Source: an uncultured Desulfospira sp. (GTDB lineage: Bacteria; Desulfobacterota; Desulfobacteria; Desulfobacterales; Desulfobacteraceae). Taken from it: DNA of 64,000 bases. Numbering within the stretch: position 1 is the stretch's first letter; every line of letters begins with the position of its first letter. The DNA lies in NCBI GenBank assembly GCA_963663165.1, contig OY760175.1:832001-896000 (forward strand), given 5' to 3'. Below the pieces are notes generated by a model. It made no database searches. It saw nothing but the letters and a program-made list of their open reading frames with translations, and was not told where the DNA came from. Of the stretch, positions 1 through 64,000 are shown piece after piece. Position numbers and translations under genes: made by a program.

Positions 1-21
1 AAATATGAATGATCACCCCAT

Positions 22-1578
22 ATGATCCATAAACTGAGCCTGCGCATGCCGCCTGAAACAGCCGCCGATCCTGAAGCGATTCGAAAGGCCGCTGCCCAAC
101 ATGTGCCCTGTGACCTGTCCGATATTAACGCTGTTCGCATTGATCGGCGCTCTCTTGATGCACGGGGCACAACCCCGAAATTCGAACTTATGGTATCGGT
201 TTATTGCGGGCAGGCACCGCCTGACCCCTGCCCGCCCAAAGTGTATCCGCAAATCAAATCAAAACAGCGGGTGGTGATCGTGGGCGCCGGTCCCGCCGGT
301 CTTTTTGCAGCACTCAGGCTGATCGAACATAACATTTGCCCCGTCATTCTCGAACGGGGAAAGGATGTGCGCAGCCGGCGCTTTGACCTTAAAGCCATCA
401 ACGTTCAGGGCATCTGTGATCCGGACTCCAATTACTGCTTTGGGGAGGGCGGCGCTGGCACCTACAGTGACGGCAAGCTGTACACCCGGTCCACCAAGCG
501 CGGCAAAATAGATGATATTTTGTCTGTCCTGGTCCGGCACGGCGCGGCCCGGGACATTCTCATTGACACCCATGCCCACATCGGCTCCAACCGGCTGCCC
601 CGGATCATTGCCGCCATTCGGCAGACCATCCTTGACAGCAACGGTGAAATCCATTTCAATTCCCGGGTGACGGGCCTGATGATATCCCAAACCGGCATCA
701 CCGGTGTGCGGACACCGGACAAAGAGGTTGCGGCCGATGCCGTAATTCTGGCCACAGGCCATTCTGCCAGGGATATCTATGGGCTGCTCAAGGAAAACGG
801 GATATCCCTTGAATCCAAACCCTTTGCCGTTGGTGTGCGAATTGAGCATCCCCAGGCCCTGATCAATTCGATTCAGTACGGACGGAATGCGAAGAATCCC
901 CACCTGCCCACGGCCAGTTACCGGCTGGCCTGCCAGGTCAACGGGGCGGGGGTTTATTCCTTTTGCATGTGCCCGGGGGGAATGCTGGTGCCAGCGGCCA
1001 CGGCCCCGGGCGAGCTGGTCCTTAACGGCATGTCCAATTCCGCCAGGAATCTTCCCCATGCCAATGCAGGGATAGTGGTGACCGTGGATAAACCCCTCTG
1101 GGAAAATCATAAGAATAAAGGCCCTCTGGCCGGCCTGTTGTTTCAGCAGGCCCTTGAAACCCGCGCCTATGCCGCCGGGGGAAAAACCATGGCCGCACCG
1201 GCACAGCGGCTGACGGATTTTCTGGCGGACAAACCCTCAATGTCACTGCCCCACACCTCCTATCTGCCCGGCGCGGTGAGTTTTCCGGTCAGACAGGTCC
1301 TGGGCGGGTTTATTACCCATGCCTTAAAGGACGGGTTTAAACAGTTTGACCGGAAGATGAGAGGGTTTATTACCAGCGAGGCCCTTGTCCTGGCGGTGGA
1401 AAGCCGCACCAGCTCACCGGTCCGCATCCCAAGAGATCCGGGGACCCGGATGCATCCTCAGCTTTCCGGGCTGTTTCCGGCAGGAGAAGGCTCGGGTTAC
1501 AGCGGCGGGATTGTCTCCAGCGCCCTGGACGGACAGCTCAGCGCCGATGCGGCCGCCGGATTCCTGGGGGCCGGATAA
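22..1578 (+). CDS. FAD-dependent oxidoreductase (uncharacterised NAD(P)/FAD-dependent dehydrogenase family)
   Basis: 518 aa; VIVGAGPAG dinucleotide-binding motif, FGEGGAGTYSDGKL, FCMCPGG, ESRTSSPVRI, GEGSGYSGGIVSSALDG. Confidence 0.85.
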   Translation: MIHKLSLRMPPETAADPEAIRKAAAQHVPCDLSDINAVRIDRRSLDARGTTPKFELMVSVYCGQAPPDPCPPKVYPQIKSKQRVVIVGAGPAGLFAALRLIEHNICPVILERGKDVRSRRFDLKAINVQGICDPDSNYCFGEGGAGTYSDGKLYTRSTKRGKIDDILSVLVRHGAARDILIDTHAHIGSNRLPRIIAAIRQTILDSNGEIHFNSRVTGLMISQTGITGVRTPDKEVAADAVILATGHSARDIYGLLKENGISLESKPFAVGVRIEHPQALINSIQYGRNAKNPHLPTASYRLACQVNGAGVYSFCMCPGGMLVPAATAPGELVLNGMSNSARNLPHANAGIVVTVDKPLWENHKNKGPLAGLLFQQALETRAYAAGGKTMAAPAQRLTDFLADKPSMSLPHTSYLPGAVSFPVRQVLGGFITHALKDGFKQFDRKMRGFITSEALVLAVESRTSSPVRIPRDPGTRMHPQLSGLFPAGEGSGYSGGIVSSALDGQLSADAAAGFLGAG

Positions 1579-1655
1579 CCGCAATTATGTAAATAAAGAG
1601 ACCGGAGACTGGAAACAAGAGAGAATAAAGCAAGGAGTCGAAGCCCCTTTGTGGT

Positions 1656-1831
1656 GTTTGGCGAAAGCCAAACCTCGGTGCCCTCTGTGGTTTAAAAATA
1701 TGAAATCCCGAAGGGGTTGAATTATTCTTCTTTAACCTCCTGGTTTTGTAAATTGTGGGCTTTGCCCACTCTTTAAATTTAACCACAGAGGGGCACAGAG
1801 TAGCACAGAGTTTCAGTGCTGCGCACTGAAA
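1656..1831. repeat. Nested inverted repeats (CTCGGTGCCCTCTGTGGTT / AACCACAGAGGGGCACAGAG) plus several short hairpins
   Basis: Arms at about 1674-1696 and 1778-1800; hairpins gtttggc-gaaa-gccaaac, gtgggc-ttt-gcccac, tttcagtgc-tgc-gcactgaaa. Confidence 0.7.
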
Positions 1832-1963
1832 TTGCATTCGGTAAGCTCAAACCGTGGGAAAGTTACATGCGATTGCCCTGCTATTACGTCCCGTCCGGTT
1901 GCAAAAACCGGTTTTAATGGTTAATTTCTAAGGCAATCCATATTTTTAACAGGAGTTTTATTC

Positions 1964-4315
1964 ATGAGAACCCATACCCGCCTTGATTATCCATCCGGTC
2001 ACGCCACGTTGAGCCTGGTCCCGTTGATACGATTCTGGCAGGAGAAGATTATTGCCCGGTTTCCGGGCATGGCAACGGCGTTTGAGCAGATGATGAAAAC
2101 CATGCCCGTGGCGTTTGAATCAGACATTCATGATACCGGGGTGTTGAAGGACCACAGAGAATCCCTTGACGCACTGATGAGTGCCGTTGTACCGCCGGCA
2201 TCTTATGAAAAGGAGATGATGGCGGCCTTTATCCCCTGCTCTTTTAAATCTTTTTATGCCACCCCGGAATTTGAACGGCTGTTTCTGGACCCTTCGGGCT
2301 GTCTTGGCCAGACCCTGAAAAACGAGCTCACCTTTCACTCAAATAAAAAGCCCCTTAAGCCTTATCACCTGGTCCTGAACCGGATTTATGATTTCCCCTG
2401 CCCTTTTTTAACCACCGGGGATGTCAGAACCCTGGTAGAGGAAGCCACCGGCCTGACAAAATATTATGAGGATTCATACGACCATCAGTTTGTGGACCTT
2501 GTCCCCCTGGCGCCACCCAAGCCATTGAATGACGAAGACCGCAGGCAGATCATGGCCCATCTGACTGACGTTGACCTGTTAAACCAATTCATAAACCTGG
2601 ATCAATACGAATTTAAAGGATTTGTTATTTCCAGAATTCAGGATGTCACCCCAAAAGAAATCATTTCCGCCCTTGAGCGGGACCTGGTGGATGAGAACTC
2701 GGTTTTTTCTTCCCAAGGCATCCAGCTGCTGGAATCCCGGCTCCAGTCGTTGTTTAAAAAACCGGACTTGGGCGTGGCCATCGCCGCCCTGCAGGAAAAC
2801 CAGGTCATGATCACCAAGAACGACCACCACTCCAAGATCAACTGCCTGTTCGCCAACTCCCACCATATCCCTTTGGCAGACCTTCAAGACTCGGTCTGGG
2901 CAAAAGCGGCCCATGAGGCGTCGGTATTAAGGGTGCCTGACCTTTCGGCCAAAACACCCCTTAACCCCAATGAACAAGTGGCCGTGACCGCCGGCATAAG
3001 GTCCATGCTGCTGTCCCCCTTGTATTACCAGGGGGAGAAAATCGGCCTTCTGGAAATTTATTCGCCCTACCCCAATGACTTAAGCTCCTTTGACGCCATT
3101 CTCATGGAACAGATTTCCCCGTTGTTTGCCGTGGCACTGAAACGGGGGCTCGATGAGGTGGGCAAACATGTCCAGAGGGTGATCAAAGAACAGTGTACCG
3201 CGGTCCACCCATCCGTTGAATGGCGGTTTGAAAAAGAGGCCATGGCCCACCTTGAACGGGTCCGGAAGGGGGATACGGACTCTAAAATGAAAGATATTGT
3301 ATTCAAAGATGTGATCCCTTTTTACGGGGCATCAGACATCAGGGGCTCTTCCAAAGCCCGTAACCAGGGCATTCAGCAGGACATGACCCGCCAACTGTCC
3401 ATGGCCCGGGATATTATGGCTGCCGCCGCCCTGGAACGCCCCTGGCCCCTGTTAAATGAATATGCCAAAAGAATTGACAGCCTGACTTGCAAAATTGATC
3501 AGGGGGTGACCTCCAATGACGAAAACACGGTATTTTCCCTTCTCAACCATGAGGTTTTACCCACCTTTGGCTCTCTTACCGGAATCAGCAGCGAGATAGA
3601 CCGCATGATTGACCAATATAACCAAGCCACTGATCCGGTCACCGGCATGATCCATGACAAGCGAAAAGATTACGAAGACAGCGTGGCCGCATTGAATACG
3701 GTGCTTTCCAATTTTCTCGAGCGCGAGGACGCTAAAGTCCAGGCATCCTTTCCCCATTACTTTGAAAAACGGCAGACCGACGGGGTGGATTATATGATGT
3801 ACATTGGCGGTTCCATGACCCCGGACGGCAGGCTTTCGGGGTTTCATGTCAAAGACATGACCTTATGGCAGATCATGACCGCCTGCGGCCTGGCCGTTCA
3901 TGCCGAAAGAATCAAACCGGATCTTAAGATTGAACTGTCCACCTGCCACCTGATCCTGGTCAACCACACCCCCTTGTCCATCCGGTTCAGGTATGATGAA
4001 AAACGGTTTGATGTGGACTCGGCCTATAACACCCGCCAGGAAATCATCAAATCCCGGCTGGACAAAGCCCTGGTCAAGGGGTCAGGTCAGCGGCTGACCC
4101 AGCCCGGGAAAATTGCCCTGGTCTATTCAAGCCCCGGTGAAGGCAAACAAATCCGGCAGCACCTTGAATACCTGGCTGGCCTGGGAAAGACCAAAAAAGA
4201 AATTGAATCCTTTGATATTGAGGACCTGCCTGATGTCAGGGGGCTTAAGGCCATGCGGGTGACGGTAAACACTGAATCGGGCTTGGCGAAAAACATCATT
4301 CCGATTCGGGCGTGA
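1964..4315 (+). CDS. GAF domain-containing protein with possible divergent nucleotidyl-cyclase-like C-terminal region
   Basis: 783 aa, RBS AGGAG; GAF signature AGIRSMLLSPLYYQGEKIGLLEIYS; C-terminal YGASDIRGSS and FEKRQTDGVDYMMYIG motifs. Confidence 0.75.
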   Translation: MRTHTRLDYPSGHATLSLVPLIRFWQEKIIARFPGMATAFEQMMKTMPVAFESDIHDTGVLKDHRESLDALMSAVVPPASYEKEMMAAFIPCSFKSFYATPEFERLFLDPSGCLGQTLKNELTFHSNKKPLKPYHLVLNRIYDFPCPFLTTGDVRTLVEEATGLTKYYEDSYDHQFVDLVPLAPPKPLNDEDRRQIMAHLTDVDLLNQFINLDQYEFKGFVISRIQDVTPKEIISALERDLVDENSVFSSQGIQLLESRLQSLFKKPDLGVAIAALQENQVMITKNDHHSKINCLFANSHHIPLADLQDSVWAKAAHEASVLRVPDLSAKTPLNPNEQVAVTAGIRSMLLSPLYYQGEKIGLLEIYSPYPNDLSSFDAILMEQISPLFAVALKRGLDEVGKHVQRVIKEQCTAVHPSVEWRFEKEAMAHLERVRKGDTDSKMKDIVFKDVIPFYGASDIRGSSKARNQGIQQDMTRQLSMARDIMAAAALERPWPLLNEYAKRIDSLTCKIDQGVTSNDENTVFSLLNHEVLPTFGSLTGISSEIDRMIDQYNQATDPVTGMIHDKRKDYEDSVAALNTVLSNFLEREDAKVQASFPHYFEKRQTDGVDYMMYIGGSMTPDGRLSGFHVKDMTLWQIMTACGLAVHAERIKPDLKIELSTCHLILVNHTPLSIRFRYDEKRFDVDSAYNTRQEIIKSRLDKALVKGSGQRLTQPGKIALVYSSPGEGKQIRQHLEYLAGLGKTKKEIESFDIEDLPDVRGLKAMRVTVNTESGLAKNIIPIRA

Positions 4316-5081
4316 CAACCAAATGCCCCGGATTTGGGAAAACAGACCCACCAGATAAAAGCCCATTCAGATCGGCGTACTGCCAGGTGTTGCCGCCATC
4401 GCCTGAAAAGCGGCACCCATAATAGTAAGTACCGGCTGTTCCCGCTGTGATGATTCCCACATATTCATCGTTATTTGAATACCCATTATAATTCAGGTTG
4501 CATTCAGCCGTCGTCCAGGTCATGTTCGCGGTATCAGGCGTTGATCCGATGCCAACTTGTGCCACCAGGACCGGGTGGGGATCACAGCCCATGGTCTGGT
4601 CGGTTAACCCTGAAACGTAAACCTGACCGTAAACATATATGGATGTCCCTGATACCGCTTGGGCGGACACCGGGTAAATCAGAATGGCCCAGTCAACGGT
4701 AAAGGTTTGGTTGGATAGACATTCGCTCTCATCGATTACGCCGTCACAATCGTTGTCGATACCGTCCGCACAAATTTCCTGCACACCGGGATTGATGCTG
4801 TAGGCCGCATCATCACAGTCACCGGTAACTGCGGTTAATTCAGATTCCGGATAGTAGTCTATCGGCTGGGCTTGAGCGTATTGAACCGTTCCATCTGAAT
4901 ACCCGTCACCGTCATAATCTTTATAATAGCCCAATGTACCGTAATATTGGGCAAATTGGGCCAAATCCGCGGCATCAATATCCCCATCGCCATCTGCGTC
5001 AAAACCACTGCCGTCAAAAGCATAAGCACTGATGGATAAAGCCATCCAGAAAACCAGTGCCGCGCCACAGATCTTTTTCAT
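4296..5081 (-). CDS. Secreted Ca-binding surface protein (dockerin/EF-hand-like N-terminus, MopE-like putative metal-binding repeat, Ig-like C-terminal domain)
   Basis: Start moved to MKKICG after GGAGG; signal peptide ending AYA; DADGDGDIDAADLAQFA; DCDD..INPG..EICADGIDNDCDG.IDE repeat. Confidence 0.75.
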   Translation of the reverse strand: MKKICGAALVFWMALSISAYAFDGSGFDADGDGDIDAADLAQFAQYYGTLGYYKDYDGDGYSDGTVQYAQAQPIDYYPESELTAVTGDCDDAAYSINPGVQEICADGIDNDCDGVIDESECLSNQTFTVDWAILIYPVSAQAVSGTSIYVYGQVYVSGLTDQTMGCDPHPVLVAQVGIGSTPDTANMTWTTAECNLNYNGYSNNDEYVGIITAGTAGTYYYGCRFSGDGGNTWQYADLNGLLSGGSVFPNPGHLVVTPESE

Positions 5082-5195
5082 CACGCCTCCTGAATAGTTA
5101 CCAAAAATTTTAAATTCAAGATTCCAATGCGAATACATTTTTTTTATATGCGCCCAAGTATACAAAAACCATCAATCGTGGTAAAGCCTTAACTC

Positions 5196-8100
5196 ATGCG
5201 AAAAAAAGTCCTTGACCTCCTAAAGGTTTATGAAGAAGAAATCAGCCTGGTTTTATGGACAGCGGCCCTGCTGTTCATCATCCGGTGCGGCGGGATGATT
5301 TTAAACAACATGGCGGAAACCGCCTTTTTAAAGCGGTACGGTGTTGAGTTCATGCCCGTGGTCAATATGGCCAATGCCGTGGCCACCTTTTTTATCACCG
5401 GATTTTTAGCCGCCTTTCTAACCCGGATGCCCGGGGCCCGGCTGTTAATGGTTGTTTTTATTTTTTCAGGATTTCTCATTGCCGGGGTTCGGATGATCAT
5501 CCCTTTTGGATTTGATCTGGTTTACCCCTTTTTGTTCATGCTCAAAAGCCAGTTTGAGATGATCCAGGGCATGCTGTTCTGGAACATGTGCAACGATATT
5601 TTCAATACCCGCCAGTCCAAGCGCCTTTTTCCGCTCCTCACCGCCGGCGGGGTTATTGGCCTGATTTTAAGCAGCTTTGCCACGCCCTTTTTGGCCGCGA
5701 AATTCAGCCTTGACAACCTGTTGTACATTTATCTTTTCACTTCGCTTGCTGCCGCAGCCATGGTAAGGTCCATGGGAAAGCATTACCCGGCCATAATTTT
5801 CGGCGACAAGCCGGACAGACCGGTGGCGGAACAACCGTCCCTGACAGATGAATTTAAAAAAATCCTGCCCCTGATCAAGGAATCCACCCTGATTAAGATC
5901 GTGCTGCTCCTCAATTTCATGCCCAACGTGGTGATCCCCATTCTAAACTACCAGTTCAACTATGCCGTCAATGACCAGTTTGCCACGGAAGGGGCCATGA
6001 TCCAGTTTTTCGGATATTTTAAGGGAAGCCTGAACATTATCAGCTTGTTTATCCTGCTTTTTGTGGGGCGGATTTATGGAAAGTGGGGCCTTCCTGTGGC
6101 CCTCATGTTTCATCCCTTTAACTATATGCTGGCCTTTGCCGCGTTTTTGTTCCGGTTTGATGTTTTTTCCGCCATGTACGCCCGGATATCCACGGGTATC
6201 ATCCGGACCACCATTAATGTTCCGGCCAATTCCATTCTCATGGGGCTGTTTCCCGAATCTTACCGGAACCTGATCCGGCCCTTTTTGCGGGGCACTGTTG
6301 TCCGGGCCGCCCTGTTTACAGGCTCGTCACTGATCCTTGTCTTTGATGCCCTGTTTCATCCGAGATATTTGAGCCTGGTGGCCCTGCCCTTTGTTCTGGC
6401 CTGGTGTGCGGCCCCGTTTATCCTGCGGTCCCAATACGGATCTATTCTTCAAAACCTGATTTCAAATAACCTGCTGGACATTAAAAATTTTAATCCCAGA
6501 GAACTTTCCCAGGTGTTCAACCATAAAAAAGCCCTGGCCGACTTGGAACAGGGCTTTCTTAAGGCCAGAGGAAGGGATGCCATCTGGACCGCCGGCCTGT
6601 TAAAACAGCTGTCTTACAAAGGGTTGGACAAATTGATTCTTCAAACCCTTGACCGGCAGAACCCCGGTGACCAGCCGGCACTGATCAAACTGATGTCCCT
6701 TGATGCTCCGGATGAAATCAACCATAACCTTACCCGTTTCCTTGACCCTGAGAAGCCGGAAACCACCATAGCCATTCTTAAACGGCTTGCCCTTTTGAAA
6801 GGGGACCCTGTTTTTGGCCCCTTTCTGAAGGGGGTGGACCTGCATCCTTTTTTTTACAGCCCCCATCCGGTTCTCAGGGGCTTTGCCTGCGCCGGCCTTT
6901 ACCGGATGGACCCTGAATCCCATCAAGGATTTATAAAAGAATGGCTAACCGCATCGGATACGGATCTTTTGCAGTCCGGTATCATCAGTGCCGGGTTAAG
7001 CCGGAACCCCAAGTTTATCCCGGATCTGTTACAGATGCTGGACAACGCTCCCCCGGGGCAGTTGATCTGCGAAATCATTATTGCCCTTAAACGGCTCAAG
7101 GCAGAGAACCTGCAGGCCATTGCCCTTACTTACCTGTTTTATCCGGAACAACAGGTCAGATCCGCTGCCTTGAAATCTTTTAAAATTGTTGATGATCAAG
7201 CCTTGAAAACCGTTCTGCCGCTACTCGATGACCTGTCAGAAAATATTAGGCGGTTGGCCCGGACAAAAATTGAGAGCGCCCTTTTGGCCAATGACCGGCT
7301 GTCCGGGCAGGTCATGGTCAATTGCCTTGAAACCCCCTCTTCGAGAATGCGCAAAGAGTTGTTTATTCTTCTTGAAAATTTAGACATCAAGGGGTTTGAC
7401 GCCGTGCTGTTTGCAAAAACCCAGCTGTTTAAGGCCTGGGAATACCTGTCCATGGCCAAGGCGGTAACGGCCCTGCCCAAAAACCAATTTCAGCAGCTTT
7501 GCGAAAGACACTTGATCGAACAGCAGGAACGCACCCTGGAAAGCACTTTCCGGGTCCTTGCCATCCACGACCGGACCGGCCGGATGAGAACCGTTTATAA
7601 AGGCCTTTACTCCAACGATACCCGTCAGCGCAGCAATGCCGTTGAACTGCTGGGCAGCATTCTGGATACCAGAACCTTTAATATGGTGGCACCGCTTCTG
7701 GAAACCCCGGGCCTTCTGGCCTTAGACCAGGGTGAGAAATTTGTAAAAATCAAAAACCTGGCAGTGGATGGCAACCGCGCCATTTCAAAGCTGGTCTTTT
7801 CAAACGACTGGACCGATGTAATTTTTGGCATGGGCATGGCCCACGGTCACCCGGATCTGTTAACCCCGTATCAAGACAAATTAAGCCAATCGGACAATCC
7901 CGACATTGTAAAGGAATGCAAGATGATCCTGAACAAAAACAAGCACCTCAAATCCCAAAACCAATCCCATGATCCCAAGGAACTGACCATTGGAGAAAAA
8001 GTTCTGCTCTTAAAAGAGATCGAGATTTTCACGGGACTCAAAGCGGCGGAACTTGCCGCCATTGCGTCGGTTTGCCAGGAGCAGGCCTGTGAGCAGGGGC

Positions 8101-8423
8101 TGACGGTGATCCGGCAGGGGCAGCCTGGAGATATGGTATTTTTAGTCGTTACAGGACAGGTGGCGGTGATCAAAGAGTATGACGGCAAAGATGCGGCAGT
8201 ACTCGATCACATGGGCCCGGGGGATGCCTTCGGGGAAATGGCCCTGATTGAAGATGCCCCAAGATCCGCAACCATTAAGACCACGGAACCCTGCCGGTTT
8301 TTAACCCTCCATAAAGAGGAGTTCAAGGAGACGGTCATGGAGTTTCCCGGGATCGGCCTTAAAATCTGCTCTGTGCTTAGCCGGCGGATCCGGGACCTTC
8401 ACGAAAAATTCAAAACCTGTTGA
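5196..8423 (+). CDS. Npt1/Npt2 (TLC ATP/ADP translocase-like) transporter fused to HEAT-like repeats and a C-terminal cyclic-nucleotide-binding domain
   Basis: 1075 aa; N-terminal multi-TM region with FW..NDIFNTRQSKRLFPL; helical repeat middle; cNMP motif VIRQGQPGD..FGEMALIEDAPRSATI. Confidence 0.8.
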   Translation: MRKKVLDLLKVYEEEISLVLWTAALLFIIRCGGMILNNMAETAFLKRYGVEFMPVVNMANAVATFFITGFLAAFLTRMPGARLLMVVFIFSGFLIAGVRMIIPFGFDLVYPFLFMLKSQFEMIQGMLFWNMCNDIFNTRQSKRLFPLLTAGGVIGLILSSFATPFLAAKFSLDNLLYIYLFTSLAAAAMVRSMGKHYPAIIFGDKPDRPVAEQPSLTDEFKKILPLIKESTLIKIVLLLNFMPNVVIPILNYQFNYAVNDQFATEGAMIQFFGYFKGSLNIISLFILLFVGRIYGKWGLPVALMFHPFNYMLAFAAFLFRFDVFSAMYARISTGIIRTTINVPANSILMGLFPESYRNLIRPFLRGTVVRAALFTGSSLILVFDALFHPRYLSLVALPFVLAWCAAPFILRSQYGSILQNLISNNLLDIKNFNPRELSQVFNHKKALADLEQGFLKARGRDAIWTAGLLKQLSYKGLDKLILQTLDRQNPGDQPALIKLMSLDAPDEINHNLTRFLDPEKPETTIAILKRLALLKGDPVFGPFLKGVDLHPFFYSPHPVLRGFACAGLYRMDPESHQGFIKEWLTASDTDLLQSGIISAGLSRNPKFIPDLLQMLDNAPPGQLICEIIIALKRLKAENLQAIALTYLFYPEQQVRSAALKSFKIVDDQALKTVLPLLDDLSENIRRLARTKIESALLANDRLSGQVMVNCLETPSSRMRKELFILLENLDIKGFDAVLFAKTQLFKAWEYLSMAKAVTALPKNQFQQLCERHLIEQQERTLESTFRVLAIHDRTGRMRTVYKGLYSNDTRQRSNAVELLGSILDTRTFNMVAPLLETPGLLALDQGEKFVKIKNLAVDGNRAISKLVFSNDWTDVIFGMGMAHGHPDLLTPYQDKLSQSDNPDIVKECKMILNKNKHLKSQNQSHDPKELTIGEKVLLLKEIEIFTGLKAAELAAIASVCQEQACEQGLTVIRQGQPGDMVFLVVTGQVAVIKEYDGKDAAVLDHMGPGDAFGEMALIEDAPRSATIKTTEPCRFLTLHKEEFKETVMEFPGIGLKICSVLSRRIRDLHEKFKTC

Positions 8424-9303
8424 TGTGATGGCGAACTGTTTTTTCAGCAAACAGTATCATTTCAAGGGCAATATCTTTTCCCGTGGCCGCCTCAAGCCCC
8501 CTGAAACCCGGAGAATAATTCACTTCAATGACCAGGGGTGAGCCGGTCCGGTCAATCATCATGTCCACACCGGCAATCACAAGCTTGCAGGCCCTGGCTG
8601 CGGCCACGGCACACTCCGCCCATTGTTCCGGGATATTTAAAATTCCTTTGGCATGGCCGGACTGGTGGATATTGGCCCTGAAATCATTGGATTTCGGGGT
8701 CAGCGCCATGCCGGCGGCCGCTTTTTCCCCAATGACCAGAACCCTGATGTCCTTGCGTTGTTCAGGGGGAAGAAACGTTTGGAGCAGCACCCCCTTGGCA
8801 GGATTTAACTGTTCTTTAAGATAAGTCTCGGCCATGCCTTTATGATCAATTTTAGCCACCCCGTCACCGCCCATGCCGTCCACCTGTTTGGCCACCAGGG
8901 GATAGCCGCCAAGACGGTCAACGGCATTGAAAAATTTGTCCGGCCGGGTAATAAAGCAGGTCTCAGGGATGGGAATGGCGGCCTCTTTTAAGGCCTGAAG
9001 GGTTTTGAACTGGTTTTTGGCCAGGGTGATGCCCGCCACACCGTTGGCCAAAAGAACGCCCATGCGTTCAAAATGGTTGAGCAGAACAAATCCGTAATCT
9101 CCCATGGGAGAGCCCTGGCGGGGGAAAATAAGATCGGGGGGCTGGTCCATGCCGTCAAAGGAGGGGCCGTTTTCATCTAAAACAGGGACCAGGTGATAGG
9201 GGTTAATCACCCGCAGGTCGTGCCCCCTGGACCGGGCCGCCTGTTTAAGCCGCCTGGAGGGATGAAAGTGATGATCATTGACACTGATAACGGCCAGTCT
9301 CAT
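8410..9303 (-). CDS. RimK-family ATP-grasp (alpha-L-glutamate ligase-like)
   Basis: DIRVLVIG, FRANIHQSG, AGVDM, VIEVNYSPGFRGLE; start MRLAV overlaps upstream stop (ATGA). Confidence 0.85.
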   Translation of the reverse strand: MRLAVISVNDHHFHPSRRLKQAARSRGHDLRVINPYHLVPVLDENGPSFDGMDQPPDLIFPRQGSPMGDYGFVLLNHFERMGVLLANGVAGITLAKNQFKTLQALKEAAIPIPETCFITRPDKFFNAVDRLGGYPLVAKQVDGMGGDGVAKIDHKGMAETYLKEQLNPAKGVLLQTFLPPEQRKDIRVLVIGEKAAAGMALTPKSNDFRANIHQSGHAKGILNIPEQWAECAVAAARACKLVIAGVDMMIDRTGSPLVIEVNYSPGFRGLEAATGKDIALEMILFAEKTVRHHINRF

Positions 9304-10535
9304 TGGTTCAGCTCTGGAATTTGAGAAATCATATGCTCGGGCACCCATACCCCCATGGGCTTGTTCAGTTTGGTGCTAAAATAGGTCAGCACCTTCCGGG
9401 TGTTGTTTCTTATGGCAATTTTCTGAACCGCCAGGTTTTTTTCATCAATAATCGAGAACACCTTATACGGGGCCGCATTGGCGGTCAACCCTGCCAGCAG
9501 CTCTTTGCCCACGCCATGTGCCCGGTATTCGGGGCGAACCGAGGTATACCCCCTTTCCACAAAACCGGTAAAATCCACCCCGGTCATCTTTTTTAAGCGG
9601 GCGATAAATTCAATTCTAGGGTGTTTGAGGCTGGAGTTGCCCACAATCACCCCGTTTTCCATGGCGTATCCGATCAGATGGGCCTTTTCAAGGTTGGCCC
9701 TGACATGGGTGATGTCAACGGATCCGCCGGCATCCACCATTCTACAGATTTCATCCAGAAATCCAGGGGGCAGGTCTTTGGGCGGCTCAAAGGTATAGGT
9801 GATCGCACTTCCCAGCCGGATCAACCGGGATGTGTCAGGCGCCAGTCGAAGCCCTGAAAGTTCCTTGACCGAATAAAGGTTAAGGCCGGCCAGAATCCCC
9901 TGTGCCTTGCCAAGGATTTTCCAGACCGGTTCCCCTGGAATAGGCGCTGTTTTTGAATAGGCCTGATATTTTAAAACATCCTGGGATGACGTGTTTACCG
10001 CATCATCACTGTCATAAGAGTGGACAATATTGGCATTGTCAAACATAAATTTTTTCATGTCAGTGGAAAGGTTTCCGGTGATCAGATTCTTGCCTGCCAC
10101 ATGGTTCCAGATCTCCAGTTTGGACACCTTCCACAGTCCCTGGGTATCAAAGGTTTTTAAGTTTTCAGGACAAATCCAGACCATCAGTCTCAGCCCGAGT
10201 GAAGAAAGATGGGTTATTGTTTCAAGATCGGTATCCGGCAAAGGGGCGCCAAGCTCCAGGACAATGCCGAATTTTATCTGTCCATGGTTCTCGTCAAGCC
10301 ATGGCGTAAGTTGGGGCAGATAAGCGGACACGCCTGCCCGGTTGTCCGGTGAAATGGTGTCAAAAATAAAGCCGGTAACACCATTTTCAGTGATTCGGCC
10401 ATTTAAAAAACGCTTAAAATCGCGGCTGTCCTGAAAATCAGATATACAGACCTGTTCAATCCGTTCCTGTTCAAGTTCAGGATAAAAGGGCAGGTCTTTG
10501 ACGGACAGCTGGTGGGTTTCGGGCATGGTTGTCAT
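9300..10535 (-). CDS. GNAT N-acetyltransferase with N-terminal domain resembling a degenerate radical-SAM barrel
   Basis: C-terminal ERGYTSVRPEYRAHGVGKELL acetyl-CoA motif A and N.AVQKIA; N-terminal GLRLMVW..IWNH but no CxxxCxxC. Confidence 0.7.
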   Translation of the reverse strand: MTTMPETHQLSVKDLPFYPELEQERIEQVCISDFQDSRDFKRFLNGRITENGVTGFIFDTISPDNRAGVSAYLPQLTPWLDENHGQIKFGIVLELGAPLPDTDLETITHLSSLGLRLMVWICPENLKTFDTQGLWKVSKLEIWNHVAGKNLITGNLSTDMKKFMFDNANIVHSYDSDDAVNTSSQDVLKYQAYSKTAPIPGEPVWKILGKAQGILAGLNLYSVKELSGLRLAPDTSRLIRLGSAITYTFEPPKDLPPGFLDEICRMVDAGGSVDITHVRANLEKAHLIGYAMENGVIVGNSSLKHPRIEFIARLKKMTGVDFTGFVERGYTSVRPEYRAHGVGKELLAGLTANAAPYKVFSIIDEKNLAVQKIAIRNNTRKVLTYFSTKLNKPMGVWVPEHMISQIPELNQ

Positions 10536-10797
10536 CGCAAGTTTTTGTTTGAAAACTCAATCCAGTGGATATCTGACCTTTACACGCCCGGCATTATTTT
10601 TTCAATGGTTTTTCTGATGGTTTGGCACCAAACCACAAAATCGGCACCCAAACCAATTTTTTTACCGGTAAATTTTATGATGTAAAAAAAGGAAACCGGA
10701 AGGAAGGGAGACGGGAAACCGAAACCGTCAAGTTCCCTGGTTTGAGCGGTAGGGTTGGAGCGATAGAGGTCGGATGCCGGGTTCCCTTGGAGCCCGG

Positions 10798-10829
10798 TCG
10801 GGTGGGCAAAAGCGAAGCGTTGCCCACCA
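10798..10829 (+). repeat. REP-like hairpin
   Basis: gggtgggcaaaagcgaagcgttgcccacc; near-identical copy at about 39852-39880 and a related inverted copy at about 13299-13329. Confidence 0.7.
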
Positions 10830-11003
10830 TTGTCCGTATAACATTTTGTTTTTGAAGGACAAATAAAACGGGCTCACGCTAACTACCGGCTTGAGACTCG
10901 GTTTATGGGACTTGGGTAGGCCGTGGATACTGCAATCCCCAAGTCTCATATCCCAAGTCCCAAGTCCTTTTTTTTGAAGATTAACCACCTGCCAAGAGCT
11001 TTC

Positions 11004-11043
11004 AAAAAAAACTGCCGCTTCCACAGGCATGTGGAAGCGGCAG
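11004..11043 (-). terminator. Rho-independent terminator of glnK-amtB
   Basis: Stem ctgccgcttccaca/tgtggaagcggcag followed on the minus strand by a T run. Confidence 0.85.
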
Positions 11044-11075
11044 GTCGGGCTAAAGGCCGGAATTAAAGGAGAGGA

Positions 11076-12491
11076 TTAAGCTTCGCCGGCCAGGTTTTTG
11101 GCGGAATAGCTGGCAGCGGATTCGGAGAGCTTGCTGCCGCCGGAGCCGGAGGAAAAAGACCCCATGCCGCCATGGTTAATGGTTGTAAAGTCAGGATAAG
11201 CACTGCCGCCGTGTTCTGTAGAATCAAGCCCTTCAAGTTCTTCTTCCATGGAAACCCGAAGACCAACTGTCATGTCAATAATCTTGAACAGCGCATAAGC
11301 AGTGCAGAAAGTCCAGACAAAGCAGGCCACAATACCGATGACCTGAACACTTAAAATTTTAAAAGTAACGCCTTCAATGTTGAAGAGACCGGCAGCCAGG
11401 GTACCCCAGGCACCGTTGATACCGTGAACTGAAATGGCACCCACCGGGTCGTCAATCTTGATTTTGTCAAAGAACAGAACAGCGAACACAACCAGGACAC
11501 CGGCAACCAGGCCGATAATGATGGCACTTGAGGGGGTGACGTTGGCGCAGCCGGCGGTAATACCAACCAGGCCAGCCAGGGCACCGTTAAGGCTCATGCC
11601 GACTTCGGGCTTGCCAAACTTGATCCAGGAAACAATCATGGCCGCAACACAGCCGGCGGCAGCAGCCAGGTTGGTGTTAACAAAAATCATGGCAATGTCT
11701 TTGCAGGCAGCGGTGGTAGAGCCGGGGTTAAATCCGAACCAGCCAATCCACAGGATAAATACGCCAAGGGCTGCCAGGGGGATATTGTGACCAAGAATGG
11801 GCTTAACATTGCCCTTTGCATCATATTTGCCAAGACGGGGCCCAAGAACCAGGGCACCGGCCAGAGCAGCCCAGCCACCCACAGAGTGAACTACCGTGGA
11901 ACCGGCAAAGTCGATGAAACCAAGGCCTTCAAGCCATCCGGAACCGTTGAACAGGCTGCCCCATGCCCAGGAACCAAAAATCGGGTAAATCAGAGCAGAT
12001 ACAACCGCCGTGTAAATCAGGTAAGAGGTAAATTTGGTTCTTTCAGCCATGGCACCGGAAACAATGGTAGCGGCGGTGGCGGCAAATACGACCTGGAACA
12101 TCCAGAATGCCAGAACCCACGGATCCCCGCCCACTTCAAAATCGCTTAAGAAAAAGCCGCTGGTGCCAAAAAAACCGGTTTTGGAGGCACCGAACATCAG
12201 GCCAAACCCAATGGCCCAGTAAAACAATGACCCCATGGAAAAGTCCATTAAGTTTTTCATCATAATGTTAATGGCATTTTTGGCCCGGGTAAATCCGGCT
12301 TCCACCATGGCAAATCCAGCCTGCATAAAAAAGACCAGGGCTGCGGCAATCAGGGTCCAGACATAATCGGCATGGGTCTGTACAAGTTCAATGGCTTCCT
12401 TGTTGGTCAGAACTGTAGGGGCATCATCGCCGGCCCAAACCGTAGAAATCGTACAGATTAAACTAAGGGTAATCATAACCAGATATTTCAT
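11076..12491 (-). CDS. amtB: Ammonium transporter
   Basis: FMQAGFAMVEAG, SGAMAER, DFAGSTVVH, WFGFN, DDPVGAISVHG. Confidence 0.97.
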   Translation of the reverse strand: MKYLVMITLSLICTISTVWAGDDAPTVLTNKEAIELVQTHADYVWTLIAAALVFFMQAGFAMVEAGFTRAKNAINIMMKNLMDFSMGSLFYWAIGFGLMFGASKTGFFGTSGFFLSDFEVGGDPWVLAFWMFQVVFAATAATIVSGAMAERTKFTSYLIYTAVVSALIYPIFGSWAWGSLFNGSGWLEGLGFIDFAGSTVVHSVGGWAALAGALVLGPRLGKYDAKGNVKPILGHNIPLAALGVFILWIGWFGFNPGSTTAACKDIAMIFVNTNLAAAAGCVAAMIVSWIKFGKPEVGMSLNGALAGLVGITAGCANVTPSSAIIIGLVAGVLVVFAVLFFDKIKIDDPVGAISVHGINGAWGTLAAGLFNIEGVTFKILSVQVIGIVACFVWTFCTAYALFKIIDMTVGLRVSMEEELEGLDSTEHGGSAYPDFTTINHGGMGSFSSGSGGSKLSESAASYSAKNLAGEA

Positions 12492-12536
12492 TTTTTAAAA
12501 TCTCCTTAAAATAAATAATATTAATGGTGTTAACGT

Positions 12537-12914
<378 letters not shown>

Positions 12915-12949
12915 TTAATTTGTCCTTCGTTATGCTTGAATTTTATTAG

Positions 12950-12965
12950 AGCAAAACAGGTGCCA
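12950..12965 (-). promoter_or_regulatory. sigma54 (-24/-12) promoter of glnK-amtB
   Basis: Minus strand TGGCAC-CTGTT-TTGCT, exact GG-N10-GC spacing, about 75 bp upstream of glnK. Confidence 0.85.
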
Positions 12966-13057
12966 AGATGAAAAAAAGTTTTATTTTTTAGATAACTATT
13001 TGAAAATATGGGTGATAAAATTATCAGACAAGCATTAGGAGAGCTTGCAGGACTATT

Positions 13058-13108
13058 TATGAAATTACAATTATGGAATATTTTTTATTCCCAAATTGTA
13101 ACTTCATA
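13058..13108. promoter_or_regulatory. Long imperfect palindrome, candidate enhancer/regulator site
   Basis: 23-bp arms matching at 20/23 around a T5 spacer, about 95-140 bp upstream of the sigma54 site. Confidence 0.55.
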
Positions 13109-13330
13109 GAAGCGACAAAAAATTGCACGAATTTAGCTACAATTTTGTTATTACATTCAAAAATAACGATAAGCGAACAGGAATATTCGCATGCATCAGG
13201 CGGACTGATGGGGAATCGTTCCGGACCAAAATTGAATTGGAGACCGTAGACCAGAAGGTTTCACCCGGGACACTGGAACAGCGGATTCCCTTGTTAATGG
13301 CGGGTTTCGCTACGCTCAGCCCACCCTGCC

Positions 13331-13430
13331 GGACGAACACGGACAGTCACGGACGATCACAGACACACAGACGGACACAGACCTGAGCCATGTCCGTGTC
13401 CGTCCTTGTTCGTCCGTGTCTGTCCGTGTT
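13331..13430. repeat. Facing short-repeat arrays (ACGGAC/ACAGAC versus GTCCGT/GTCTGT) forming a long hairpin
   Basis: ggacgaacacggacagtcacggac...gtccgtgtccgtccttgttcgtccgtgtctgtccgtgt. Confidence 0.75.
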
Positions 13431-13507
13431 TTTTTCATCAGGCCCGTTACAACCTCAGAACTTTGAGGAATCGCAACACCGGCTTTCCTGTTTCCGGCTT
13501 CCAGGTC

Positions 13508-14236
13508 TTACCGCCCGCAATGGCAATAGCTTGAAAGCCCGAGAATCCTGGCTGGGGCGCTGATGGTCACCCCGAAAAACACGGCCGGTTTCCCGGAATT
13601 GATAAAATGGGTAATGGACCCGTTGACGATGGTCGACCCGGTGGCAAAGATCATGTCGCACCAGTTAAGGCCGTCTTGAAAATTTTCGCCAGACTCTATG
13701 GTGACGCCAAACTTTACCGTCCCCACATTGTCCGGGTCAAGATCAAGGGCACGCATGGTATTCTGACGGGCCAGATACTCCAGGAACCTTGGCTGAAGGC
13801 CGACCAATAAAATCTTTTTGCCGGAAAATTCCGGCTCTTTAATCAGGTTTTCGGCACATTCCACCGGTTCCTTGTCTTTGCAGTGGATGGTCTTGCCGCA
13901 AAGGTCTAAGGACCGGTATACGGCATTAAGGCCTGCGATAAAAATCGCCCGTTCATTGGTTTTGGTGTGGTCTATGTTCAGCAGCCCGTCCACTGTCAGG
14001 GTAATATCCGTATACTCATCGGTAAATGCCTGGCCGGCCGCACCATCAAACATGGCCTCCATCATGACCTCCCTTCCCTTGATAATGGGATAATCATCAT
14101 GATCGGGCTTGCCGATGGCCTCATTGGCGGTCAGGGGCTTGCATTTAATATCAATCTTTTTATCGGCCAGGTGATGACGGTCAGCTTCTGATCTTAACGC
14201 CTCTTTTAAGCGAATGTAAATCTCATTAATATCCAT
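13508..14236 (-). CDS. DUF364-like Rossmann-fold protein (putative metal/pterin handling)
   Basis: 242 aa; GQAFTD, ERAIFIAGLNA, TIHCKDKEP, ATGSTIVNGSI; downstream of modABC. Confidence 0.65.
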   Translation of the reverse strand: MDINEIYIRLKEALRSEADRHHLADKKIDIKCKPLTANEAIGKPDHDDYPIIKGREVMMEAMFDGAAGQAFTDEYTDITLTVDGLLNIDHTKTNERAIFIAGLNAVYRSLDLCGKTIHCKDKEPVECAENLIKEPEFSGKKILLVGLQPRFLEYLARQNTMRALDLDPDNVGTVKFGVTIESGENFQDGLNWCDMIFATGSTIVNGSITHFINSGKPAVFFGVTISAPARILGLSSYCHCGR

Positions 14237-14301
14237 TGTCGTTCCTTAACTTTGATGATTTATAGCCTCAAGTGTTTATTTTGAAGCCCTATTTGATTTA
14301 A

Positions 14302-15015
14302 TCAGCAAAAGGGCTTGGAAATATAATGCTCGGGCATTCCATTAAAGAAGGGTACCATATTTTCCGGCATCAAATCCATTTTTTGCCAAAATTTTTTTAA
14401 CCGCCCGTCTTCCATGACCAGAACCCGGTCGGCTAGCTGCCGGGCTTCCTTCAAATCATGGGTGACAAACAAGGTGGTCAGCTCTAACTGTTCTTGAATT
14501 CGCTTAAATTCGGCCCTGAGATACTGGGCTGTTTCGTAATCCAGGTGAGACAAGGGTTCATCTAGAAGCAGCAAATCAGGCTTTCCGGCAATGGTTCTGG
14601 CCATGGCCACCCGTTGTTTTTCACCGCCGCTGATCTGGGCAGGGTAACTTTTGGCCAGTTTTTTTATCCTGAACAGCTCAAGAAGTGAGCCAACTTTTTC
14701 CTGAACCTGGGCCTTTTTCAGTCCCAGGGTTTTCATGGCAATCTTTATGTTCTGGGATACCGTCATGTGGGGGAAAAGATAAAGATCCTGAAACAGATAA
14801 CCGATCCTGCGGCGATGGGACGGCAGGCAATGAACCGGCCGGCCATCCAGCAGAATCTGCCCGGAATGGGGAATAAACCCTGCCAGGATATTTAGAAAGG
14901 AAGATTTCCCGGCACCGGACGGGCCGATGAGCACCATTAGTTCACCCTTCCGGATCTCAAGGTGGTCAACCTTGACAAAAGAGGACTTGATGTCGTTTAC
15001 GACCAGATGGCTCAT
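14302..15015 (-). CDS. modC: Molybdate/tungstate ABC transporter ATP-binding subunit
   Basis: GPSGAGKS, ISGGEKQRVA, LLLDEP; start MSHL after AAGGAG. Confidence 0.8.
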   Translation of the reverse strand: MSHLVVNDIKSSFVKVDHLEIRKGELMVLIGPSGAGKSSFLNILAGFIPHSGQILLDGRPVHCLPSHRRRIGYLFQDLYLFPHMTVSQNIKIAMKTLGLKKAQVQEKVGSLLELFRIKKLAKSYPAQISGGEKQRVAMARTIAGKPDLLLLDEPLSHLDYETAQYLRAEFKRIQEQLELTTLFVTHDLKEARQLADRVLVMEDGRLKKFWQKMDLMPENMVPFFNGMPEHYISKPFC

Positions 15016-15028
15016 GGACAAATCTCCT

Positions 15029-15808
15029 TTAAAAATGTAGTGCTTTGTTGCGGGCACCCAGCCATTTGAGGATCATGAGCAGCCCGACCCCCAGGCAGAT
15101 CAAAAGCCAGGCGCAGATAACGGCAAGCTCAATTTCTCCGCTGGTCAGGTTGAGGTAAACGGCAATGGGCAATGTTTCGGTTCTCATTCTCGATGCCCCG
15201 GCCACCATCAGGGTGGCCCCGAATTCCCCTAAGGTTCTGGCCCAGGCCAGGACCGCCCCGGCCAGGATGCCGTTGCGGGCCATGGGCAGGACAATGAGGC
15301 AAAAAACCCGGATATCGGACAATCCGAGCATGGCGCCGGCCTGTTCATACTTTTCATCAATTCCCTCAAAGGTGGCCCGGCAGCTTCGGATAACCAAAGG
15401 GGTGGCAATAAAGGTCTGGGCCATCACCGCCCCGGACGGGGTAAACAAAAGGTCCACCCCCATCCGGTGAAGCAGGTTTCCGGCCAGATGGGGCGAAAGC
15501 AGAAAGAGCAGCCCCATCCCTGTGACCAGCGGGGTCATGACCATGGGAATGTCCAGAAGGGAATCCACGGCGAATTTACCCGGAAAGGATTTCCTTGCCA
15601 TCAAATAGGCCACTGGAAGTCCCAGGACCATTGAAATGCCCACGGACGAAACCGATGTGGTCAGGCTCAGTTTAAGGGCAAAACAGGTTTCCGGGTTCAG
15701 AAGCGCCTGAAAAAGGTCCGCCATCCCGATTTGGGATACCAGGGCAAATAAAACCCCTAAAATCCCCAGACAGCAGATGCCCAGTATGCCATAAAACAGG
15801 GCGATCAT
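15029..15808 (-). CDS. modB: Molybdate/tungstate ABC transporter permease
   Basis: WARTLGEFGATLMVAG, TETLPIAVY. Confidence 0.9.
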   Translation of the reverse strand: MIALFYGILGICCLGILGVLFALVSQIGMADLFQALLNPETCFALKLSLTTSVSSVGISMVLGLPVAYLMARKSFPGKFAVDSLLDIPMVMTPLVTGMGLLFLLSPHLAGNLLHRMGVDLLFTPSGAVMAQTFIATPLVIRSCRATFEGIDEKYEQAGAMLGLSDIRVFCLIVLPMARNGILAGAVLAWARTLGEFGATLMVAGASRMRTETLPIAVYLNLTSGEIELAVICAWLLICLGVGLLMILKWLGARNKALHF

Positions 15809-16560
15809 CAGGGCAAGGGCAGGAACCCGAATTTTGTAAAATGACCGATCCCTTCGTCGCTTGAAACAAAATCACGGAATTGCTCAGCCAAAGCCGTATC
15901 CTTAGCGGTTTTCAACACAGAGATGGCGATGATTTCAGGTGTGAATAAATCACCCGGGATCTCAAACATATCAATGGTATCTTTATGCATAAACGCATTG
16001 GCCCTGGCGACAATGGCCGCATCCACGTTCTCCTGCACCACATAAAGGGTTAACTGGTTGACGGTGGCACCATAGACGGTCACATTGTCCAGGATCTGTT
16101 TTTCAAGGCCTGCCTTTTTAATGATATCCATGCTGGTCCGGCCAAGGGCCATGGCCTTGGGATCGCCCATGGCCAGTTTGATCCCGGGCTTTGCCATGTC
16201 TTCCAGGGTCTTAATGCCCTTGGTTGCATTTTTAGGCACGCCAATCACCGGGGTGTGAAGCACCACTTTTTTATCCGACAGGACCAGGTCTTTTTCCTTT
16301 AATTTTTCAATATAAAAGTAAGACCCGGGCATGAACAGGTCTCCCTGCTGGGCAGAAAGATAGCGGGACATCTGTTTTCCGGATCCGCCGTAATTCACAA
16401 TCACCTTGTGCCCGGTCTGTTTTTCGAATTTTTCAATGAGTTGATCCGTGGGTTTTCGTAATCCGGCACCGGCATACAAAAACAGTTCGGCAGCAACGCC
16501 TTCAGCGGCAAACAACAGTGAGATTCCAATGGCGATCAGCATGAGCGGTCTTTTTTTCAT
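15808..16560 (-). CDS. modA: Molybdate/tungstate ABC transporter substrate-binding protein
   Basis: Signal peptide; YAGAGL, YGGSG, GDLFMPG, GDPK..ALG. Confidence 0.9.
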   Translation of the reverse strand: MKKRPLMLIAIGISLLFAAEGVAAELFLYAGAGLRKPTDQLIEKFEKQTGHKVIVNYGGSGKQMSRYLSAQQGDLFMPGSYFYIEKLKEKDLVLSDKKVVLHTPVIGVPKNATKGIKTLEDMAKPGIKLAMGDPKAMALGRTSMDIIKKAGLEKQILDNVTVYGATVNQLTLYVVQENVDAAIVARANAFMHKDTIDMFEIPGDLFTPEIIAISVLKTAKDTALAEQFRDFVSSDEGIGHFTKFGFLPLP

Positions 16561-16757
16561 TATCTTTCTCCTCTATTTCAATTAACCAACACAAGGCTAT
16601 TCTTTATCAATGTAATTTTTAAACGTCAATATACTTTTTTTAATTACATCATCCCTGTTCAAATTGAAACGAAAAAAATAAGGTTGGGTTAAGGTGAATA
16701 TAGAGAATGGGGACTGAAAGAAGAAAGACCGGATGAGGCGGTGTTGTTGGCTCGGTC

Positions 16758-16827
16758 GTAGGGGCGATTCATGAATCGCCCTTTCATGAATAACCTTTAC
16801 GTGGGCAATTCATAAATTGCCCCTACA
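16758..16827. repeat. Inverted pair of GTAG-type REP-like hairpins
   Basis: gtaggggcgattcatgaatcgccc ... gggcaattcataaattgcccctac. Confidence 0.75.
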
Positions 16828-16868
16828 CCACCATCACCTATAACATGATAATCCAGGATTCAATTATT

Positions 16869-19651
<2,783 letters not shown>

Positions 19652-19902
19652 CTTTGACCTCATCAATGATATCGTACAGCCACATGATATCTTCTATGGA
19701 CAGGCGGCCGGCTTTTGACGGGGCCCGGTCTGTACCGTCTTTTTTCTTTAAAATTCTGGGGCCGACCTGGACTTTGGGCTCACCGTCCCCATACTGATGG
19801 ATGGAAATCAAAAGCCCGGTTTCTTCATTTTTCCACTCTGATAATTTCTTGTCCTTTTCAGGATCATAACCTGCCATATGTCATGGTCTCCTTGTTTGAT
19901 AG

Positions 19903-19983
19903 CAGTTAGCTGTCAGCCATTAGCTTTTAGCAATCAGCTGTTAGGGTGAAAAGCTAACGGCTGATTGCTTAAGGCTAACGGCT
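19903..19983. repeat. Facing 7-nt-period arrays (TTAGCNN / NNGCTAA)
   Basis: agttagctgtcagccattagcttttagcaatcagc...aagctaacggctgattgcttaaggctaacggct. Confidence 0.75.
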
Positions 19984-19993
19984 TTCCAATCCG

Positions 19994-22069
19994 TTAAATT
20001 TTTGAAAAATCGGCAATGGGTTTAAATATCCCGGACACAGAAGCCAACAGGGCAATCCGGTTGTTTTTAAGCTGTTCATCATCGGCAAACACCATAACAT
20101 CATCAAAAAACTGGTCCACATGAGGTCTTAAGCCTGCAATTTCTTTTAGCGCATGATCATAGTCGCCGGAGGATATCAGGGACGTCACTTTGGATGAAAC
20201 TTCTTGGGCTGCTTTGTAAAGGCCAGTCTCGCTGGGGTCCTGGAACCGGGATTCATCCACCGTTAAACCGGACAGGTCTTCGGCCTTTTTAAGGATGTTT
20301 TCCACCCGTTTAAAGGCAATGGACAGGGGTTCAAAATCCGGGTCCTGTCTTAAATTATCCAGGGCCTTTACCCGCAGCAGCACGTCGGGAAGGTTGTCAA
20401 AGGAGGCGGCAAGGGCGGAATTGACCGCCTCTTTGGAATACCCCTGATCGGTGAGAATGTTGACCATCCGGCTTTCCAGGAAATCCTTGACCTGGCCTGA
20501 AATCTCTTTGATTTTAGACGGATCATCCACAAACGGGGCAAGGCCGGTTTCAATAAGGCGTCCTAGACTTGCGGTTAAGTTTTCTTCCAGCACGATCTGG
20601 ATAATGCCGATGCCCTGGCGGCGCAGGGCATAGGGATCGGCCCCGCCCGTAGGAATCAGGCCAACGGAAAAACAGCCGCAGATGGTATCGAGCTTATCGG
20701 CAATGGCCAGCACAACAGCCGTGGGATTTTCCGGCAGCTGCCCGCCGGACTGGACCGGCCGGTAATGCTGTTCAACCGCATCGGCGACCTCGGAATCTTC
20801 GCCGGCTTTGCCCGCATAAACCCGGCCGATAACACCCTGAAGCTTGGTAAATTCAATGACCACCTGGCTGACCAGGTCTGCCTTACAGATCTGGGCCGCC
20901 CGGACCGCCTTGGTTTTCAGCGCGTCTTTATCCGCGTTTCCGGATACATCGGCCAGATATTCAACCAGTTTCCCAATTCGCTGGACCTTGTCATGAACAG
21001 AGCCGAGTTTTTCCTGGAACGTGACATTTTTGAGCTTTTCGGCAAACTGGTCCAGGCTTGACGTAAGATCGGTCTCATAAAAAAACTTGGCATCGGAAAG
21101 CCTTGCCCGAAGGACCCGGCCATGGCCGGCTGCCACCAGCTCCATGTCTTTGGCCAGGGTGTTGTTGACCGCAATGAACATGGGTTTGAGACGGCCTTGT
21201 TCATCAATTAAGGCAAAGTATTTCTGGTGCTCTCTCATGGCCGTGATCAGGACCTCATCCGGCACTTCAAGAAAGATGTCGTCAAACTTTCCCACCACCG
21301 GATAAGGGACTTCCACAAGGTTGGTCACAATGTCAAGCAGCTCGGGGTCATCCAGGATTTGGGCGCTGTTTTCCTTTGCCAGCTGGTTGATCTTGTCCGT
21401 GAGCAGGGTCTTTCGTTTTTCAATTTCGGGGATTATACCGGCGGATTCCGCCACCTGGACATATTCATCGGCCGTGTTCACCTTAAATTTTGCAGGGTTC
21501 ATGAAACTGTGGCCGAAAATCTCGTTACCCGAGGCAATATTGCCCACCTTAAACTTGAGGACCTGGTCTCCTAACAGCCCCACAAGACTGATAATGGGCC
21601 GGGCAAAGCTGATGGAAAGGCTGCCCCACCGCATGCTTTTGGGAAAGGGAATGGCAAGGATCTGTTTTTCGAGCATGGCTTCAATGATGGTGCCTGACGG
21701 CTCACAGGTTTCCGCCACCACGGCGGTCAGATACCGGCCCTTGTCGGTATCTTCGACGTTAAGCTGATCCACGCTGATGCCGGCTTTATCGGCAAACTTC
21801 TGGGCCGCAATGGTGGGCTTGCCGTCGGCGTCAAACCCTACTTTTTCAGGCGGGCCGGTCAAAACGCTGGTCTTTTCCTTTTGCTGATCCGCTACACCTT
21901 CGATGATCAGGGTGAGCCGCCGGGGGGTGCCCATGATCTTTGAAGGGCCGTGATCAATTCTTGCCCGGGAAAGGGCATCGGCCATGCTGTTTTGAAAAGC
22001 GGTCAGGGCCGGTACAATATATCCGGCCGGAATTTCTTCACATCCGATTTCAATTAACAAGGTACTCAT
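19994..22069 (-). CDS. glyS: Glycine-tRNA ligase beta subunit
   Basis: EIGCEEIP, TPRRL, FPKSMRW, HQKYF, ARLSDAKFF, DPYALRR. Confidence 0.98.
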   Translation of the reverse strand: MSTLLIEIGCEEIPAGYIVPALTAFQNSMADALSRARIDHGPSKIMGTPRRLTLIIEGVADQQKEKTSVLTGPPEKVGFDADGKPTIAAQKFADKAGISVDQLNVEDTDKGRYLTAVVAETCEPSGTIIEAMLEKQILAIPFPKSMRWGSLSISFARPIISLVGLLGDQVLKFKVGNIASGNEIFGHSFMNPAKFKVNTADEYVQVAESAGIIPEIEKRKTLLTDKINQLAKENSAQILDDPELLDIVTNLVEVPYPVVGKFDDIFLEVPDEVLITAMREHQKYFALIDEQGRLKPMFIAVNNTLAKDMELVAAGHGRVLRARLSDAKFFYETDLTSSLDQFAEKLKNVTFQEKLGSVHDKVQRIGKLVEYLADVSGNADKDALKTKAVRAAQICKADLVSQVVIEFTKLQGVIGRVYAGKAGEDSEVADAVEQHYRPVQSGGQLPENPTAVVLAIADKLDTICGCFSVGLIPTGGADPYALRRQGIGIIQIVLEENLTASLGRLIETGLAPFVDDPSKIKEISGQVKDFLESRMVNILTDQGYSKEAVNSALAASFDNLPDVLLRVKALDNLRQDPDFEPLSIAFKRVENILKKAEDLSGLTVDESRFQDPSETGLYKAAQEVSSKVTSLISSGDYDHALKEIAGLRPHVDQFFDDVMVFADDEQLKNNRIALLASVSGIFKPIADFSKI

Positions 22070-22070
22070 C

Positions 22071-22952
22071 TTAATTTTTTCCTCCCCGGTTCAGTAACGG
22101 ATGGCCCATCTCTTCTCTCTGGGCCACGTAGAGTTTGGATGCCAACCGGGCAATATCCCTGATCCGTTTGATAAATCCTGTCCGTTCCGTCACACTGATG
22201 GCGCCCCTGGCATCCAGGAGATTAAAGGTGTGGGAACATTTTAAACAGTACTCATAGGTGGGGATCACCAGGCCTTTTTCATAGATCCTGTGGGCCTCGG
22301 TCTCATATTTTTTAAACAGGTCAAACAGCAGGTCCACATCGGCGATTTCAAAGTTATAGGTGGACTGTTCTACCTCCTGCATATGGTAGACGTCCCGGTA
22401 AAAGATCTCGTCGTTCCATTTAAGGTCAAACACATTGTCCACCCCCTGCAGGTACATGCAGATTCTTTCAAGGCCATAGGTCAGCTCCACGGGTACCGGG
22501 TTGACCTCAAGGGAACCGGTCATCTGAAAATAGGTAAACTGGGTGACTTCCATGCCGTCCAGCCAGACTTCCCAGCCAAGGCCTGACGCCCCGAGGGTAG
22601 GCGATTCCCAGTCATCTTCCACAAACCGGATATCATGCTCTAAAGGATCCACCCCAAGGACCCTTAAAGAATCCAGATACTGGGCCTGGACATCCGGCGG
22701 AGAGGGTTTTAACAGGACCTGGTACTGGTAGTAGTGCTGAAGCCGGTTGGGGTTCTCGCCGTACCGGCCGTCGGTAGGCCGCCGTGACGGCTGAACATAG
22801 GCCACTTTCCAGGGTTCCGGGCCAAGGGCCTTTAACAGGGTGGTCGGATGAAAGGTGCCGGCCCCCACTTCCATGTCATAGGACTGAATCAGGACACACC
22901 CTTTATCAGCCCAAAATTTATTCAAGTTTAAAATGACATCTTGAAAATTCAT
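22071..22952 (-). CDS. glyQ: Glycine-tRNA ligase alpha subunit
   Basis: [38 protein letters not shown]. Confidence 0.99.
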
Positions 22953-22955
22953 AGG

Positions 22956-24005
22956 TTATCCGTTTTTTATAAGTTTAATGCCTTGGTGATCTATCCTTGT
23001 ATCAAGAATCTGTCCGTTTTGTACACCATCAAGTATGCCTTGCCAGGATTTTTTAAGTCCTTCAATGTTTTGAGCGCTTCCCACAGCCCAGACACACCCG
23101 CCGCCGCCGGCACCGGTGAACCTTGCCCCGCAATGGTTTTGTTTTGCCGATTCAAACAATTTTTTACCGGTATTGTCAAGGACATCCGGGGTCATATCAA
23201 GACGAAGGGCGGTTTCTTCATTCATGAAAGCCGCGGCCTCATCCCAGGCCTTGCGTTTTAAGACCGAAAAAAAATCTTTGGTCAGGCCTGCAATTCTCTC
23301 AAACCCTGATCGTGAGGTTCCCTTTAAAAACGAATCAACCCATTTGCCGTTGATGTTTTTTGACTCATGGGGAATGCCGCAGTAGGCCACCAGAATGTGC
23401 CGGTTAAGGCCGTCTGTCTCCTGAGGGGTTTCATAAAGGGGGGTTTTCTCAAAAACAGGACCGGTCTGCCCCATTTTCCAATGCCAGAGGTTGACCCCGC
23501 CAAAAGCGGCGGCAGCCTGGTCCTGAACCCCGCAGGGAACCCGGGCCACGCTGGATTCAATGGTGTGGGACAGCCAGGTTAAATGAACCGGGTCAACGGG
23601 CTTATCCATGGCTGCATATAAAGCCGCTAAAATGGCCACAGAGGCGCAGGAAGATCCCCCCAAAGCGCTTCTGGGCGGGGAAGAGGATTCAATCCTTATT
23701 TCAAGCCCATGGGCATTGACAAACTGGGCACAGGCAAACATCAGCCCCATGGGATGGGTAAAATCCGCCTTTCCCTGATCAAAACTGGCGTCTTCAAACC
23801 CCAAAGAGGAAATTTTCACCTTTCCTTTGACATAAGGCGTCAGGGTCACTGTGGTTCTCAGGTCCAGGGCCATGTTAAACCCGGCCGGGAACAGATGGGA
23901 CAAGGGAAGATAGAAAGTGGAGATATCCAGGGTGCCGCCAAAATCAATCCGGCAGGGAACGGAAGCGGTCACGGGCCCTGATTCTAACCTGGGTTGAAAA
24001 TTCAT
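22956..24005 (-). CDS. GHMP-family sugar kinase (HddA/galactokinase-like)
   Basis: PCRIDFGG, SPPRSALGGS, GVQDQ, GAGGGG. Confidence 0.85.
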   Translation of the reverse strand: MNFQPRLESGPVTASVPCRIDFGGTLDISTFYLPLSHLFPAGFNMALDLRTTVTLTPYVKGKVKISSLGFEDASFDQGKADFTHPMGLMFACAQFVNAHGLEIRIESSSPPRSALGGSSCASVAILAALYAAMDKPVDPVHLTWLSHTIESSVARVPCGVQDQAAAAFGGVNLWHWKMGQTGPVFEKTPLYETPQETDGLNRHILVAYCGIPHESKNINGKWVDSFLKGTSRSGFERIAGLTKDFFSVLKRKAWDEAAAFMNEETALRLDMTPDVLDNTGKKLFESAKQNHCGARFTGAGGGGCVWAVGSAQNIEGLKKSWQGILDGVQNGQILDTRIDHQGIKLIKNG

Positions 24006-24841
24006 TGTTCCTGCCTTAAGCGGTGTAAAAATTTCAAGGTTTTCATCTCCCGGCCAATGTGAAAGGGAATAAAAGCCTCCATCAGGGCCGCCCCCTCTGT
24101 CATGGCAAAGGATGAAAATTTAATCCGGTCGGCCCTGGCCATGTCTGAGGCGTTCATCCAGGCCAGCTGCTTTAAGGTGCCCTTTGAAATATAAAGAAAG
24201 TGCCCTTTGTCCGAAAGCCCGCCCATATCCCGGGTGCCGGTGTCTGGTTTTAAACAGGCATCACAGATAAGCTTTCCGTCTTTTAAATCAAACCGGATCC
24301 TGTCCTGGGCAATGGCATCCAGTCTTCTATCACAAGATTCACACCGGTCAATCACCGGGCTGAATCCGGAAATGCCCATGAACCGGATCTGGTACAACAG
24401 GTTTAAAATCCCCGGGTCAACAGCAGAGCGGTCCAGCATGTCAAGGCTGAACAACAACAGCTCAAACAACCGTGTCTGCACCCTGCCCTCTTCAAGCCAT
24501 GAATATATAAGTTCCACCCAGTAACTGGCATAGGCGGTTTTAAACAGATCATACCGGATTTGGATAAATCCGTTCTCAATCCCTGACTGGGTCAGGATGA
24601 TCAGCCCGTTTTTATTCTTTTTGGGGTACCGGCACTGAATATGGTTAAGGGAAAACATATCCAGGGCCCCGGAAAAACGCCGAACACTCTTTTTGGCGTT
24701 TTTGGCAATCACACTGATCTTGCCCATGGTCCGGGTCAAAAAGGTAATGATATAGTCGTGGTCACCGTATTCGATTTTTCGAAGCAAAATGGCATCTGTG
24801 CTGAACTCCTGCCCGGGATCGTTAATGCCGGCACCATCCAT
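24002..24841 (-). CDS. recO: DNA repair protein RecO
   Basis: AILLRKIEYGDHDYI..GKISVIAKNAKKS; C4 zinc finger; upstream of glyQS. Confidence 0.95.
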   Translation of the reverse strand: MDGAGINDPGQEFSTDAILLRKIEYGDHDYIITFLTRTMGKISVIAKNAKKSVRRFSGALDMFSLNHIQCRYPKKNKNGLIILTQSGIENGFIQIRYDLFKTAYASYWVELIYSWLEEGRVQTRLFELLLFSLDMLDRSAVDPGILNLLYQIRFMGISGFSPVIDRCESCDRRLDAIAQDRIRFDLKDGKLICDACLKPDTGTRDMGGLSDKGHFLYISKGTLKQLAWMNASDMARADRIKFSSFAMTEGAALMEAFIPFHIGREMKTLKFLHRLRQEQ

Positions 24842-24846
24842 GCCCG

Positions 24847-26211
24847 TTAGATATCCATGAGAAGTGTGGCAATTTTGAAATAGCAAAATACGCTGACAAT
24901 ATCAATTGAAGTGGTCACAAACGGGCCTGTGGCCACGGCCGGATCAATATGAAACTTTTCAAAGGCCAGGGGAACTGTAGACCCCACCAGGGCCGCCACA
25001 CTCATGGAACAGATGACCGCAAGCCCTACGGCAATGGCCAAAGACAGGGAAAAGGGCTCATGGACAAAGGAAAGCCTGGCCACAAGGCCGATGAAAAGGC
25101 CGTAGGTTAATCCCAGGATCAGGCCAACGGTCAGCTCCTTGGATACCACCCGGGAAAAATCATGGATATTAATCCGGCCCGTGGCAATTCCCCGGACCAC
25201 AATGGTTGAACTCTGAGTACCGATGTTGCCGCCCATGCCCATGATGACCGGAATAAACGCGGCAAGCCCCGCAAATTTGGAAAGGGCATGTTCAAAGCCG
25301 CCAATGATGAAAAAGGCGGCCAGCCCGCCCAGGCAGGAGGCCAGAAGCCAGGGCAGCCGGATCCGTGCCCCTCTGAGCACGGTCTGGGTTTCCACATATT
25401 CTTCACCGACACCGGCCATTTTCAGCATATCTTCCGTGGCGGCCTCATGGAGAATATCAATAACGTCATCAACGGTCACGATCCCCACAATACAGTTTTC
25501 ATCATCCACTACCGGAACCGCCAGGTAATCATACCGGGAGACCAGCCGGGCCACCTCTTCTCTGTCCGTGTAAGTTTTGACCGAGACCATGTCCGTTGCC
25601 ATGAACTCTTTTAGCGGTGTCTCAGGCGCCGTCACCACCAGCTGCCGAAGGGAGCTGACCCCCACCAGTTTGCCGTAGGCATCCACCACATAAATGTAAA
25701 AGGGCATTTCAACGTCAAGATATTTGTTTTGAAGGGCCTCAATGACCTCCTTTGCCTTGACGTCTTCTTCTAACGCCACAAAATCCGTGACCATGAGGCT
25801 GCCGGCCGTGTCCTCGCCGTAGCTCATAAGCTGTTCAACGTTGTCGGATTCCTCTTTCTGCATCTTGGCCAGGATCTGGTCGGAAAGCTCTTCGTCCAGG
25901 CACCCCAGAAGCTCGGCAGCATCATCCGACGGCATATGGTCAAACACCTGGACCAGTTTTTCAAAATTCACGTTTTTGACAAACTCAAGGAAAACCGATT
26001 CGTCCAGTTCTGAAAACAGCAGGCCGATTTTTTCAGGGTCTTTAATCAGATCAAACAACTTTTTGCGGTCCACGTCGGACAGATCCCTGAACACGATGGA
26101 CAGGTCCGCCATGTGGGTCTTATCAATAATCTTGACAAGCTGACGGGTGGCACCCCGGCGAAGCAGCCGTTTGATACTGGTGCTCAGTATTCTTATTTGT
26201 TCGATATTCAT
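24847..26211 (-). CDS. mgtE: Magnesium transporter
   Basis: CBS pair, RLPWL, MGGNIGTQ, DPAVATGPFVTT..D. Confidence 0.97.
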   Translation of the reverse strand: MNIEQIRILSTSIKRLLRRGATRQLVKIIDKTHMADLSIVFRDLSDVDRKKLFDLIKDPEKIGLLFSELDESVFLEFVKNVNFEKLVQVFDHMPSDDAAELLGCLDEELSDQILAKMQKEESDNVEQLMSYGEDTAGSLMVTDFVALEEDVKAKEVIEALQNKYLDVEMPFYIYVVDAYGKLVGVSSLRQLVVTAPETPLKEFMATDMVSVKTYTDREEVARLVSRYDYLAVPVVDDENCIVGIVTVDDVIDILHEAATEDMLKMAGVGEEYVETQTVLRGARIRLPWLLASCLGGLAAFFIIGGFEHALSKFAGLAAFIPVIMGMGGNIGTQSSTIVVRGIATGRINIHDFSRVVSKELTVGLILGLTYGLFIGLVARLSFVHEPFSLSLAIAVGLAVICSMSVAALVGSTVPLAFEKFHIDPAVATGPFVTTSIDIVSVFCYFKIATLLMDI

Positions 26212-26238
26212 AGAAAGATCCTGTTATAATATAGGGGC

Positions 26239-27183
26239 TTAAAGCATTATCTTGACGTGGGCATGTTCTTTTAAGGATTCAATCCATTGGGCAAATTTTT
26301 CCTTTCCCAACTGATTGTACAGGATCTGCTGTATCTCTTCTGAAGCCTGCTCAAGGGTTTTGCCCCCGGACATGATAATGTCCTGGACATAGAGGATCTG
26401 AAAGCCCTGGGGTGTATCAATGATATCGGTATGACCGCCTTTTTTTACGCCTTGCAGGGCCTGTTTGATGTTCTCGCTTAAGCCGTCAATTTCAAAGGCC
26501 CCTAAATATCCGCCGTCAGAGGCATTGGACCCGGTGGAGTATTCGCCGGCAAGGTCTTTGAACGATGCGTTGTGTTCAAGCTGTTCTTTGACTTGTTTTA
26601 TTTTATCCGCATCTTCCATGATGATATTTCGAAGTTCGTATTTTTCCACCCCCTTGAACTCATCGGCATGTTGAGCATAATAGGCGGCAATATCCGAATC
26701 CGTGATAATTACCTTGGACCGGACGGCCCGGTTAATGAGCCGGGACTGAATGATTTCCTGACGGACATTCTCCTTGTACTCCTCAAGGCTTAAGTTCTCA
26801 CTGGCCAGGGCGCTTTCAAGACCGGCCTGATCCAGACCGTGCTGGGCCATAAAGTTTTCTACCGCCGTATTCACCTCAGCATCGGTGACTTCAACCTGGT
26901 ACCGATCGGCTTCCTGATTTACCAGGATCTTGTCGATGAGCTGGTGGAGCATATTGGTTTTCATGGTGCCGAGCAGTTCTTCCTTGCGCTTTTGGGTACT
27001 GTTGCTGGCTTCAATCTTTTCTTGATAAAGGGCTGTCTTTCTTTCAAGCTGAACCTGGGTGATAATCTCATTGTTGACAATGGCAACAATCCGGTCAACG
27101 ACCTCTTCGCCTGCCGCCTGCCCGGCCAGAACCAGAACCAATGCAAAACCCATCAAAAACCATTTTTTAATCATCGAAACCAT
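26239..27183 (-). CDS. surA: SurA-like chaperone / parvulin PPIase
   Basis: VVDRIVAIVNNEIIT; parvulin motif F..LA..YS..GGYLG. Confidence 0.85.
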   Translation of the reverse strand: MVSMIKKWFLMGFALVLVLAGQAAGEEVVDRIVAIVNNEIITQVQLERKTALYQEKIEASNSTQKRKEELLGTMKTNMLHQLIDKILVNQEADRYQVEVTDAEVNTAVENFMAQHGLDQAGLESALASENLSLEEYKENVRQEIIQSRLINRAVRSKVIITDSDIAAYYAQHADEFKGVEKYELRNIIMEDADKIKQVKEQLEHNASFKDLAGEYSTGSNASDGGYLGAFEIDGLSENIKQALQGVKKGGHTDIIDTPQGFQILYVQDIIMSGGKTLEQASEEIQQILYNQLGKEKFAQWIESLKEHAHVKIML

Positions 27184-27928
27184 CCTTTTCCTTATGGGGA
27201 TTCAATAAAAACCGGGTCACTTCCTTTTCATTGATTTGTGCCGGATATGCTGTTTTAATCTGCTCAATCCACTCACCGTAAAGGGCCTGCCGTTTTTCCC
27301 GCTTTAATCCGGTCAGCAGCTGTTCACCCAAGGCCTTTAATTGTGCTTCCTCATCCAAAAGACCGGGATTTTCTCCATCGAGATTGCCGTCATTAAGTGT
27401 CTTATAATATGAAACCAGATCATCCGGGGTGATGGTAATGGCCTCATCGAGCTGGGTATAGACCAGTTTTTCAATCACCAGGTTCTTTCGAAGTTTTTCT
27501 TTCCAGACCCGGTATGAGACGGCATTTTCTAACAGCATCTGCTCAAAGCTGTCATCCGGATAATCCTGGCGCAGCCGTTTTTCAGCCTGGTCCACCTCCT
27601 GGTCTGAAACCGCTATCCCCTTTTGCTGCGCGGCATTCATTAACTGACACTGCTCGGTTAACCCCATGACCAGATCCATGATCATGGTATTATAGTCGTT
27701 TGGATAATCTTTAATATTGTACGGGTAAGCCAGCAGTTTGAGATCAAGTTCATCAAAAAATTCGTCCCGGTCCACCACAATACGGCCGCTTTTGATCACA
27801 AACTCAGGCTCAACCGATTCCGGCGGAGAGGCTTTGCAACCGACCGCCTGAAAAATCATCATAATGATGGCCAGGAGGACATAACCATTTAAAGATCCAT
27901 TCTTCCGGATAGCACACTCTCCTTTCAA
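27167..27928 (-). CDS. SurA N-terminal-domain lipoprotein
   Basis: Lipobox-like AVGC; AQQKGIAVSDQEVD; start uncertain. Confidence 0.7.
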   Translation of the reverse strand: MKGECAIRKNGSLNGYVLLAIIMMIFQAVGCKASPPESVEPEFVIKSGRIVVDRDEFFDELDLKLLAYPYNIKDYPNDYNTMIMDLVMGLTEQCQLMNAAQQKGIAVSDQEVDQAEKRLRQDYPDDSFEQMLLENAVSYRVWKEKLRKNLVIEKLVYTQLDEAITITPDDLVSYYKTLNDGNLDGENPGLLDEEAQLKALGEQLLTGLKREKRQALYGEWIEQIKTAYPAQINEKEVTRFLLNPHKEKDGFDD

Positions 27929-28059
27929 ACGCCTGGCTGTAACGGCAAAACAAATCCTTTAATCATAACCGGACCGGTCCCCGCCATTTTAACCCCGGAC
28001 CGGACCCAATTTTTTTTAAGTCAAGAACATTACCATTAAGGCCCATTTTCCGCAAGCCC

Positions 28060-28160
28060 AACAAGAGACAAGAAAATAGAAACAAGAGACAAGAAGATGG
28101 AAAGCCCGGCATTGTCCTGTCCCTACTTTCTTGTATCTTGTTTCCAGTTTCCAGTTTCTT
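28060..28160. repeat. Facing 7-nt-period arrays (GA(A/G)ACAA / TTGTTTC), the right arm overlapping the 3' end of the ABC ATPase gene
   Basis: aacaagagacaagaaaatagaaacaagagacaag ... tcttgtatcttgtttccagtttccagtttcttg. Confidence 0.7.
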
Positions 28161-29115
28161 GAAAGCATGCCGTTAAATGCTTGATATCCCCCCCGGTGGC
28201 TTCAAGCACAGGCTCTTTTTCCCGGCATATGGGCATCACATCCGGGCACCGGGTATGGAACCGGCACCCGGGCGGGGGATTTTCTACAGACGGGATTTCA
28301 CCTTTTAACACCATCCGTTTTCCGGTTTTTTCCGGGTCCGGTACGGGAACGGCTGACAACAGAGCCCTGGTATAAGGATGGGCCGGCCGGGTATAGATGG
28401 TGCCGGCATCGGCAATTTCAACCATCTTTCCAAGGTACATGACGGCAATCCGGTCTGAAATATGCCGGACCACAGACAGGTCATGGGAAATAAAGACATA
28501 GGTCAGGCCAAGGGTTTCCTGAAGGTTGAGCAGAAGATTTAAAATCTTGGACTGGACCGATACATCCAGGGCCGATACCGGCTCATCACAGACAATGATC
28601 TGAGGGGACATGCTGATGGCCCGGGCAATGCCGATGCGCTGGCGCTGCCCCCCTGAAAATTCATGGGGAAACCGGGAAAGGACATCAGCGGGCAGCCCGA
28701 CTTTTTCAAGAAGGCCTGAAACCTCATTTTCCAAATCCAGGTTGCCGGCCCCGTGAATCCTGTATTTTTCTTCTAAAATCTGCTGGATGGTCTGCCGGGG
28801 ATTCAGGGACTCAAAGGGGTCCTGGAAAATCATCTGAAGCTGCCTGGACAGTTTTTTCCTGTTTTTGGCATCCAGCTTTGAGACGGTGCCGCCGTTGACC
28901 CGGATCTGCCCGTCGGTTAACTCGTACAATCCCAGGATACACCGGCCCAAGGTGGTTTTTCCGCATCCGGATTCGCCCACAATCCCCAAGGTTTCCCCTT
29001 TTTCAACTGAAAAAGAAACCCCGCTGACCGCATGGACCCAGCCGGTCCGGCGCTGGAACACCCCCGAATATACCGGGAAATACTTTTTTAGATTTTCAAC
29101 TTCAAGAATGGGCAT
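28123..29115 (-). CDS. Oligopeptide/dipeptide ABC transporter ATP-binding protein (OppF/DppF-like)
   Basis: GESGCGKT, FSGGQRQR, HPYTRALL, GCRFHTRC. Confidence 0.93.
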   Translation of the reverse strand: MPILEVENLKKYFPVYSGVFQRRTGWVHAVSGVSFSVEKGETLGIVGESGCGKTTLGRCILGLYELTDGQIRVNGGTVSKLDAKNRKKLSRQLQMIFQDPFESLNPRQTIQQILEEKYRIHGAGNLDLENEVSGLLEKVGLPADVLSRFPHEFSGGQRQRIGIARAISMSPQIIVCDEPVSALDVSVQSKILNLLLNLQETLGLTYVFISHDLSVVRHISDRIAVMYLGKMVEIADAGTIYTRPAHPYTRALLSAVPVPDPEKTGKRMVLKGEIPSVENPPPGCRFHTRCPDVMPICREKEPVLEATGGDIKHLTACFQETGNWKQDTRK

Positions 29116-29134
29116 GTTCCGATCCTGTGGGATT

Positions 29135-29247
29135 TTAGCTGTTAGCTGTTAGCTGTTAGCCGTTAGCCGTTAGCCGTTAGCCGTTAGCCGTTAGCGAATG
29201 GTTGTAAGTCCTTATGGCTAAAGGCTAATGGCTGATAGCCAAAAGCT
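29135..29247. repeat. Heptamer tandem repeat (TTAGCTG)3(TTAGCCG)5TTAGC with a degenerate complementary arm
   Basis: Perfect 7-nt period at 29135-29195; ggctaaaggctaatggctgatagccaaaagct at about 29216-29247. Confidence 0.95.
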
Positions 29248-29299
29248 TCTTTTTAGCTGTTCCGGGGCTGTTATACCATCTTTTTTTTTGAAAATCGAG

Positions 29300-29351
29300 A
29301 AAAGCAATGCCAGCTTCCGTGATTAAACCGGAAGCTGGCATTGTAAAAAAA
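29300..29351. terminator. Intrinsic terminator-like hairpin
   Basis: 15-bp stem caatgccagcttccg/cggaagctggcattg with A/T-rich flanks, downstream of the small minus-strand gene. Confidence 0.7.
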
Positions 29352-29389
29352 TTGAATCTGAAAAAGTGGGGAATGGGTACGGGTTAGCT

Positions 29390-29584
29390 TTACGCCTGAA
29401 CCGCCACCAAGGCGACGCCCAGATTTTTTTCAAGGGCCTGGATTTTTTCAAGGGTTGCATTTTCCAGGGTGGTGGGCTTTGTATCGTGGCAGGAAAACGC
29501 CAGCATGGTAACCCCTAACTCTTTTTCCAGATCTTTGATCTGGGCCACATCCTGATCCTTTAAATTTGAAAGACTGCAAATCAT
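29390..29584 (-). CDS. Small hypothetical protein with two internal repeats
   Basis: Start MICS after GGAGG; IKDLEKELGVTMLAF and IQALEKNLGVALVAV. Confidence 0.7.
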   Translation of the reverse strand: MICSLSNLKDQDVAQIKDLEKELGVTMLAFSCHDTKPTTLENATLEKIQALEKNLGVALVAVQA

Positions 29585-29901
29585 GATATCCTCCTTGTTT
29601 TTAGCCATTAGCTATTAGCTTTTAGCCGTTAGCTTTTAGCTGTTGGCAGGCTGTATCAGCCTGGTATTTACATTTTGTTGTAAACTTATAGGTGTTTTTA
29701 TAAGAAACTGGAGACAAGAAACAAGAGACAAGAGGGCGAAGCACCTGCGGTGCCCAATTTATAGTCTACCGTTGCTGGTATCTTCAGTTTCATTATTCGT
29801 TGTGGGCTTGTGGCCCATGGCAGTTATAGCATATAATTTAAATAGAAAATCGGGATTGGACAAGAAGGGAATAGTCAGGGGTTAATGACGGGCAAAACCT
29901 G

Positions 29902-30759
29902 TCATTGTGATAAGGATTTTAAAAAGATGTTCAAGTTGGTGGCGTTGTGGGTTAAGCCCAGTTTTTTGCGTAAATTGCGCCGGTGAAAATTAACCGTGGT
30001 CAAGGAAAGGTTCAGCAGGTCTGCCATCTGCTTGGAGGATTTATCCTGTTTGATCAACGAGGCAATTTTGATTTCCTGGGGCGTAAGAATCGCTTCCACA
30101 TTGGAAACCCTTCGCAAAAATGGGGAGGCAATGTGATTGAGTTCCAATTCAATCAGTTCCAAAAGTTCCTTCTCAGGCCCTTTGGAAACGGCCTCTCTAA
30201 GCTGGTCAAGATAGGGCAGAACCGTAAATTTTATATTCTGAAAAAATGTGGTTTCCATTTGTTTGGCATCTTCATCCCGCTGCCGGAGGATGGCCCGCAG
30301 AGCCGCATTGGCCTCTTCCAAATGAATGGATTTTTGCTCAAGCTCCTGTTCCCTTTCCTTGAGCTGCTGCTCTGCAAGCTTTAAAGAAGTGATATTTTCA
30401 TGGCTGATCACCACCCGTAAGGGGTCGGAACCTGCAGCCCTGATGGCCCGCATATAAAACCAGCGTTTTTCCCCGGGCGAATGGCACGGATAATCCATAA
30501 CAAACTCGTCCACATCCCCGTTAATCACCCTCCGGATGCCTTTGGCCACGCTCCGGGCGGCCTGCCCTTCCCCGTCCCCTGCCATGTCACAGATATCAAG
30601 GTAATTGATATTCACCATATCCGGTCTGACCCCGATCTCATTTAACCGGGCAAATTCCTGCCATGCCCGGTTGGTTTCAATGATGATGCCGTTTTCATCA
30701 ATAATGGCAATGTGGGCGGACAGGGAATTTAAAATGGTTTCAGCGTAATTGATGGTCAT
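29902..30759 (-). CDS. PAS-domain LuxR-family transcriptional regulator
   Basis: ILNSLSAHIAIIDENG PAS; coiled coil; LTPQEIKIA..TVNFHRRNLRKKLG HTH. Confidence 0.9.
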   Translation of the reverse strand: MTINYAETILNSLSAHIAIIDENGIIIETNRAWQEFARLNEIGVRPDMVNINYLDICDMAGDGEGQAARSVAKGIRRVINGDVDEFVMDYPCHSPGEKRWFYMRAIRAAGSDPLRVVISHENITSLKLAEQQLKEREQELEQKSIHLEEANAALRAILRQRDEDAKQMETTFFQNIKFTVLPYLDQLREAVSKGPEKELLELIELELNHIASPFLRRVSNVEAILTPQEIKIASLIKQDKSSKQMADLLNLSLTTVNFHRRNLRKKLGLTHNATNLNIFLKSLSQ

Positions 30760-32036
30760 GGCGCTCCGGGGGGTTGGCTTTTTTCCGGTATGGGCCTGCC
30801 ATGGGGATCTGTTTCGGGCTGCCCGAGTTTCTGATCAATATAGGCGGCGGCATTCCCGCCGAGATGTTCAAGCCTGTGGGCCGTGGCATGAACCTCATGT
30901 TCCGGTGTACCGATCTGTTTGAGATAGGTTTCCCACAGCCGGTGGGCCCGCAGCATTTTTTGGGCTTCATCCTTTCCTTTAGGGGTAAGGGCATAGCCTT
31001 GTTCCGTCAAGGTTAACTCCCCGTCCTGGATCATCTTTTTTAATACCCGGCCCATGTTTTTAACCGGCCCGGCATATTTTTGTATAAGGACCAAAGGGGC
31101 GGGCCCGTCATGTCGCAGCACCGTTGTCAGGATATCTTCAACCAATTGCTGTGGAATGAGGCTGCGCATCCGCATCCACCGCGATAACAGGCCGTACTTG
31201 GGGGCAACCACCAGCACCACCAGAAACTGAACCGTGCAAAACAGCATGATGGCCCCGCCCCCCGAAGAATCCAGCCAGACACAAAGGTAAAGGCCGCCGA
31301 TAACACTGGTGACACCGAACAGGGCCGACAGCCACATCATTTTGTCCAGACGGTCGCTTAAGAGATAAGCCGTTGCCGCCGGCGTAATTAAAAGCCCCAC
31401 CACAAGGATCACCCCCACCATGCTCACCGCAGAAACCACCACCAAAGAGACCAGGGTGGTCAAAAGATAATCCAAGGCCAGCACCGGCAGTCCGATGGAG
31501 GCCGCCATAACCGGGTCAAAGGTGGTCAGCTGAAAATGGCGGAAAAAAAGGACCAGCACCGTTAAAACGAAAGCGGCCACAAAGGCGCTGACCCAAAGGT
31601 CGGTATCGGCCACCCCTAAGATATCCCCCATGATAAAGTGCATCAGGTCAATGTGAATATAATGCCTGAAAATAGACACCGCCACCACGCCCAAGGCAAA
31701 AATCCCCGTGTACATAATGCCGATGGCGGCATCCTCCTTGACCCTGGAAATCCGGGAAACAAAGCTGATCAGTGCCACCGTAGTCACCGCAGCCATAAGA
31801 GAGCCTAACAGCATGCCCGGAGCATGGGCCTCCAGGCCGAAAAACAGCTTCATGATCAAATAGCCGCCGGCCACGCCGGCAATCATGGCATGGGACAGGG
31901 CATCCCCTAGAAAGGCCATGCGGCGAAGCACCACAAGACAGCCCACCACGCCGGCCACCACGGCTACAATACAGCCGCCGATCAGGGCCTTTTGAAAATA
32001 AGTTTGTGCCAGAGGGGCCAGAAGCCAGTCACCCAT
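30756..32036 (-). CDS. Mn/Zn/Fe ABC permease fused to a DtxR/MntR-like C-terminal domain
   Basis: RRMAFLGDALSH permease; C-terminal RAHRLWETYL..AHRLEH..DPHGRPIP. Confidence 0.9.
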   Translation of the reverse strand: MGDWLLAPLAQTYFQKALIGGCIVAVVAGVVGCLVVLRRMAFLGDALSHAMIAGVAGGYLIMKLFFGLEAHAPGMLLGSLMAAVTTVALISFVSRISRVKEDAAIGIMYTGIFALGVVAVSIFRHYIHIDLMHFIMGDILGVADTDLWVSAFVAAFVLTVLVLFFRHFQLTTFDPVMAASIGLPVLALDYLLTTLVSLVVVSAVSMVGVILVVGLLITPAATAYLLSDRLDKMMWLSALFGVTSVIGGLYLCVWLDSSGGGAIMLFCTVQFLVVLVVAPKYGLLSRWMRMRSLIPQQLVEDILTTVLRHDGPAPLVLIQKYAGPVKNMGRVLKKMIQDGELTLTEQGYALTPKGKDEAQKMLRAHRLWETYLKQIGTPEHEVHATAHRLEHLGGNAAAYIDQKLGQPETDPHGRPIPEKSQPPGAP

Positions 32037-32797
32037 CAGCCATCTTCCTTTGTGGTTACCGCTTTAAAAACCTTTAACCGCCCTTCATAGACCTGGCTGA
32101 GCAGGTCTTCTTTGAGAACCAGACCCGGGGGGCCGTAGGCGTAAAGCCGCTGCTTGATCAACAGCAGTTTGTCAAAATATTCAGATGCCGTGGACAGGTC
32201 ATGGTGAACCACCACCAGGGTTTTGCCGGACTCTTTGGCCCGTTCCAGCACATCAAGAATGGCCCGTTCCGTTGCTGCGTCCACCCCGGCAAAGGGTTCG
32301 TCCAAAAGAAGGATATCGCTGCCCTGGGCCAGGGCCCTGGCCATAAACACCCGCTGCTGCTGCCCCCCGGAAAGCTCCCCGATCTGCCGGTCGGAAAACT
32401 CAGTCATCCGGACCATGTCCAGGGCCTCCATGGCCTTGTCCCAATCCTTTGGCTTAGGTGACGAATACCAGGGAATCTGCTGGTAACGACCCATTAAGGC
32501 CACTTCTTTGACCGTTATGGGAAAATCCCAGTCTACGGCCCCCCGCTGGGGCACATAGGCCACCTGGCCTTTGGCCTTTCGGGCAGGAACACCGTTGATG
32601 CGAACAGTTCCCAAATCCGGGGTAACAAACCCCAAGACAGCCTTGATAAAGGTTGATTTACCGGCCCCGTTGGGCCCGATAACCCCCACTAACTGATCGG
32701 TTTCAATGGCCACGGTAACATCGAGCAGGGCCGGCCTGGCATTGTAGCTGACGGTCAAATGTTCGACTTCAACGGCAAATTTGGGATGATCAGTCAT
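32036..32797 (-). CDS. Mn/Zn ABC transporter ATP-binding protein
   Basis: GPNGAGKS, YVPQR..WDFP, LSGGQQQR, LDEPF. Confidence 0.93.
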   Translation of the reverse strand: MTDHPKFAVEVEHLTVSYNARPALLDVTVAIETDQLVGVIGPNGAGKSTFIKAVLGFVTPDLGTVRINGVPARKAKGQVAYVPQRGAVDWDFPITVKEVALMGRYQQIPWYSSPKPKDWDKAMEALDMVRMTEFSDRQIGELSGGQQQRVFMARALAQGSDILLLDEPFAGVDAATERAILDVLERAKESGKTLVVVHHDLSTASEYFDKLLLIKQRLYAYGPPGLVLKEDLLSQVYEGRLKVFKAVTTKEDG

Positions 32798-33293
32798 GGC
32801 CGGACTCCTTTTCAGGGTCAAGGGTAAAGCCGACCGTTCCGGCCACCCGTTCCCCATGCCCGGCCCAGATGGTTTTATCAACCATGGATGCCCCGTTCAA
32901 GGTCAGCTTAACCCGGATGCCGTGAAACAGCGTACTTTCACTTACCGGGGGCCCGGCATTAATATAAACTTCGTTAAACCCGGGCAAAAGGGCTGGCAAG
33001 CGGCTGATCCGCAATTCCTGTCCCCGGGCCATATCCGGGGATGGCAAATCAATGTTTTTCCCGTTGAGCCTTATCACCAGATCTGATGTACTCTCATCCC
33101 CTGTGTCCAGGGCAAAGGGATCTTTCTGAGTAGAAAAGGTCGGGGTCAGGCTTAAAATAAAATCCGCCTGGACCACCGTTACGGCCTTTGCCCGGGCCGG
33201 TTCGCCGGGCAGCCGGGCGTCCCTGGCAGCGGTATAAAGCCATACGCTGCCAACCATGGCCACCCAGATCAGTATGCCAAGTAAAAATCTCAC
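32790..33293 (-). CDS. Hypothetical membrane-anchored periplasmic protein in metal ABC operon
   Basis: 167 aa; N-terminal TM; LTPTFS..DPFAL; overlaps the downstream gene. Confidence 0.7.
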   Translation of the reverse strand: MRFLLGILIWVAMVGSVWLYTAARDARLPGEPARAKAVTVVQADFILSLTPTFSTQKDPFALDTGDESTSDLVIRLNGKNIDLPSPDMARGQELRISRLPALLPGFNEVYINAGPPVSESTLFHGIRVKLTLNGASMVDKTIWAGHGERVAGTVGFTLDPEKESGHD

Positions 33294-33297
33294 GGCT

Positions 33298-34230
33298 TTA
33301 TTTAAGCGCCCTCACAATTAAAAGGGTATTTTCCCGCATCATGCCGATATAGGTTTCCCCGGCCGAGCCTTTCGGCCCCATGGAGTCCGAGTAAAGCTCT
33401 CCGCCGATTTTTACACCGGTTTCCTGAGCAATTTCACGAATCTGCTTGGGGTTGATGGTGGTTTCAACAAATATGGCCGGGGCACCGGATTCTTTGATGG
33501 AGGCGACCACCTTCTGCCGCCGTTCCGGTGTCATGCCGGCCCCGACTTCAGCACCCGTAGACCATCCGACCGGGGCAATGGATAGAAAATCATTCTCTTC
33601 ATTAAAGTTGTATTCCCGGCAAAAATAATTGAAGGCATCATGGGTAGTGACCAGAATTCTTTGCCGGGAAGGGATAGTGCTGACCTGCTCTCTGATCCAG
33701 GCATCCAGAACCCGAAGCTGCTGTAAATACAATTTTCCCCGGGCCTGGTAGGCGTCCTTGTTTTCAGGATCAATCCCGGCCAGGGCCTTTATGATATTGT
33801 TCACATAAACCGCCGCATTCTGAGGGGAAAACCAGGCATGGGGATCCGGAAGGGTTTGTTTCCCTTCCTGGATCAACAACGGTTTGATTCCGTTGGTGGC
33901 TGTAACCAGGGGTTTGCCGGCATCTGTGGCCAGGGTTTTCATCCAGGATTTTCCTTCCAGATGAAGACCATTTTCAATGCATAGATCAGCCTTTAAAACA
34001 ATTTGAACATCATTGGGGGTAACCGTATAGGTGTGGGGGTCGGCCCCCGGCGCGAGAATGCTTTGCACCACGGCATGATCCCCTGCCACCTTTCGTGCAA
34101 AATCACCGATCTGTGTCGTAGATACAACGATAACCGGCTTTTCAGATGCCGATACCGGGGCAAGAAAAACGCCAATATTAACGGCCATTACCAGTACCAT
34201 CAAAATTGAATTTCGAATCATAAATCTCAT
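33298..34230 (-). CDS. Mn/Zn ABC transporter substrate-binding protein (TroA/MntA-like)
   Basis: DPHTY, NGLHLE, DPHAW, TTHDAFNYF, LYSDS; start MRFM after AAGGAG. Confidence 0.93.
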   Translation of the reverse strand: MRFMIRNSILMVLVMAVNIGVFLAPVSASEKPVIVVSTTQIGDFARKVAGDHAVVQSILAPGADPHTYTVTPNDVQIVLKADLCIENGLHLEGKSWMKTLATDAGKPLVTATNGIKPLLIQEGKQTLPDPHAWFSPQNAAVYVNNIIKALAGIDPENKDAYQARGKLYLQQLRVLDAWIREQVSTIPSRQRILVTTHDAFNYFCREYNFNEENDFLSIAPVGWSTGAEVGAGMTPERRQKVVASIKESGAPAIFVETTINPKQIREIAQETGVKIGGELYSDSMGPKGSAGETYIGMMRENTLLIVRALK

Positions 34231-34271
34231 GGGCTGTACTCCTTGATCAGTTGATTTAAAGATATACAAAC

Positions 34272-34292
34272 CTAAATGTGATGCATATTTAG
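34272..34292. promoter_or_regulatory. Candidate metalloregulator operator (palindrome)
   Basis: CTAAATGTG-ATG-CATATTTAG (8/9 arms) about 40 bp upstream of the metal ABC operon. Confidence 0.4.
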
Positions 34293-34476
34293 AACCGGAA
34301 CAACCGTTTTTAAAACCAGACCGGTCTTCCTTAGAATTACAATAATGGCTGATCATAAATCGTCAAATTTAATATTTTTTGTCAAAGGTTTTTTTATTTT
34401 TTCTTGAACGTAAAAACAATAAATTATATGGTACCTGCCCTGATGTAACGGAACACTTAAGACAAGGACCAAAGCC

Positions 34477-35724
34477 ATGACAGACCAACCCAACATTATG
34501 ATTATCGGCGGCGGGGTTATCGGCCTTGCCTGCGCCCATTATCTGATTGAAAAAAAGGCCCGGGTGACCATCATTGAACGAGACCGGGCTGGTGACGGGG
34601 CGTCCCACGGGAACTGCGGACTGCTCTATTTCAGTGATGTTACCCCCTTGTGTGTTCCCGGTGCGGTGGGCCATGAAATCATCAGGACCCTTAAGGGCAC
34701 CTCCCCCCTTTACATCAAACCCACCTTGGACCCCGGCCGGCTCAGCTGGCTGCTCAGATTTGCGGGAAACTGCACCCATGGCCATAAACGAAAAGCAGCC
34801 AAAGGCAAATTTGAACTGCTCTCGTATAGTGACCGGCTGTACGGCGACCTTTTAAAATCAAAAGAGTTGCTTTGCGATTACGAGGCCAAAGGGGTGCTGA
34901 CCGTTTTCAAAAATCCTGAAAATTTTAACGGATTTACCGCAACCGACCAGTTTCAGCAAACCTTTGGTATCAAAAGCCGTAAAATTAAAAAACAAGAACT
35001 GATAGAAATGGAGCCGGCCCTTGGCAATGATGTGGTTGGGGCATGGCATACCATAGGGGACGCCCATTTGCGGCCTGAGCTGCTTATGGCATCCTGGAAA
35101 AATGCGTTAACAAAAAAAGGGGTGGTGTTTGAAGAAAACTGCCGGTTTCTCAAGTTTAACCAATCCTGCGGCAAGGTCGACAGCATTAACACCTCAAAGG
35201 GCCGGTTTAAAGCCGATGCCTTTGTCATGGCTGCCGGCGCCTGGACCCCGTCCACCATGCAGCAGTTGAATCTAAGACTGCCGGTGGAACCGGGAAAAGG
35301 GTACAGTATTACCATGAAACCGTCCAAAGACTGTCCGGTCTTCCCGTTATATTTTTATGAGAGCAACGCCGTGGCCACCCCATGGAAAAGCGCCTGCCGG
35401 CTTGGGGGCACCATGGAGTTTTCAGGCTACGACATGGGGCTGAACCGCATTCGAATAAACAAAATTATATCCGGGGCCCGGCAGTATCTTAAAAATCCCC
35501 TGACCAGTCCCATTATCGAAGAGTGGACCAACCTGCGGCCCATGACCTGCGACGACATGCCCATTATCGATACGGTCCCTGCCCTGGATAACCTGATTGT
35601 GGCCACCGGCCACGGCATGCTCGGCTTAACCCTTGCCACAGGAACCGGCAAAGCGGTCAGCGACCTGGTATACGGCAAAAAACCTGAAATTGATCTGTCG
35701 CCGTTTTCTCTTTCCCGGTTCTGA
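34477..35724 (+). CDS. D-amino acid dehydrogenase (DadA-like FAD oxidoreductase)
   Basis: IIGGGVIG, ASHGNCG, PGKGYS, LRPMT.D, GHGMLGLTLA. Confidence 0.88.
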   Translation: MTDQPNIMIIGGGVIGLACAHYLIEKKARVTIIERDRAGDGASHGNCGLLYFSDVTPLCVPGAVGHEIIRTLKGTSPLYIKPTLDPGRLSWLLRFAGNCTHGHKRKAAKGKFELLSYSDRLYGDLLKSKELLCDYEAKGVLTVFKNPENFNGFTATDQFQQTFGIKSRKIKKQELIEMEPALGNDVVGAWHTIGDAHLRPELLMASWKNALTKKGVVFEENCRFLKFNQSCGKVDSINTSKGRFKADAFVMAAGAWTPSTMQQLNLRLPVEPGKGYSITMKPSKDCPVFPLYFYESNAVATPWKSACRLGGTMEFSGYDMGLNRIRINKIISGARQYLKNPLTSPIIEEWTNLRPMTCDDMPIIDTVPALDNLIVATGHGMLGLTLATGTGKAVSDLVYGKKPEIDLSPFSLSRF

Positions 35725-36025
35725 TCGCGGATAGCGGTGGCACTGGTCTGGTGAATTGTAGAAAAGGTAATTAGACTGAAGGGATGAACAGCCCTAAACC
35801 CCTTCAGCCTTCAGCCTAATCCCCTACATTAGATTGGAGATTATCCCCCTTCATCGTTCCCTTTTTTCTTTTCTTGATAATGGGCAAAATTTATCCTATG
35901 ATGCCTTTTAAATTCTGACCGAATATCTCGATAACTCTCTATTATTGTTGCGATTCATTTGATGTGGGCAAACCATTAAAACCTTGAACCGGCTGATCTG
36001 TTGGCCATTTCAAAAGGGGGAAAAG

Positions 36026-39000
36026 ATGATCGCATCCAAAATCCGTCTTGGGACGGTTTTACTTGGCACCATTTTTATTCTGGCCACAGCCCTTACAACC
36101 GACCTTGGGGCAGAGGGCATTGAAACCTTTACCCTGCCCTGCGGCATGCAGTGGGGCACACTTTATGGAAACGGCATGATTCCAACGGACATGGTTCCCG
36201 TGTCTGACGGATTTGTCCTGTCCGTTGTGCAGTGTGATGATCCGTCAAACTGCAGTCTTTCTCCCTGGTGGGTGACAACCTCTGCCCGGATGGTCAAATT
36301 GGACAGAACCGGCAACCGGGTGTTTGACCAGCCGGTCTTTAACCCGTCAGATACCGGCCCCTATACGGCCGCACTGGGAATTGAACTGGTTCCATTAAAT
36401 GCTGACGGATCAGGGGAAGACGGATTTATGGTTTCAGGCCGGAAATACCAGAGCCATTCCTATGACGGAACCACCTGGGAGCAATGGGATATGTGGGTAT
36501 CCCGTACAGACAATGATGGCAATTTTTCCTGGGAAAAAACCTTTGGCCGTTTTGGCGATGAGTGGGCCAATGATATATCGGTTTTCTGGGACCCTGGTTC
36601 CTCAAGGTATGATTTTTACCTGGGCGGAAATCAGCCGGACCTTGGAAACACGGTCTGGGATGGTTGGATTTTAAGAGCTTCTTCTTCCACCACAGAATGG
36701 AGTCACGGCTGGGATGATATCGACGGGCCGCCTTATGAAATTTTCTGTGTTGAGGCAACTTCTGACAAAGGCGTCATCGCCGGAACCCTAAGCGGTATTT
36801 ATAAATACGACCAAGAAGGAAACCGTGAGTGGATGGCAGAATCAGGCAGTACCTGGTTTGGCATCCGGAATACGTCTGACGGCGGATACATTGCCGTTGG
36901 CAGCAAGACGCAAATCGGTGCCTATGATCTTTGCTATGCCGGGGTATGTGGGGACCTGACCCTGGTCAAACTTAACAGCGACGGCAGCACACAATGGTAT
37001 AAGACCTTTGGGGAAGCAGGAAAACCCGATGCCGGCTACGATGTGATCCAGACAAGCACCGGCGGCTATGCCGCCGTTGGCATGACCACCTCTTATCAGC
37101 CCACTATCCGTTTCAGCATCTGGCTGCTTGCCGTTGACAGTGACGGGGAACTTCTATGGGACGTCCCCATTGGCGGAGACGGATACGATGAGGGGGTTGC
37201 CATTGCCGAGGACACGGGCAGTGATCCCGGATTTGTTGTTGTGGGGACCACCACCTATGACCTGTATGGCGAAGATGGGGATCTCGGCCAGGACGGGGTC
37301 AGGGAAGACCATATCTGGGCCTTTAAAACCCGGGGGTTTTACTCACGGCCCCAAGCCACATTTACCTGGTCTTCGGATGATCCGGTGTTTGTCTACCAGA
37401 CCATTGCGTTTGACGCCTCCCCTTCCCTGGACGATGACGGGGAAATTTTAAGCTATGAGTGGGATTTTGACGGGGACGGCACGGCTGATGCTACCGGCCT
37501 TTTGGCCTCATATTCCTTTTCGTCCCCCGGCACTCACACGGTGACCCTGACCGTAAAAGATGACGACTGCCTTTTTGACACTGTTTCCCAGACCATTACC
37601 GTAGTGGGCCCCCAGATTCTGTGGAAAAGAACCATTACCAATGAAAGGGACTGTGAAGAAGGGGCCTACTGCTACATTGACGTCAGGGGAAATGATATTA
37701 TAAGGGGCACCGACGGCGGGTTTGCTGCCACAGGCTACTCCTTTTTCGGATATTCATCCGGCAGTAGAAGAAATGATATGTGGCTGCTCAAAACCTTTGA
37801 TAACGGTATCATGCAATGGCAGCGCAACCTGACCCAAAATTTCAATGTGTGGGAACAGGGGACAGCCCTTGCCGCAGCACCGGATGACGGCTACGTGATC
37901 ATCGGCGATTATAATGAGGATACAGCCTACTTTCAGTATCCCAGGTTGAGCCTGGCCAGAACGGATGTTCAGGGCAACCTTCTGTGGCATACCATCTTTG
38001 GTAATGATGCAGATGAGGCATTCAAATGCATGGGCATGGATGTATTAAGCCTTGAGTCCGGGGATATTATCGCGGCGGCAAACAAATATATTGACGGTGA
38101 AGGCTGGGCCATGTGGGCTTTTAAGACAGATGCCAACGGCACACCCCTTTCGGTGGAATCCCTTGTGCATTCCACCCCGGATAATTACAGCGGTTTCGCC
38201 TTTTTAAAATCCATTGCCCGGGACACCCCGGACGGGGTCATTATATCCGGGCACTATGGTTCCCAGATAAGCGGCAGCAACGGGGCGGTTTCCCTGATCC
38301 GGACAGATGACGACCTGAACCTGGACTGGTTCTTTGCCTGGGACCGGATCTCCTACGCCTTCAACTCAGGCAACTGGGTTGAGCGACTGGATGACGGATA
38401 TGTCATTGGCGGGTGCAATGACAGTATGCCGTCCGTTAGAAAACTGAACACAGAAAAGGAAGCGGTCTGGCACACATCAGTGGATGACCAGGATTTTGAA
38501 GGCTGCTTTGACTCAGGGGCTGTGACACCGGATAACGGATTTATCCTTGCAGGGCCTGCAGAATTAAATACGGACGGGGCAACCCAGGAAGGGATCCTTG
38601 CAGCAAAATTCAGCAGCGCAGGCGGCCTTGAATGGTACAAATTTCTGGTCAATGACAATGAAGACTATTCTTATGCCATGGGCGGCAGCGTTGTGGCCCT
38701 GCCTGACGGCAGCGTTATTGTCATGGGAAACGAATGCCATTACAGCGGCGGCTACGGGTGCCGGGCAAAACTGTTTAAAATCGCACCCTATAATACCCTT
38801 GTGGCGGCCTTTGACATGATGGTCCGGGACGGATTCATCCCCCTTGAAATCGAATTCACCGATTTAAGTACCGGCGGGACCGCCCCTTATACCTATGCAT
38901 GGGATTTTGACGGGGACGGCGTTATTGACTCCACAGAACAGCATCCCACCGTCACTTTTCCAGACCGGCAGACCTACTCGCCAAGCCTGACCGTCACCGA

Positions 39001-39757
39001 TGAAAACGGGCAGACCGACACCTTTGTGTGTGAGGCCTGCGTTTTCACCCGTGACCCGGGCGTCTATACAACTGATGCAGGTGTAACCATCACCGATTTT
39101 TCAGTTACCGACGACGCCGCATCCTATCCGGGGACCTATGATTTTGAACTGGCCCCGGACATGATAAACAGTGAAACCGCTTTTGGCTTCACCATATCGG
39201 CTACAGGGGAGGATGGAACCTATCCGTTTCAGATCACCTTTCCAAGCCCCTATGATCCGGACATGGTGCTTTACAAACTGCCGGACTGGACCGAACTTGC
39301 CTATACAATCATTGACGAATACACCATTGAAGTGGAGCTTTCCATTGTAGATGGCCAGCTTGATCCGCCCTTTGTCCTGACCTTATTTTATCCTTTGAAG
39401 ACCCTGACTATTCTGGTAGAGGGAAACGGCACCACTGACCCTGCCCCCGGGGTTTACAGCTACTATGTGAACAATGTCACATCCATACCGGTTCAGGCCA
39501 TTGCCGACAGCGGCTGGGAATTTGATTCCTGGAGCGGCAGCATCTCGGGCACCACCAACCCCAGGACTGTCACCTTTTACAGTTCTTCCAAAGATATGAC
39601 CATTACCGCAACCTTTATACAGGCCTCTTTGCCCGGGGACAGTGAACCGGACGGAGATGTGGATGGCAAGGACATTTACAGCCTGATCAGCCGGTCCGGC
39701 GGATTTACGGCCGAGGAGCTGGAGGCCCTGGCCGGTAATTTTGGGACGGTACTATAA
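36026..39757 (+). CDS. Large secreted protein: two beta-propeller-like repeat regions, two PKD domains, InlB-B-like repeat, C-terminal dockerin-like motif
   Basis: Signal peptide; WxKTFG and DGGYIAVG repeats; YEWDFDGDG and YAWDFDGDG PKD; A..GWEFDSWSG; GDSEPDGDVDGKD. Confidence 0.85.
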   Translation: MIASKIRLGTVLLGTIFILATALTTDLGAEGIETFTLPCGMQWGTLYGNGMIPTDMVPVSDGFVLSVVQCDDPSNCSLSPWWVTTSARMVKLDRTGNRVFDQPVFNPSDTGPYTAALGIELVPLNADGSGEDGFMVSGRKYQSHSYDGTTWEQWDMWVSRTDNDGNFSWEKTFGRFGDEWANDISVFWDPGSSRYDFYLGGNQPDLGNTVWDGWILRASSSTTEWSHGWDDIDGPPYEIFCVEATSDKGVIAGTLSGIYKYDQEGNREWMAESGSTWFGIRNTSDGGYIAVGSKTQIGAYDLCYAGVCGDLTLVKLNSDGSTQWYKTFGEAGKPDAGYDVIQTSTGGYAAVGMTTSYQPTIRFSIWLLAVDSDGELLWDVPIGGDGYDEGVAIAEDTGSDPGFVVVGTTTYDLYGEDGDLGQDGVREDHIWAFKTRGFYSRPQATFTWSSDDPVFVYQTIAFDASPSLDDDGEILSYEWDFDGDGTADATGLLASYSFSSPGTHTVTLTVKDDDCLFDTVSQTITVVGPQILWKRTITNERDCEEGAYCYIDVRGNDIIRGTDGGFAATGYSFFGYSSGSRRNDMWLLKTFDNGIMQWQRNLTQNFNVWEQGTALAAAPDDGYVIIGDYNEDTAYFQYPRLSLARTDVQGNLLWHTIFGNDADEAFKCMGMDVLSLESGDIIAAANKYIDGEGWAMWAFKTDANGTPLSVESLVHSTPDNYSGFAFLKSIARDTPDGVIISGHYGSQISGSNGAVSLIRTDDDLNLDWFFAWDRISYAFNSGNWVERLDDGYVIGGCNDSMPSVRKLNTEKEAVWHTSVDDQDFEGCFDSGAVTPDNGFILAGPAELNTDGATQEGILAAKFSSAGGLEWYKFLVNDNEDYSYAMGGSVVALPDGSVIVMGNECHYSGGYGCRAKLFKIAPYNTLVAAFDMMVRDGFIPLEIEFTDLSTGGTAPYTYAWDFDGDGVIDSTEQHPTVTFPDRQTYSPSLTVTDENGQTDTFVCEACVFTRDPGVYTTDAGVTITDFSVTDDAASYPGTYDFELAPDMINSETAFGFTISATGEDGTYPFQITFPSPYDPDMVLYKLPDWTELAYTIIDEYTIEVELSIVDGQLDPPFVLTLFYPLKTLTILVEGNGTTDPAPGVYSYYVNNVTSIPVQAIADSGWEFDSWSGSISGTTNPRTVTFYSSSKDMTITATFIQASLPGDSEPDGDVDGKDIYSLISRSGGFTAEELEALAGNFGTVL

Positions 39758-39851
39758 AGAAGGGAGACCGGAAGAAGGAAGACGGAAGACCGGATGTTTA
39801 ACACCCTCCGGTTTCCGGTCTCCATTTTCCATCACTTATAGTCCTGTAGAA

Positions 39852-39880
39852 GGGTGGGTAAAAGCGCAGCGTTGCCCACC
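39852..39880 (+). repeat. REP-like hairpin (copy of the 10.8-kb element), preceded by a 7-nt-period hairpin at about 39760-39832
   Basis: gtagaagggtgggtaaaagcgcagcgttgcccacc between convergent genes. Confidence 0.7.
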
Positions 39881-39923
39881 ATTAACCGCTGCCTTCGTAA
39901 CTTTGTTAACAACAAAGTGGCAT

Positions 39924-40931
39924 TCAACACTTGTAGTATGCCCGGTACCAGTCCACAAAATTCTGAACCCCTTCTTGAACCGGGGTGGCGGGTTTAAATC
40001 CGGTATCGGCGATCAGATCGTTGACATCGGCATAGGTTGCGGGCACATCGCCGGGCTGGAGAGGTAAAAATTCTTTGATGGCCTCCTTTCCTAACGCTTT
40101 TTCAATAGCTTCGATAAATTCCATTAAGGCCACGGGCTGGTTGTTTCCGATATTGTATATCTTGTAGGGGACCCGGCTTGAAGACGGATTGGGGGTGTCT
40201 GAGGACCAGTCCGGATCCGGTTCCGGGATTTTATCCATTACCCGGATCACCCCTTCCACAATATCGTCAATATAGGTAAAATCCCGCTGCATGTTTCCGT
40301 TGTTGAACACCTTGATGGGCTCATTGTTCAAGATGGCTTTGGTAAACAAAAATAAGGCCATATCAGGTCTTCCCCAGGGGCCGTAAACCGTAAAAAACCG
40401 CAGGCCCGTACAGGGCAGGTTGTACAGATAGGCGTAGGTGTGGGCCATGAGTTCGTTGGCCTTTTTGGATGCGGCATAGAGGCTGATGGGGTGATCCACA
40501 TTGTGCCTGACCGAAAAGGGCATTACGGTATTCAGGCCGTAAACCGAGCTGGACGAGGCATATACCAGGTGCTTGACCCCACAATGGCGGCACCCTTCAA
40601 GGATGTTGCCAAAGCCCACCAGGTTGGAGTCCACATAAGAGGCCGGATTTTCAAGGCTGTACCGGACCCCGGCCTGGGCCGCCAGGTTGACCACGCAGTC
40701 AAATGAAACCGATTTAAACAGGGTTTCCATGGCTTTCCGGTCGGCAAGGTCCAGCCGTTCAAAGGTAAAGCCCGTTTGATTTTCAAGTTTTGAAAGCCGG
40801 TCTTTTTTCAGGTTCACGTCATAATAGTCATTGAGGTTGTCGATCCCCCAGACATTGACGCCCTTGTCCAGAAGACGCTTGCTCAAGCTGTATCCTATAA
40901 ACCCGGCAACGCCGGTGACCAGTACATTCAT
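39924..40931 (-). CDS. NAD-dependent epimerase (UDP-glucuronate 4-epimerase family)
   Basis: [39 protein letters not shown]. Confidence 0.95.
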
Positions 40932-40979
40932 AAATTTCTCTCCTTAGTCAAGAACTGCTTGGCACCTGATCGAAAACCC

Positions 40980-41105
40980 GTGTTTGGACGAGAAATTGCC
41001 CATATGCAAGGCACAGAAAAATTGGCAACCGGAGCAACCTTGAAGGTTGTGAGGATTGCCGATTTTTCTGTAACGCGGCAGATGGGTGATTTCTCGTTCT
41101 AACAC
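40980..41105. repeat. 126-bp palindromic MITE/REPIN-like element
   Basis: Terminal 24-bp arms match 20/24; inner arms acagaaaaattggcaa/ttgccgatttttctgt; core ggagcaacc-ttgaa-ggttgtgag. Confidence 0.75.
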
Positions 41106-41812
41106 TACCACAACTCCCAGGAGCCGGTATAATAGACATAAAGCGCCAGCCCCAAATTGGTGACACCATGGGCCACGATACAGGATAAAAGATCTTTTCT
41201 AATAATCCACAAAAAGGCCATCAAAAGACCGTAGGCAATGGCAGCCGGCCACTCCGGGGTGGTGTGGCCCAGGGTAAAAATCACCGTGGAAATCCAGACA
41301 GCGGCCCAGTTCCAGGCCCCCGGCGAAACCGTTGAAATATCGGCGTGTTCAAGGGTGTGCCAGAGGGGCTGTTTTACTTTTTGTTTTCGAAATTCATCCC
41401 ATTGAAGGGCCACCCGGTACACAAACCCGCGCATCATCAGCTCTTCAAATACCGGGACCACCAGGCTGGCCGTGACCAGGCGAAGAATAAACCCGGTAAC
41501 TGTCCACGGCTCCTGGCCGGGGGTGGCAAACGGCGCAAAAAGAGCAATCCATACCACCAGGCCGACAATGCCGAAAACCACGCCGTACAGGGATGAGACC
41601 ACTTTGCTTTTAGGACCGGTTAAAGGGACGTACCACTTCCAGGCCCAGGCGAGCAGTGCTGGGACGATAACAAGCTTTAGGCAGTAATTGAGTTCAACGC
41701 TAATTTTATTGTGCAGAACCGAGGAAATGGCTACATATGCAAAATATGGTGCAGCATAGGGAATAATCAGTTCCTGGTTGGCCCATCGAGCAACAGATAT
41801 TTTTTGCGGCAT
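41105..41812 (-). CDS. CAAX prenyl protease-related (CPBP) protein, PEP-CTERM/exosortase-associated type
   Basis: PYAAPY, RL..LVVPVFEEL..RG, F..GH, AHGVTN..LALYV. Confidence 0.85.
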   Translation of the reverse strand: MPQKISVARWANQELIIPYAAPYFAYVAISSVLHNKISVELNYCLKLVIVPALLAWAWKWYVPLTGPKSKVVSSLYGVVFGIVGLVVWIALFAPFATPGQEPWTVTGFILRLVTASLVVPVFEELMMRGFVYRVALQWDEFRKQKVKQPLWHTLEHADISTVSPGAWNWAAVWISTVIFTLGHTTPEWPAAIAYGLLMAFLWIIRKDLLSCIVAHGVTNLGLALYVYYTGSWELW

Positions 41813-41985
41813 CAGCTGTACCCTTTCCTATCCAGTCAGTTATCAGTGGGTATGTCTTAATGGATAAGAAAGAATATTTCAAGGGCTATCTTATTTTTAA
41901 ATACATAACTAACAAGTTGAAACTGCAAATGGGGAATACATCAAGGAAAACGGCTTAACAGAAGGGCAAAACAAACAGACAGGAC

Positions 41986-42008
41986 AATCCCCCCGAAAGG
42001 GGGAAAAT
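41986..42008 (-). terminator. Possible terminator hairpin after the small Arg-rich gene
   Basis: tccccccgaaagggggaa hairpin; T-rich tail is interrupted. Confidence 0.4.
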
Positions 42009-42018
42009 CAACCTTCAC

Positions 42019-42270
42019 TTAAGGCAGGTCTGAAAAAATCGGGGCACTGCTCCACTTGCTGATTCTTTCCCAGCCGTACCGGTCTTCCCAGCCTTTTCTG
42101 CGGTCGGCTCTGTTTTTGCGCAGCTGGCTTTCGGGATACCCGGGCCCCATATCCAGGATCCTGCGGTCAACCGGGGATCTGCGGTCCACAGGGGAGCGTT
42201 TTTCATACATATTTTCATCTTTAATCGGGGGCATATTTTCCTCTTCACTGGTGGTAAAGTCGCTTTTCAT
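42019..42270 (-). CDS. Small Arg-rich protein with tandem DRR repeats
   Basis: 83 aa; strong RBS AGGAGG; EKRSPVDRRSPVDRR..RADRR..EDRYGWERISKWSS. Confidence 0.75.
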   Translation of the reverse strand: MKSDFTTSEEENMPPIKDENMYEKRSPVDRRSPVDRRILDMGPGYPESQLRKNRADRRKGWEDRYGWERISKWSSAPIFSDLP

Positions 42271-42494
42271 GGCGTTTTCCTCCTGTTGGTATTTTAAGGT
42301 TATGGTTTTGGGACGAAATTACTTTGGGGAATACCGCTTTTGGAAAGGATTGGCGGCTTACCGCTTCAGCTCGAGAGTTCGTCCCTCATCATTGCCGGAA
42401 AGCCTTTAGCAATCATCGTCTTAAAACGTTTATATCTTCGGATAAATTGTTATATAAGTTTGATTATATGAAATATTTTGTGATTGTCAATATT

Positions 42495-42585
42495 TTTATA
42501 TGAAAGTCTCATTAACATCCTGATAAGACTTTCATTATTCGTTGTGGGCGGTTCTTGGTTGGATAACCAAGGCGGCCCGTGGCCG
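42495..42585. repeat. Dispersed 91-bp structured repeat, copy 1
   Basis: Four mismatches versus 52930-53020; shortened variant at 29788-29821. Confidence 0.9.
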
Positions 42586-42588
42586 GTA

Positions 42589-42975
42589 TCAAGGAAAAAT
42601 CAATTTATCCAGAATTAAGCCATAAAACCGGTTCACCATGCCGCCGGTTTCGCCGGAAAAAATCCAGCCCAGATGGGATCCGCACCCGGCACAGGCACCA
42701 ATGGTCCATGAATATCCGGGAAACCAGGTAAATTCATCAGATCGTTGGGAAACCGGCACACACCCCGGGGCATGGGAAAAACAGCCGATTTCAAATACAT
42801 TGCCGTGGGGATTGGCAAACACATGGGCATGGGCATCATTGACCCGGATGCTCAGTTCCGGTTTGGTAACAAGTTGGCTGCAAACCCTGCAGATAATCAC
42901 CTTTTCATCTTCAACGAGGGTCTGGCTGTCGGGTTCTGTAAGGGTCTCAGACCGCTGTTTGCAAATAACGGCCAT
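42589..42975 (-). CDS. Cereblon-family (CULT / thalidomide-binding domain) protein
   Basis: CRVC and CAGC zinc ligands, NPHG, FTWFPGYSW, HLGWIF. Confidence 0.9.
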   Translation of the reverse strand: MAVICKQRSETLTEPDSQTLVEDEKVIICRVCSQLVTKPELSIRVNDAHAHVFANPHGNVFEIGCFSHAPGCVPVSQRSDEFTWFPGYSWTIGACAGCGSHLGWIFSGETGGMVNRFYGLILDKLIFP

Positions 42976-42980
42976 GACAG

Positions 42981-43697
42981 TTACCGGTCTTCTTTGTCAA
43001 TCACATACAAAGTGGCCCCCACCGGCGCAAAAGAAAGGATAAGGATATTCAGCCAGGGGATGAGAAACAAAAGCCCGAATCCCAGGTGAAACAGCAGATG
43101 ACGCTTTAAAAAGCCAAGCCTTTCGGAAAAGGGTTTCATCCGCCGGGCCGGCACAAGGTCGGTATTGTCCCAGGCCATAAACATGGCCCCGGCCATGGCG
43201 GAGATGATCAAAATCGCAGGACTGATGGGGGTGAACAGGCCAAGCCCCATGATTACAATACTGATCAGCACCGGGATCACGGCTCGGGGGATTTCCTGCC
43301 TGATCAGATAAATGAAAAAAGCCACCCAGGAGGCCTGAACCGGATGTTTTTCATGGCCTAGAACCAGTCTTTCTGTAATCCTGGACATATAGTCCATGAT
43401 AAACACACAGAAAAACAACTGGGCAATGAGGTAAGCAATGATCATGGCAATGCCGGCCAGAAACAAGGACAGCAGCCAGGAGGCCACATGCCAGACATAT
43501 ATCAGCCACCCGCCGTCGGGTGCCGTCCATATCATGGACAGAATATTGTCATGATGAAGCAAAATTAACCCGCTTAAAGAAAGGGTCAAGGCAAACACCA
43601 CAAAAAATCTGAGCAGCCCGAGCAACAGTAGTGAAGGGGTTTTTAAAGAAAGAAGCAGTCCTTTGATGTTATATTGAATTCCTGAAAAAAATTCCAT
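42981..43697 (-). CDS. EI24/CysZ-like membrane protein
   Basis: Multi-TM; MDYMSRITE, GFG..LIPWLN..FAPVGAT. Confidence 0.75.
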   Translation of the reverse strand: MEFFSGIQYNIKGLLLSLKTPSLLLLGLLRFFVVFALTLSLSGLILLHHDNILSMIWTAPDGGWLIYVWHVASWLLSLFLAGIAMIIAYLIAQLFFCVFIMDYMSRITERLVLGHEKHPVQASWVAFFIYLIRQEIPRAVIPVLISIVIMGLGLFTPISPAILIISAMAGAMFMAWDNTDLVPARRMKPFSERLGFLKRHLLFHLGFGLLFLIPWLNILILSFAPVGATLYVIDKEDR

Positions 43698-43781
43698 TTT
43701 ATCCCTTGATAATCCTGGTAATGGTTGTATTTATTCCCTTACTATAGAAAATATTAAATCCGACTTCAAGGAGTTTGCCCC

Positions 43782-44660
43782 ATGAAGACCTATTATGTGG
43801 ACGGCCGGTTTGTCCCGGCAGATCAGGCCGTCATTCCAGTTGATGACCTTGCTGTGCTCAGGGGATATGGTGTGTGCGACATCATGCGGACCTATAACGG
43901 CAGACCCTTTTTTTTAAATGAACATATCAGGCGGCTCCAGCATTCCGCCGCCCAGATCGGCTTGACCCTGCCCTGGGATGAGGACCGGATCAAAGAAATC
44001 GTTCTTGAAACCATTGAAAAAAATTTCAACGGTTCTTTATCAGGTGCCGGCCGCCCCGATGACAGCGAAATGGATGAGGCCAATATCCGGATTGTCATCA
44101 CCGGCGGTTCCAGCCCTGACTTTTTAAATCCCAAGGGCCGGCCCCGCCTCATTGTTCTGGTTACCCCCATTACCAAACTGCCCGAAGAATGGTACACCGA
44201 TGGGGCCAAGATTATCACCGTTGAACGGGAAAGATCCATTCCCGGGGCCAAGGTGACCTCTTACGTCCCGGCGGCCCTGGCCCTTAAAAAAGCCAAAACC
44301 GTGGGGGCCATGGAGGCCCTGTATGTGAATTCAGCCGGGGAGGCCCTTGAATGCACCACCTCCAATTTATTTGCCTTTTTCGGCAATTGCCTGGTAACGG
44401 CAGGCTCCGGCATTCTTAAGGGCATCACCCGGGAACTGATCATGACCCTTGGTGCCGATATGTTCGAGATAAAAGAAGAAAAACTGCTGTTAAAGGATCT
44501 TCTCAAGGCAGATGAGGTCTTTATCACGGGCACCAACAAGGGCGTGGTTCCGGTGATTCAAATTGACGATACCGTTATCAAGGACGGCCGGCCCGGAAAA
44601 AACACCCTTAAAATTCTCAATGCCTTGAACCGGCACGCCGAAGAATTTTCTAAATCTTAG
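43782..44660 (+). CDS. Aminotransferase class IV (branched-chain/D-alanine aminotransferase family)
   Basis: LRGYG, H..RL..SA, ECTTSNLF, ILKGITR, ADEVFITGT. Confidence 0.92.
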   Translation: MKTYYVDGRFVPADQAVIPVDDLAVLRGYGVCDIMRTYNGRPFFLNEHIRRLQHSAAQIGLTLPWDEDRIKEIVLETIEKNFNGSLSGAGRPDDSEMDEANIRIVITGGSSPDFLNPKGRPRLIVLVTPITKLPEEWYTDGAKIITVERERSIPGAKVTSYVPAALALKKAKTVGAMEALYVNSAGEALECTTSNLFAFFGNCLVTAGSGILKGITRELIMTLGADMFEIKEEKLLLKDLLKADEVFITGTNKGVVPVIQIDDTVIKDGRPGKNTLKILNALNRHAEEFSKS

Positions 44661-44676
44661 CTATCCGGATATATTT

Positions 44677-45579
44677 ATGCCCCAGGCCCGGTACATTGAA
44701 ACAAGGCGTCAGGGACGCCTGAAACAAAAAATCAAACAGGCCTATGACCTGATGGAAAGCTGCTGCCTGTGCCCCAGGGAATGCCAAGTGGACCGTGCCC
44801 GGGATCAGACCGGGGTCTGCAGGGCTTCAAACGTTCTGGAAATTTCAAGTTACTGTCCCCACTTTGGTGAAGAGCCCCCCTTGTCCGGGACCCAGGGCTC
44901 GGGCACCATTTTTTTTACCCATTGCAGCTTGCGGTGCCTTTTCTGCCAGAACCATGACATCAGCATCCAGGGCCAGGGCCAAAGGGCCCAAACCGGCCAG
45001 TTGGCTTCGGTCATGCTGGCCCTTCAAAAGGCCGGATGCCACAACATCAACCTGGTCACCCCGGGGCATTTCCTGCCCTTTATCCTTGAAGAACTCGATA
45101 TTGCGGCCCGGAACGGCCTGACGCTTCCTTTGATATACAACTCATCAGGGTATGAACGCCTTGAAGCCCTCAAAATCCTGGACGGGATTGTGGATATTTA
45201 CCTTCCGGATTTTAAATTCTGGGACCCGGACATCGCCCAAAAAATCTGCAACGCCCGGGATTATCCGTCCGTCGCCCGGCAGGCCGTAACGGAAATGTTC
45301 CATCAGGTCGGGAATCTTAAAACCGATTCAAAGGGCATTGCCGTTTACGGTCTTCTTGTCCGCCACCTGGTGTTGCCTGAAAACCTGGCCGGCACCCGTG
45401 AAGTGGTAGAATTTTTAAGCCGGAATGTCTCCCCAAACTGCCGGATCAATGTCATGTCCCAATACCGGCCCATGTACCGGGCCCGCACCCTGCCTGAACT
45501 GTCAAGACAGGTCTCAGCCTTAGAATACAAAGACGCGTTAAACCTTGCAAAGCGGTCCGGTCTGTCAACTGGCGATTAA
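44677..45579 (+). CDS. Radical SAM protein, PflX-like
   Basis: CCLCPREC, HFGEEPP, CSLRCLFCQN, DIYLPDFK, LVRHLVLP. Confidence 0.9.
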   Translation: MPQARYIETRRQGRLKQKIKQAYDLMESCCLCPRECQVDRARDQTGVCRASNVLEISSYCPHFGEEPPLSGTQGSGTIFFTHCSLRCLFCQNHDISIQGQGQRAQTGQLASVMLALQKAGCHNINLVTPGHFLPFILEELDIAARNGLTLPLIYNSSGYERLEALKILDGIVDIYLPDFKFWDPDIAQKICNARDYPSVARQAVTEMFHQVGNLKTDSKGIAVYGLLVRHLVLPENLAGTREVVEFLSRNVSPNCRINVMSQYRPMYRARTLPELSRQVSALEYKDALNLAKRSGLSTGD

Positions 45580-45606
45580 AAAACAGTTGACCGGGGAATG
45601 GCCTTA

Positions 45607-45638
45607 TTGTATCTTGAAATACATAACGTGTTATACAA
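45607..45638. promoter_or_regulatory. Candidate operator upstream of the relic operon/marR
   Basis: ATAAC-GT-GTTAT palindrome nested in TTGTAT...ATACAA. Confidence 0.4.
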
Positions 45639-45680
45639 ATCACCCTTGATTCACCCGAGCCCAAATGGAGGGAATAACCT

Positions 45681-45824
45681 ATGGAGCAGTATGGGTTACT
45701 CATCGACTATCATTATTGTACGGGGTGCCATAGCTGTGAGGTGGCCTGCCAGCAAGAGCACAGTCTCCCTGCGGATACCTTCGGAATCACCGTAACGGAA
45801 TATGTTTTGAAAAACTGGTGGTGA
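45681..45824 (+). pseudogene. Truncated 4Fe-4S (DmsB/NrfC-like) subunit, N-terminal 47 aa only; absent from the ORF track
   Basis: RBS GGAGG; MEQYGLLIDYHYCTGCHSCEVACQQEH then stop. Confidence 0.8.
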
Positions 45825-46090
45825 TTGACCCGCGCATGTCCTGGGCCGCTACCCGTGCCGACCTGTGGCTGCGTCCCCGTCCCGGGACAGACGGCGCGCT
45901 GGCCCTGGGACTGCTCAATGTCATTATCAATGAAAACCTTTATGATAAGGAGTTTGTCGAGAAATGGACCCACGGCTTTGACGAACTCAAACAACGGGTT
46001 CAGGAATACCCGGTACAAAAAGTCTCCCAAATCACCTGGGTCCCGGCAGAAGATATCGTCAAGGCGGCCCGAAGGAAAATCCCGCAATGA
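45810..46090 (+). pseudogene. Internal fragment of a molybdopterin oxidoreductase catalytic subunit
   Basis: KLVVIDPR..ADLWLRPRPGTDGALALG..LYDKEFVEKWTHGFDEL..ITWVPAEDI; no N- or C-terminus. Confidence 0.85.
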
Positions 46091-46539
46091 ATTCACACCG
46101 TACGCTTAATAATGTCTTACGGATCAAACGACTATACTCCTACCTGAACAAAAACCGAACCCAATGGCTCTCCACCTTTGACATCACCGCAACCCAATGT
46201 GATATTCTCATGTTTCTGTACGATAACATGGACAATAAGGAAATAAATCAAAAATCCCTTGAAGAATACCTTATGGTCAGTAACCCTGCCGTTTCAGGCG
46301 TCATAAAGCGGCTCCAGGATAAAGGGCTTATCTCAAGCAAACAAAGCACCATTGATGCCCGGAACAAATGCCTGACGCTTACAAAACCCGGACTTCATTG
46401 TGCCCAAACCATTATTGAAAAAGGAAGGGACAGCCAGGACCTTCTGTTGATAAAGGGCATGACCAAAGAGGAGGCGGACCAGTTTCAAAAACTCCTGAAC
46501 CATGCGTTAAAAAATCTGGAAGTCAAAAAAGGAAAATAA
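46087..46539 (+). CDS. MarR-family transcriptional regulator
   Basis: 150 aa; ITATQ..L, VSGVIKRLQDKGLI, DARNKCLTLT. Confidence 0.88.
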   Translation: MNSHRTLNNVLRIKRLYSYLNKNRTQWLSTFDITATQCDILMFLYDNMDNKEINQKSLEEYLMVSNPAVSGVIKRLQDKGLISSKQSTIDARNKCLTLTKPGLHCAQTIIEKGRDSQDLLLIKGMTKEEADQFQKLLNHALKNLEVKKGK

Positions 46540-46555
46540 TCCCTCACGCCCGGGT

Positions 46556-47497
46556 TTATTTTATTCCCCCTACCCCCTGCAAAGCCGTCCGGTCTCTTTT
46601 TTGATCCAGCAAAAGGGCTTTGGTCAACCATTCTTTGAACAATTGAACGCCCTGTGTGGTTTGATGAGAATCAGGCCATGAAAAATAGTAACCGCCTGTT
46701 TTTATCGTGGCAAGGCCAAAGGGCGCTGCCAGCCGGCCGGAGGCCAGTTCCTCCCTTATCAGAAACAGATCCCCCAATGCCACCCCTATGCCTGCCGTGG
46801 CAGCCTGGAGAGCGGCATCATCCACCTCAAACACCTGCCCTTTATCCAGGGGAAGATCCGGCACGCCGTTCTGGTCGGCCCATGCGGCCCACTCCTTTAA
46901 ATCGGGGCTGTTATGGAGCAGCATGTGGTGTTTCAAGTCTCCAGGGCGGCAAAGGCCGGGATTACCCCGGGCGAGTTTGGGAGAACAGACCACAACGAGC
47001 TGTTCCGTGAGAATCACCTGCCGGTTCACGCCGGGGATTTTTTCACCCAGATGGGTGATGCCCGCATCAAAATTCTCCCTTGAAAAATCCACATTGACAC
47101 TGGATGTGGTAAACCGGACCTGGATGTCCGGGTAAAGGGCCTGAAAGAGATGAAGCTTTGGAATCAGCCAGCGGATGGCAAAGGTGGGGTGAACCTTTAA
47201 GTTTAAATCATGGGGATGGCGGGTCAGGCGCTCCAGGGCATTGGAGATAATGTCAAAGGCCCGGGCAAGGTCCCGGGAAAGCACCCTGCCCTGATCGGTC
47301 AGGACAAGTTCCCGGTGATGCCTGTGGAACAGCACCACGTTAAGCGCGGTTTCCAGAAGCTTGACCTGGCGGCTCACCGCGCCCTGGGTCACGCTCAGTT
47401 CCCGGGCCGCCCGGGTAAAGGACAGATGCCGCGCGGCCGCCTCAAACGCCTTGAGCCCGTTCAGGGACGGCAGATGGCAGATATGGGGATTTTGCAT
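46556..47497 (-). CDS. LysR-family regulator (GcvA-like)
   Basis: LPSLNGLKAFEAAARHLSFTRAARELSVTQGAVSRQVK. Confidence 0.93.
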   Translation of the reverse strand: MQNPHICHLPSLNGLKAFEAAARHLSFTRAARELSVTQGAVSRQVKLLETALNVVLFHRHHRELVLTDQGRVLSRDLARAFDIISNALERLTRHPHDLNLKVHPTFAIRWLIPKLHLFQALYPDIQVRFTTSSVNVDFSRENFDAGITHLGEKIPGVNRQVILTEQLVVVCSPKLARGNPGLCRPGDLKHHMLLHNSPDLKEWAAWADQNGVPDLPLDKGQVFEVDDAALQAATAGIGVALGDLFLIREELASGRLAAPFGLATIKTGGYYFSWPDSHQTTQGVQLFKEWLTKALLLDQKRDRTALQGVGGIK

Positions 47498-47510
47498 GAG
47501 TTTTTCTCAT
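47496..47510. promoter_or_regulatory. LysR-type binding site overlapping the regulator start
   Basis: ATGAG-N5-CTCAT dyad containing T-N11-A in the divergent lysR/rocD region. Confidence 0.55.
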
Positions 47511-47647
47511 CCTTTGGATGTCTTAAAATGATTTGACCGGTCTGTTTAATACTGTAATATTATAAAAATAAAAACCCTGTGCTTATATTTATCTTGAAAA
47601 AAAATCGGGCATAAGGCGTTTGCACCCCATCCATGAAAGGCAAAGCC

Positions 47648-48856
47648 ATGAAGACAAAAGAATATATCGACCTTGAAGACCGTTACGGTGCCAGAAACTA
47701 CAAACCCCTGGACATTGTTCTTTGCCGGGGCGAAGGCATCTGGGTATGGGATGTGGACGGCAACCGATACCTGGACTGCCTGTCTGCCTATTCCGCCGTG
47801 AACCAGGGCCACTGCCACCCCAAGATCCGTCAGGCCATGCTGGAACAGGCCGATAAACTGACCCTGACCTCCCGGGCCTTCCGCAATGACCAGCTGCCCC
47901 TTTTGTATGAGCAGTTGTGCCGCCTGACCAACTCCCACAAGGTGCTGCCCATGAACTCCGGGGCTGAGGCCGTTGAAACCGTGATCAAGTGTGCCAGAAA
48001 ATGGGGATATGAATCCAAAGGGATTGCCAGAGACCAGGCTCAGATCATCGTATGCCAAAACAATTTTCACGGCCGGACCCTGTCCATCATCGGGTTCTCC
48101 ACCGACGACAACGCCCGGGAAAATTTCGGCCCCTTTACCCCGGGGTTTGTCACCATTCCCTTTGGGGATGCCGCGGCCCTTGAAGATGCCATCACCCCCG
48201 ACACCGTGGCCTTTTTAGTGGAACCCATCCAGGGAGAAGCCGGTGTTATCATCCCGCCCAGGGGATATTTAAAGAAAGTTCGAAAGATCTGCACCCGGAA
48301 CAATATCCTGATGATTTTAGATGAAATCCAGACCGGCCTTGGCCGGACCGGCAAGCTTTTGGCCGAAGAACACGAAGGGGTTCAGGCCGACCTGACCCTC
48401 ATCGGCAAGGCGTTGTCCGGCGGATTCTACCCGGTCTCTGCGGTGCTCTCCAATGAGGCGGTACTCGGGCTGCTTCAGCCGGGCCAGCACGGCTCCACCT
48501 TTGGCGGCAACCCCATGGCCTGTGCCGTGGCCCGCATGGCTTTAACGGTTCTGGTTGAAGAAAATATGGTGGAAAATGCGGCACAGATGGGCACCTATTT
48601 TCTGGATCAGCTCAACAAAATCAAACACCCGGCCATCAAGGAAATACGGGGGATCGGCCTGATGATCGCCGTTGAACTTCATGAGGGGACAAAAGGCGGT
48701 GCCCGGGCCATTTGTGAGGATCTTTCCCACATGGGTATCCTGTGCAAGGAAACCCACACCTATACCATCCGCTTCGCCCCGCCCCTGATCATTGGAAAGG
48801 CCGATATTGACTGGGCCGTTGAAAAAATCAACCAGGCCTTTAAAAATTTAAAATAG
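47648..48856 (+). CDS. rocD: Ornithine aminotransferase
   Basis: [53 protein letters not shown]. Confidence 0.95.
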
Positions 48857-48947
48857 CAGGAAATTCCTTGAAATTCGGCCTATTTTTAAAGATATTGGTT
48901 TCTTGAATTTAAATTTGGTGGTTACACGGCTTGAGGAGGCATGGCCC

Positions 48948-49790
48948 ATGGGAATTGATGATATCATAATCGACAAAGAAAAATGCGTCAGGGACGGCCG
49001 CTGCGCCGCCATATGCCCATCCATCTTCCATGTCTCTTCTGAATCCGGCGGCTATCCGGTGGTGTTGGATTCCGAAAAGGAAATGTGCATGGGATGCGGG
49101 CAGTGTGTGGCCATCTGCCCTGCCGGTGCGATCACCAACGGAAACATCACCTTGGACACCTGCCCGGCCATTGAACCGGATTTGACCATCAATGAAAAAC
49201 AGATGATCCAGTTTTTAAGGTCCAGAAGAAGCGTTCGGGTCTATAAGCGAAAAGCCGTGGAACCGGCCGTGATCGAAAAACTCATTCGCATCGCCCAATA
49301 TGCCCCGAGTGCCGGCAACGGCCAGGAGGTTGAGTGGACGGTTTTCAACGGCCGGGCCCGGCTGGACAATTTCGTGAATGCAGCCATGGGATGGCTCAAA
49401 AAAGAGATTCAAGAGAATCCCACCGGCGAAATCGGAAGCTACGCCGCCCATCATGCCATTCTTAAGGATTGGGAAACCCGCAAACTGGATGGCCTGCTCT
49501 GGGGGGCGCCGGCCCTACTGATCGCCTCTTCGGATCAGGATTCCTGTGAAGCCATGGTCAATATCTCCCTGGCCCTGTCCTATCTGGACCTTGCCGCCCC
49601 AGCCCTGGGGCTTGGCACCTGCTGGACCGGCACCTTTAATGAGGCCATGGGCCACAACCCGTTAAAGGCAGAAATCGGTCTGCCCCCAAACCATACCCAC
49701 CACTATGCCATGATCCTGGGATATCCCAGGCACCCGTTTTTACGACTGCCCCCCAGAAAGCCGCCGGTTATTCACTGGCAGGCAAAATAA
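48948..49790 (+). CDS. Nitroreductase with N-terminal ferredoxin domain
   Basis: CVRDGRCAAICP, CMGCGQCVAICP, RRSVR, APSAGN, GLGTCW; RBS GAGGAGG. Confidence 0.9.
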   Translation: MGIDDIIIDKEKCVRDGRCAAICPSIFHVSSESGGYPVVLDSEKEMCMGCGQCVAICPAGAITNGNITLDTCPAIEPDLTINEKQMIQFLRSRRSVRVYKRKAVEPAVIEKLIRIAQYAPSAGNGQEVEWTVFNGRARLDNFVNAAMGWLKKEIQENPTGEIGSYAAHHAILKDWETRKLDGLLWGAPALLIASSDQDSCEAMVNISLALSYLDLAAPALGLGTCWTGTFNEAMGHNPLKAEIGLPPNHTHHYAMILGYPRHPFLRLPPRKPPVIHWQAK

Positions 49791-50027
49791 GGGCCTGACC
49801 GGCCACTTTCAGGCGATTAAAGGGCAAAGGGATTAATCAGAGCCCTGGTGGTCAACATTCCATATTGGGGATATTTCAATGTGGGTGTCGTCCTCATGGG
49901 AATTTTTAATGATCTGGCCTCCCGATAGTTTTACTATTGAATGCTGTTTTGAAATAGGCTTTGGGGGCGTGGATACGATAGTACTTGACCTTAATTAAAT
50001 ATGGTGTCCCACGAATCCCAAAGGATT

Positions 50028-50792
50028 TTAAAACCGGAGTGACAGGCAGCTCAGCCCGCCGTCCAGTTTTCTGAATTCCGAGGTGTCCACGGCCATGGTT
50101 TTGAGCCCGGCATCTTCGATCAATTTTCTTGTTTTGGGAAACCATTCCGGGACAATCACATAATCGTTGACCCGGATGCAGTTGGCCGCGTAACTCTCCT
50201 CTTCGGGAATCTCAATCATATCAAAGGAACGGAACTCTTTTTTATTTTTGAATTCGCCTGCCGCCAAAAGGATGTTCTCTTCCAGGTATGACAACCCGGT
50301 CTTTAAGTGAAGCATATCGCTCATTTCAACCATGGACCCGTCCATCCCGTGGGCACTCAAGGCCGCAATGAGCTGCGCCGCCCCTTCCCGGTTGGTCCGG
50401 TCCGAAAGGCCGATATAATAGTGGTCCTTTACCATCATCACATCCCCGCCTTCCAGGGTGCCCGGGGCCGTTATCTGCTCAATGTGGTCATAAAATCCGC
50501 TGAGGACGGCTGCCGTGTCTTCTTGTTCCCCCATCCGGGACCGGGCGCCGGGGCGGGTGACCATGGCAAAGGCCCGGGTGCAGACGGCCACATCCTCAAT
50601 AAAACAGGAATCCGGAAAATTCTCGTCCGGGTCCAGCACGGTCACGCCGACCCCGCAGGCCTCAAGGGCCCGGATATAGGTTTGGTGCTGTTCCAACGCC
50701 TTCGCATAATCAGGGGCGCCCAGTTCAGGCGAAGCGGTAATGCCGGCCGTTAAAGTAGATGCCGGGGTTTTAACAATGGCATATTTAAACAT
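50028..50792 (-). CDS. Dimethylarginine dimethylaminohydrolase (amidinotransferase/pentein family)
   Basis: PDSCFIED, LEGGD, HLKTG, GGLSCLS catalytic motifs; 254 aa. Confidence 0.9.
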   Translation of the reverse strand: MFKYAIVKTPASTLTAGITASPELGAPDYAKALEQHQTYIRALEACGVGVTVLDPDENFPDSCFIEDVAVCTRAFAMVTRPGARSRMGEQEDTAAVLSGFYDHIEQITAPGTLEGGDVMMVKDHYYIGLSDRTNREGAAQLIAALSAHGMDGSMVEMSDMLHLKTGLSYLEENILLAAGEFKNKKEFRSFDMIEIPEEESYAANCIRVNDYVIVPEWFPKTRKLIEDAGLKTMAVDTSEFRKLDGGLSCLSLRF

Positions 50793-50892
50793 AATCTTTC
50801 CCTTTGAATATTAGACTTACGGTATTGGCCAGATGAATATTCCTTTTTAAAGAGGATTTCAATTTTTGACCTTCAGCCTTCAGGCTAACTAC

Positions 50893-51696
50893 CTAAAGCA
50901 TTCCGGCCCTGAAGGCCTTTAAGTAGTTCATACAATACCCGTCCCTGCCGGCAAGGGCCTCAGCCGTTACAATGGCGGCCATCATCTTTTGGTCCAGGGG
51001 GTTGGCAATGGCGCCGTCCAGTCCCTTGGCAACGGCCATGGCCATGAAGGTCCGGTTCATGAGCCCCCTTGCAGGCATGCCAAAGGAGATGTTGGACAGC
51101 CCGCACATGGTGTGGATGCCTTCATGCCGGTCCATGAGCTTTTCAATGGTGTCTAAAAATGCCGTGCCAAAAGAGACATTGGTGCTGATGGCCTGAACCA
51201 GGGGGTCAACATAGATATTTTCAGGTTTCACATTGGCCTGGATCAGCTTATTGATCAGCGCATCGGCAATGGAAAGCCGTTCATCCACCGTGGCCGGGGT
51301 GCCTTTGTCGTTCATGCAAAGGGCAATGATTTTAAAGTCGCTGCCGGACACCATGGGCAGCATGGCTTCAAGCTTGTCCGTTTCAAGGGAGATGGAGTTA
51401 ATCATGGGGGGGGTGCCGGTTTTGGCGGACAGATAATTTAACGCCTGGTCCAGCACTTCAGGGTTGGGGCTGTCAACACAGACCGGGATGTCGCAGGCAT
51501 CAAGAATCTGGTCAATGACCCATTTAAGGCAACCGGTCTCCTTGTCCCTGAAGACCCCGGCATTGGCATCAATATAGGCAGCCCCGGCCCCGGCCTGATC
51601 CTGTGCAAGTTTCCGGATAAAGGCCCCGTCCTTTGTTTCAATGGCGGTCTGTACGGCCTTCCGGGTGGCGTTGATCAATTCACCGACGATAATCAT
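50893..51696 (-). CDS. Methyltetrahydrofolate:corrinoid methyltransferase (AcsE-like pterin-binding)
   Basis: MIIVGELINATRK, VDSPN, INSIS, YVDPLV, GLSNISFGMP. Confidence 0.92.
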   Translation of the reverse strand: MIIVGELINATRKAVQTAIETKDGAFIRKLAQDQAGAGAAYIDANAGVFRDKETGCLKWVIDQILDACDIPVCVDSPNPEVLDQALNYLSAKTGTPPMINSISLETDKLEAMLPMVSGSDFKIIALCMNDKGTPATVDERLSIADALINKLIQANVKPENIYVDPLVQAISTNVSFGTAFLDTIEKLMDRHEGIHTMCGLSNISFGMPARGLMNRTFMAMAVAKGLDGAIANPLDQKMMAAIVTAEALAGRDGYCMNYLKAFRAGML

Positions 51697-52865
51697 ATGG
51701 CATATTCTCCCCATTTTCTGTGAATCACAATGTAAAATCCGAGGCTGACCAGGACACTGACCGCGCACATCAGGAGCACCGGACCAAAACCTGTGCCGTC
51801 CTCACCCACCAAAAGGGCGGCCAGGGCCGGTCCCAACGTAAAGCCGATCCCCTGAAAAGCCGGCACCAGAACCGCATACCGGCCCGTATGGTCAAAGCCG
51901 CTGAGGGAGCCCAGCTGAAATATATCGGTTACGTTCCAGAACATGAAAAACAGGGTGGATCCCAGGATATAGGCCATGGGGGTCAATGATATTCCCAGGC
52001 CCGCCATGATCAGGATTTCAGCCACCAGGGTAATCATCAGGGGGCGGGCCTGGCCGAATCTACCCCCGAGCCAGGTGGCAAACAGGCAGCTGGTCAGGCT
52101 TGCCAGATTCCCCAAAGACAGGCAGGTCAGGACCGTACCGTCTGAAAGGCCCGATGCCAGCCCGATTCTCTCTGCATAAGCCCAGAAGGTATTGACATTG
52201 GCAGCGAAAAAACAGATGGCCCCCAGGCTGAGGAAACAGGGCAGCACCACCGGATTCTTAGCCTTGTGTTCAAGCTCCTCCGGGGTTTCAATGTATCTTG
52301 CGGGAAAAAACCGGATGAACACAAAGCAGACCAGCGTTACCAGGGCAAAGGCATAAAATATGGCCTCAACATTCCACGTTGCGGACAGATACGGCAGGGC
52401 AATCAGCTCAAGCCCGATAAAGGCAACCGAGAACAGATATAAAACAGCAAAGTTCCGGGTGGGGTTGCTTGTTCCGGACAGGCAGGCCAGCACCAGGGAC
52501 CAGTTGATTCCCTGGCTGAACCCGGCAAATATCCAGATCAGAACCAGGGGGGCCATGGTGTCGGGCTGAACCATGGCAATGAGCAGGTGGCTGATGACGG
52601 CCAGAACGGTCCCGGCGGCCAGGATCCAGCGCCGGTTCAAGGTGGTGATCACAAAGGTGCACAAAACGGAGGCCACGGTCATTCCCCCCATATACGCAGA
52701 CGCCACAAACCCGATTTTCTGTTCTGAATAGGCCCATTTCACCACCATCTCGTTGAGTATGACCGGCATACCGGCAATAAAGCAATTGGCAGTGATGCCG
52801 ACAATGATGGCCGTTACAATCACCATAGGACGATTAAATGTTGAATTTACCTGTTCTGGTTCCAT
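51693..52865 (-). CDS. MFS transporter
   Basis: 390 aa, about 12 hydrophobic segments, WAYAERIG; ATGA overlap with the AcsE-like gene. Confidence 0.85.
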   Translation of the reverse strand: MEPEQVNSTFNRPMVIVTAIIVGITANCFIAGMPVILNEMVVKWAYSEQKIGFVASAYMGGMTVASVLCTFVITTLNRRWILAAGTVLAVISHLLIAMVQPDTMAPLVLIWIFAGFSQGINWSLVLACLSGTSNPTRNFAVLYLFSVAFIGLELIALPYLSATWNVEAIFYAFALVTLVCFVFIRFFPARYIETPEELEHKAKNPVVLPCFLSLGAICFFAANVNTFWAYAERIGLASGLSDGTVLTCLSLGNLASLTSCLFATWLGGRFGQARPLMITLVAEILIMAGLGISLTPMAYILGSTLFFMFWNVTDIFQLGSLSGFDHTGRYAVLVPAFQGIGFTLGPALAALLVGEDGTGFGPVLLMCAVSVLVSLGFYIVIHRKWGEYAI

Positions 52866-52929
52866 AAGTCTTTTTCCAAAGTTAAAAATTCAGGGGGTGC
52901 CCCGGCAGGGCAATGCCGGCAAAAGGGCA

Positions 52930-53020
52930 TTTATATGAAAGTCTCACTAACATCTTGAGAAGACTTTCATTATTTGTTGTGGGCGGTTCTTGGTTGGATA
53001 ACCAAGGCGGCCCGTGGCCG
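52930..53020. repeat. Dispersed 91-bp structured repeat, copy 2
   Basis: Near-identical to 42495-42585; abuts the stop codon of the Isf gene. Confidence 0.9.
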
Positions 53021-53818
53021 TTAATCCTCATCAAATTCCAGCTGGGTATCCTCATCAGTGGCAAAATAGTCATAGGGCTTTTCAATGGCCAGGGGTTTTG
53101 TCCCGGAAATCCGCCGGAGAAACATGGTGTAGCGGCCGCTCTTTTCGAGCAGGTCGTGAACCTGCTTTTGCCGGGCCCCGGTTTTGATCAAAACAGCGAG
53201 CTGGGCGATGCCGGCGGCCATGTTCCGTGTGGATTTGACCAGGTAGGCCGTGGTTTCATCGTTGCCGGCGTGAAGGTCTTTCAGGGCATTTTTCCGGGGA
53301 TCCACGTGGGTCCATCCGCCGGCCCCGGTATAGGCACCGGGCCACTCCCCGGCAAAGGGCAGACAGCCCAGCATCATGGCATGGGCGTTGATAAAATTCA
53401 TGACCGATTCCTGGCCGGTGGCAATGCCGGTTCCCGAGGTGACGCACCCCACCACTTTCATCTGTTTGGAAAAAAATCCCTCCACCACGCTTTCGCCCAG
53501 CCGGTCAATAAAACATTTCAAATGCCCCGGGATTCCGGCGTGGTACACCGGCACGGAGTAAATCAGGGCATCGGCTTCAAGCCATTTGTCCCGCAGTTCG
53601 GCAAAATCATCCTCAAGCCGGCAGACCCCTAATTTTGAATGGCAGCGGTCGCAGGCCGTACAGGGAAGATACGTCCGGCCGCCGGTTTCATAAATTTCAG
53701 TGTCCACGCATCCGGGCACCGCCAGGGCTGCCGCCGCCAGTGCCTGGTCCAGCAGAAAACGGCTGTTGCCGCCCCTGCGGTTGCTTCCGTTGATTCCCAG
53801 TATCTTTATGGTTTCCAT
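53021..53818 (-). CDS. Iron-sulfur flavoprotein (Isf / flavodoxin-like)
   Basis: GINGSNRRGGNS, CTACDRC..C, SVPVY, LKCFIDR. Confidence 0.88.
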   Translation of the reverse strand: METIKILGINGSNRRGGNSRFLLDQALAAAALAVPGCVDTEIYETGGRTYLPCTACDRCHSKLGVCRLEDDFAELRDKWLEADALIYSVPVYHAGIPGHLKCFIDRLGESVVEGFFSKQMKVVGCVTSGTGIATGQESVMNFINAHAMMLGCLPFAGEWPGAYTGAGGWTHVDPRKNALKDLHAGNDETTAYLVKSTRNMAAGIAQLAVLIKTGARQKQVHDLLEKSGRYTMFLRRISGTKPLAIEKPYDYFATDEDTQLEFDED

Positions 53819-53832
53819 ATGCAGTTACCTGT

Positions 53833-55110
53833 TTAATAAACCCCGTATTTATAAACTGTTTCGGCCATGGCCATGACATTTTCCTTTTTGGCTTCCTTGG
53901 GGATTCCGGCCGATCCGTCAATGATCAGGCCGCCGGTATCCCCAAAAATATCAATCAGTTCTTTAACAGCATCAGCGGTCTGTTCCGGTGTGCCCGCAAT
54001 CAGCACCTGGGTGGGCACATTCCCCCAGAAGCACATGGTATCGCCAATGGCCTGCCGGGCCTTTTTTAAATCCACCACATCAAAATGCCCCCAGACCTTG
54101 CCGGCGGGAAGCTCGGTGAGAAACTCCAGCCGGTTGGTATAGGAGCCTTCAAAGAAGGGTATGGGGGTCAGATCCGCCTCGATCAGGGCCAGCAGAAGTT
54201 TTTTTAAGCCGGGCCAGTAGAATTCGGCAAACTGGGCGTTGGACATGAACGAGTCCGATCCCCGGTGAAGGGGGATGGAGACCGTTGTTCCGCCCATTTC
54301 TTTGGCGCTTGCAATGGCGTAATCTATAATGGTGGGGGTAATCACCTCTATGGTAGCCTTGAGTTTGTCCGGGTTATAGTACATGTCCATCATGGAACCC
54401 CGGATGCCCCGCAGATAATCGGAAACCCAGTCAAAGGGGGCATGGGCAAAAGAGGCCGACAGCCCGTTTTCCACGGGGAGGCCTTTTTGCTTTAAGGCTT
54501 CGGTGGTCCGGTCCAGCACCTCCAGCAGCTTGTTCATCTCCTCGCCGGCTTTGATCATTTTCCTGAGCATCTCCAGCACCTCGGGCCGGCTAAGGGCAAT
54601 GGCCAGCTCCCCCACCGGCGCATAGGCATGGGACATGGCCGCCAGGGGCGGGAACAGACCGAAAGGCTCAAGGACCGTGGCCATGCGCGGCCACAGCTTT
54701 CTAACCGTGAAATCCCCGGGGTCCTTTAAAAACAGGTCATACTCATCAGCGAGCAGGTACTCTTTTTCAACATACTGGAACTCCTGGGTATCCGGCAGAT
54801 TGTACCCGCCCCATTTATTGGTGGTAAGTCCCAGGATCTCCCCGACCTTTCCGGGAAATGCCGCAAACAGGCCGACCATGTCCCAGCCGTATTTCACGAT
54901 CTCTTCTTGAAATACCTTTGCTGCAAGTTCGGTGTCATAATAGGCCTGGGCCGGGGTTAAGCCCCCCTGGTGCAGGGAAAAGTAATCGTCGAGGATCACC
55001 ATGGGCACCCGGTCCGGCTGTTTGAGCCGCACCGCGTCCCAGACCCTTTTTAGGCGGGCCCGGTACTCTTTTTGTTCTTTGGTATGGGGTATTAGTTCTT
55101 GATTTTCCAT
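53833..55110 (-). CDS. Uroporphyrinogen-decarboxylase-family (MtaA/O-demethylase-like) methyltransferase
   Basis: PDRVP, APFD..LRG..DMY..P, IPLH, FAEFYWP, FFEG, CFWGNVP, GGLIID; next to a corrinoid protein. Confidence 0.85.
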   Translation of the reverse strand: MENQELIPHTKEQKEYRARLKRVWDAVRLKQPDRVPMVILDDYFSLHQGGLTPAQAYYDTELAAKVFQEEIVKYGWDMVGLFAAFPGKVGEILGLTTNKWGGYNLPDTQEFQYVEKEYLLADEYDLFLKDPGDFTVRKLWPRMATVLEPFGLFPPLAAMSHAYAPVGELAIALSRPEVLEMLRKMIKAGEEMNKLLEVLDRTTEALKQKGLPVENGLSASFAHAPFDWVSDYLRGIRGSMMDMYYNPDKLKATIEVITPTIIDYAIASAKEMGGTTVSIPLHRGSDSFMSNAQFAEFYWPGLKKLLLALIEADLTPIPFFEGSYTNRLEFLTELPAGKVWGHFDVVDLKKARQAIGDTMCFWGNVPTQVLIAGTPEQTADAVKELIDIFGDTGGLIIDGSAGIPKEAKKENVMAMAETVYKYGVY

Positions 55111-55213
55111 ATGGTTGTTCCCCGTTGCTGTTGTACTCCATTTTTTTTCAACCATTTGGCTTTTTTTGCAGGCTTTACAGCCCCAAAGCTAATGGCTAAC
55201 AGCTAATAGCTGT

Positions 55214-55846
55214 TCAAGCGATGGCCCAGTTTCTGGCTATACTCACCGCATCCATGGCCGTGGAGCCCCAGGCATCAGCCCCGATCTGGTCAGAGACCAG
55301 CTGGTTGACCGGGCCGCCGCCCACCATCACCTTCACATCGGTGAGGTTGGCCGCTTTGAGGGCCTGGATGGTCCGTTCCATGGGGTCAATGGCAAGGGTT
55401 AAAAATCCGCTCAACCCCACAATCTTAGCCTGGTGTTCCTCAACGGCCTTTACAAAATTTTCAGGCGGCACATCCACCCCTAAGTCAATCACCTCAAAGC
55501 CGTTCACATCCAGCATGAACACCACAATGTCCTTGGCAATATCATGGATGTCCCCCTGCACGGTTCCAAACACCACTTTACCGATTTTTTTGGTGTCGCC
55601 CTGGGCCTCCATAACGGGCTTGACCTTTTCGGCAATGGCCCCGAGAATATCGCCGGACACCATCAATTCGGGCAGAAAATATTCCCCTTTTTCAAAGCGC
55701 TCTCCAATGAGCTGCATGGCTTTGCGCCCCACATCCAGAATTTTTTGCGGGGATTCGCTGCCGGCCAGCAGTGCCTCGGTGATGCGGACGGCGTCGGTTC
55801 TGTTCAAGGTGGTAATGGCTTTAAATAATTCTTCGCTCATTTGCAT
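55214..55846 (-). CDS. Corrinoid (cobalamin-binding) protein
   Basis: Cap domain GEYFLPEL; GTVQGDIHDIAK (DxHxxG with G to A), DLGVDV, VGLSG, VMVGGG. Confidence 0.95.
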   Translation of the reverse strand: MQMSEELFKAITTLNRTDAVRITEALLAGSESPQKILDVGRKAMQLIGERFEKGEYFLPELMVSGDILGAIAEKVKPVMEAQGDTKKIGKVVFGTVQGDIHDIAKDIVVFMLDVNGFEVIDLGVDVPPENFVKAVEEHQAKIVGLSGFLTLAIDPMERTIQALKAANLTDVKVMVGGGPVNQLVSDQIGADAWGSTAMDAVSIARNWAIA

Positions 55847-55919
55847 TTCCTCATCATCATATCACTTATATATTGTAACTATTCAGCTAATGCTGAAAAT
55901 TAAGCAAAAACAGGGGCCA

Positions 55920-56025
55920 TAACTGTTCATCAGTGCTTCATATTTGTTTAGTCAGGACTTCGTAGCATACTTTTGCTATGTGAGAAGGCCTGAATGAGCG
56001 AAGATGGGGCACTGCTGAACAGTTA
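55920..56025. repeat. 106-bp palindromic MITE/REPIN-like element
   Basis: taactgttcatcagtgc / gcactgctgaacagtta termini (16/17); core gtagcatac-tttt-gctatgtgag. Confidence 0.8.
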
Positions 56026-57135
56026 CTATATTTTTTTTACCGCAGGCTTGTACTTAAAACCATAGCCCAAATACTCAGGCCCGAAAATTTTCAAGCCTTT
56101 TTCCGTTAAAAAGGCTTTGGGGGCCGGCAGAATCAGAACGGCCACCGCCCTTCCCTTTTCATGGTTGGGGTTGGTCACCGGTTCATCCGTATCTGTATCC
56201 ATCAGGCAGATCAAGTCCGGAATCGTAGCATGGACTTCGTTGTCCAGCCATGAAATCATGTTTTCATTCTTAAAATTAATTTTATAGGTATGGCCGGCAT
56301 ATCTGCCGGTTCCCCGAATCAGGATATCCCCGATGGTAAACCCCTCCTGGTTTTTCCAGGAAAAGTCTTCTATGGTTCCCCTGAAGGCCACAAATCCGCT
56401 GCCGGCCCCGGCAATGGCCTGGGCTGAGTCCTCCTGGGTCTGGCGCGCCAGCCGTAACACTTGCCCGAGTTTCAAGGCATAGGACACGGCGCCTTTAATC
56501 ACCGCCGGCCGCAGCACCTTCATTTCAAGGGCGTGATCCACGGCGGCAATATCATTGGCGCTGGCCACGGCAAGGGAACGGACCAGCTGTTCGGCCCGTT
56601 TGTCATCAATGATATTTTCACAGATGGCGGTCTCTCCAAAGGCATTGACCAGGACAATGGGGGATGCGGGCAGCCCGTTTAAATAGTAGGTGGAGTGGGT
56701 AATTTCAGGCACGGCCCGTCCGGCGGGGTCCGCATCAACGATAAAGCCCTGGATCATGGCCGCCACATAAAAGGACAAGGCGGAGTTGGCCCCGCCCATT
56801 TCACAGGAGATGGTCCCGTAAAAATCGGCGCCAAGGTAGGCTTTAAACCGATTTACGGCTGCCATAATGGGGTTTTCGGCCAGCCGGGGCAGCCGGTCGT
56901 ACTGCTGTTTTTCCTGTTCCGACACCGGGGATACGGCACCCAGAAAATAGGGGGTGCAGATCAGGGCATTGTCCGGGACCTCATCCACGGGAATAAGCCG
57001 GAACTGCCGGCCATGGGAAAGGGCCTCCTCAATGAGGTCCATCCCTTCCTGGATCTCTCCGCCGCCGCCGGTGCCAAGGATGGTACAGCCATATAAAATG
57101 TCGGTTAAATCCTGTCGGGTCAAATTTTTGATCAA
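56026..57135 (-). CDS. DUF917-family protein
   Basis: GCTILGTGGGG, EMGGANS, VDADPAGRAVPE, KNEN, PDLI, FGP; TTG start after GGAGAG. Confidence 0.85.
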   Translation of the reverse strand: MIKNLTRQDLTDILYGCTILGTGGGGEIQEGMDLIEEALSHGRQFRLIPVDEVPDNALICTPYFLGAVSPVSEQEKQQYDRLPRLAENPIMAAVNRFKAYLGADFYGTISCEMGGANSALSFYVAAMIQGFIVDADPAGRAVPEITHSTYYLNGLPASPIVLVNAFGETAICENIIDDKRAEQLVRSLAVASANDIAAVDHALEMKVLRPAVIKGAVSYALKLGQVLRLARQTQEDSAQAIAGAGSGFVAFRGTIEDFSWKNQEGFTIGDILIRGTGRYAGHTYKINFKNENMISWLDNEVHATIPDLICLMDTDTDEPVTNPNHEKGRAVAVLILPAPKAFLTEKGLKIFGPEYLGYGFKYKPAVKKI

Positions 57136-57312
57136 TGCTGCTCTCCAGAAATTTTCCGGGGGGACAACGCCCTGATCCCGGAATCAAAATATTTTTTGCA
57201 TTGTGCGTTTTGTCTTATGGGTTATAATTACCCGGGTAAAATATTTTGTCCTATACCTTAAAGGGTAGAAGGCGGGGTAACTTTACAAAAAAATGCATAA
57301 AAGAAACCGCCC

Positions 57313-59982
57313 ATGATCATCCAGACCAAACTGACAATGCCCCCCCTGAGGGAAAAAATGGTCCAGCGCAGCCAGTTGACCGGGATCATAGAACAGGGCA
57401 AAGACCACTCCTTGATCTTTATCACCGGACAGGCCGGGGCCGGCAAAACCTGCCTGGCGGTCCAGTGGCTTTCCCGGTACGAAAAACGGGCCGCCTGGTA
57501 TTCCCTGGACAATCAGGACAATGATCCGGATCTGTTCTCCCGGTACCTGTTATCGGCCATGCTCACGTGCAGCAAAAAAATTGCCCAGGCCTTCAGCCCG
57601 TTTCTCCAGGGGCAGAAAACCATTCCCATCCAAAAGGCCGTGCAGCGGATAATTGATGAGTTTGTGGACTTTAAAGACCATTTTTTTCTGGTGCTGGATG
57701 ATTACCACGCCATTGAATCAACCCAAATTCACGAGGCCATTCAATATCTTATTGAGTGCGCGCCGGCCTGCCTTCACCTGGTCATCCTCAGCCGGTCCGC
57801 CCTGCCCTTTCCCACAGCCCGGCTCACCGTGGGAAACCGGTTGATCCAGGTCAGTGCCATGGATTTAAAATTCAGCCTGGATGAAACCGCCTGTTTCCTG
57901 TCAGATCTCTTCAATATCCGGCTTTTGCCCGAACAGCTCAAAAAAATTTTTCAACTCACCGAAGGCTGGGTATCGGGGCTTCAGCTGGTGGGGCTCTCCT
58001 TGAACCGGCAGCCGCTTCAGGATCTTTCCAGAATCTCCCTTAAAGAGCACAAAACCTTTGCCATGGATTATTTCAGGGAAGAGGTGTTCCGGGTGCAGCC
58101 GGAACCGGTTCAGCAGTTTTTGCTCAAAACATCCATTCTGACCCGGTTTAATGCAACGCTTTGTGAAAACATCACCGGGATGAAAGATTCAGGTGCCATC
58201 CTTGAACAGCTGGACCGGAACAATATCTTCATCATTGCCCTTGACCCGTCCCGGGAGTGGTTCCGGTACCATGCCCTGTTTGCCGATTCCCTGAAAAAAC
58301 ACCTGAAACAAACCCATTCCGAACAGGTCCCGGATCTGGAGAAAAAAGCCGCGCTCTGGTACGCGGCCAACGATCATTTTGAGCTGGCCTTTATACACGC
58401 CCATGCCTCGGGGGATATCCATTTTCTGGCCGACGTGCTGGAAGACCATCTCATGTTCTATCTTCTGGCCTGCGAATTTGTCACGATTGCCCGGTGGCTG
58501 AACAAAATCCCCGACGCCCTGGTCAACCAGCGACTTATCCTGCTCTTATACCGGCAGCTGCTGGCAACGGAGCAGTGGAACCTGTCCCAGGCCGACTTTT
58601 TAATGAAAAATATCCGGGACAGGAAAGATGCGCTGCTTTCCCGGTATACCGGGGCAAAGCAGCAGCGGGCCAGGGATTTATGGCTGGCGGCAGAACACTC
58701 CAATGCCATTTTTAAACATCCGGACCGGCACGACGCCCATCAGCTGGCCCTGGACCTTAAAACCATCAGCCCCGGACATCTTTACATTAAAATGTATCTT
58801 TTGGATTTTATCCCCTGGAGCCTCATGGAAAGCGGCGAGACCCAGCAACTTGCCGGTACGGTTCTGGATAACCTTGCCTTCTATAAGCAGAAAAAACTCG
58901 GGTTCGGGGTATTTAACCTGCTCCGGATTTACGCCTCGATAGAGATCACCATGGGCCACATGTCCCGGGCAGAGGAAAAACTCAAAGCCGAACTGGACAT
59001 GGCCAAAGAGGCCGGTCTGTCAAAGCTGCCCTTCCGGTCGGATTACTTTGTCATCATGGCCATGATCCATGCCATGCGAAACGAACCGGACCTTGCATTG
59101 GAGAACATTTCTTCGGCCATGGCATACCTTGAAGAAACCAACCTGAACCTGATCCAGTGCGATGCCCATATCCAGCAGGCCTGTATCCTCCAGGCCATGG
59201 GCCGGGAGACCGTCGCCTCCTTTGCCATGGAAAAGGCCCTGGAAAAAAGCGCCGCCATGGGCAGCCCCTACCTTCTGGCCGTGGCCGAGTGTGCCGCCGC
59301 AAGGCTTGCGCTTTTTCAAGGGGAACCGTCCCGGGCCCGGCAATGGGCCGATGGCAGAAAACTGAATGTCAACGAGCCCTTTTCGGAATGTTTTGAATCC
59401 GAATGCCTGCTGGCCGCCCATTTGTGGGTGGACCAGGGCGAGTATGAAAAAGCGGTGCTGCTGCTGGAGACCCTGAGGCCAAGGTCGTTAAAGCGGCTGA
59501 GGGCCGAACCGGTCTTAAGGATTGATATCCTCCTTTCCGCGGCCCTGTACCGCCTGGACCGGAAAAAAGAGGCGTTTCTTTTCCTGGAATGCGCCGTCTG
59601 TTTTGCCGTGCCTGAAAAATACATTCAGCCCTTTATCCTCTTTTCCGCCTATATCGGGGAGTTGCTCCTGTCCCTTCAGAATGCGGCGGATCCCCTGATT
59701 CAGGCCCATGCCGGCGAACTTTGCCGCCAATGCGGCCTGGCGCATGGCCCTTGCCGGGAGAGCGGCAAAAGCATTCCGGTCAACAGCTTTGAAAGCCTGA
59801 CCCCACGGGAGGTGGATATTTTAAAAATGATGGCCTCGGGCCACTCCAACAACGATATTGCCGCCAATCTGTTTGTCTCGGTGAATACGGTCAAATTTTA
59901 CAATAAAAATATTTTTGCCAAGCTTGAAGTCAAAAACAGGGTCCAGGCGGGCATCAAAGCCCGGAAATTAAACATCATCTAA
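57313..59982 (+). CDS. MalT-like STAND/LuxR transcriptional regulator 1
   Basis: IIQTKL, GQAGAGKT, LVLDDYH, TEGW, WFRYHALF, C-terminal LTPRE..TVK LuxR HTH. Confidence 0.95.
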   Translation: MIIQTKLTMPPLREKMVQRSQLTGIIEQGKDHSLIFITGQAGAGKTCLAVQWLSRYEKRAAWYSLDNQDNDPDLFSRYLLSAMLTCSKKIAQAFSPFLQGQKTIPIQKAVQRIIDEFVDFKDHFFLVLDDYHAIESTQIHEAIQYLIECAPACLHLVILSRSALPFPTARLTVGNRLIQVSAMDLKFSLDETACFLSDLFNIRLLPEQLKKIFQLTEGWVSGLQLVGLSLNRQPLQDLSRISLKEHKTFAMDYFREEVFRVQPEPVQQFLLKTSILTRFNATLCENITGMKDSGAILEQLDRNNIFIIALDPSREWFRYHALFADSLKKHLKQTHSEQVPDLEKKAALWYAANDHFELAFIHAHASGDIHFLADVLEDHLMFYLLACEFVTIARWLNKIPDALVNQRLILLLYRQLLATEQWNLSQADFLMKNIRDRKDALLSRYTGAKQQRARDLWLAAEHSNAIFKHPDRHDAHQLALDLKTISPGHLYIKMYLLDFIPWSLMESGETQQLAGTVLDNLAFYKQKKLGFGVFNLLRIYASIEITMGHMSRAEEKLKAELDMAKEAGLSKLPFRSDYFVIMAMIHAMRNEPDLALENISSAMAYLEETNLNLIQCDAHIQQACILQAMGRETVASFAMEKALEKSAAMGSPYLLAVAECAAARLALFQGEPSRARQWADGRKLNVNEPFSECFESECLLAAHLWVDQGEYEKAVLLLETLRPRSLKRLRAEPVLRIDILLSAALYRLDRKKEAFLFLECAVCFAVPEKYIQPFILFSAYIGELLLSLQNAADPLIQAHAGELCRQCGLAHGPCRESGKSIPVNSFESLTPREVDILKMMASGHSNNDIAANLFVSVNTVKFYNKNIFAKLEVKNRVQAGIKARKLNII

Positions 59983-59990
59983 AGGCGTTA

Positions 59991-62660
59991 ATGATTGTCA
60001 GAACCAAATTAATTGTCCCGGAACAAAGATCTGAAATGGTTCTGCGGCAGCACCTTACAGACCGCCTGGCGGCGGGGGAGAAACGGCCCCTTATCCTGAT
60101 CACCGGGTGTGCCGGCGCAGGCAAAACCGCCCTGGCCGTAAAGTGGCTTTCCCAAAAAGACCGCCACCCGGCCTGGTACACCCTTGATCCCCGTGACAAT
60201 GATCCCGGCCTCTTTTTACGGCATCTTCTCATCAGCCTCTTGTCCATCAGCGATCCCATTGATAAGGCCGTCGGCCCCCTTCTCCAGGGACACAGATCCG
60301 TGGCCGACCCGGATGTGGCCGCCGCCGTTCTCGATGCCTTCAGCGCGGAGGCCGGGCCGGTTTACCTGGTGTTTGATAACTTTCATGTCCTGACCTGCCG
60401 CCCGATCCTGGATTTTGTGGCCCACCTGATCCAGTATGCCCCCAAGGCCCTTCACCTGGTCATCATCAGCCGGTCCCAGCCGCCGTTTCCCCTTTCCCGG
60501 CTGCGGGCCGGAAACCGGATAACCGAACTTCACCCGGAAGCGTTGAAATTCAGCCGGGACGAAACCCGCTTCTATTTGACCCGGGTGGCCGGGCTGGACC
60601 TGCGGCCGGACCAGGCCGACACCATTTTTGAGGCCACCGAAGGCTGGATATCCGGGCTGGTGCTGACCAGGGCGGCCCTGCACCGAAAGGATCCGGTATC
60701 AGCGATTTCCAATATCACGCCCTTTGTTGAGAATGCCGTTGTCAATGAATATTTCAACGAAGAGGTCATTGACACCCTCCCCCCGGACCTACAGGATTTT
60801 TTGCTTACAATCTGCATCCTGAACCGGTTTAATGCCGCACTGTGCCGGGAGGTAACCGGCCGGACCGGCTGCCGTGACGTCCTGACCACCCTGTACCGGA
60901 ACCATTCATTTATCATCTCCCTGGATGCCGGGGGCGAATGGTTCCGGTTTCACCGGCTTTTTGCCCGGGCCCTGAGAAACCATCCCCATGCCATATCCAC
61001 CCAAAAGGCCGTCCTGCTCCATAAAAAAGCGGCCTTATGGAACGCCCGGCACTATCTTCTCGACCAGGCCTTTGACCACGCCCTGAAAGCTTATGACACC
61101 GAATTTCTGGCAGACCTGATGGAAGATCACCTGATGTTTTATTTTCTGGAGTGCGACTTTGAACCGGTGTGCCGTCTGTTGGATGCCCTGCCGGCACAAC
61201 GGATTGACACCTCTTTGATCCTCTCGGTTTACCGGCTGATGGTGTTGATCTCCACTTGGGATCTGATCCCGGCCCCCGGGCTTTTCAAGGCCCTTGAAAG
61301 GCGGAAAACCGAACTGCTGGACCAGTGCCCGGACCGTAAAAAAGAATTTGCCCTGGCCCTGTGGGCCCTTGCCGGACACGCCATGGCCGCGGCCCATGAC
61401 CCGACGTTATGCCGCCTGGACCAGCTTACCCGGGACATTGACCACATGCCCGAAACATATCCGTTGCTCACGCTGTTTTTATCCGAGCTTCGGCTGCTGA
61501 TTCAACTTGACAGGGGAGACCTGTCCCTGTCCCACGCCTTTATTGAGGACCAGAAAGAGCTGTATCAGACACTGGAGATCGGGTTTGGCTATTTTACTCT
61601 GTTAAGGGCCTATGCCCAGATTGAGATCGCCATGGGAAACATGACCAGGGCCACGCAGCGATTGGGGCAGTGGTTTGACCAGGCCGCGGGAACCGGCATA
61701 TCCGCCGCCCCCTACCAGGCCGATTATTTTTATATGATGAGCCGCATCCGCTACCTGGAAAACCGGCTGGACAAGGCCCTTTCCAACATCAACAAGGCCC
61801 ATGATTTTTTAAGAACATCCCGGATCAATATTTTCCTTTGCGAAATTTACATCCAGACGGCGTTCATCCTCCAGGCCATGGGCCGGTCATCAACCGCCTT
61901 TTTTAATATGGAAAAAGCCCTGCACAGGGCCGACGGATCGGGAAGCCGCTATCTGATCCGGACCGCCCGGGCCGCCATGGCCAAACTTGGCCTGCTCCAG
62001 GGCAAACGCCAGGCGGCACAGGCCTGGTCAACGAAAAATCCCCTGTCATTGGATGAGCCCTTTTGTGAAGCCTTTGAATCCGACTGCCTGGTGCAGGCCT
62101 TTCTTCTCCTTGACCAGGCGCGGTTTCAAGAGGCCTGCCGCCTCATGGAAACCCTTCGGCCCCGGGCCCTGAAGCGGCACAGAAGAACGGCCGTGCTTGA
62201 AGCCGATATCATCCGGGCGGCAGCCTTGAACGGCCTGGGGGAAAAAGAAAACGCCGTGCGGATCCTGGAACTTGGCCTTTGCTTTGCCGTCCCCGAGCAA
62301 TACATCCAGCCGTTTGTGATCTACTCGCCCTATATTGCCGACCTTCTGATCACCCTTTCCAGTGCAACGGATCCCGTGGTCAAGGCCCATGCCGCCGTAA
62401 TCTGCGGCCACTGCCGCCTTGAAAAACCCCTGGAGCGGCCGCAGAAAACCATCCCCGTCACCGCCTTTGACAGCCTGAACCAAAAAGAGTTCGACATTTT
62501 AAAGCTCATCGACCTTGGCTGTTCAAACCGGGAAATCGCCCAGAAGATGCATATCTCCATCAACACGGTCAAGTTCTACAACAAATCCCTGTTCACCAAG
62601 CTGTCCGTCAAAAACCGGGTCCAGGCCGTCACCAGGGCAAGGCAGCTGAATATTTTTTAA
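59991..62660 (+). CDS. MalT-like STAND/LuxR transcriptional regulator 2
   Basis: IVRTKL, GCAGAGKT, LVFDNFH, TEGW, WFRFHRLF, LuxR HTH; same length (889 aa) as its neighbour. Confidence 0.95.
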   Translation: MIVRTKLIVPEQRSEMVLRQHLTDRLAAGEKRPLILITGCAGAGKTALAVKWLSQKDRHPAWYTLDPRDNDPGLFLRHLLISLLSISDPIDKAVGPLLQGHRSVADPDVAAAVLDAFSAEAGPVYLVFDNFHVLTCRPILDFVAHLIQYAPKALHLVIISRSQPPFPLSRLRAGNRITELHPEALKFSRDETRFYLTRVAGLDLRPDQADTIFEATEGWISGLVLTRAALHRKDPVSAISNITPFVENAVVNEYFNEEVIDTLPPDLQDFLLTICILNRFNAALCREVTGRTGCRDVLTTLYRNHSFIISLDAGGEWFRFHRLFARALRNHPHAISTQKAVLLHKKAALWNARHYLLDQAFDHALKAYDTEFLADLMEDHLMFYFLECDFEPVCRLLDALPAQRIDTSLILSVYRLMVLISTWDLIPAPGLFKALERRKTELLDQCPDRKKEFALALWALAGHAMAAAHDPTLCRLDQLTRDIDHMPETYPLLTLFLSELRLLIQLDRGDLSLSHAFIEDQKELYQTLEIGFGYFTLLRAYAQIEIAMGNMTRATQRLGQWFDQAAGTGISAAPYQADYFYMMSRIRYLENRLDKALSNINKAHDFLRTSRINIFLCEIYIQTAFILQAMGRSSTAFFNMEKALHRADGSGSRYLIRTARAAMAKLGLLQGKRQAAQAWSTKNPLSLDEPFCEAFESDCLVQAFLLLDQARFQEACRLMETLRPRALKRHRRTAVLEADIIRAAALNGLGEKENAVRILELGLCFAVPEQYIQPFVIYSPYIADLLITLSSATDPVVKAHAAVICGHCRLEKPLERPQKTIPVTAFDSLNQKEFDILKLIDLGCSNREIAQKMHISINTVKFYNKSLFTKLSVKNRVQAVTRARQLNIF

Positions 62661-63157
62661 TCCCGGCCCGGCTTTATGGCTGTGCCGCAGTCCGCCATAG
62701 GTGCCGCTCAGCACCAGACTCAAAGATCTGTAAAAATTTAAAATTATGGACTGTTGGCTTTTAATAATAGTCCGGGGTTTTGAATCCGGCCGTCACTGCA
62801 TTTTGTTTTTGACATAGTCCTCCGTCAGGAATTTTTAATCCCCCCCAACAATACTTCTGTCATTGAACGCTGATTCCAAATCGGCTCGGGCGACTATAAA
62901 TATCATCATTATTGACTTTGCCATTTCTCATTTTCAATTTTCTGAAAAAGAAATTTAACAGGGCATAAAATTGACTGTTGCAATTTCCAGCAGAGGGTGT
63001 TTAATCTCCAATTATTTTGAATTTTAGATTAAAGCCCATTGTCCAATAATACTGTTAGGCTTTCAGAAAAAAATAGAGGGCGATTAATTTCCAATAATTA
63101 TGGATTTTCAGACTTTTAGAAAAATAATGTAACTTCTACTCTGTAGAGGGGGGAACA

Positions 63158-64000
63158 ATGAATATTCGACAAGATATAGTTCTTATTGCCGTTTGTTTTA
63201 TTGTAGTATTTGTTTCAAATTTGCATGCTTCGAACCTAATTTTAAATGGTGACTTTAGTGCCGGTAATACTGGATTCAGTACAGGGTATTCACTTGGATT
63301 GTCTCATACCTCAGGAACGTACGGTATTTTCACAGCAGGCGTTAATACTGGATTCTTTGGAATAGTTCCAAACGACCATACTACGGATGATGGTGAAATG
63401 TTTCTTGCAAATGGAGCCAATTCGAATACCTTGATTTGGGGACAGGATGTGGCTGTTCAACAAGACACAGTTTATAATTTTTCTATGTGGGCTATGACAC
63501 TTGCGATGGGTAATGGTGGTAATAATTCCGATTTGGAAGTAATGATCAATGGTTTACCTATTGGACCAATACTCGGAACCCCATTCCAGAATAGAAGCCC
63601 TTGGATCAATTTCACTGCGATATGGGACTCAGGAAGTAGCACCATTGCACAGATTCGCATTTTTGAAAGTTCTCTAGAATCTAGTGGGAACGACTTTGGC
63701 TTAGACGATATATCACTATCGGCTATTCTCCTTACTCACATTACAAGTTCAAATAGTGCACAGGCAATGCCAATAGGTGGTTCATTATCAGAACAAATTG
63801 AAAAAGTAAATTTTGGTCCACCTGCATATAACTCTGATGAATGGGAGGTTGCTCATAGCTTTTCTTACGATAATCATATGGCAAGTTCGTTTGAGTGTTC
63901 AGATCCAGATGTGTCAGACCCTTTAAATGAACCACATGTTTCAGCCAATGAATTTATCGATGATGCGTTTGAAGTAACTTATGACAATTGTTCCTCTGCA
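63158..64000 (+). CDS. Secreted beta-sandwich protein, truncated by the window end; absent from the ORF track
   Basis: RBS GAGGGGG; MNIRQDIVLIAVCFIVVFVSNLHA signal peptide; NLILNGDFSAGNTGF, DHTTDDGEMFLANG, GNDFGLDDISL; frame open to 64000. Confidence 0.85.
   Translation, partial: MNIRQDIVLIAVCFIVVFVSNLHASNLILNGDFSAGNTGFSTGYSLGLSHTSGTYGIFTAGVNTGFFGIVPNDHTTDDGEMFLANGANSNTLIWGQDVAVQQDTVYNFSMWAMTLAMGNGGNNSDLEVMINGLPIGPILGTPFQNRSPWINFTAIWDSGSSTIAQIRIFESSLESSGNDFGLDDISLSAILLTHITSSNSAQAMPIGGSLSEQIEKVNFGPPAYNSDEWEVAHSFSYDNHMASSFECSDPDVSDPLNEPHVSANEFIDDAFEVTYDNCSSA

Follow-up and report, generated by a model that had tools for sequence, protein, structure and literature searches.

Described systems

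Vanillate O-demethylation by the Mtv system of Moorella thermoacetica (MtvABC) and demethylation by the archaeal MtoABC system both utilize a substrate methyltransferase (MT1), a corrinoid protein and a second methyltransferase (MT2), and some O-demethylases of the MT1 superfamily also accept aryl methyl thioethers. The mto cluster additionally includes an MFS gene (PMC8630106). The three-component Cdm chloromethane system of Acetobacterium dehalogenans (CdmBCA, PDB 9RUI) is reported to be zinc-free, with a hydrophobic haloalkane channel in CdmB; DUF917 goes unmentioned in the parts of that account consulted (PMC13222342).

The DUF917 family bears the Pfam name S-Me-THD-like and is represented in NCBIfam by desulfurase models, so that the desulfurase assignment cited in an initial annotation of the locus described here was correct at the family level. 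In thiohydantoin desulfurases the leaving group of an N-C(=X)-N carbon is exchanged for water. The nearest chemical analogue of known DUF917 substrates is a 2-substituted imidazolinone, and creatinine is the 2-imino analogue of thiohydantoin.

Organization of the locus

The window analysed comprises 64,000 nucleotides from an uncultured Desulfospira sp. (contig OY760175.1, positions 832,001 to 896,000) and includes the following features:

46556..47497, minus strand, GcvA-like LysR regulator gene, divergent from rocD
47633..48856, plus strand, ornithine aminotransferase RocD
48903..49790, plus strand, Fer4-nitroreductase
50028..50792, minus strand, DDAH-like enzyme (dimethylarginine dimethylaminohydrolase)
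50893..51696, minus strand, AcsE-like methyl-corrinoid:tetrahydrofolate methyltransferase (MT2), 267 aa
51693..52865, minus strand, MFS transporter (PF07690), putative importer
52929..53025, no strand, genome-wide intergenic repeat of ~95 bp between the Isf and MFS genes
53021..53818, minus strand, Isf-like flavoprotein with Cys cluster motif (PF03358)
53833..55110, minus strand, UroD-fold substrate methyltransferase (MT1) of the MtvB/MtoB/CdmB group, 425 aa (PF01208)
55214..55846, minus strand, corrinoid (B12) carrier protein, 210 aa (PF02310 and PF02607, motif DIHDIA)
55873..56037, no strand, genome-wide palindromic intergenic repeat of ~155 bp
56026..57135, minus strand, DUF917 (S-Me-THD-like) protein, 369 aa, TTG start
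57313..59982, plus strand, MalT-like LuxR regulator 1
59991..62660, plus strand, MalT-like LuxR regulator 2, a tandem paralogue 42% identical to regulator 1

The seven co-oriented genes named in the initial annotation, from DUF917 to DDAH, are all present on the minus strand, and the cluster is devoid of hydantoinase and oxoprolinase genes, as had been stated; one PF01968 gene lies far off at C1:4435762. Overlooked at that stage were the LysR, rocD and Fer4-nitroreductase trio (46556-49790), which converges on the DDAH gene, and the two repeats within the gene run. The ~155 bp repeat has 120 BLAST matches in the host genome (G000) and dozens in the same-genus genome G213, and its RNA fold (-47.8 kcal/mol, z -4.3) places a strong hairpin between the DUF917 and corrinoid genes, a point against the pathway proposed below. 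The ~95 bp repeat has 278 matches in G000.

Components of the probable corrinoid demethylase

The 425-aa form of MT1, starting at ATG 55110, is also the database form (P0121), and its model (pLDDT 90.8) has the UroD/MtaA fold. MT1 belongs to its own 15-row clade (SH-aLRT 100), characterized by Asp41, which is found in 60/60 clade sequences; among 142 other sequences, Asp is not one of the three most frequent residues at this site. Where three MtaA/OdmB-like proteins show HICG or HHSD, MT1 shows FFEG, and in the alignment it lacks the HxC zinc motif of the MtaA type, and it is therefore not MtsA-like; against MtsA/MtaA/CmuA-type models it scores 45-57 bits (cut-offs 235-244). MT1 is an MtvB/CdmB-type substrate enzyme.

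The corrinoid protein is 62-72% identical to its partners in clade loci, and its DxHxxA variant recurs in six other clade loci and two non-clade loci. MT2 passes its family model (NF005719, 316 bits, cut-off 259), is 65% identical to the MT2 of clade locus L024, and likely starts at ATG 51696, overlapping the MFS stop (ATGA). The Isf-like protein is 44% identical to partners in L019, L020, L025 and L027; since its gene adjoins DUF917 even in four loci devoid of MT1 (L190, L191, L192 and L194), it is a general DUF917 partner. The host encodes five RACo activase matches and a dsrA product scoring 603 bits (cut-off 393), as in a sulfate reducer. With the DUF917 co-conservation described below, these genes support the three-component demethylase proposed at the outset for a sulfate reducer, and the locus probably encodes a functional demethylase linked to DUF917.

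Association of MT1 with DUF917

DUF917 adjoins MT1 in 9/79 metagenome loci, all within the window's MT1 clade. Restricting the count to loci that have 1.3 kb or more of downstream sequence gives 9/11 in the clade and 0/35 outside, and a 5 kb minimum gives 4/5 and 0/14. The seven full-length MT1-linked DUF917s included in a DUF917 tree share 28-32% identity (about 31%) with that of the window, which groups in one clade with proteins of marine aerobes; a single clade uniting it with the MT1-linked DUF917s was rejected (p-AU 2e-107), and the pairing with one MT1 clade therefore arose at least twice. The nine loci reduce to ~6 sequence groups, five of them in one subclade, leaving only about three independent lineages with the window counted. 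In the basal clade pair L025/L027, neither DUF917 nor an ornithine gene lies within the 2.2 kb available downstream, and L035 lacks both over 8.2 kb, despite repeating the neighbours of L034 at 99-100%.

Co-occurrence above chance is thus seen for DUF917 and MT1; DDAH (0/79 loci), the MFS transporter (0/79; best plasmid match 33.5%) and MalT (one 51-aa match, in 1/79) are not co-conserved with MT1. The MalT-like regulators are tied to the cluster by position only, and clade loci have Lrp/AsnC or GntR genes in their place.

The initial annotation had set two outcomes jointly against its reading: clustering of the methyltransferase with aryl O-demethylases, and a lack of both co-transcription and co-conservation of DUF917 and DDAH. 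On co-conservation the latter divides, DUF917 being co-conserved within the MT1 clade and DDAH not. As to the former, MT1 does fall in the broad group of O-demethylase MtvB and CdmB, but with an identity of only ~38%, counted by eye over the C-terminal half. MT1 could be an ordinary MtvB/MtoB-like demethylase of methoxylated aromatics, with DUF917, DDAH and rocD as neighbours gathered in a variable region. MtvB is the nearest of the characterised sequences compared with it (78/205 identities over that half, by eye, ungapped), the LHRG, FYWP and EG motifs are common to both, the mto cluster likewise has an MFS gene, and region 47463-85790 is missing from G213. This explanation is nonetheless decidedly improbable, given that DUF917 linkage is clade-restricted and derives from two DUF917 lineages, that clade loci carry amino-acid-type regulators (Lrp/AsnC) and family-5 binding proteins, and that CdmB and MtoB, at 31% identity, differ in substrate, so that a substrate cannot be assigned from similarity of this degree.

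Properties of the DUF917 protein

The DUF917 protein matches PF06032 (141.7 bits) and PF20906 (180.7 bits), and its model (pLDDT 92) matches only 2O3I (TM 0.76). On the two desulfurase models it reaches 88.6/450 and 83.8/440 bits (score/cut-off), and other MT1-linked DUF917s score lower still. These values speak against a methanethiol route, in which DUF917 would free methanethiol from an S-methyl thiohydantoin, as in S-methylergothioneine breakdown, for capture of the methyl group by MT1, or aryl thioethers would be demethylated directly. Beyond the DUF917 family names and the thioether activity of some related O-demethylases, little speaks for this very unlikely route: no urocanase-family gene was found in G000 (6/14 control genomes were positive), MT1 lacks the zinc motif for thiol activation, and there is no lyase or hydratase gene among annotated clade loci. 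The MtsA/methanethiol logic of the initial annotation is thus unsupported.

Close relatives of the DUF917 protein adjoin genes for CtlX (L128), Ord/OrtB (L179) and arginine decarboxylase (L002). In aerobes and Bacillota, by contrast with the window, the DUF917 relatives lie apart from any corrinoid gene, which counts against the proposed pathway; the exception is L002, where one with an MttB-type partner lies ~6 kb away. More widely, DUF917 co-occurs with hydantoin racemases, M29-like hydrolases, AroM, nitroreductases and peptide ABC transporters, and L034 combines two racemases with a nitroreductase/DUF6092 pair. Together with the imidazolinone analogy, this lends some weight to an ornithine- or proline-based N-methylated amino-imidazolone, hydantoin or cyclic dipeptide, its ring opened or cleaved by DUF917 and its N-methyl group removed by MT1. 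Such a substrate is, however, unlikely: the window cluster contains neither racemase nor hydantoinase, tblastn of G000 gave no racemase match, the DDAH and amidinotransferase genes are left unexplained, and we know of no common natural N-methyl compound of this ring shape. The co-occurrence of DUF917 with these gene families is also noted in an earlier report (10.1101/2023.09.25.559410).

Arginine and ornithine genes

A rocD, amidinotransferase or cyclodeaminase-like gene is present in 6/16 clade loci. The window's RocD passes TIGR01885 (543 bits, cut-off 378). RocD is also encoded beside MT1 and DUF917 in L019, L022, L026 and L061, that of L019 passing the same model; L021 has an amidinotransferase (E 1e-119 to SxtG, 8e-104 to human AGAT) and L034 a cyclodeaminase-like gene. 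An isochorismatase-family hydrolase gene immediately follows DUF917 in the four rocD loci and lies one short gene later in L020 and L021. None of these genes, nor DUF917, was found in the 60 non-clade loci. A protein 28-30% identical to the window's Fer4-nitroreductase is encoded in L019, L020, L021, L025 and L054, and in L002 a Fer4-nitroreductase is again near DUF917. Most loci supporting the arginine reading are kin, and the window's rocD, being 78-86% identical to those of family members, is family-native, so its siting beside the module was a separate event. The DDAH-like enzyme scores 355 bits on NF045658 (cut-off 450); such genes are common in the family (63/150 genomes) and absent from the MT1 loci, and this one may therefore be a passenger.

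Isochorismatase-family enzymes include N-carbamoylsarcosine amidase, and their genes in six clade loci, the AGAT-like amidinotransferase, an NCS1 permease gene in L029 and the creatinine analogy would suit creatine or creatinine. DUF917 would then deiminate creatinine to N-methylhydantoin, or MT1 would demethylate creatine to guanidinoacetate ahead of an amidinotransferase or DDAH-like enzyme. This is distinctly unlikely, as there would be no need for RocD or a cyclodeaminase, the isochorismatase is nearest to YcaC, and tblastn of G000 gave no match to an amidinotransferase.

Proposed pathway

The gene identities and the association of MT1, DUF917 and ornithine genes are directly supported. 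They point, at somewhat less than an even chance, to a methylated arginine derivative that loses its N-methyl group to the corrinoid system, after which the guanidino group would be hydrolysed and ornithine transaminated, and an arginine-derived guanidino substrate is tentatively favoured to the same degree. The substrate had been held not determinable from sequence; the gene neighbours point to the arginine/ornithine class, and the compound itself can only be inferred. SDMA is the leading single candidate, though a doubtful one. DDAH accepts ADMA and NMMA, not SDMA (PMC6769906).

In the pathway envisaged, the methylated arginine derivative would be imported by the MFS protein and Co(I) generated by one of the host's RACo activases, possibly with electrons from the Isf-like and nitroreductase proteins. 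MT1 would then offer the N-methyl group to Co(I), with Asp41 perhaps anchoring the guanidinium and His282 of LHRG serving as acid, as conservation and predicted strand ends suggest. MT2, whose family membership is supported, would pass the methyl group to tetrahydrofolate for oxidation or acetyl-CoA synthesis. DUF917, a putative amidine/guanidino-carbon hydrolase, would replace the leaving group on the N-C(=X)-N carbon by water, like its desulfurase relatives; DDAH may convert monomethylarginine to citrulline, and RocD ornithine to glutamate semialdehyde.

Against this, a guanidinium N-methyl group is a poor methyl donor, and the substrates of characterised MT1s in the MtvB/MtoB/CdmB group are haloalkanes or aryl methyl ethers; methylamines were not demethylated by Cdm (PMC13222342). 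In G000, tblastn gave no match to CtlX, the amidinotransferase or the racemase and only a 27% match to the isochorismatase, so that no enzyme is assigned to the conversion of citrulline to ornithine. No MttB or MtbB family genes were found, and there is therefore no identified route for methylamines freed by DDAH. If correct, oxygen-free methyl removal from a methylated arginine derivative would constitute a new substrate class for corrinoid methyltransferases.

Comparison with known systems

MtvB and the window's MT1 are both long UroD-fold enzymes with LHRG and FYWP motifs, but the locus differs from Mtv and Mto in Asp41, DUF917 and its arginine/ornithine neighbours, and no aromatic context is seen around it. 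CdmB is the best solved-structure sequence match (9RUI, E 1e-31), yet is aligned with VWYN in place of LHRG and so has no counterpart of its His. The MtsA/MtaA/CmuA zinc methyltransferases share the fold (4AY7: Z 24.4, rmsd 3.5 A, 315 residues, 18% identity) but differ in the zinc motif and model scores given above.

The DUF917 protein has both Pfam domains and the 2O3I fold in common with the thiohydantoin and S-methyl thiohydantoin desulfurases (NF058529, NF058532), but reaches about one fifth of their cut-off scores, occurs in a host with no urocanase-family match and works beside corrinoid genes to which it is linked. A similar combination of DUF917, a nitroreductase and peptide-type transport is found in the DUF917-racemase-AroM-ABC clusters that contain cyclodipeptide-oxidase-like nitroreductases (10.1101/2023.09.25.559410), a paper whose main text does not contain the word 'corrinoid'; L034 resembles them in its racemases and DUF6092, whereas the window has neither racemase nor AroM. 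The DDAH-like enzyme matches Pseudomonas DDAH (3RHY) over its full length (327 bits, E 5.9e-97). Lastly, DDAH-CtlX-RocD loci are exemplified by the family member G1127, which has LysR-rocD-DDAH-ctlX and no DUF917 there; in the window ctlX is missing, and DDAH lies in the opposite orientation to rocD, at the close of the DUF917-corrinoid gene run.

Cluster layout and host genome

The seven minus-strand genes and the two divergent MalT-like genes were confirmed at the positions given by the initial annotation:

50028-57135, minus strand: genes for DUF917, a corrinoid protein, a UroD-fold substrate methyltransferase (MT1), an Isf-like protein, an MFS transporter, an AcsE-like THF methyltransferase (MT2) and DDAH
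Divergent, plus strand: two MalT-like genes
46556-49790: rocD, LysR and Fer4-nitroreductase genes, adjoining DDAH
55873-56037: palindromic intergenic repeat (~155 bp), of a genome-wide family with 120 matches
52929-53025: intergenic repeat (~95 bp), of a second genome-wide family with 278 matches
45713-46090: short fragment left of a molybdopterin oxidoreductase-like gene; G213, a genome of the same genus, has the whole gene (765 aa) here

The MT1 start was moved to that of the database form (425 aa from ATG 55110), and the most likely start of MT2 is ATG 51696, which overlaps the stop codon of the MFS gene. A hairpin repeat following DUF917 (fold z -4.3) could uncouple this gene from the corrinoid genes. 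Both intergenic repeat families are MITE- or REP-like and are also abundant in G213, in which no counterpart of window 47463-85790 was found at the matching site. The GC content of the cluster genes (0.53-0.57) is near that of three housekeeping genes (0.52-0.53). A promoter and terminator scan was uninformative (24 promoter-like sites vs. 12.4 +/- 4.2 in shuffles; 27 terminators vs. 24.7).

The host is a sulfate reducer, as had been thought probable (dsrA 603 bits vs. a cut-off of 393). Its genome holds nine corrinoid-protein matches, three long UroD-fold matches and a single DUF917, together with five above-cut-off matches to the RACo activase (PF14574), two of which have stops inside the match; all five lie outside the cluster, and none was found within it. 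An AcsE paralogue match falls in a gene run at 2.80 Mb of contig C1 that we take to be CODH/ACS-like. The same contig carries at least five further corrinoid methyltransferase clusters (3.76 Mb, 3.33 Mb, 6.69 Mb, 4.24-4.27 Mb and 0.97 Mb), which include two long UroD-fold MT1 genes (46% and 38% identical to that of the window) with TRAP-like transporters, and also OdmB-like MT1 genes.

Family membership of the demethylase components

The corrinoid protein has both the B12 cap and binding domains (PF02607 and PF02310), and its cobalt-ligand motif, DIHDIA, is a G-to-A variant of DxHxxG that is common to its relatives. MT2 exceeds the cut-off of NF005719 (316 vs. 259 bits). The cluster's METHYLTRANSFERASE is MT1, for which the best solved-structure match is the chloromethane MT1 CdmB (E 1e-31); its model is a UroD/MtaA barrel (pLDDT 90.8), and CdmB was not among the Foldseek or VIA-align matches of this model. 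Both ESM Atlas searches returned the same families only. MT1 fits the MtvB/MtoB/CdmB group, being a UroD-fold barrel of ~420 aa with motifs shared, by eye, with MtvB. Assignment as HemE was rejected (TIGR01464 37.6 vs. 303 bits; structural identity 15-17%), as was an MtaA/MtsA-type enzyme, since the HxC zinc motif is lacking, with FFEG in the position of the HICG found in two MtaA-like paralogues; the score against TIGR01463 was 45.6 vs. 235 bits.

Around MT1 stands a group of ~45 database proteins at 57-69% identity, the named ones from Anaerolineales. Searches of 400 genomes from the host phylum (best non-self match 499 bits vs. 768), of 301 genomes from the phylum of genome G788 (best 385 bits) and of the genomes behind DUF917 loci L001 and L002 revealed no close member of its clade. 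Asp41, predicted to terminate the first barrel strand, occurs in 60/60 clade sequences, a set that includes 46 proteins assigned by identity, and is rare in 142 others; 95-98% of the sequences in each group retain His282. An anchoring carboxylate (Asp41) and a general acid (His282), roles proposed from conservation and predicted strand ends, would fit a cationic substrate.

Co-conservation of MT1 and DUF917

A metagenome scan with an alignment of the 57-69% MT1 group yielded 79 loci. Matches to window genes comprised the corrinoid protein in 46, MT2 in 15, DUF917 in nine, nitroreductase in eight and rocD in four; Isf-like matches were present in 9/79, four of them short and weak and in loci outside the window's MT1 clade, MalT was matched in one locus by a 51-aa piece, and neither DDAH nor MFS was matched in any (0/79 each). 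In a fast-search tree built from 91 MT1 sequences, with SH-aLRT support only, the window MT1 falls in a 15-row clade (SH-aLRT 100). For a flank-aware count, we excluded 10 loci in which MT1 was matched only in part or in broken form, then restored L054 and L061, two loci with a clade member as best match. Where at least 1.3 kb of downstream sequence was available, DUF917 was found in 9/11 clade loci vs. 0/35 others, and the division persisted at flanks of 2 kb (7/9 vs. 0/29), 3 kb (5/6 vs. 0/25) and 5 kb (4/5 vs. 0/14), counts for which no statistical test is warranted. The clade loci devoid of DUF917 are L025 and L035, the latter having the neighbours of L034 at 99-100% identity in a different order. 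The nine DUF917 loci collapse to ~6 sequence groups, five of which are in one subclade; together with L034 and the window, this makes ~3 independent lineages.

The window DUF917 is only 28-32% identical to seven full-length MT1-linked DUF917s, which are mutually 64-82% identical, and shares 55-62% identity with proteins from marine aerobes (e.g., Cognatishimia, Ruegeria and Shewanella). The window and MT1-linked proteins form separate well-supported clades in a 75-row tree, and a single clade was rejected by the AU test (p 2e-107; 34-row subset), so that one MT1 clade is joined to two DUF917 branches. As judged from these trees, this argues for a functional link more strongly than a pairing inherited by shared descent would.

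A near-identical copy of the cluster (99.8-99.9%) on a 59.7-kb contig of G233, a genome of another genus in the same family, was rejected as evidence of co-conservation or gene transfer. This contig (C3, loci L009-L011) matches window 26909-62906, housekeeping genes back to 26909 included, and has an insertion sequence of 1.9 kb at window 49992-49997 in addition to ~17 kb of stacked insertion sequences of the host type. Because of these housekeeping genes and insertion sequences, it is probably a mis-binned contig of a sister strain.

Arginine and ornithine genes near the module

Beyond DUF917, several clade loci encode functions associated with arginine and ornithine. The order in L019 and L026 is MT1, binding proteins (in L019), DUF917, an isochorismatase-family hydrolase, rocD, a P-loop protein and ABC genes, and L022 and L061 begin likewise. 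In L021, DUF917 is followed by a short MIase-like gene, an isochorismatase, an amidinotransferase and a histamine-dehydrogenase-like gene, and in L034 by a cyclodeaminase-like gene. No rocD, DDAH, isochorismatase, P-loop protein, amidinotransferase, cyclodeaminase, racemase, CtlX or DUF917 gene was detected in 60 non-clade loci. The P-loop protein genes are:

L019, 15144-16463: 439-aa P-loop protein, after rocD
L026, 4177-5499: 439-aa P-loop protein, after rocD

This protein has no Pfam or NCBIfam match and chance-level PDB matches only; as a candidate label, we take it to belong to the arginine synthetase ArcE family (TK2200). ArcE is described as a protein annotated as a putative GTPase and present in Chloroflexi (PMC11032458).

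Shortly past DDAH, the window has rocD with its LysR gene. RocD scores 543 against TIGR01885 (cut-off 378) and 569 against the stricter NF003145 (656), and is native to the family (78-86% identity). DDAH aligns over its full length with 3RHY (residues 1-254), retaining the catalytic Glu, His and Cys, and falls below the NCBIfam equivalog cut-off (355/450 bits); the copy of the family member G1127 scores 344 and belongs to a compact methylarginine-to-ornithine locus, LysR-rocD-DDAH-ctlX (L226, 12696-17268). Since rocD is family-native and DUF917 was not found in G1127, the module now sits in a locus of methylarginine type that already existed. Close DUF917 relatives elsewhere neighbour CtlX (a Sulfitobacter plasmid), Ord and OrtB (L179) or arginine decarboxylase (L002), and other relatives (L001, L127, L177, L178 and L180) only transporters, PucR/LysR regulators, racemases or M29-like genes.

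Proposed substrate and mechanism

An arginine-derived substrate class is put forward tentatively, as a reading almost as apt to be right as wrong. The gene order of L019 and L026 could be read as demethylation, hydrolysis at the guanidino carbon, carbamoyl removal and ornithine transamination; the substrate would be a methylated arginine derivative, and any role given to an enzyme beyond that of its family is inferred. DDAH uses ADMA and NMMA and not SDMA (PMC6769906), which makes SDMA the leading single candidate, as one demethylation would convert it to a DDAH substrate. Against the arginine reading, DDAH is missing from the 79 MT1 loci and occurs in 63/150 genomes of the host family; the host genome gave no match to CtlX, amidinotransferase or racemase, nor was a member of the MttB or MtbB family found in it. 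In the accessible parts of the sources, no report of N-demethylation was found for the MtvB/CdmB group, and Cdm is inactive on methylamines (PMC13222342).

The tie of this MT1 clade to DUF917 and ornithine breakdown appears to be undescribed. A literature search, largely of journals outside subscription, returned no corrinoid demethylation of methylarginines or creatinine and no DUF917 with corrinoid genes. It is rather unlikely, if conceivable, that the system is the first anaerobic B12-dependent one to remove methyl groups from methylarginines including SDMA, that its MT1 is the first in the MtvB/CdmB group to carry out N-demethylation, with neither pyrrolysine nor the MttB fold, and that DUF917 is a new guanidino hydrolase, enlisted on two occasions by this demethylase. 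If the arginine-derived reading is right, methylated arginines from protein turnover would be methyl donors for anaerobes, providing a C1 and nitrogen route in anoxic decay, and a large DUF917 branch of marine aerobes and Bacillota would gain a function.

DUF917 chemistry and other genomic settings

DUF917 belongs to the S-Me-THD-like superfamily (PF06032 and PF20906 domains; 2O3I fold), and to our knowledge the family has so far been known only for desulfuration. Thiohydantoin desulfurase chemistry is supported here by family names only; the initial annotation envisaged a methanethiol route. Thiourocanate hydratase, of the urocanase family, performs an upstream step in the S-methyl thiohydantoin desulfurase pathway, and the urocanase family (PF01175) was not found in the host genome (96.7% complete), with 6/14 control genomes positive. 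Scores as S-methyl thiohydantoin desulfurase (NF058532, 88.6/450 bits) and thiohydantoin desulfurase (NF058529, 83.8/440 bits) are below the equivalog cut-offs. With these low scores, no urocanase-family gene and no zinc motif in MT1, the methanethiol route was not upheld and fares worse than the arginine-derived reading.

DUF917 has no need of MT1; neither a corrinoid nor an MT1 gene was found in 20 other DUF917 regions. Isf-like and nitroreductase genes accompany DUF917 in several of these and are hence general DUF917 partners. Scanning with the single DUF917 protein gave two loci from 49 candidates on genome contigs and 0/34 on viral contigs. DUF917 has been reported with racemases, AroM, peptide transport and nitroreductases (10.1101/2023.09.25.559410), the main text of which does not contain the word "corrinoid".

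Several further settings were recorded. The compact LysR, PotD-type ABC transporter and DUF917 unit of Roseobacter-group plasmids (L127, 10071-16146; L128, 10072-16107) encodes a DUF917 60% identical to that of the window and almost no other enzyme, offering a clean system for the substrate of this branch. In the Bacillota loci L177-L183, PucR and peptide ABC genes occur together with as many as two DUF917 paralogues, M29-like hydrolases and several hydantoin racemases. At 7807-9492 in L002, ~6 kb away from a DUF917 of 51% identity, there is a corrinoid protein gene together with an MttB-like frame; the latter ends at 327 aa, as expected for a pyrrolysine codon. In L012 (1030-8378), the neighbours of a distant DUF917 are genes for an NCS1 permease, an aminotransferase and sugar isomerase-like, KDG-kinase-like and KDG-aldolase-like proteins, an arrangement that, speculatively, would fit conversion of a sugar-substituted hydantoin (e.g., 3-deoxyglucosone-arginine hydroimidazolone) to 2-keto-3-deoxygluconate.

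Comparison with characterized systems

Judged by its predicted proteins, the cluster is a three-component corrinoid demethylase (MT1/CP/MT2), an architecture of a known kind. Most UroD-fold MT1 clades are without known substrate, many being so marked in PMC13222342, and characterized members take aryl ethers or haloalkanes; a clade with arginine and ornithine neighbours narrows the substrates to a short testable list. Among the references in the first third of supplementary file 5 of that source, the vanillate O-demethylase MtvB looked closest to MT1, with 78/205 ungapped C-terminal identities by eye. The MT1 tree contained no characterized enzyme. This identity of ~38%, counted by eye, is near the 31% shared by CdmB and MtoB, which use different substrates (PMC13222342), and the likeness to MtvB therefore fixes the chemistry, methyl transfer to Co(I), rather than the substrate.
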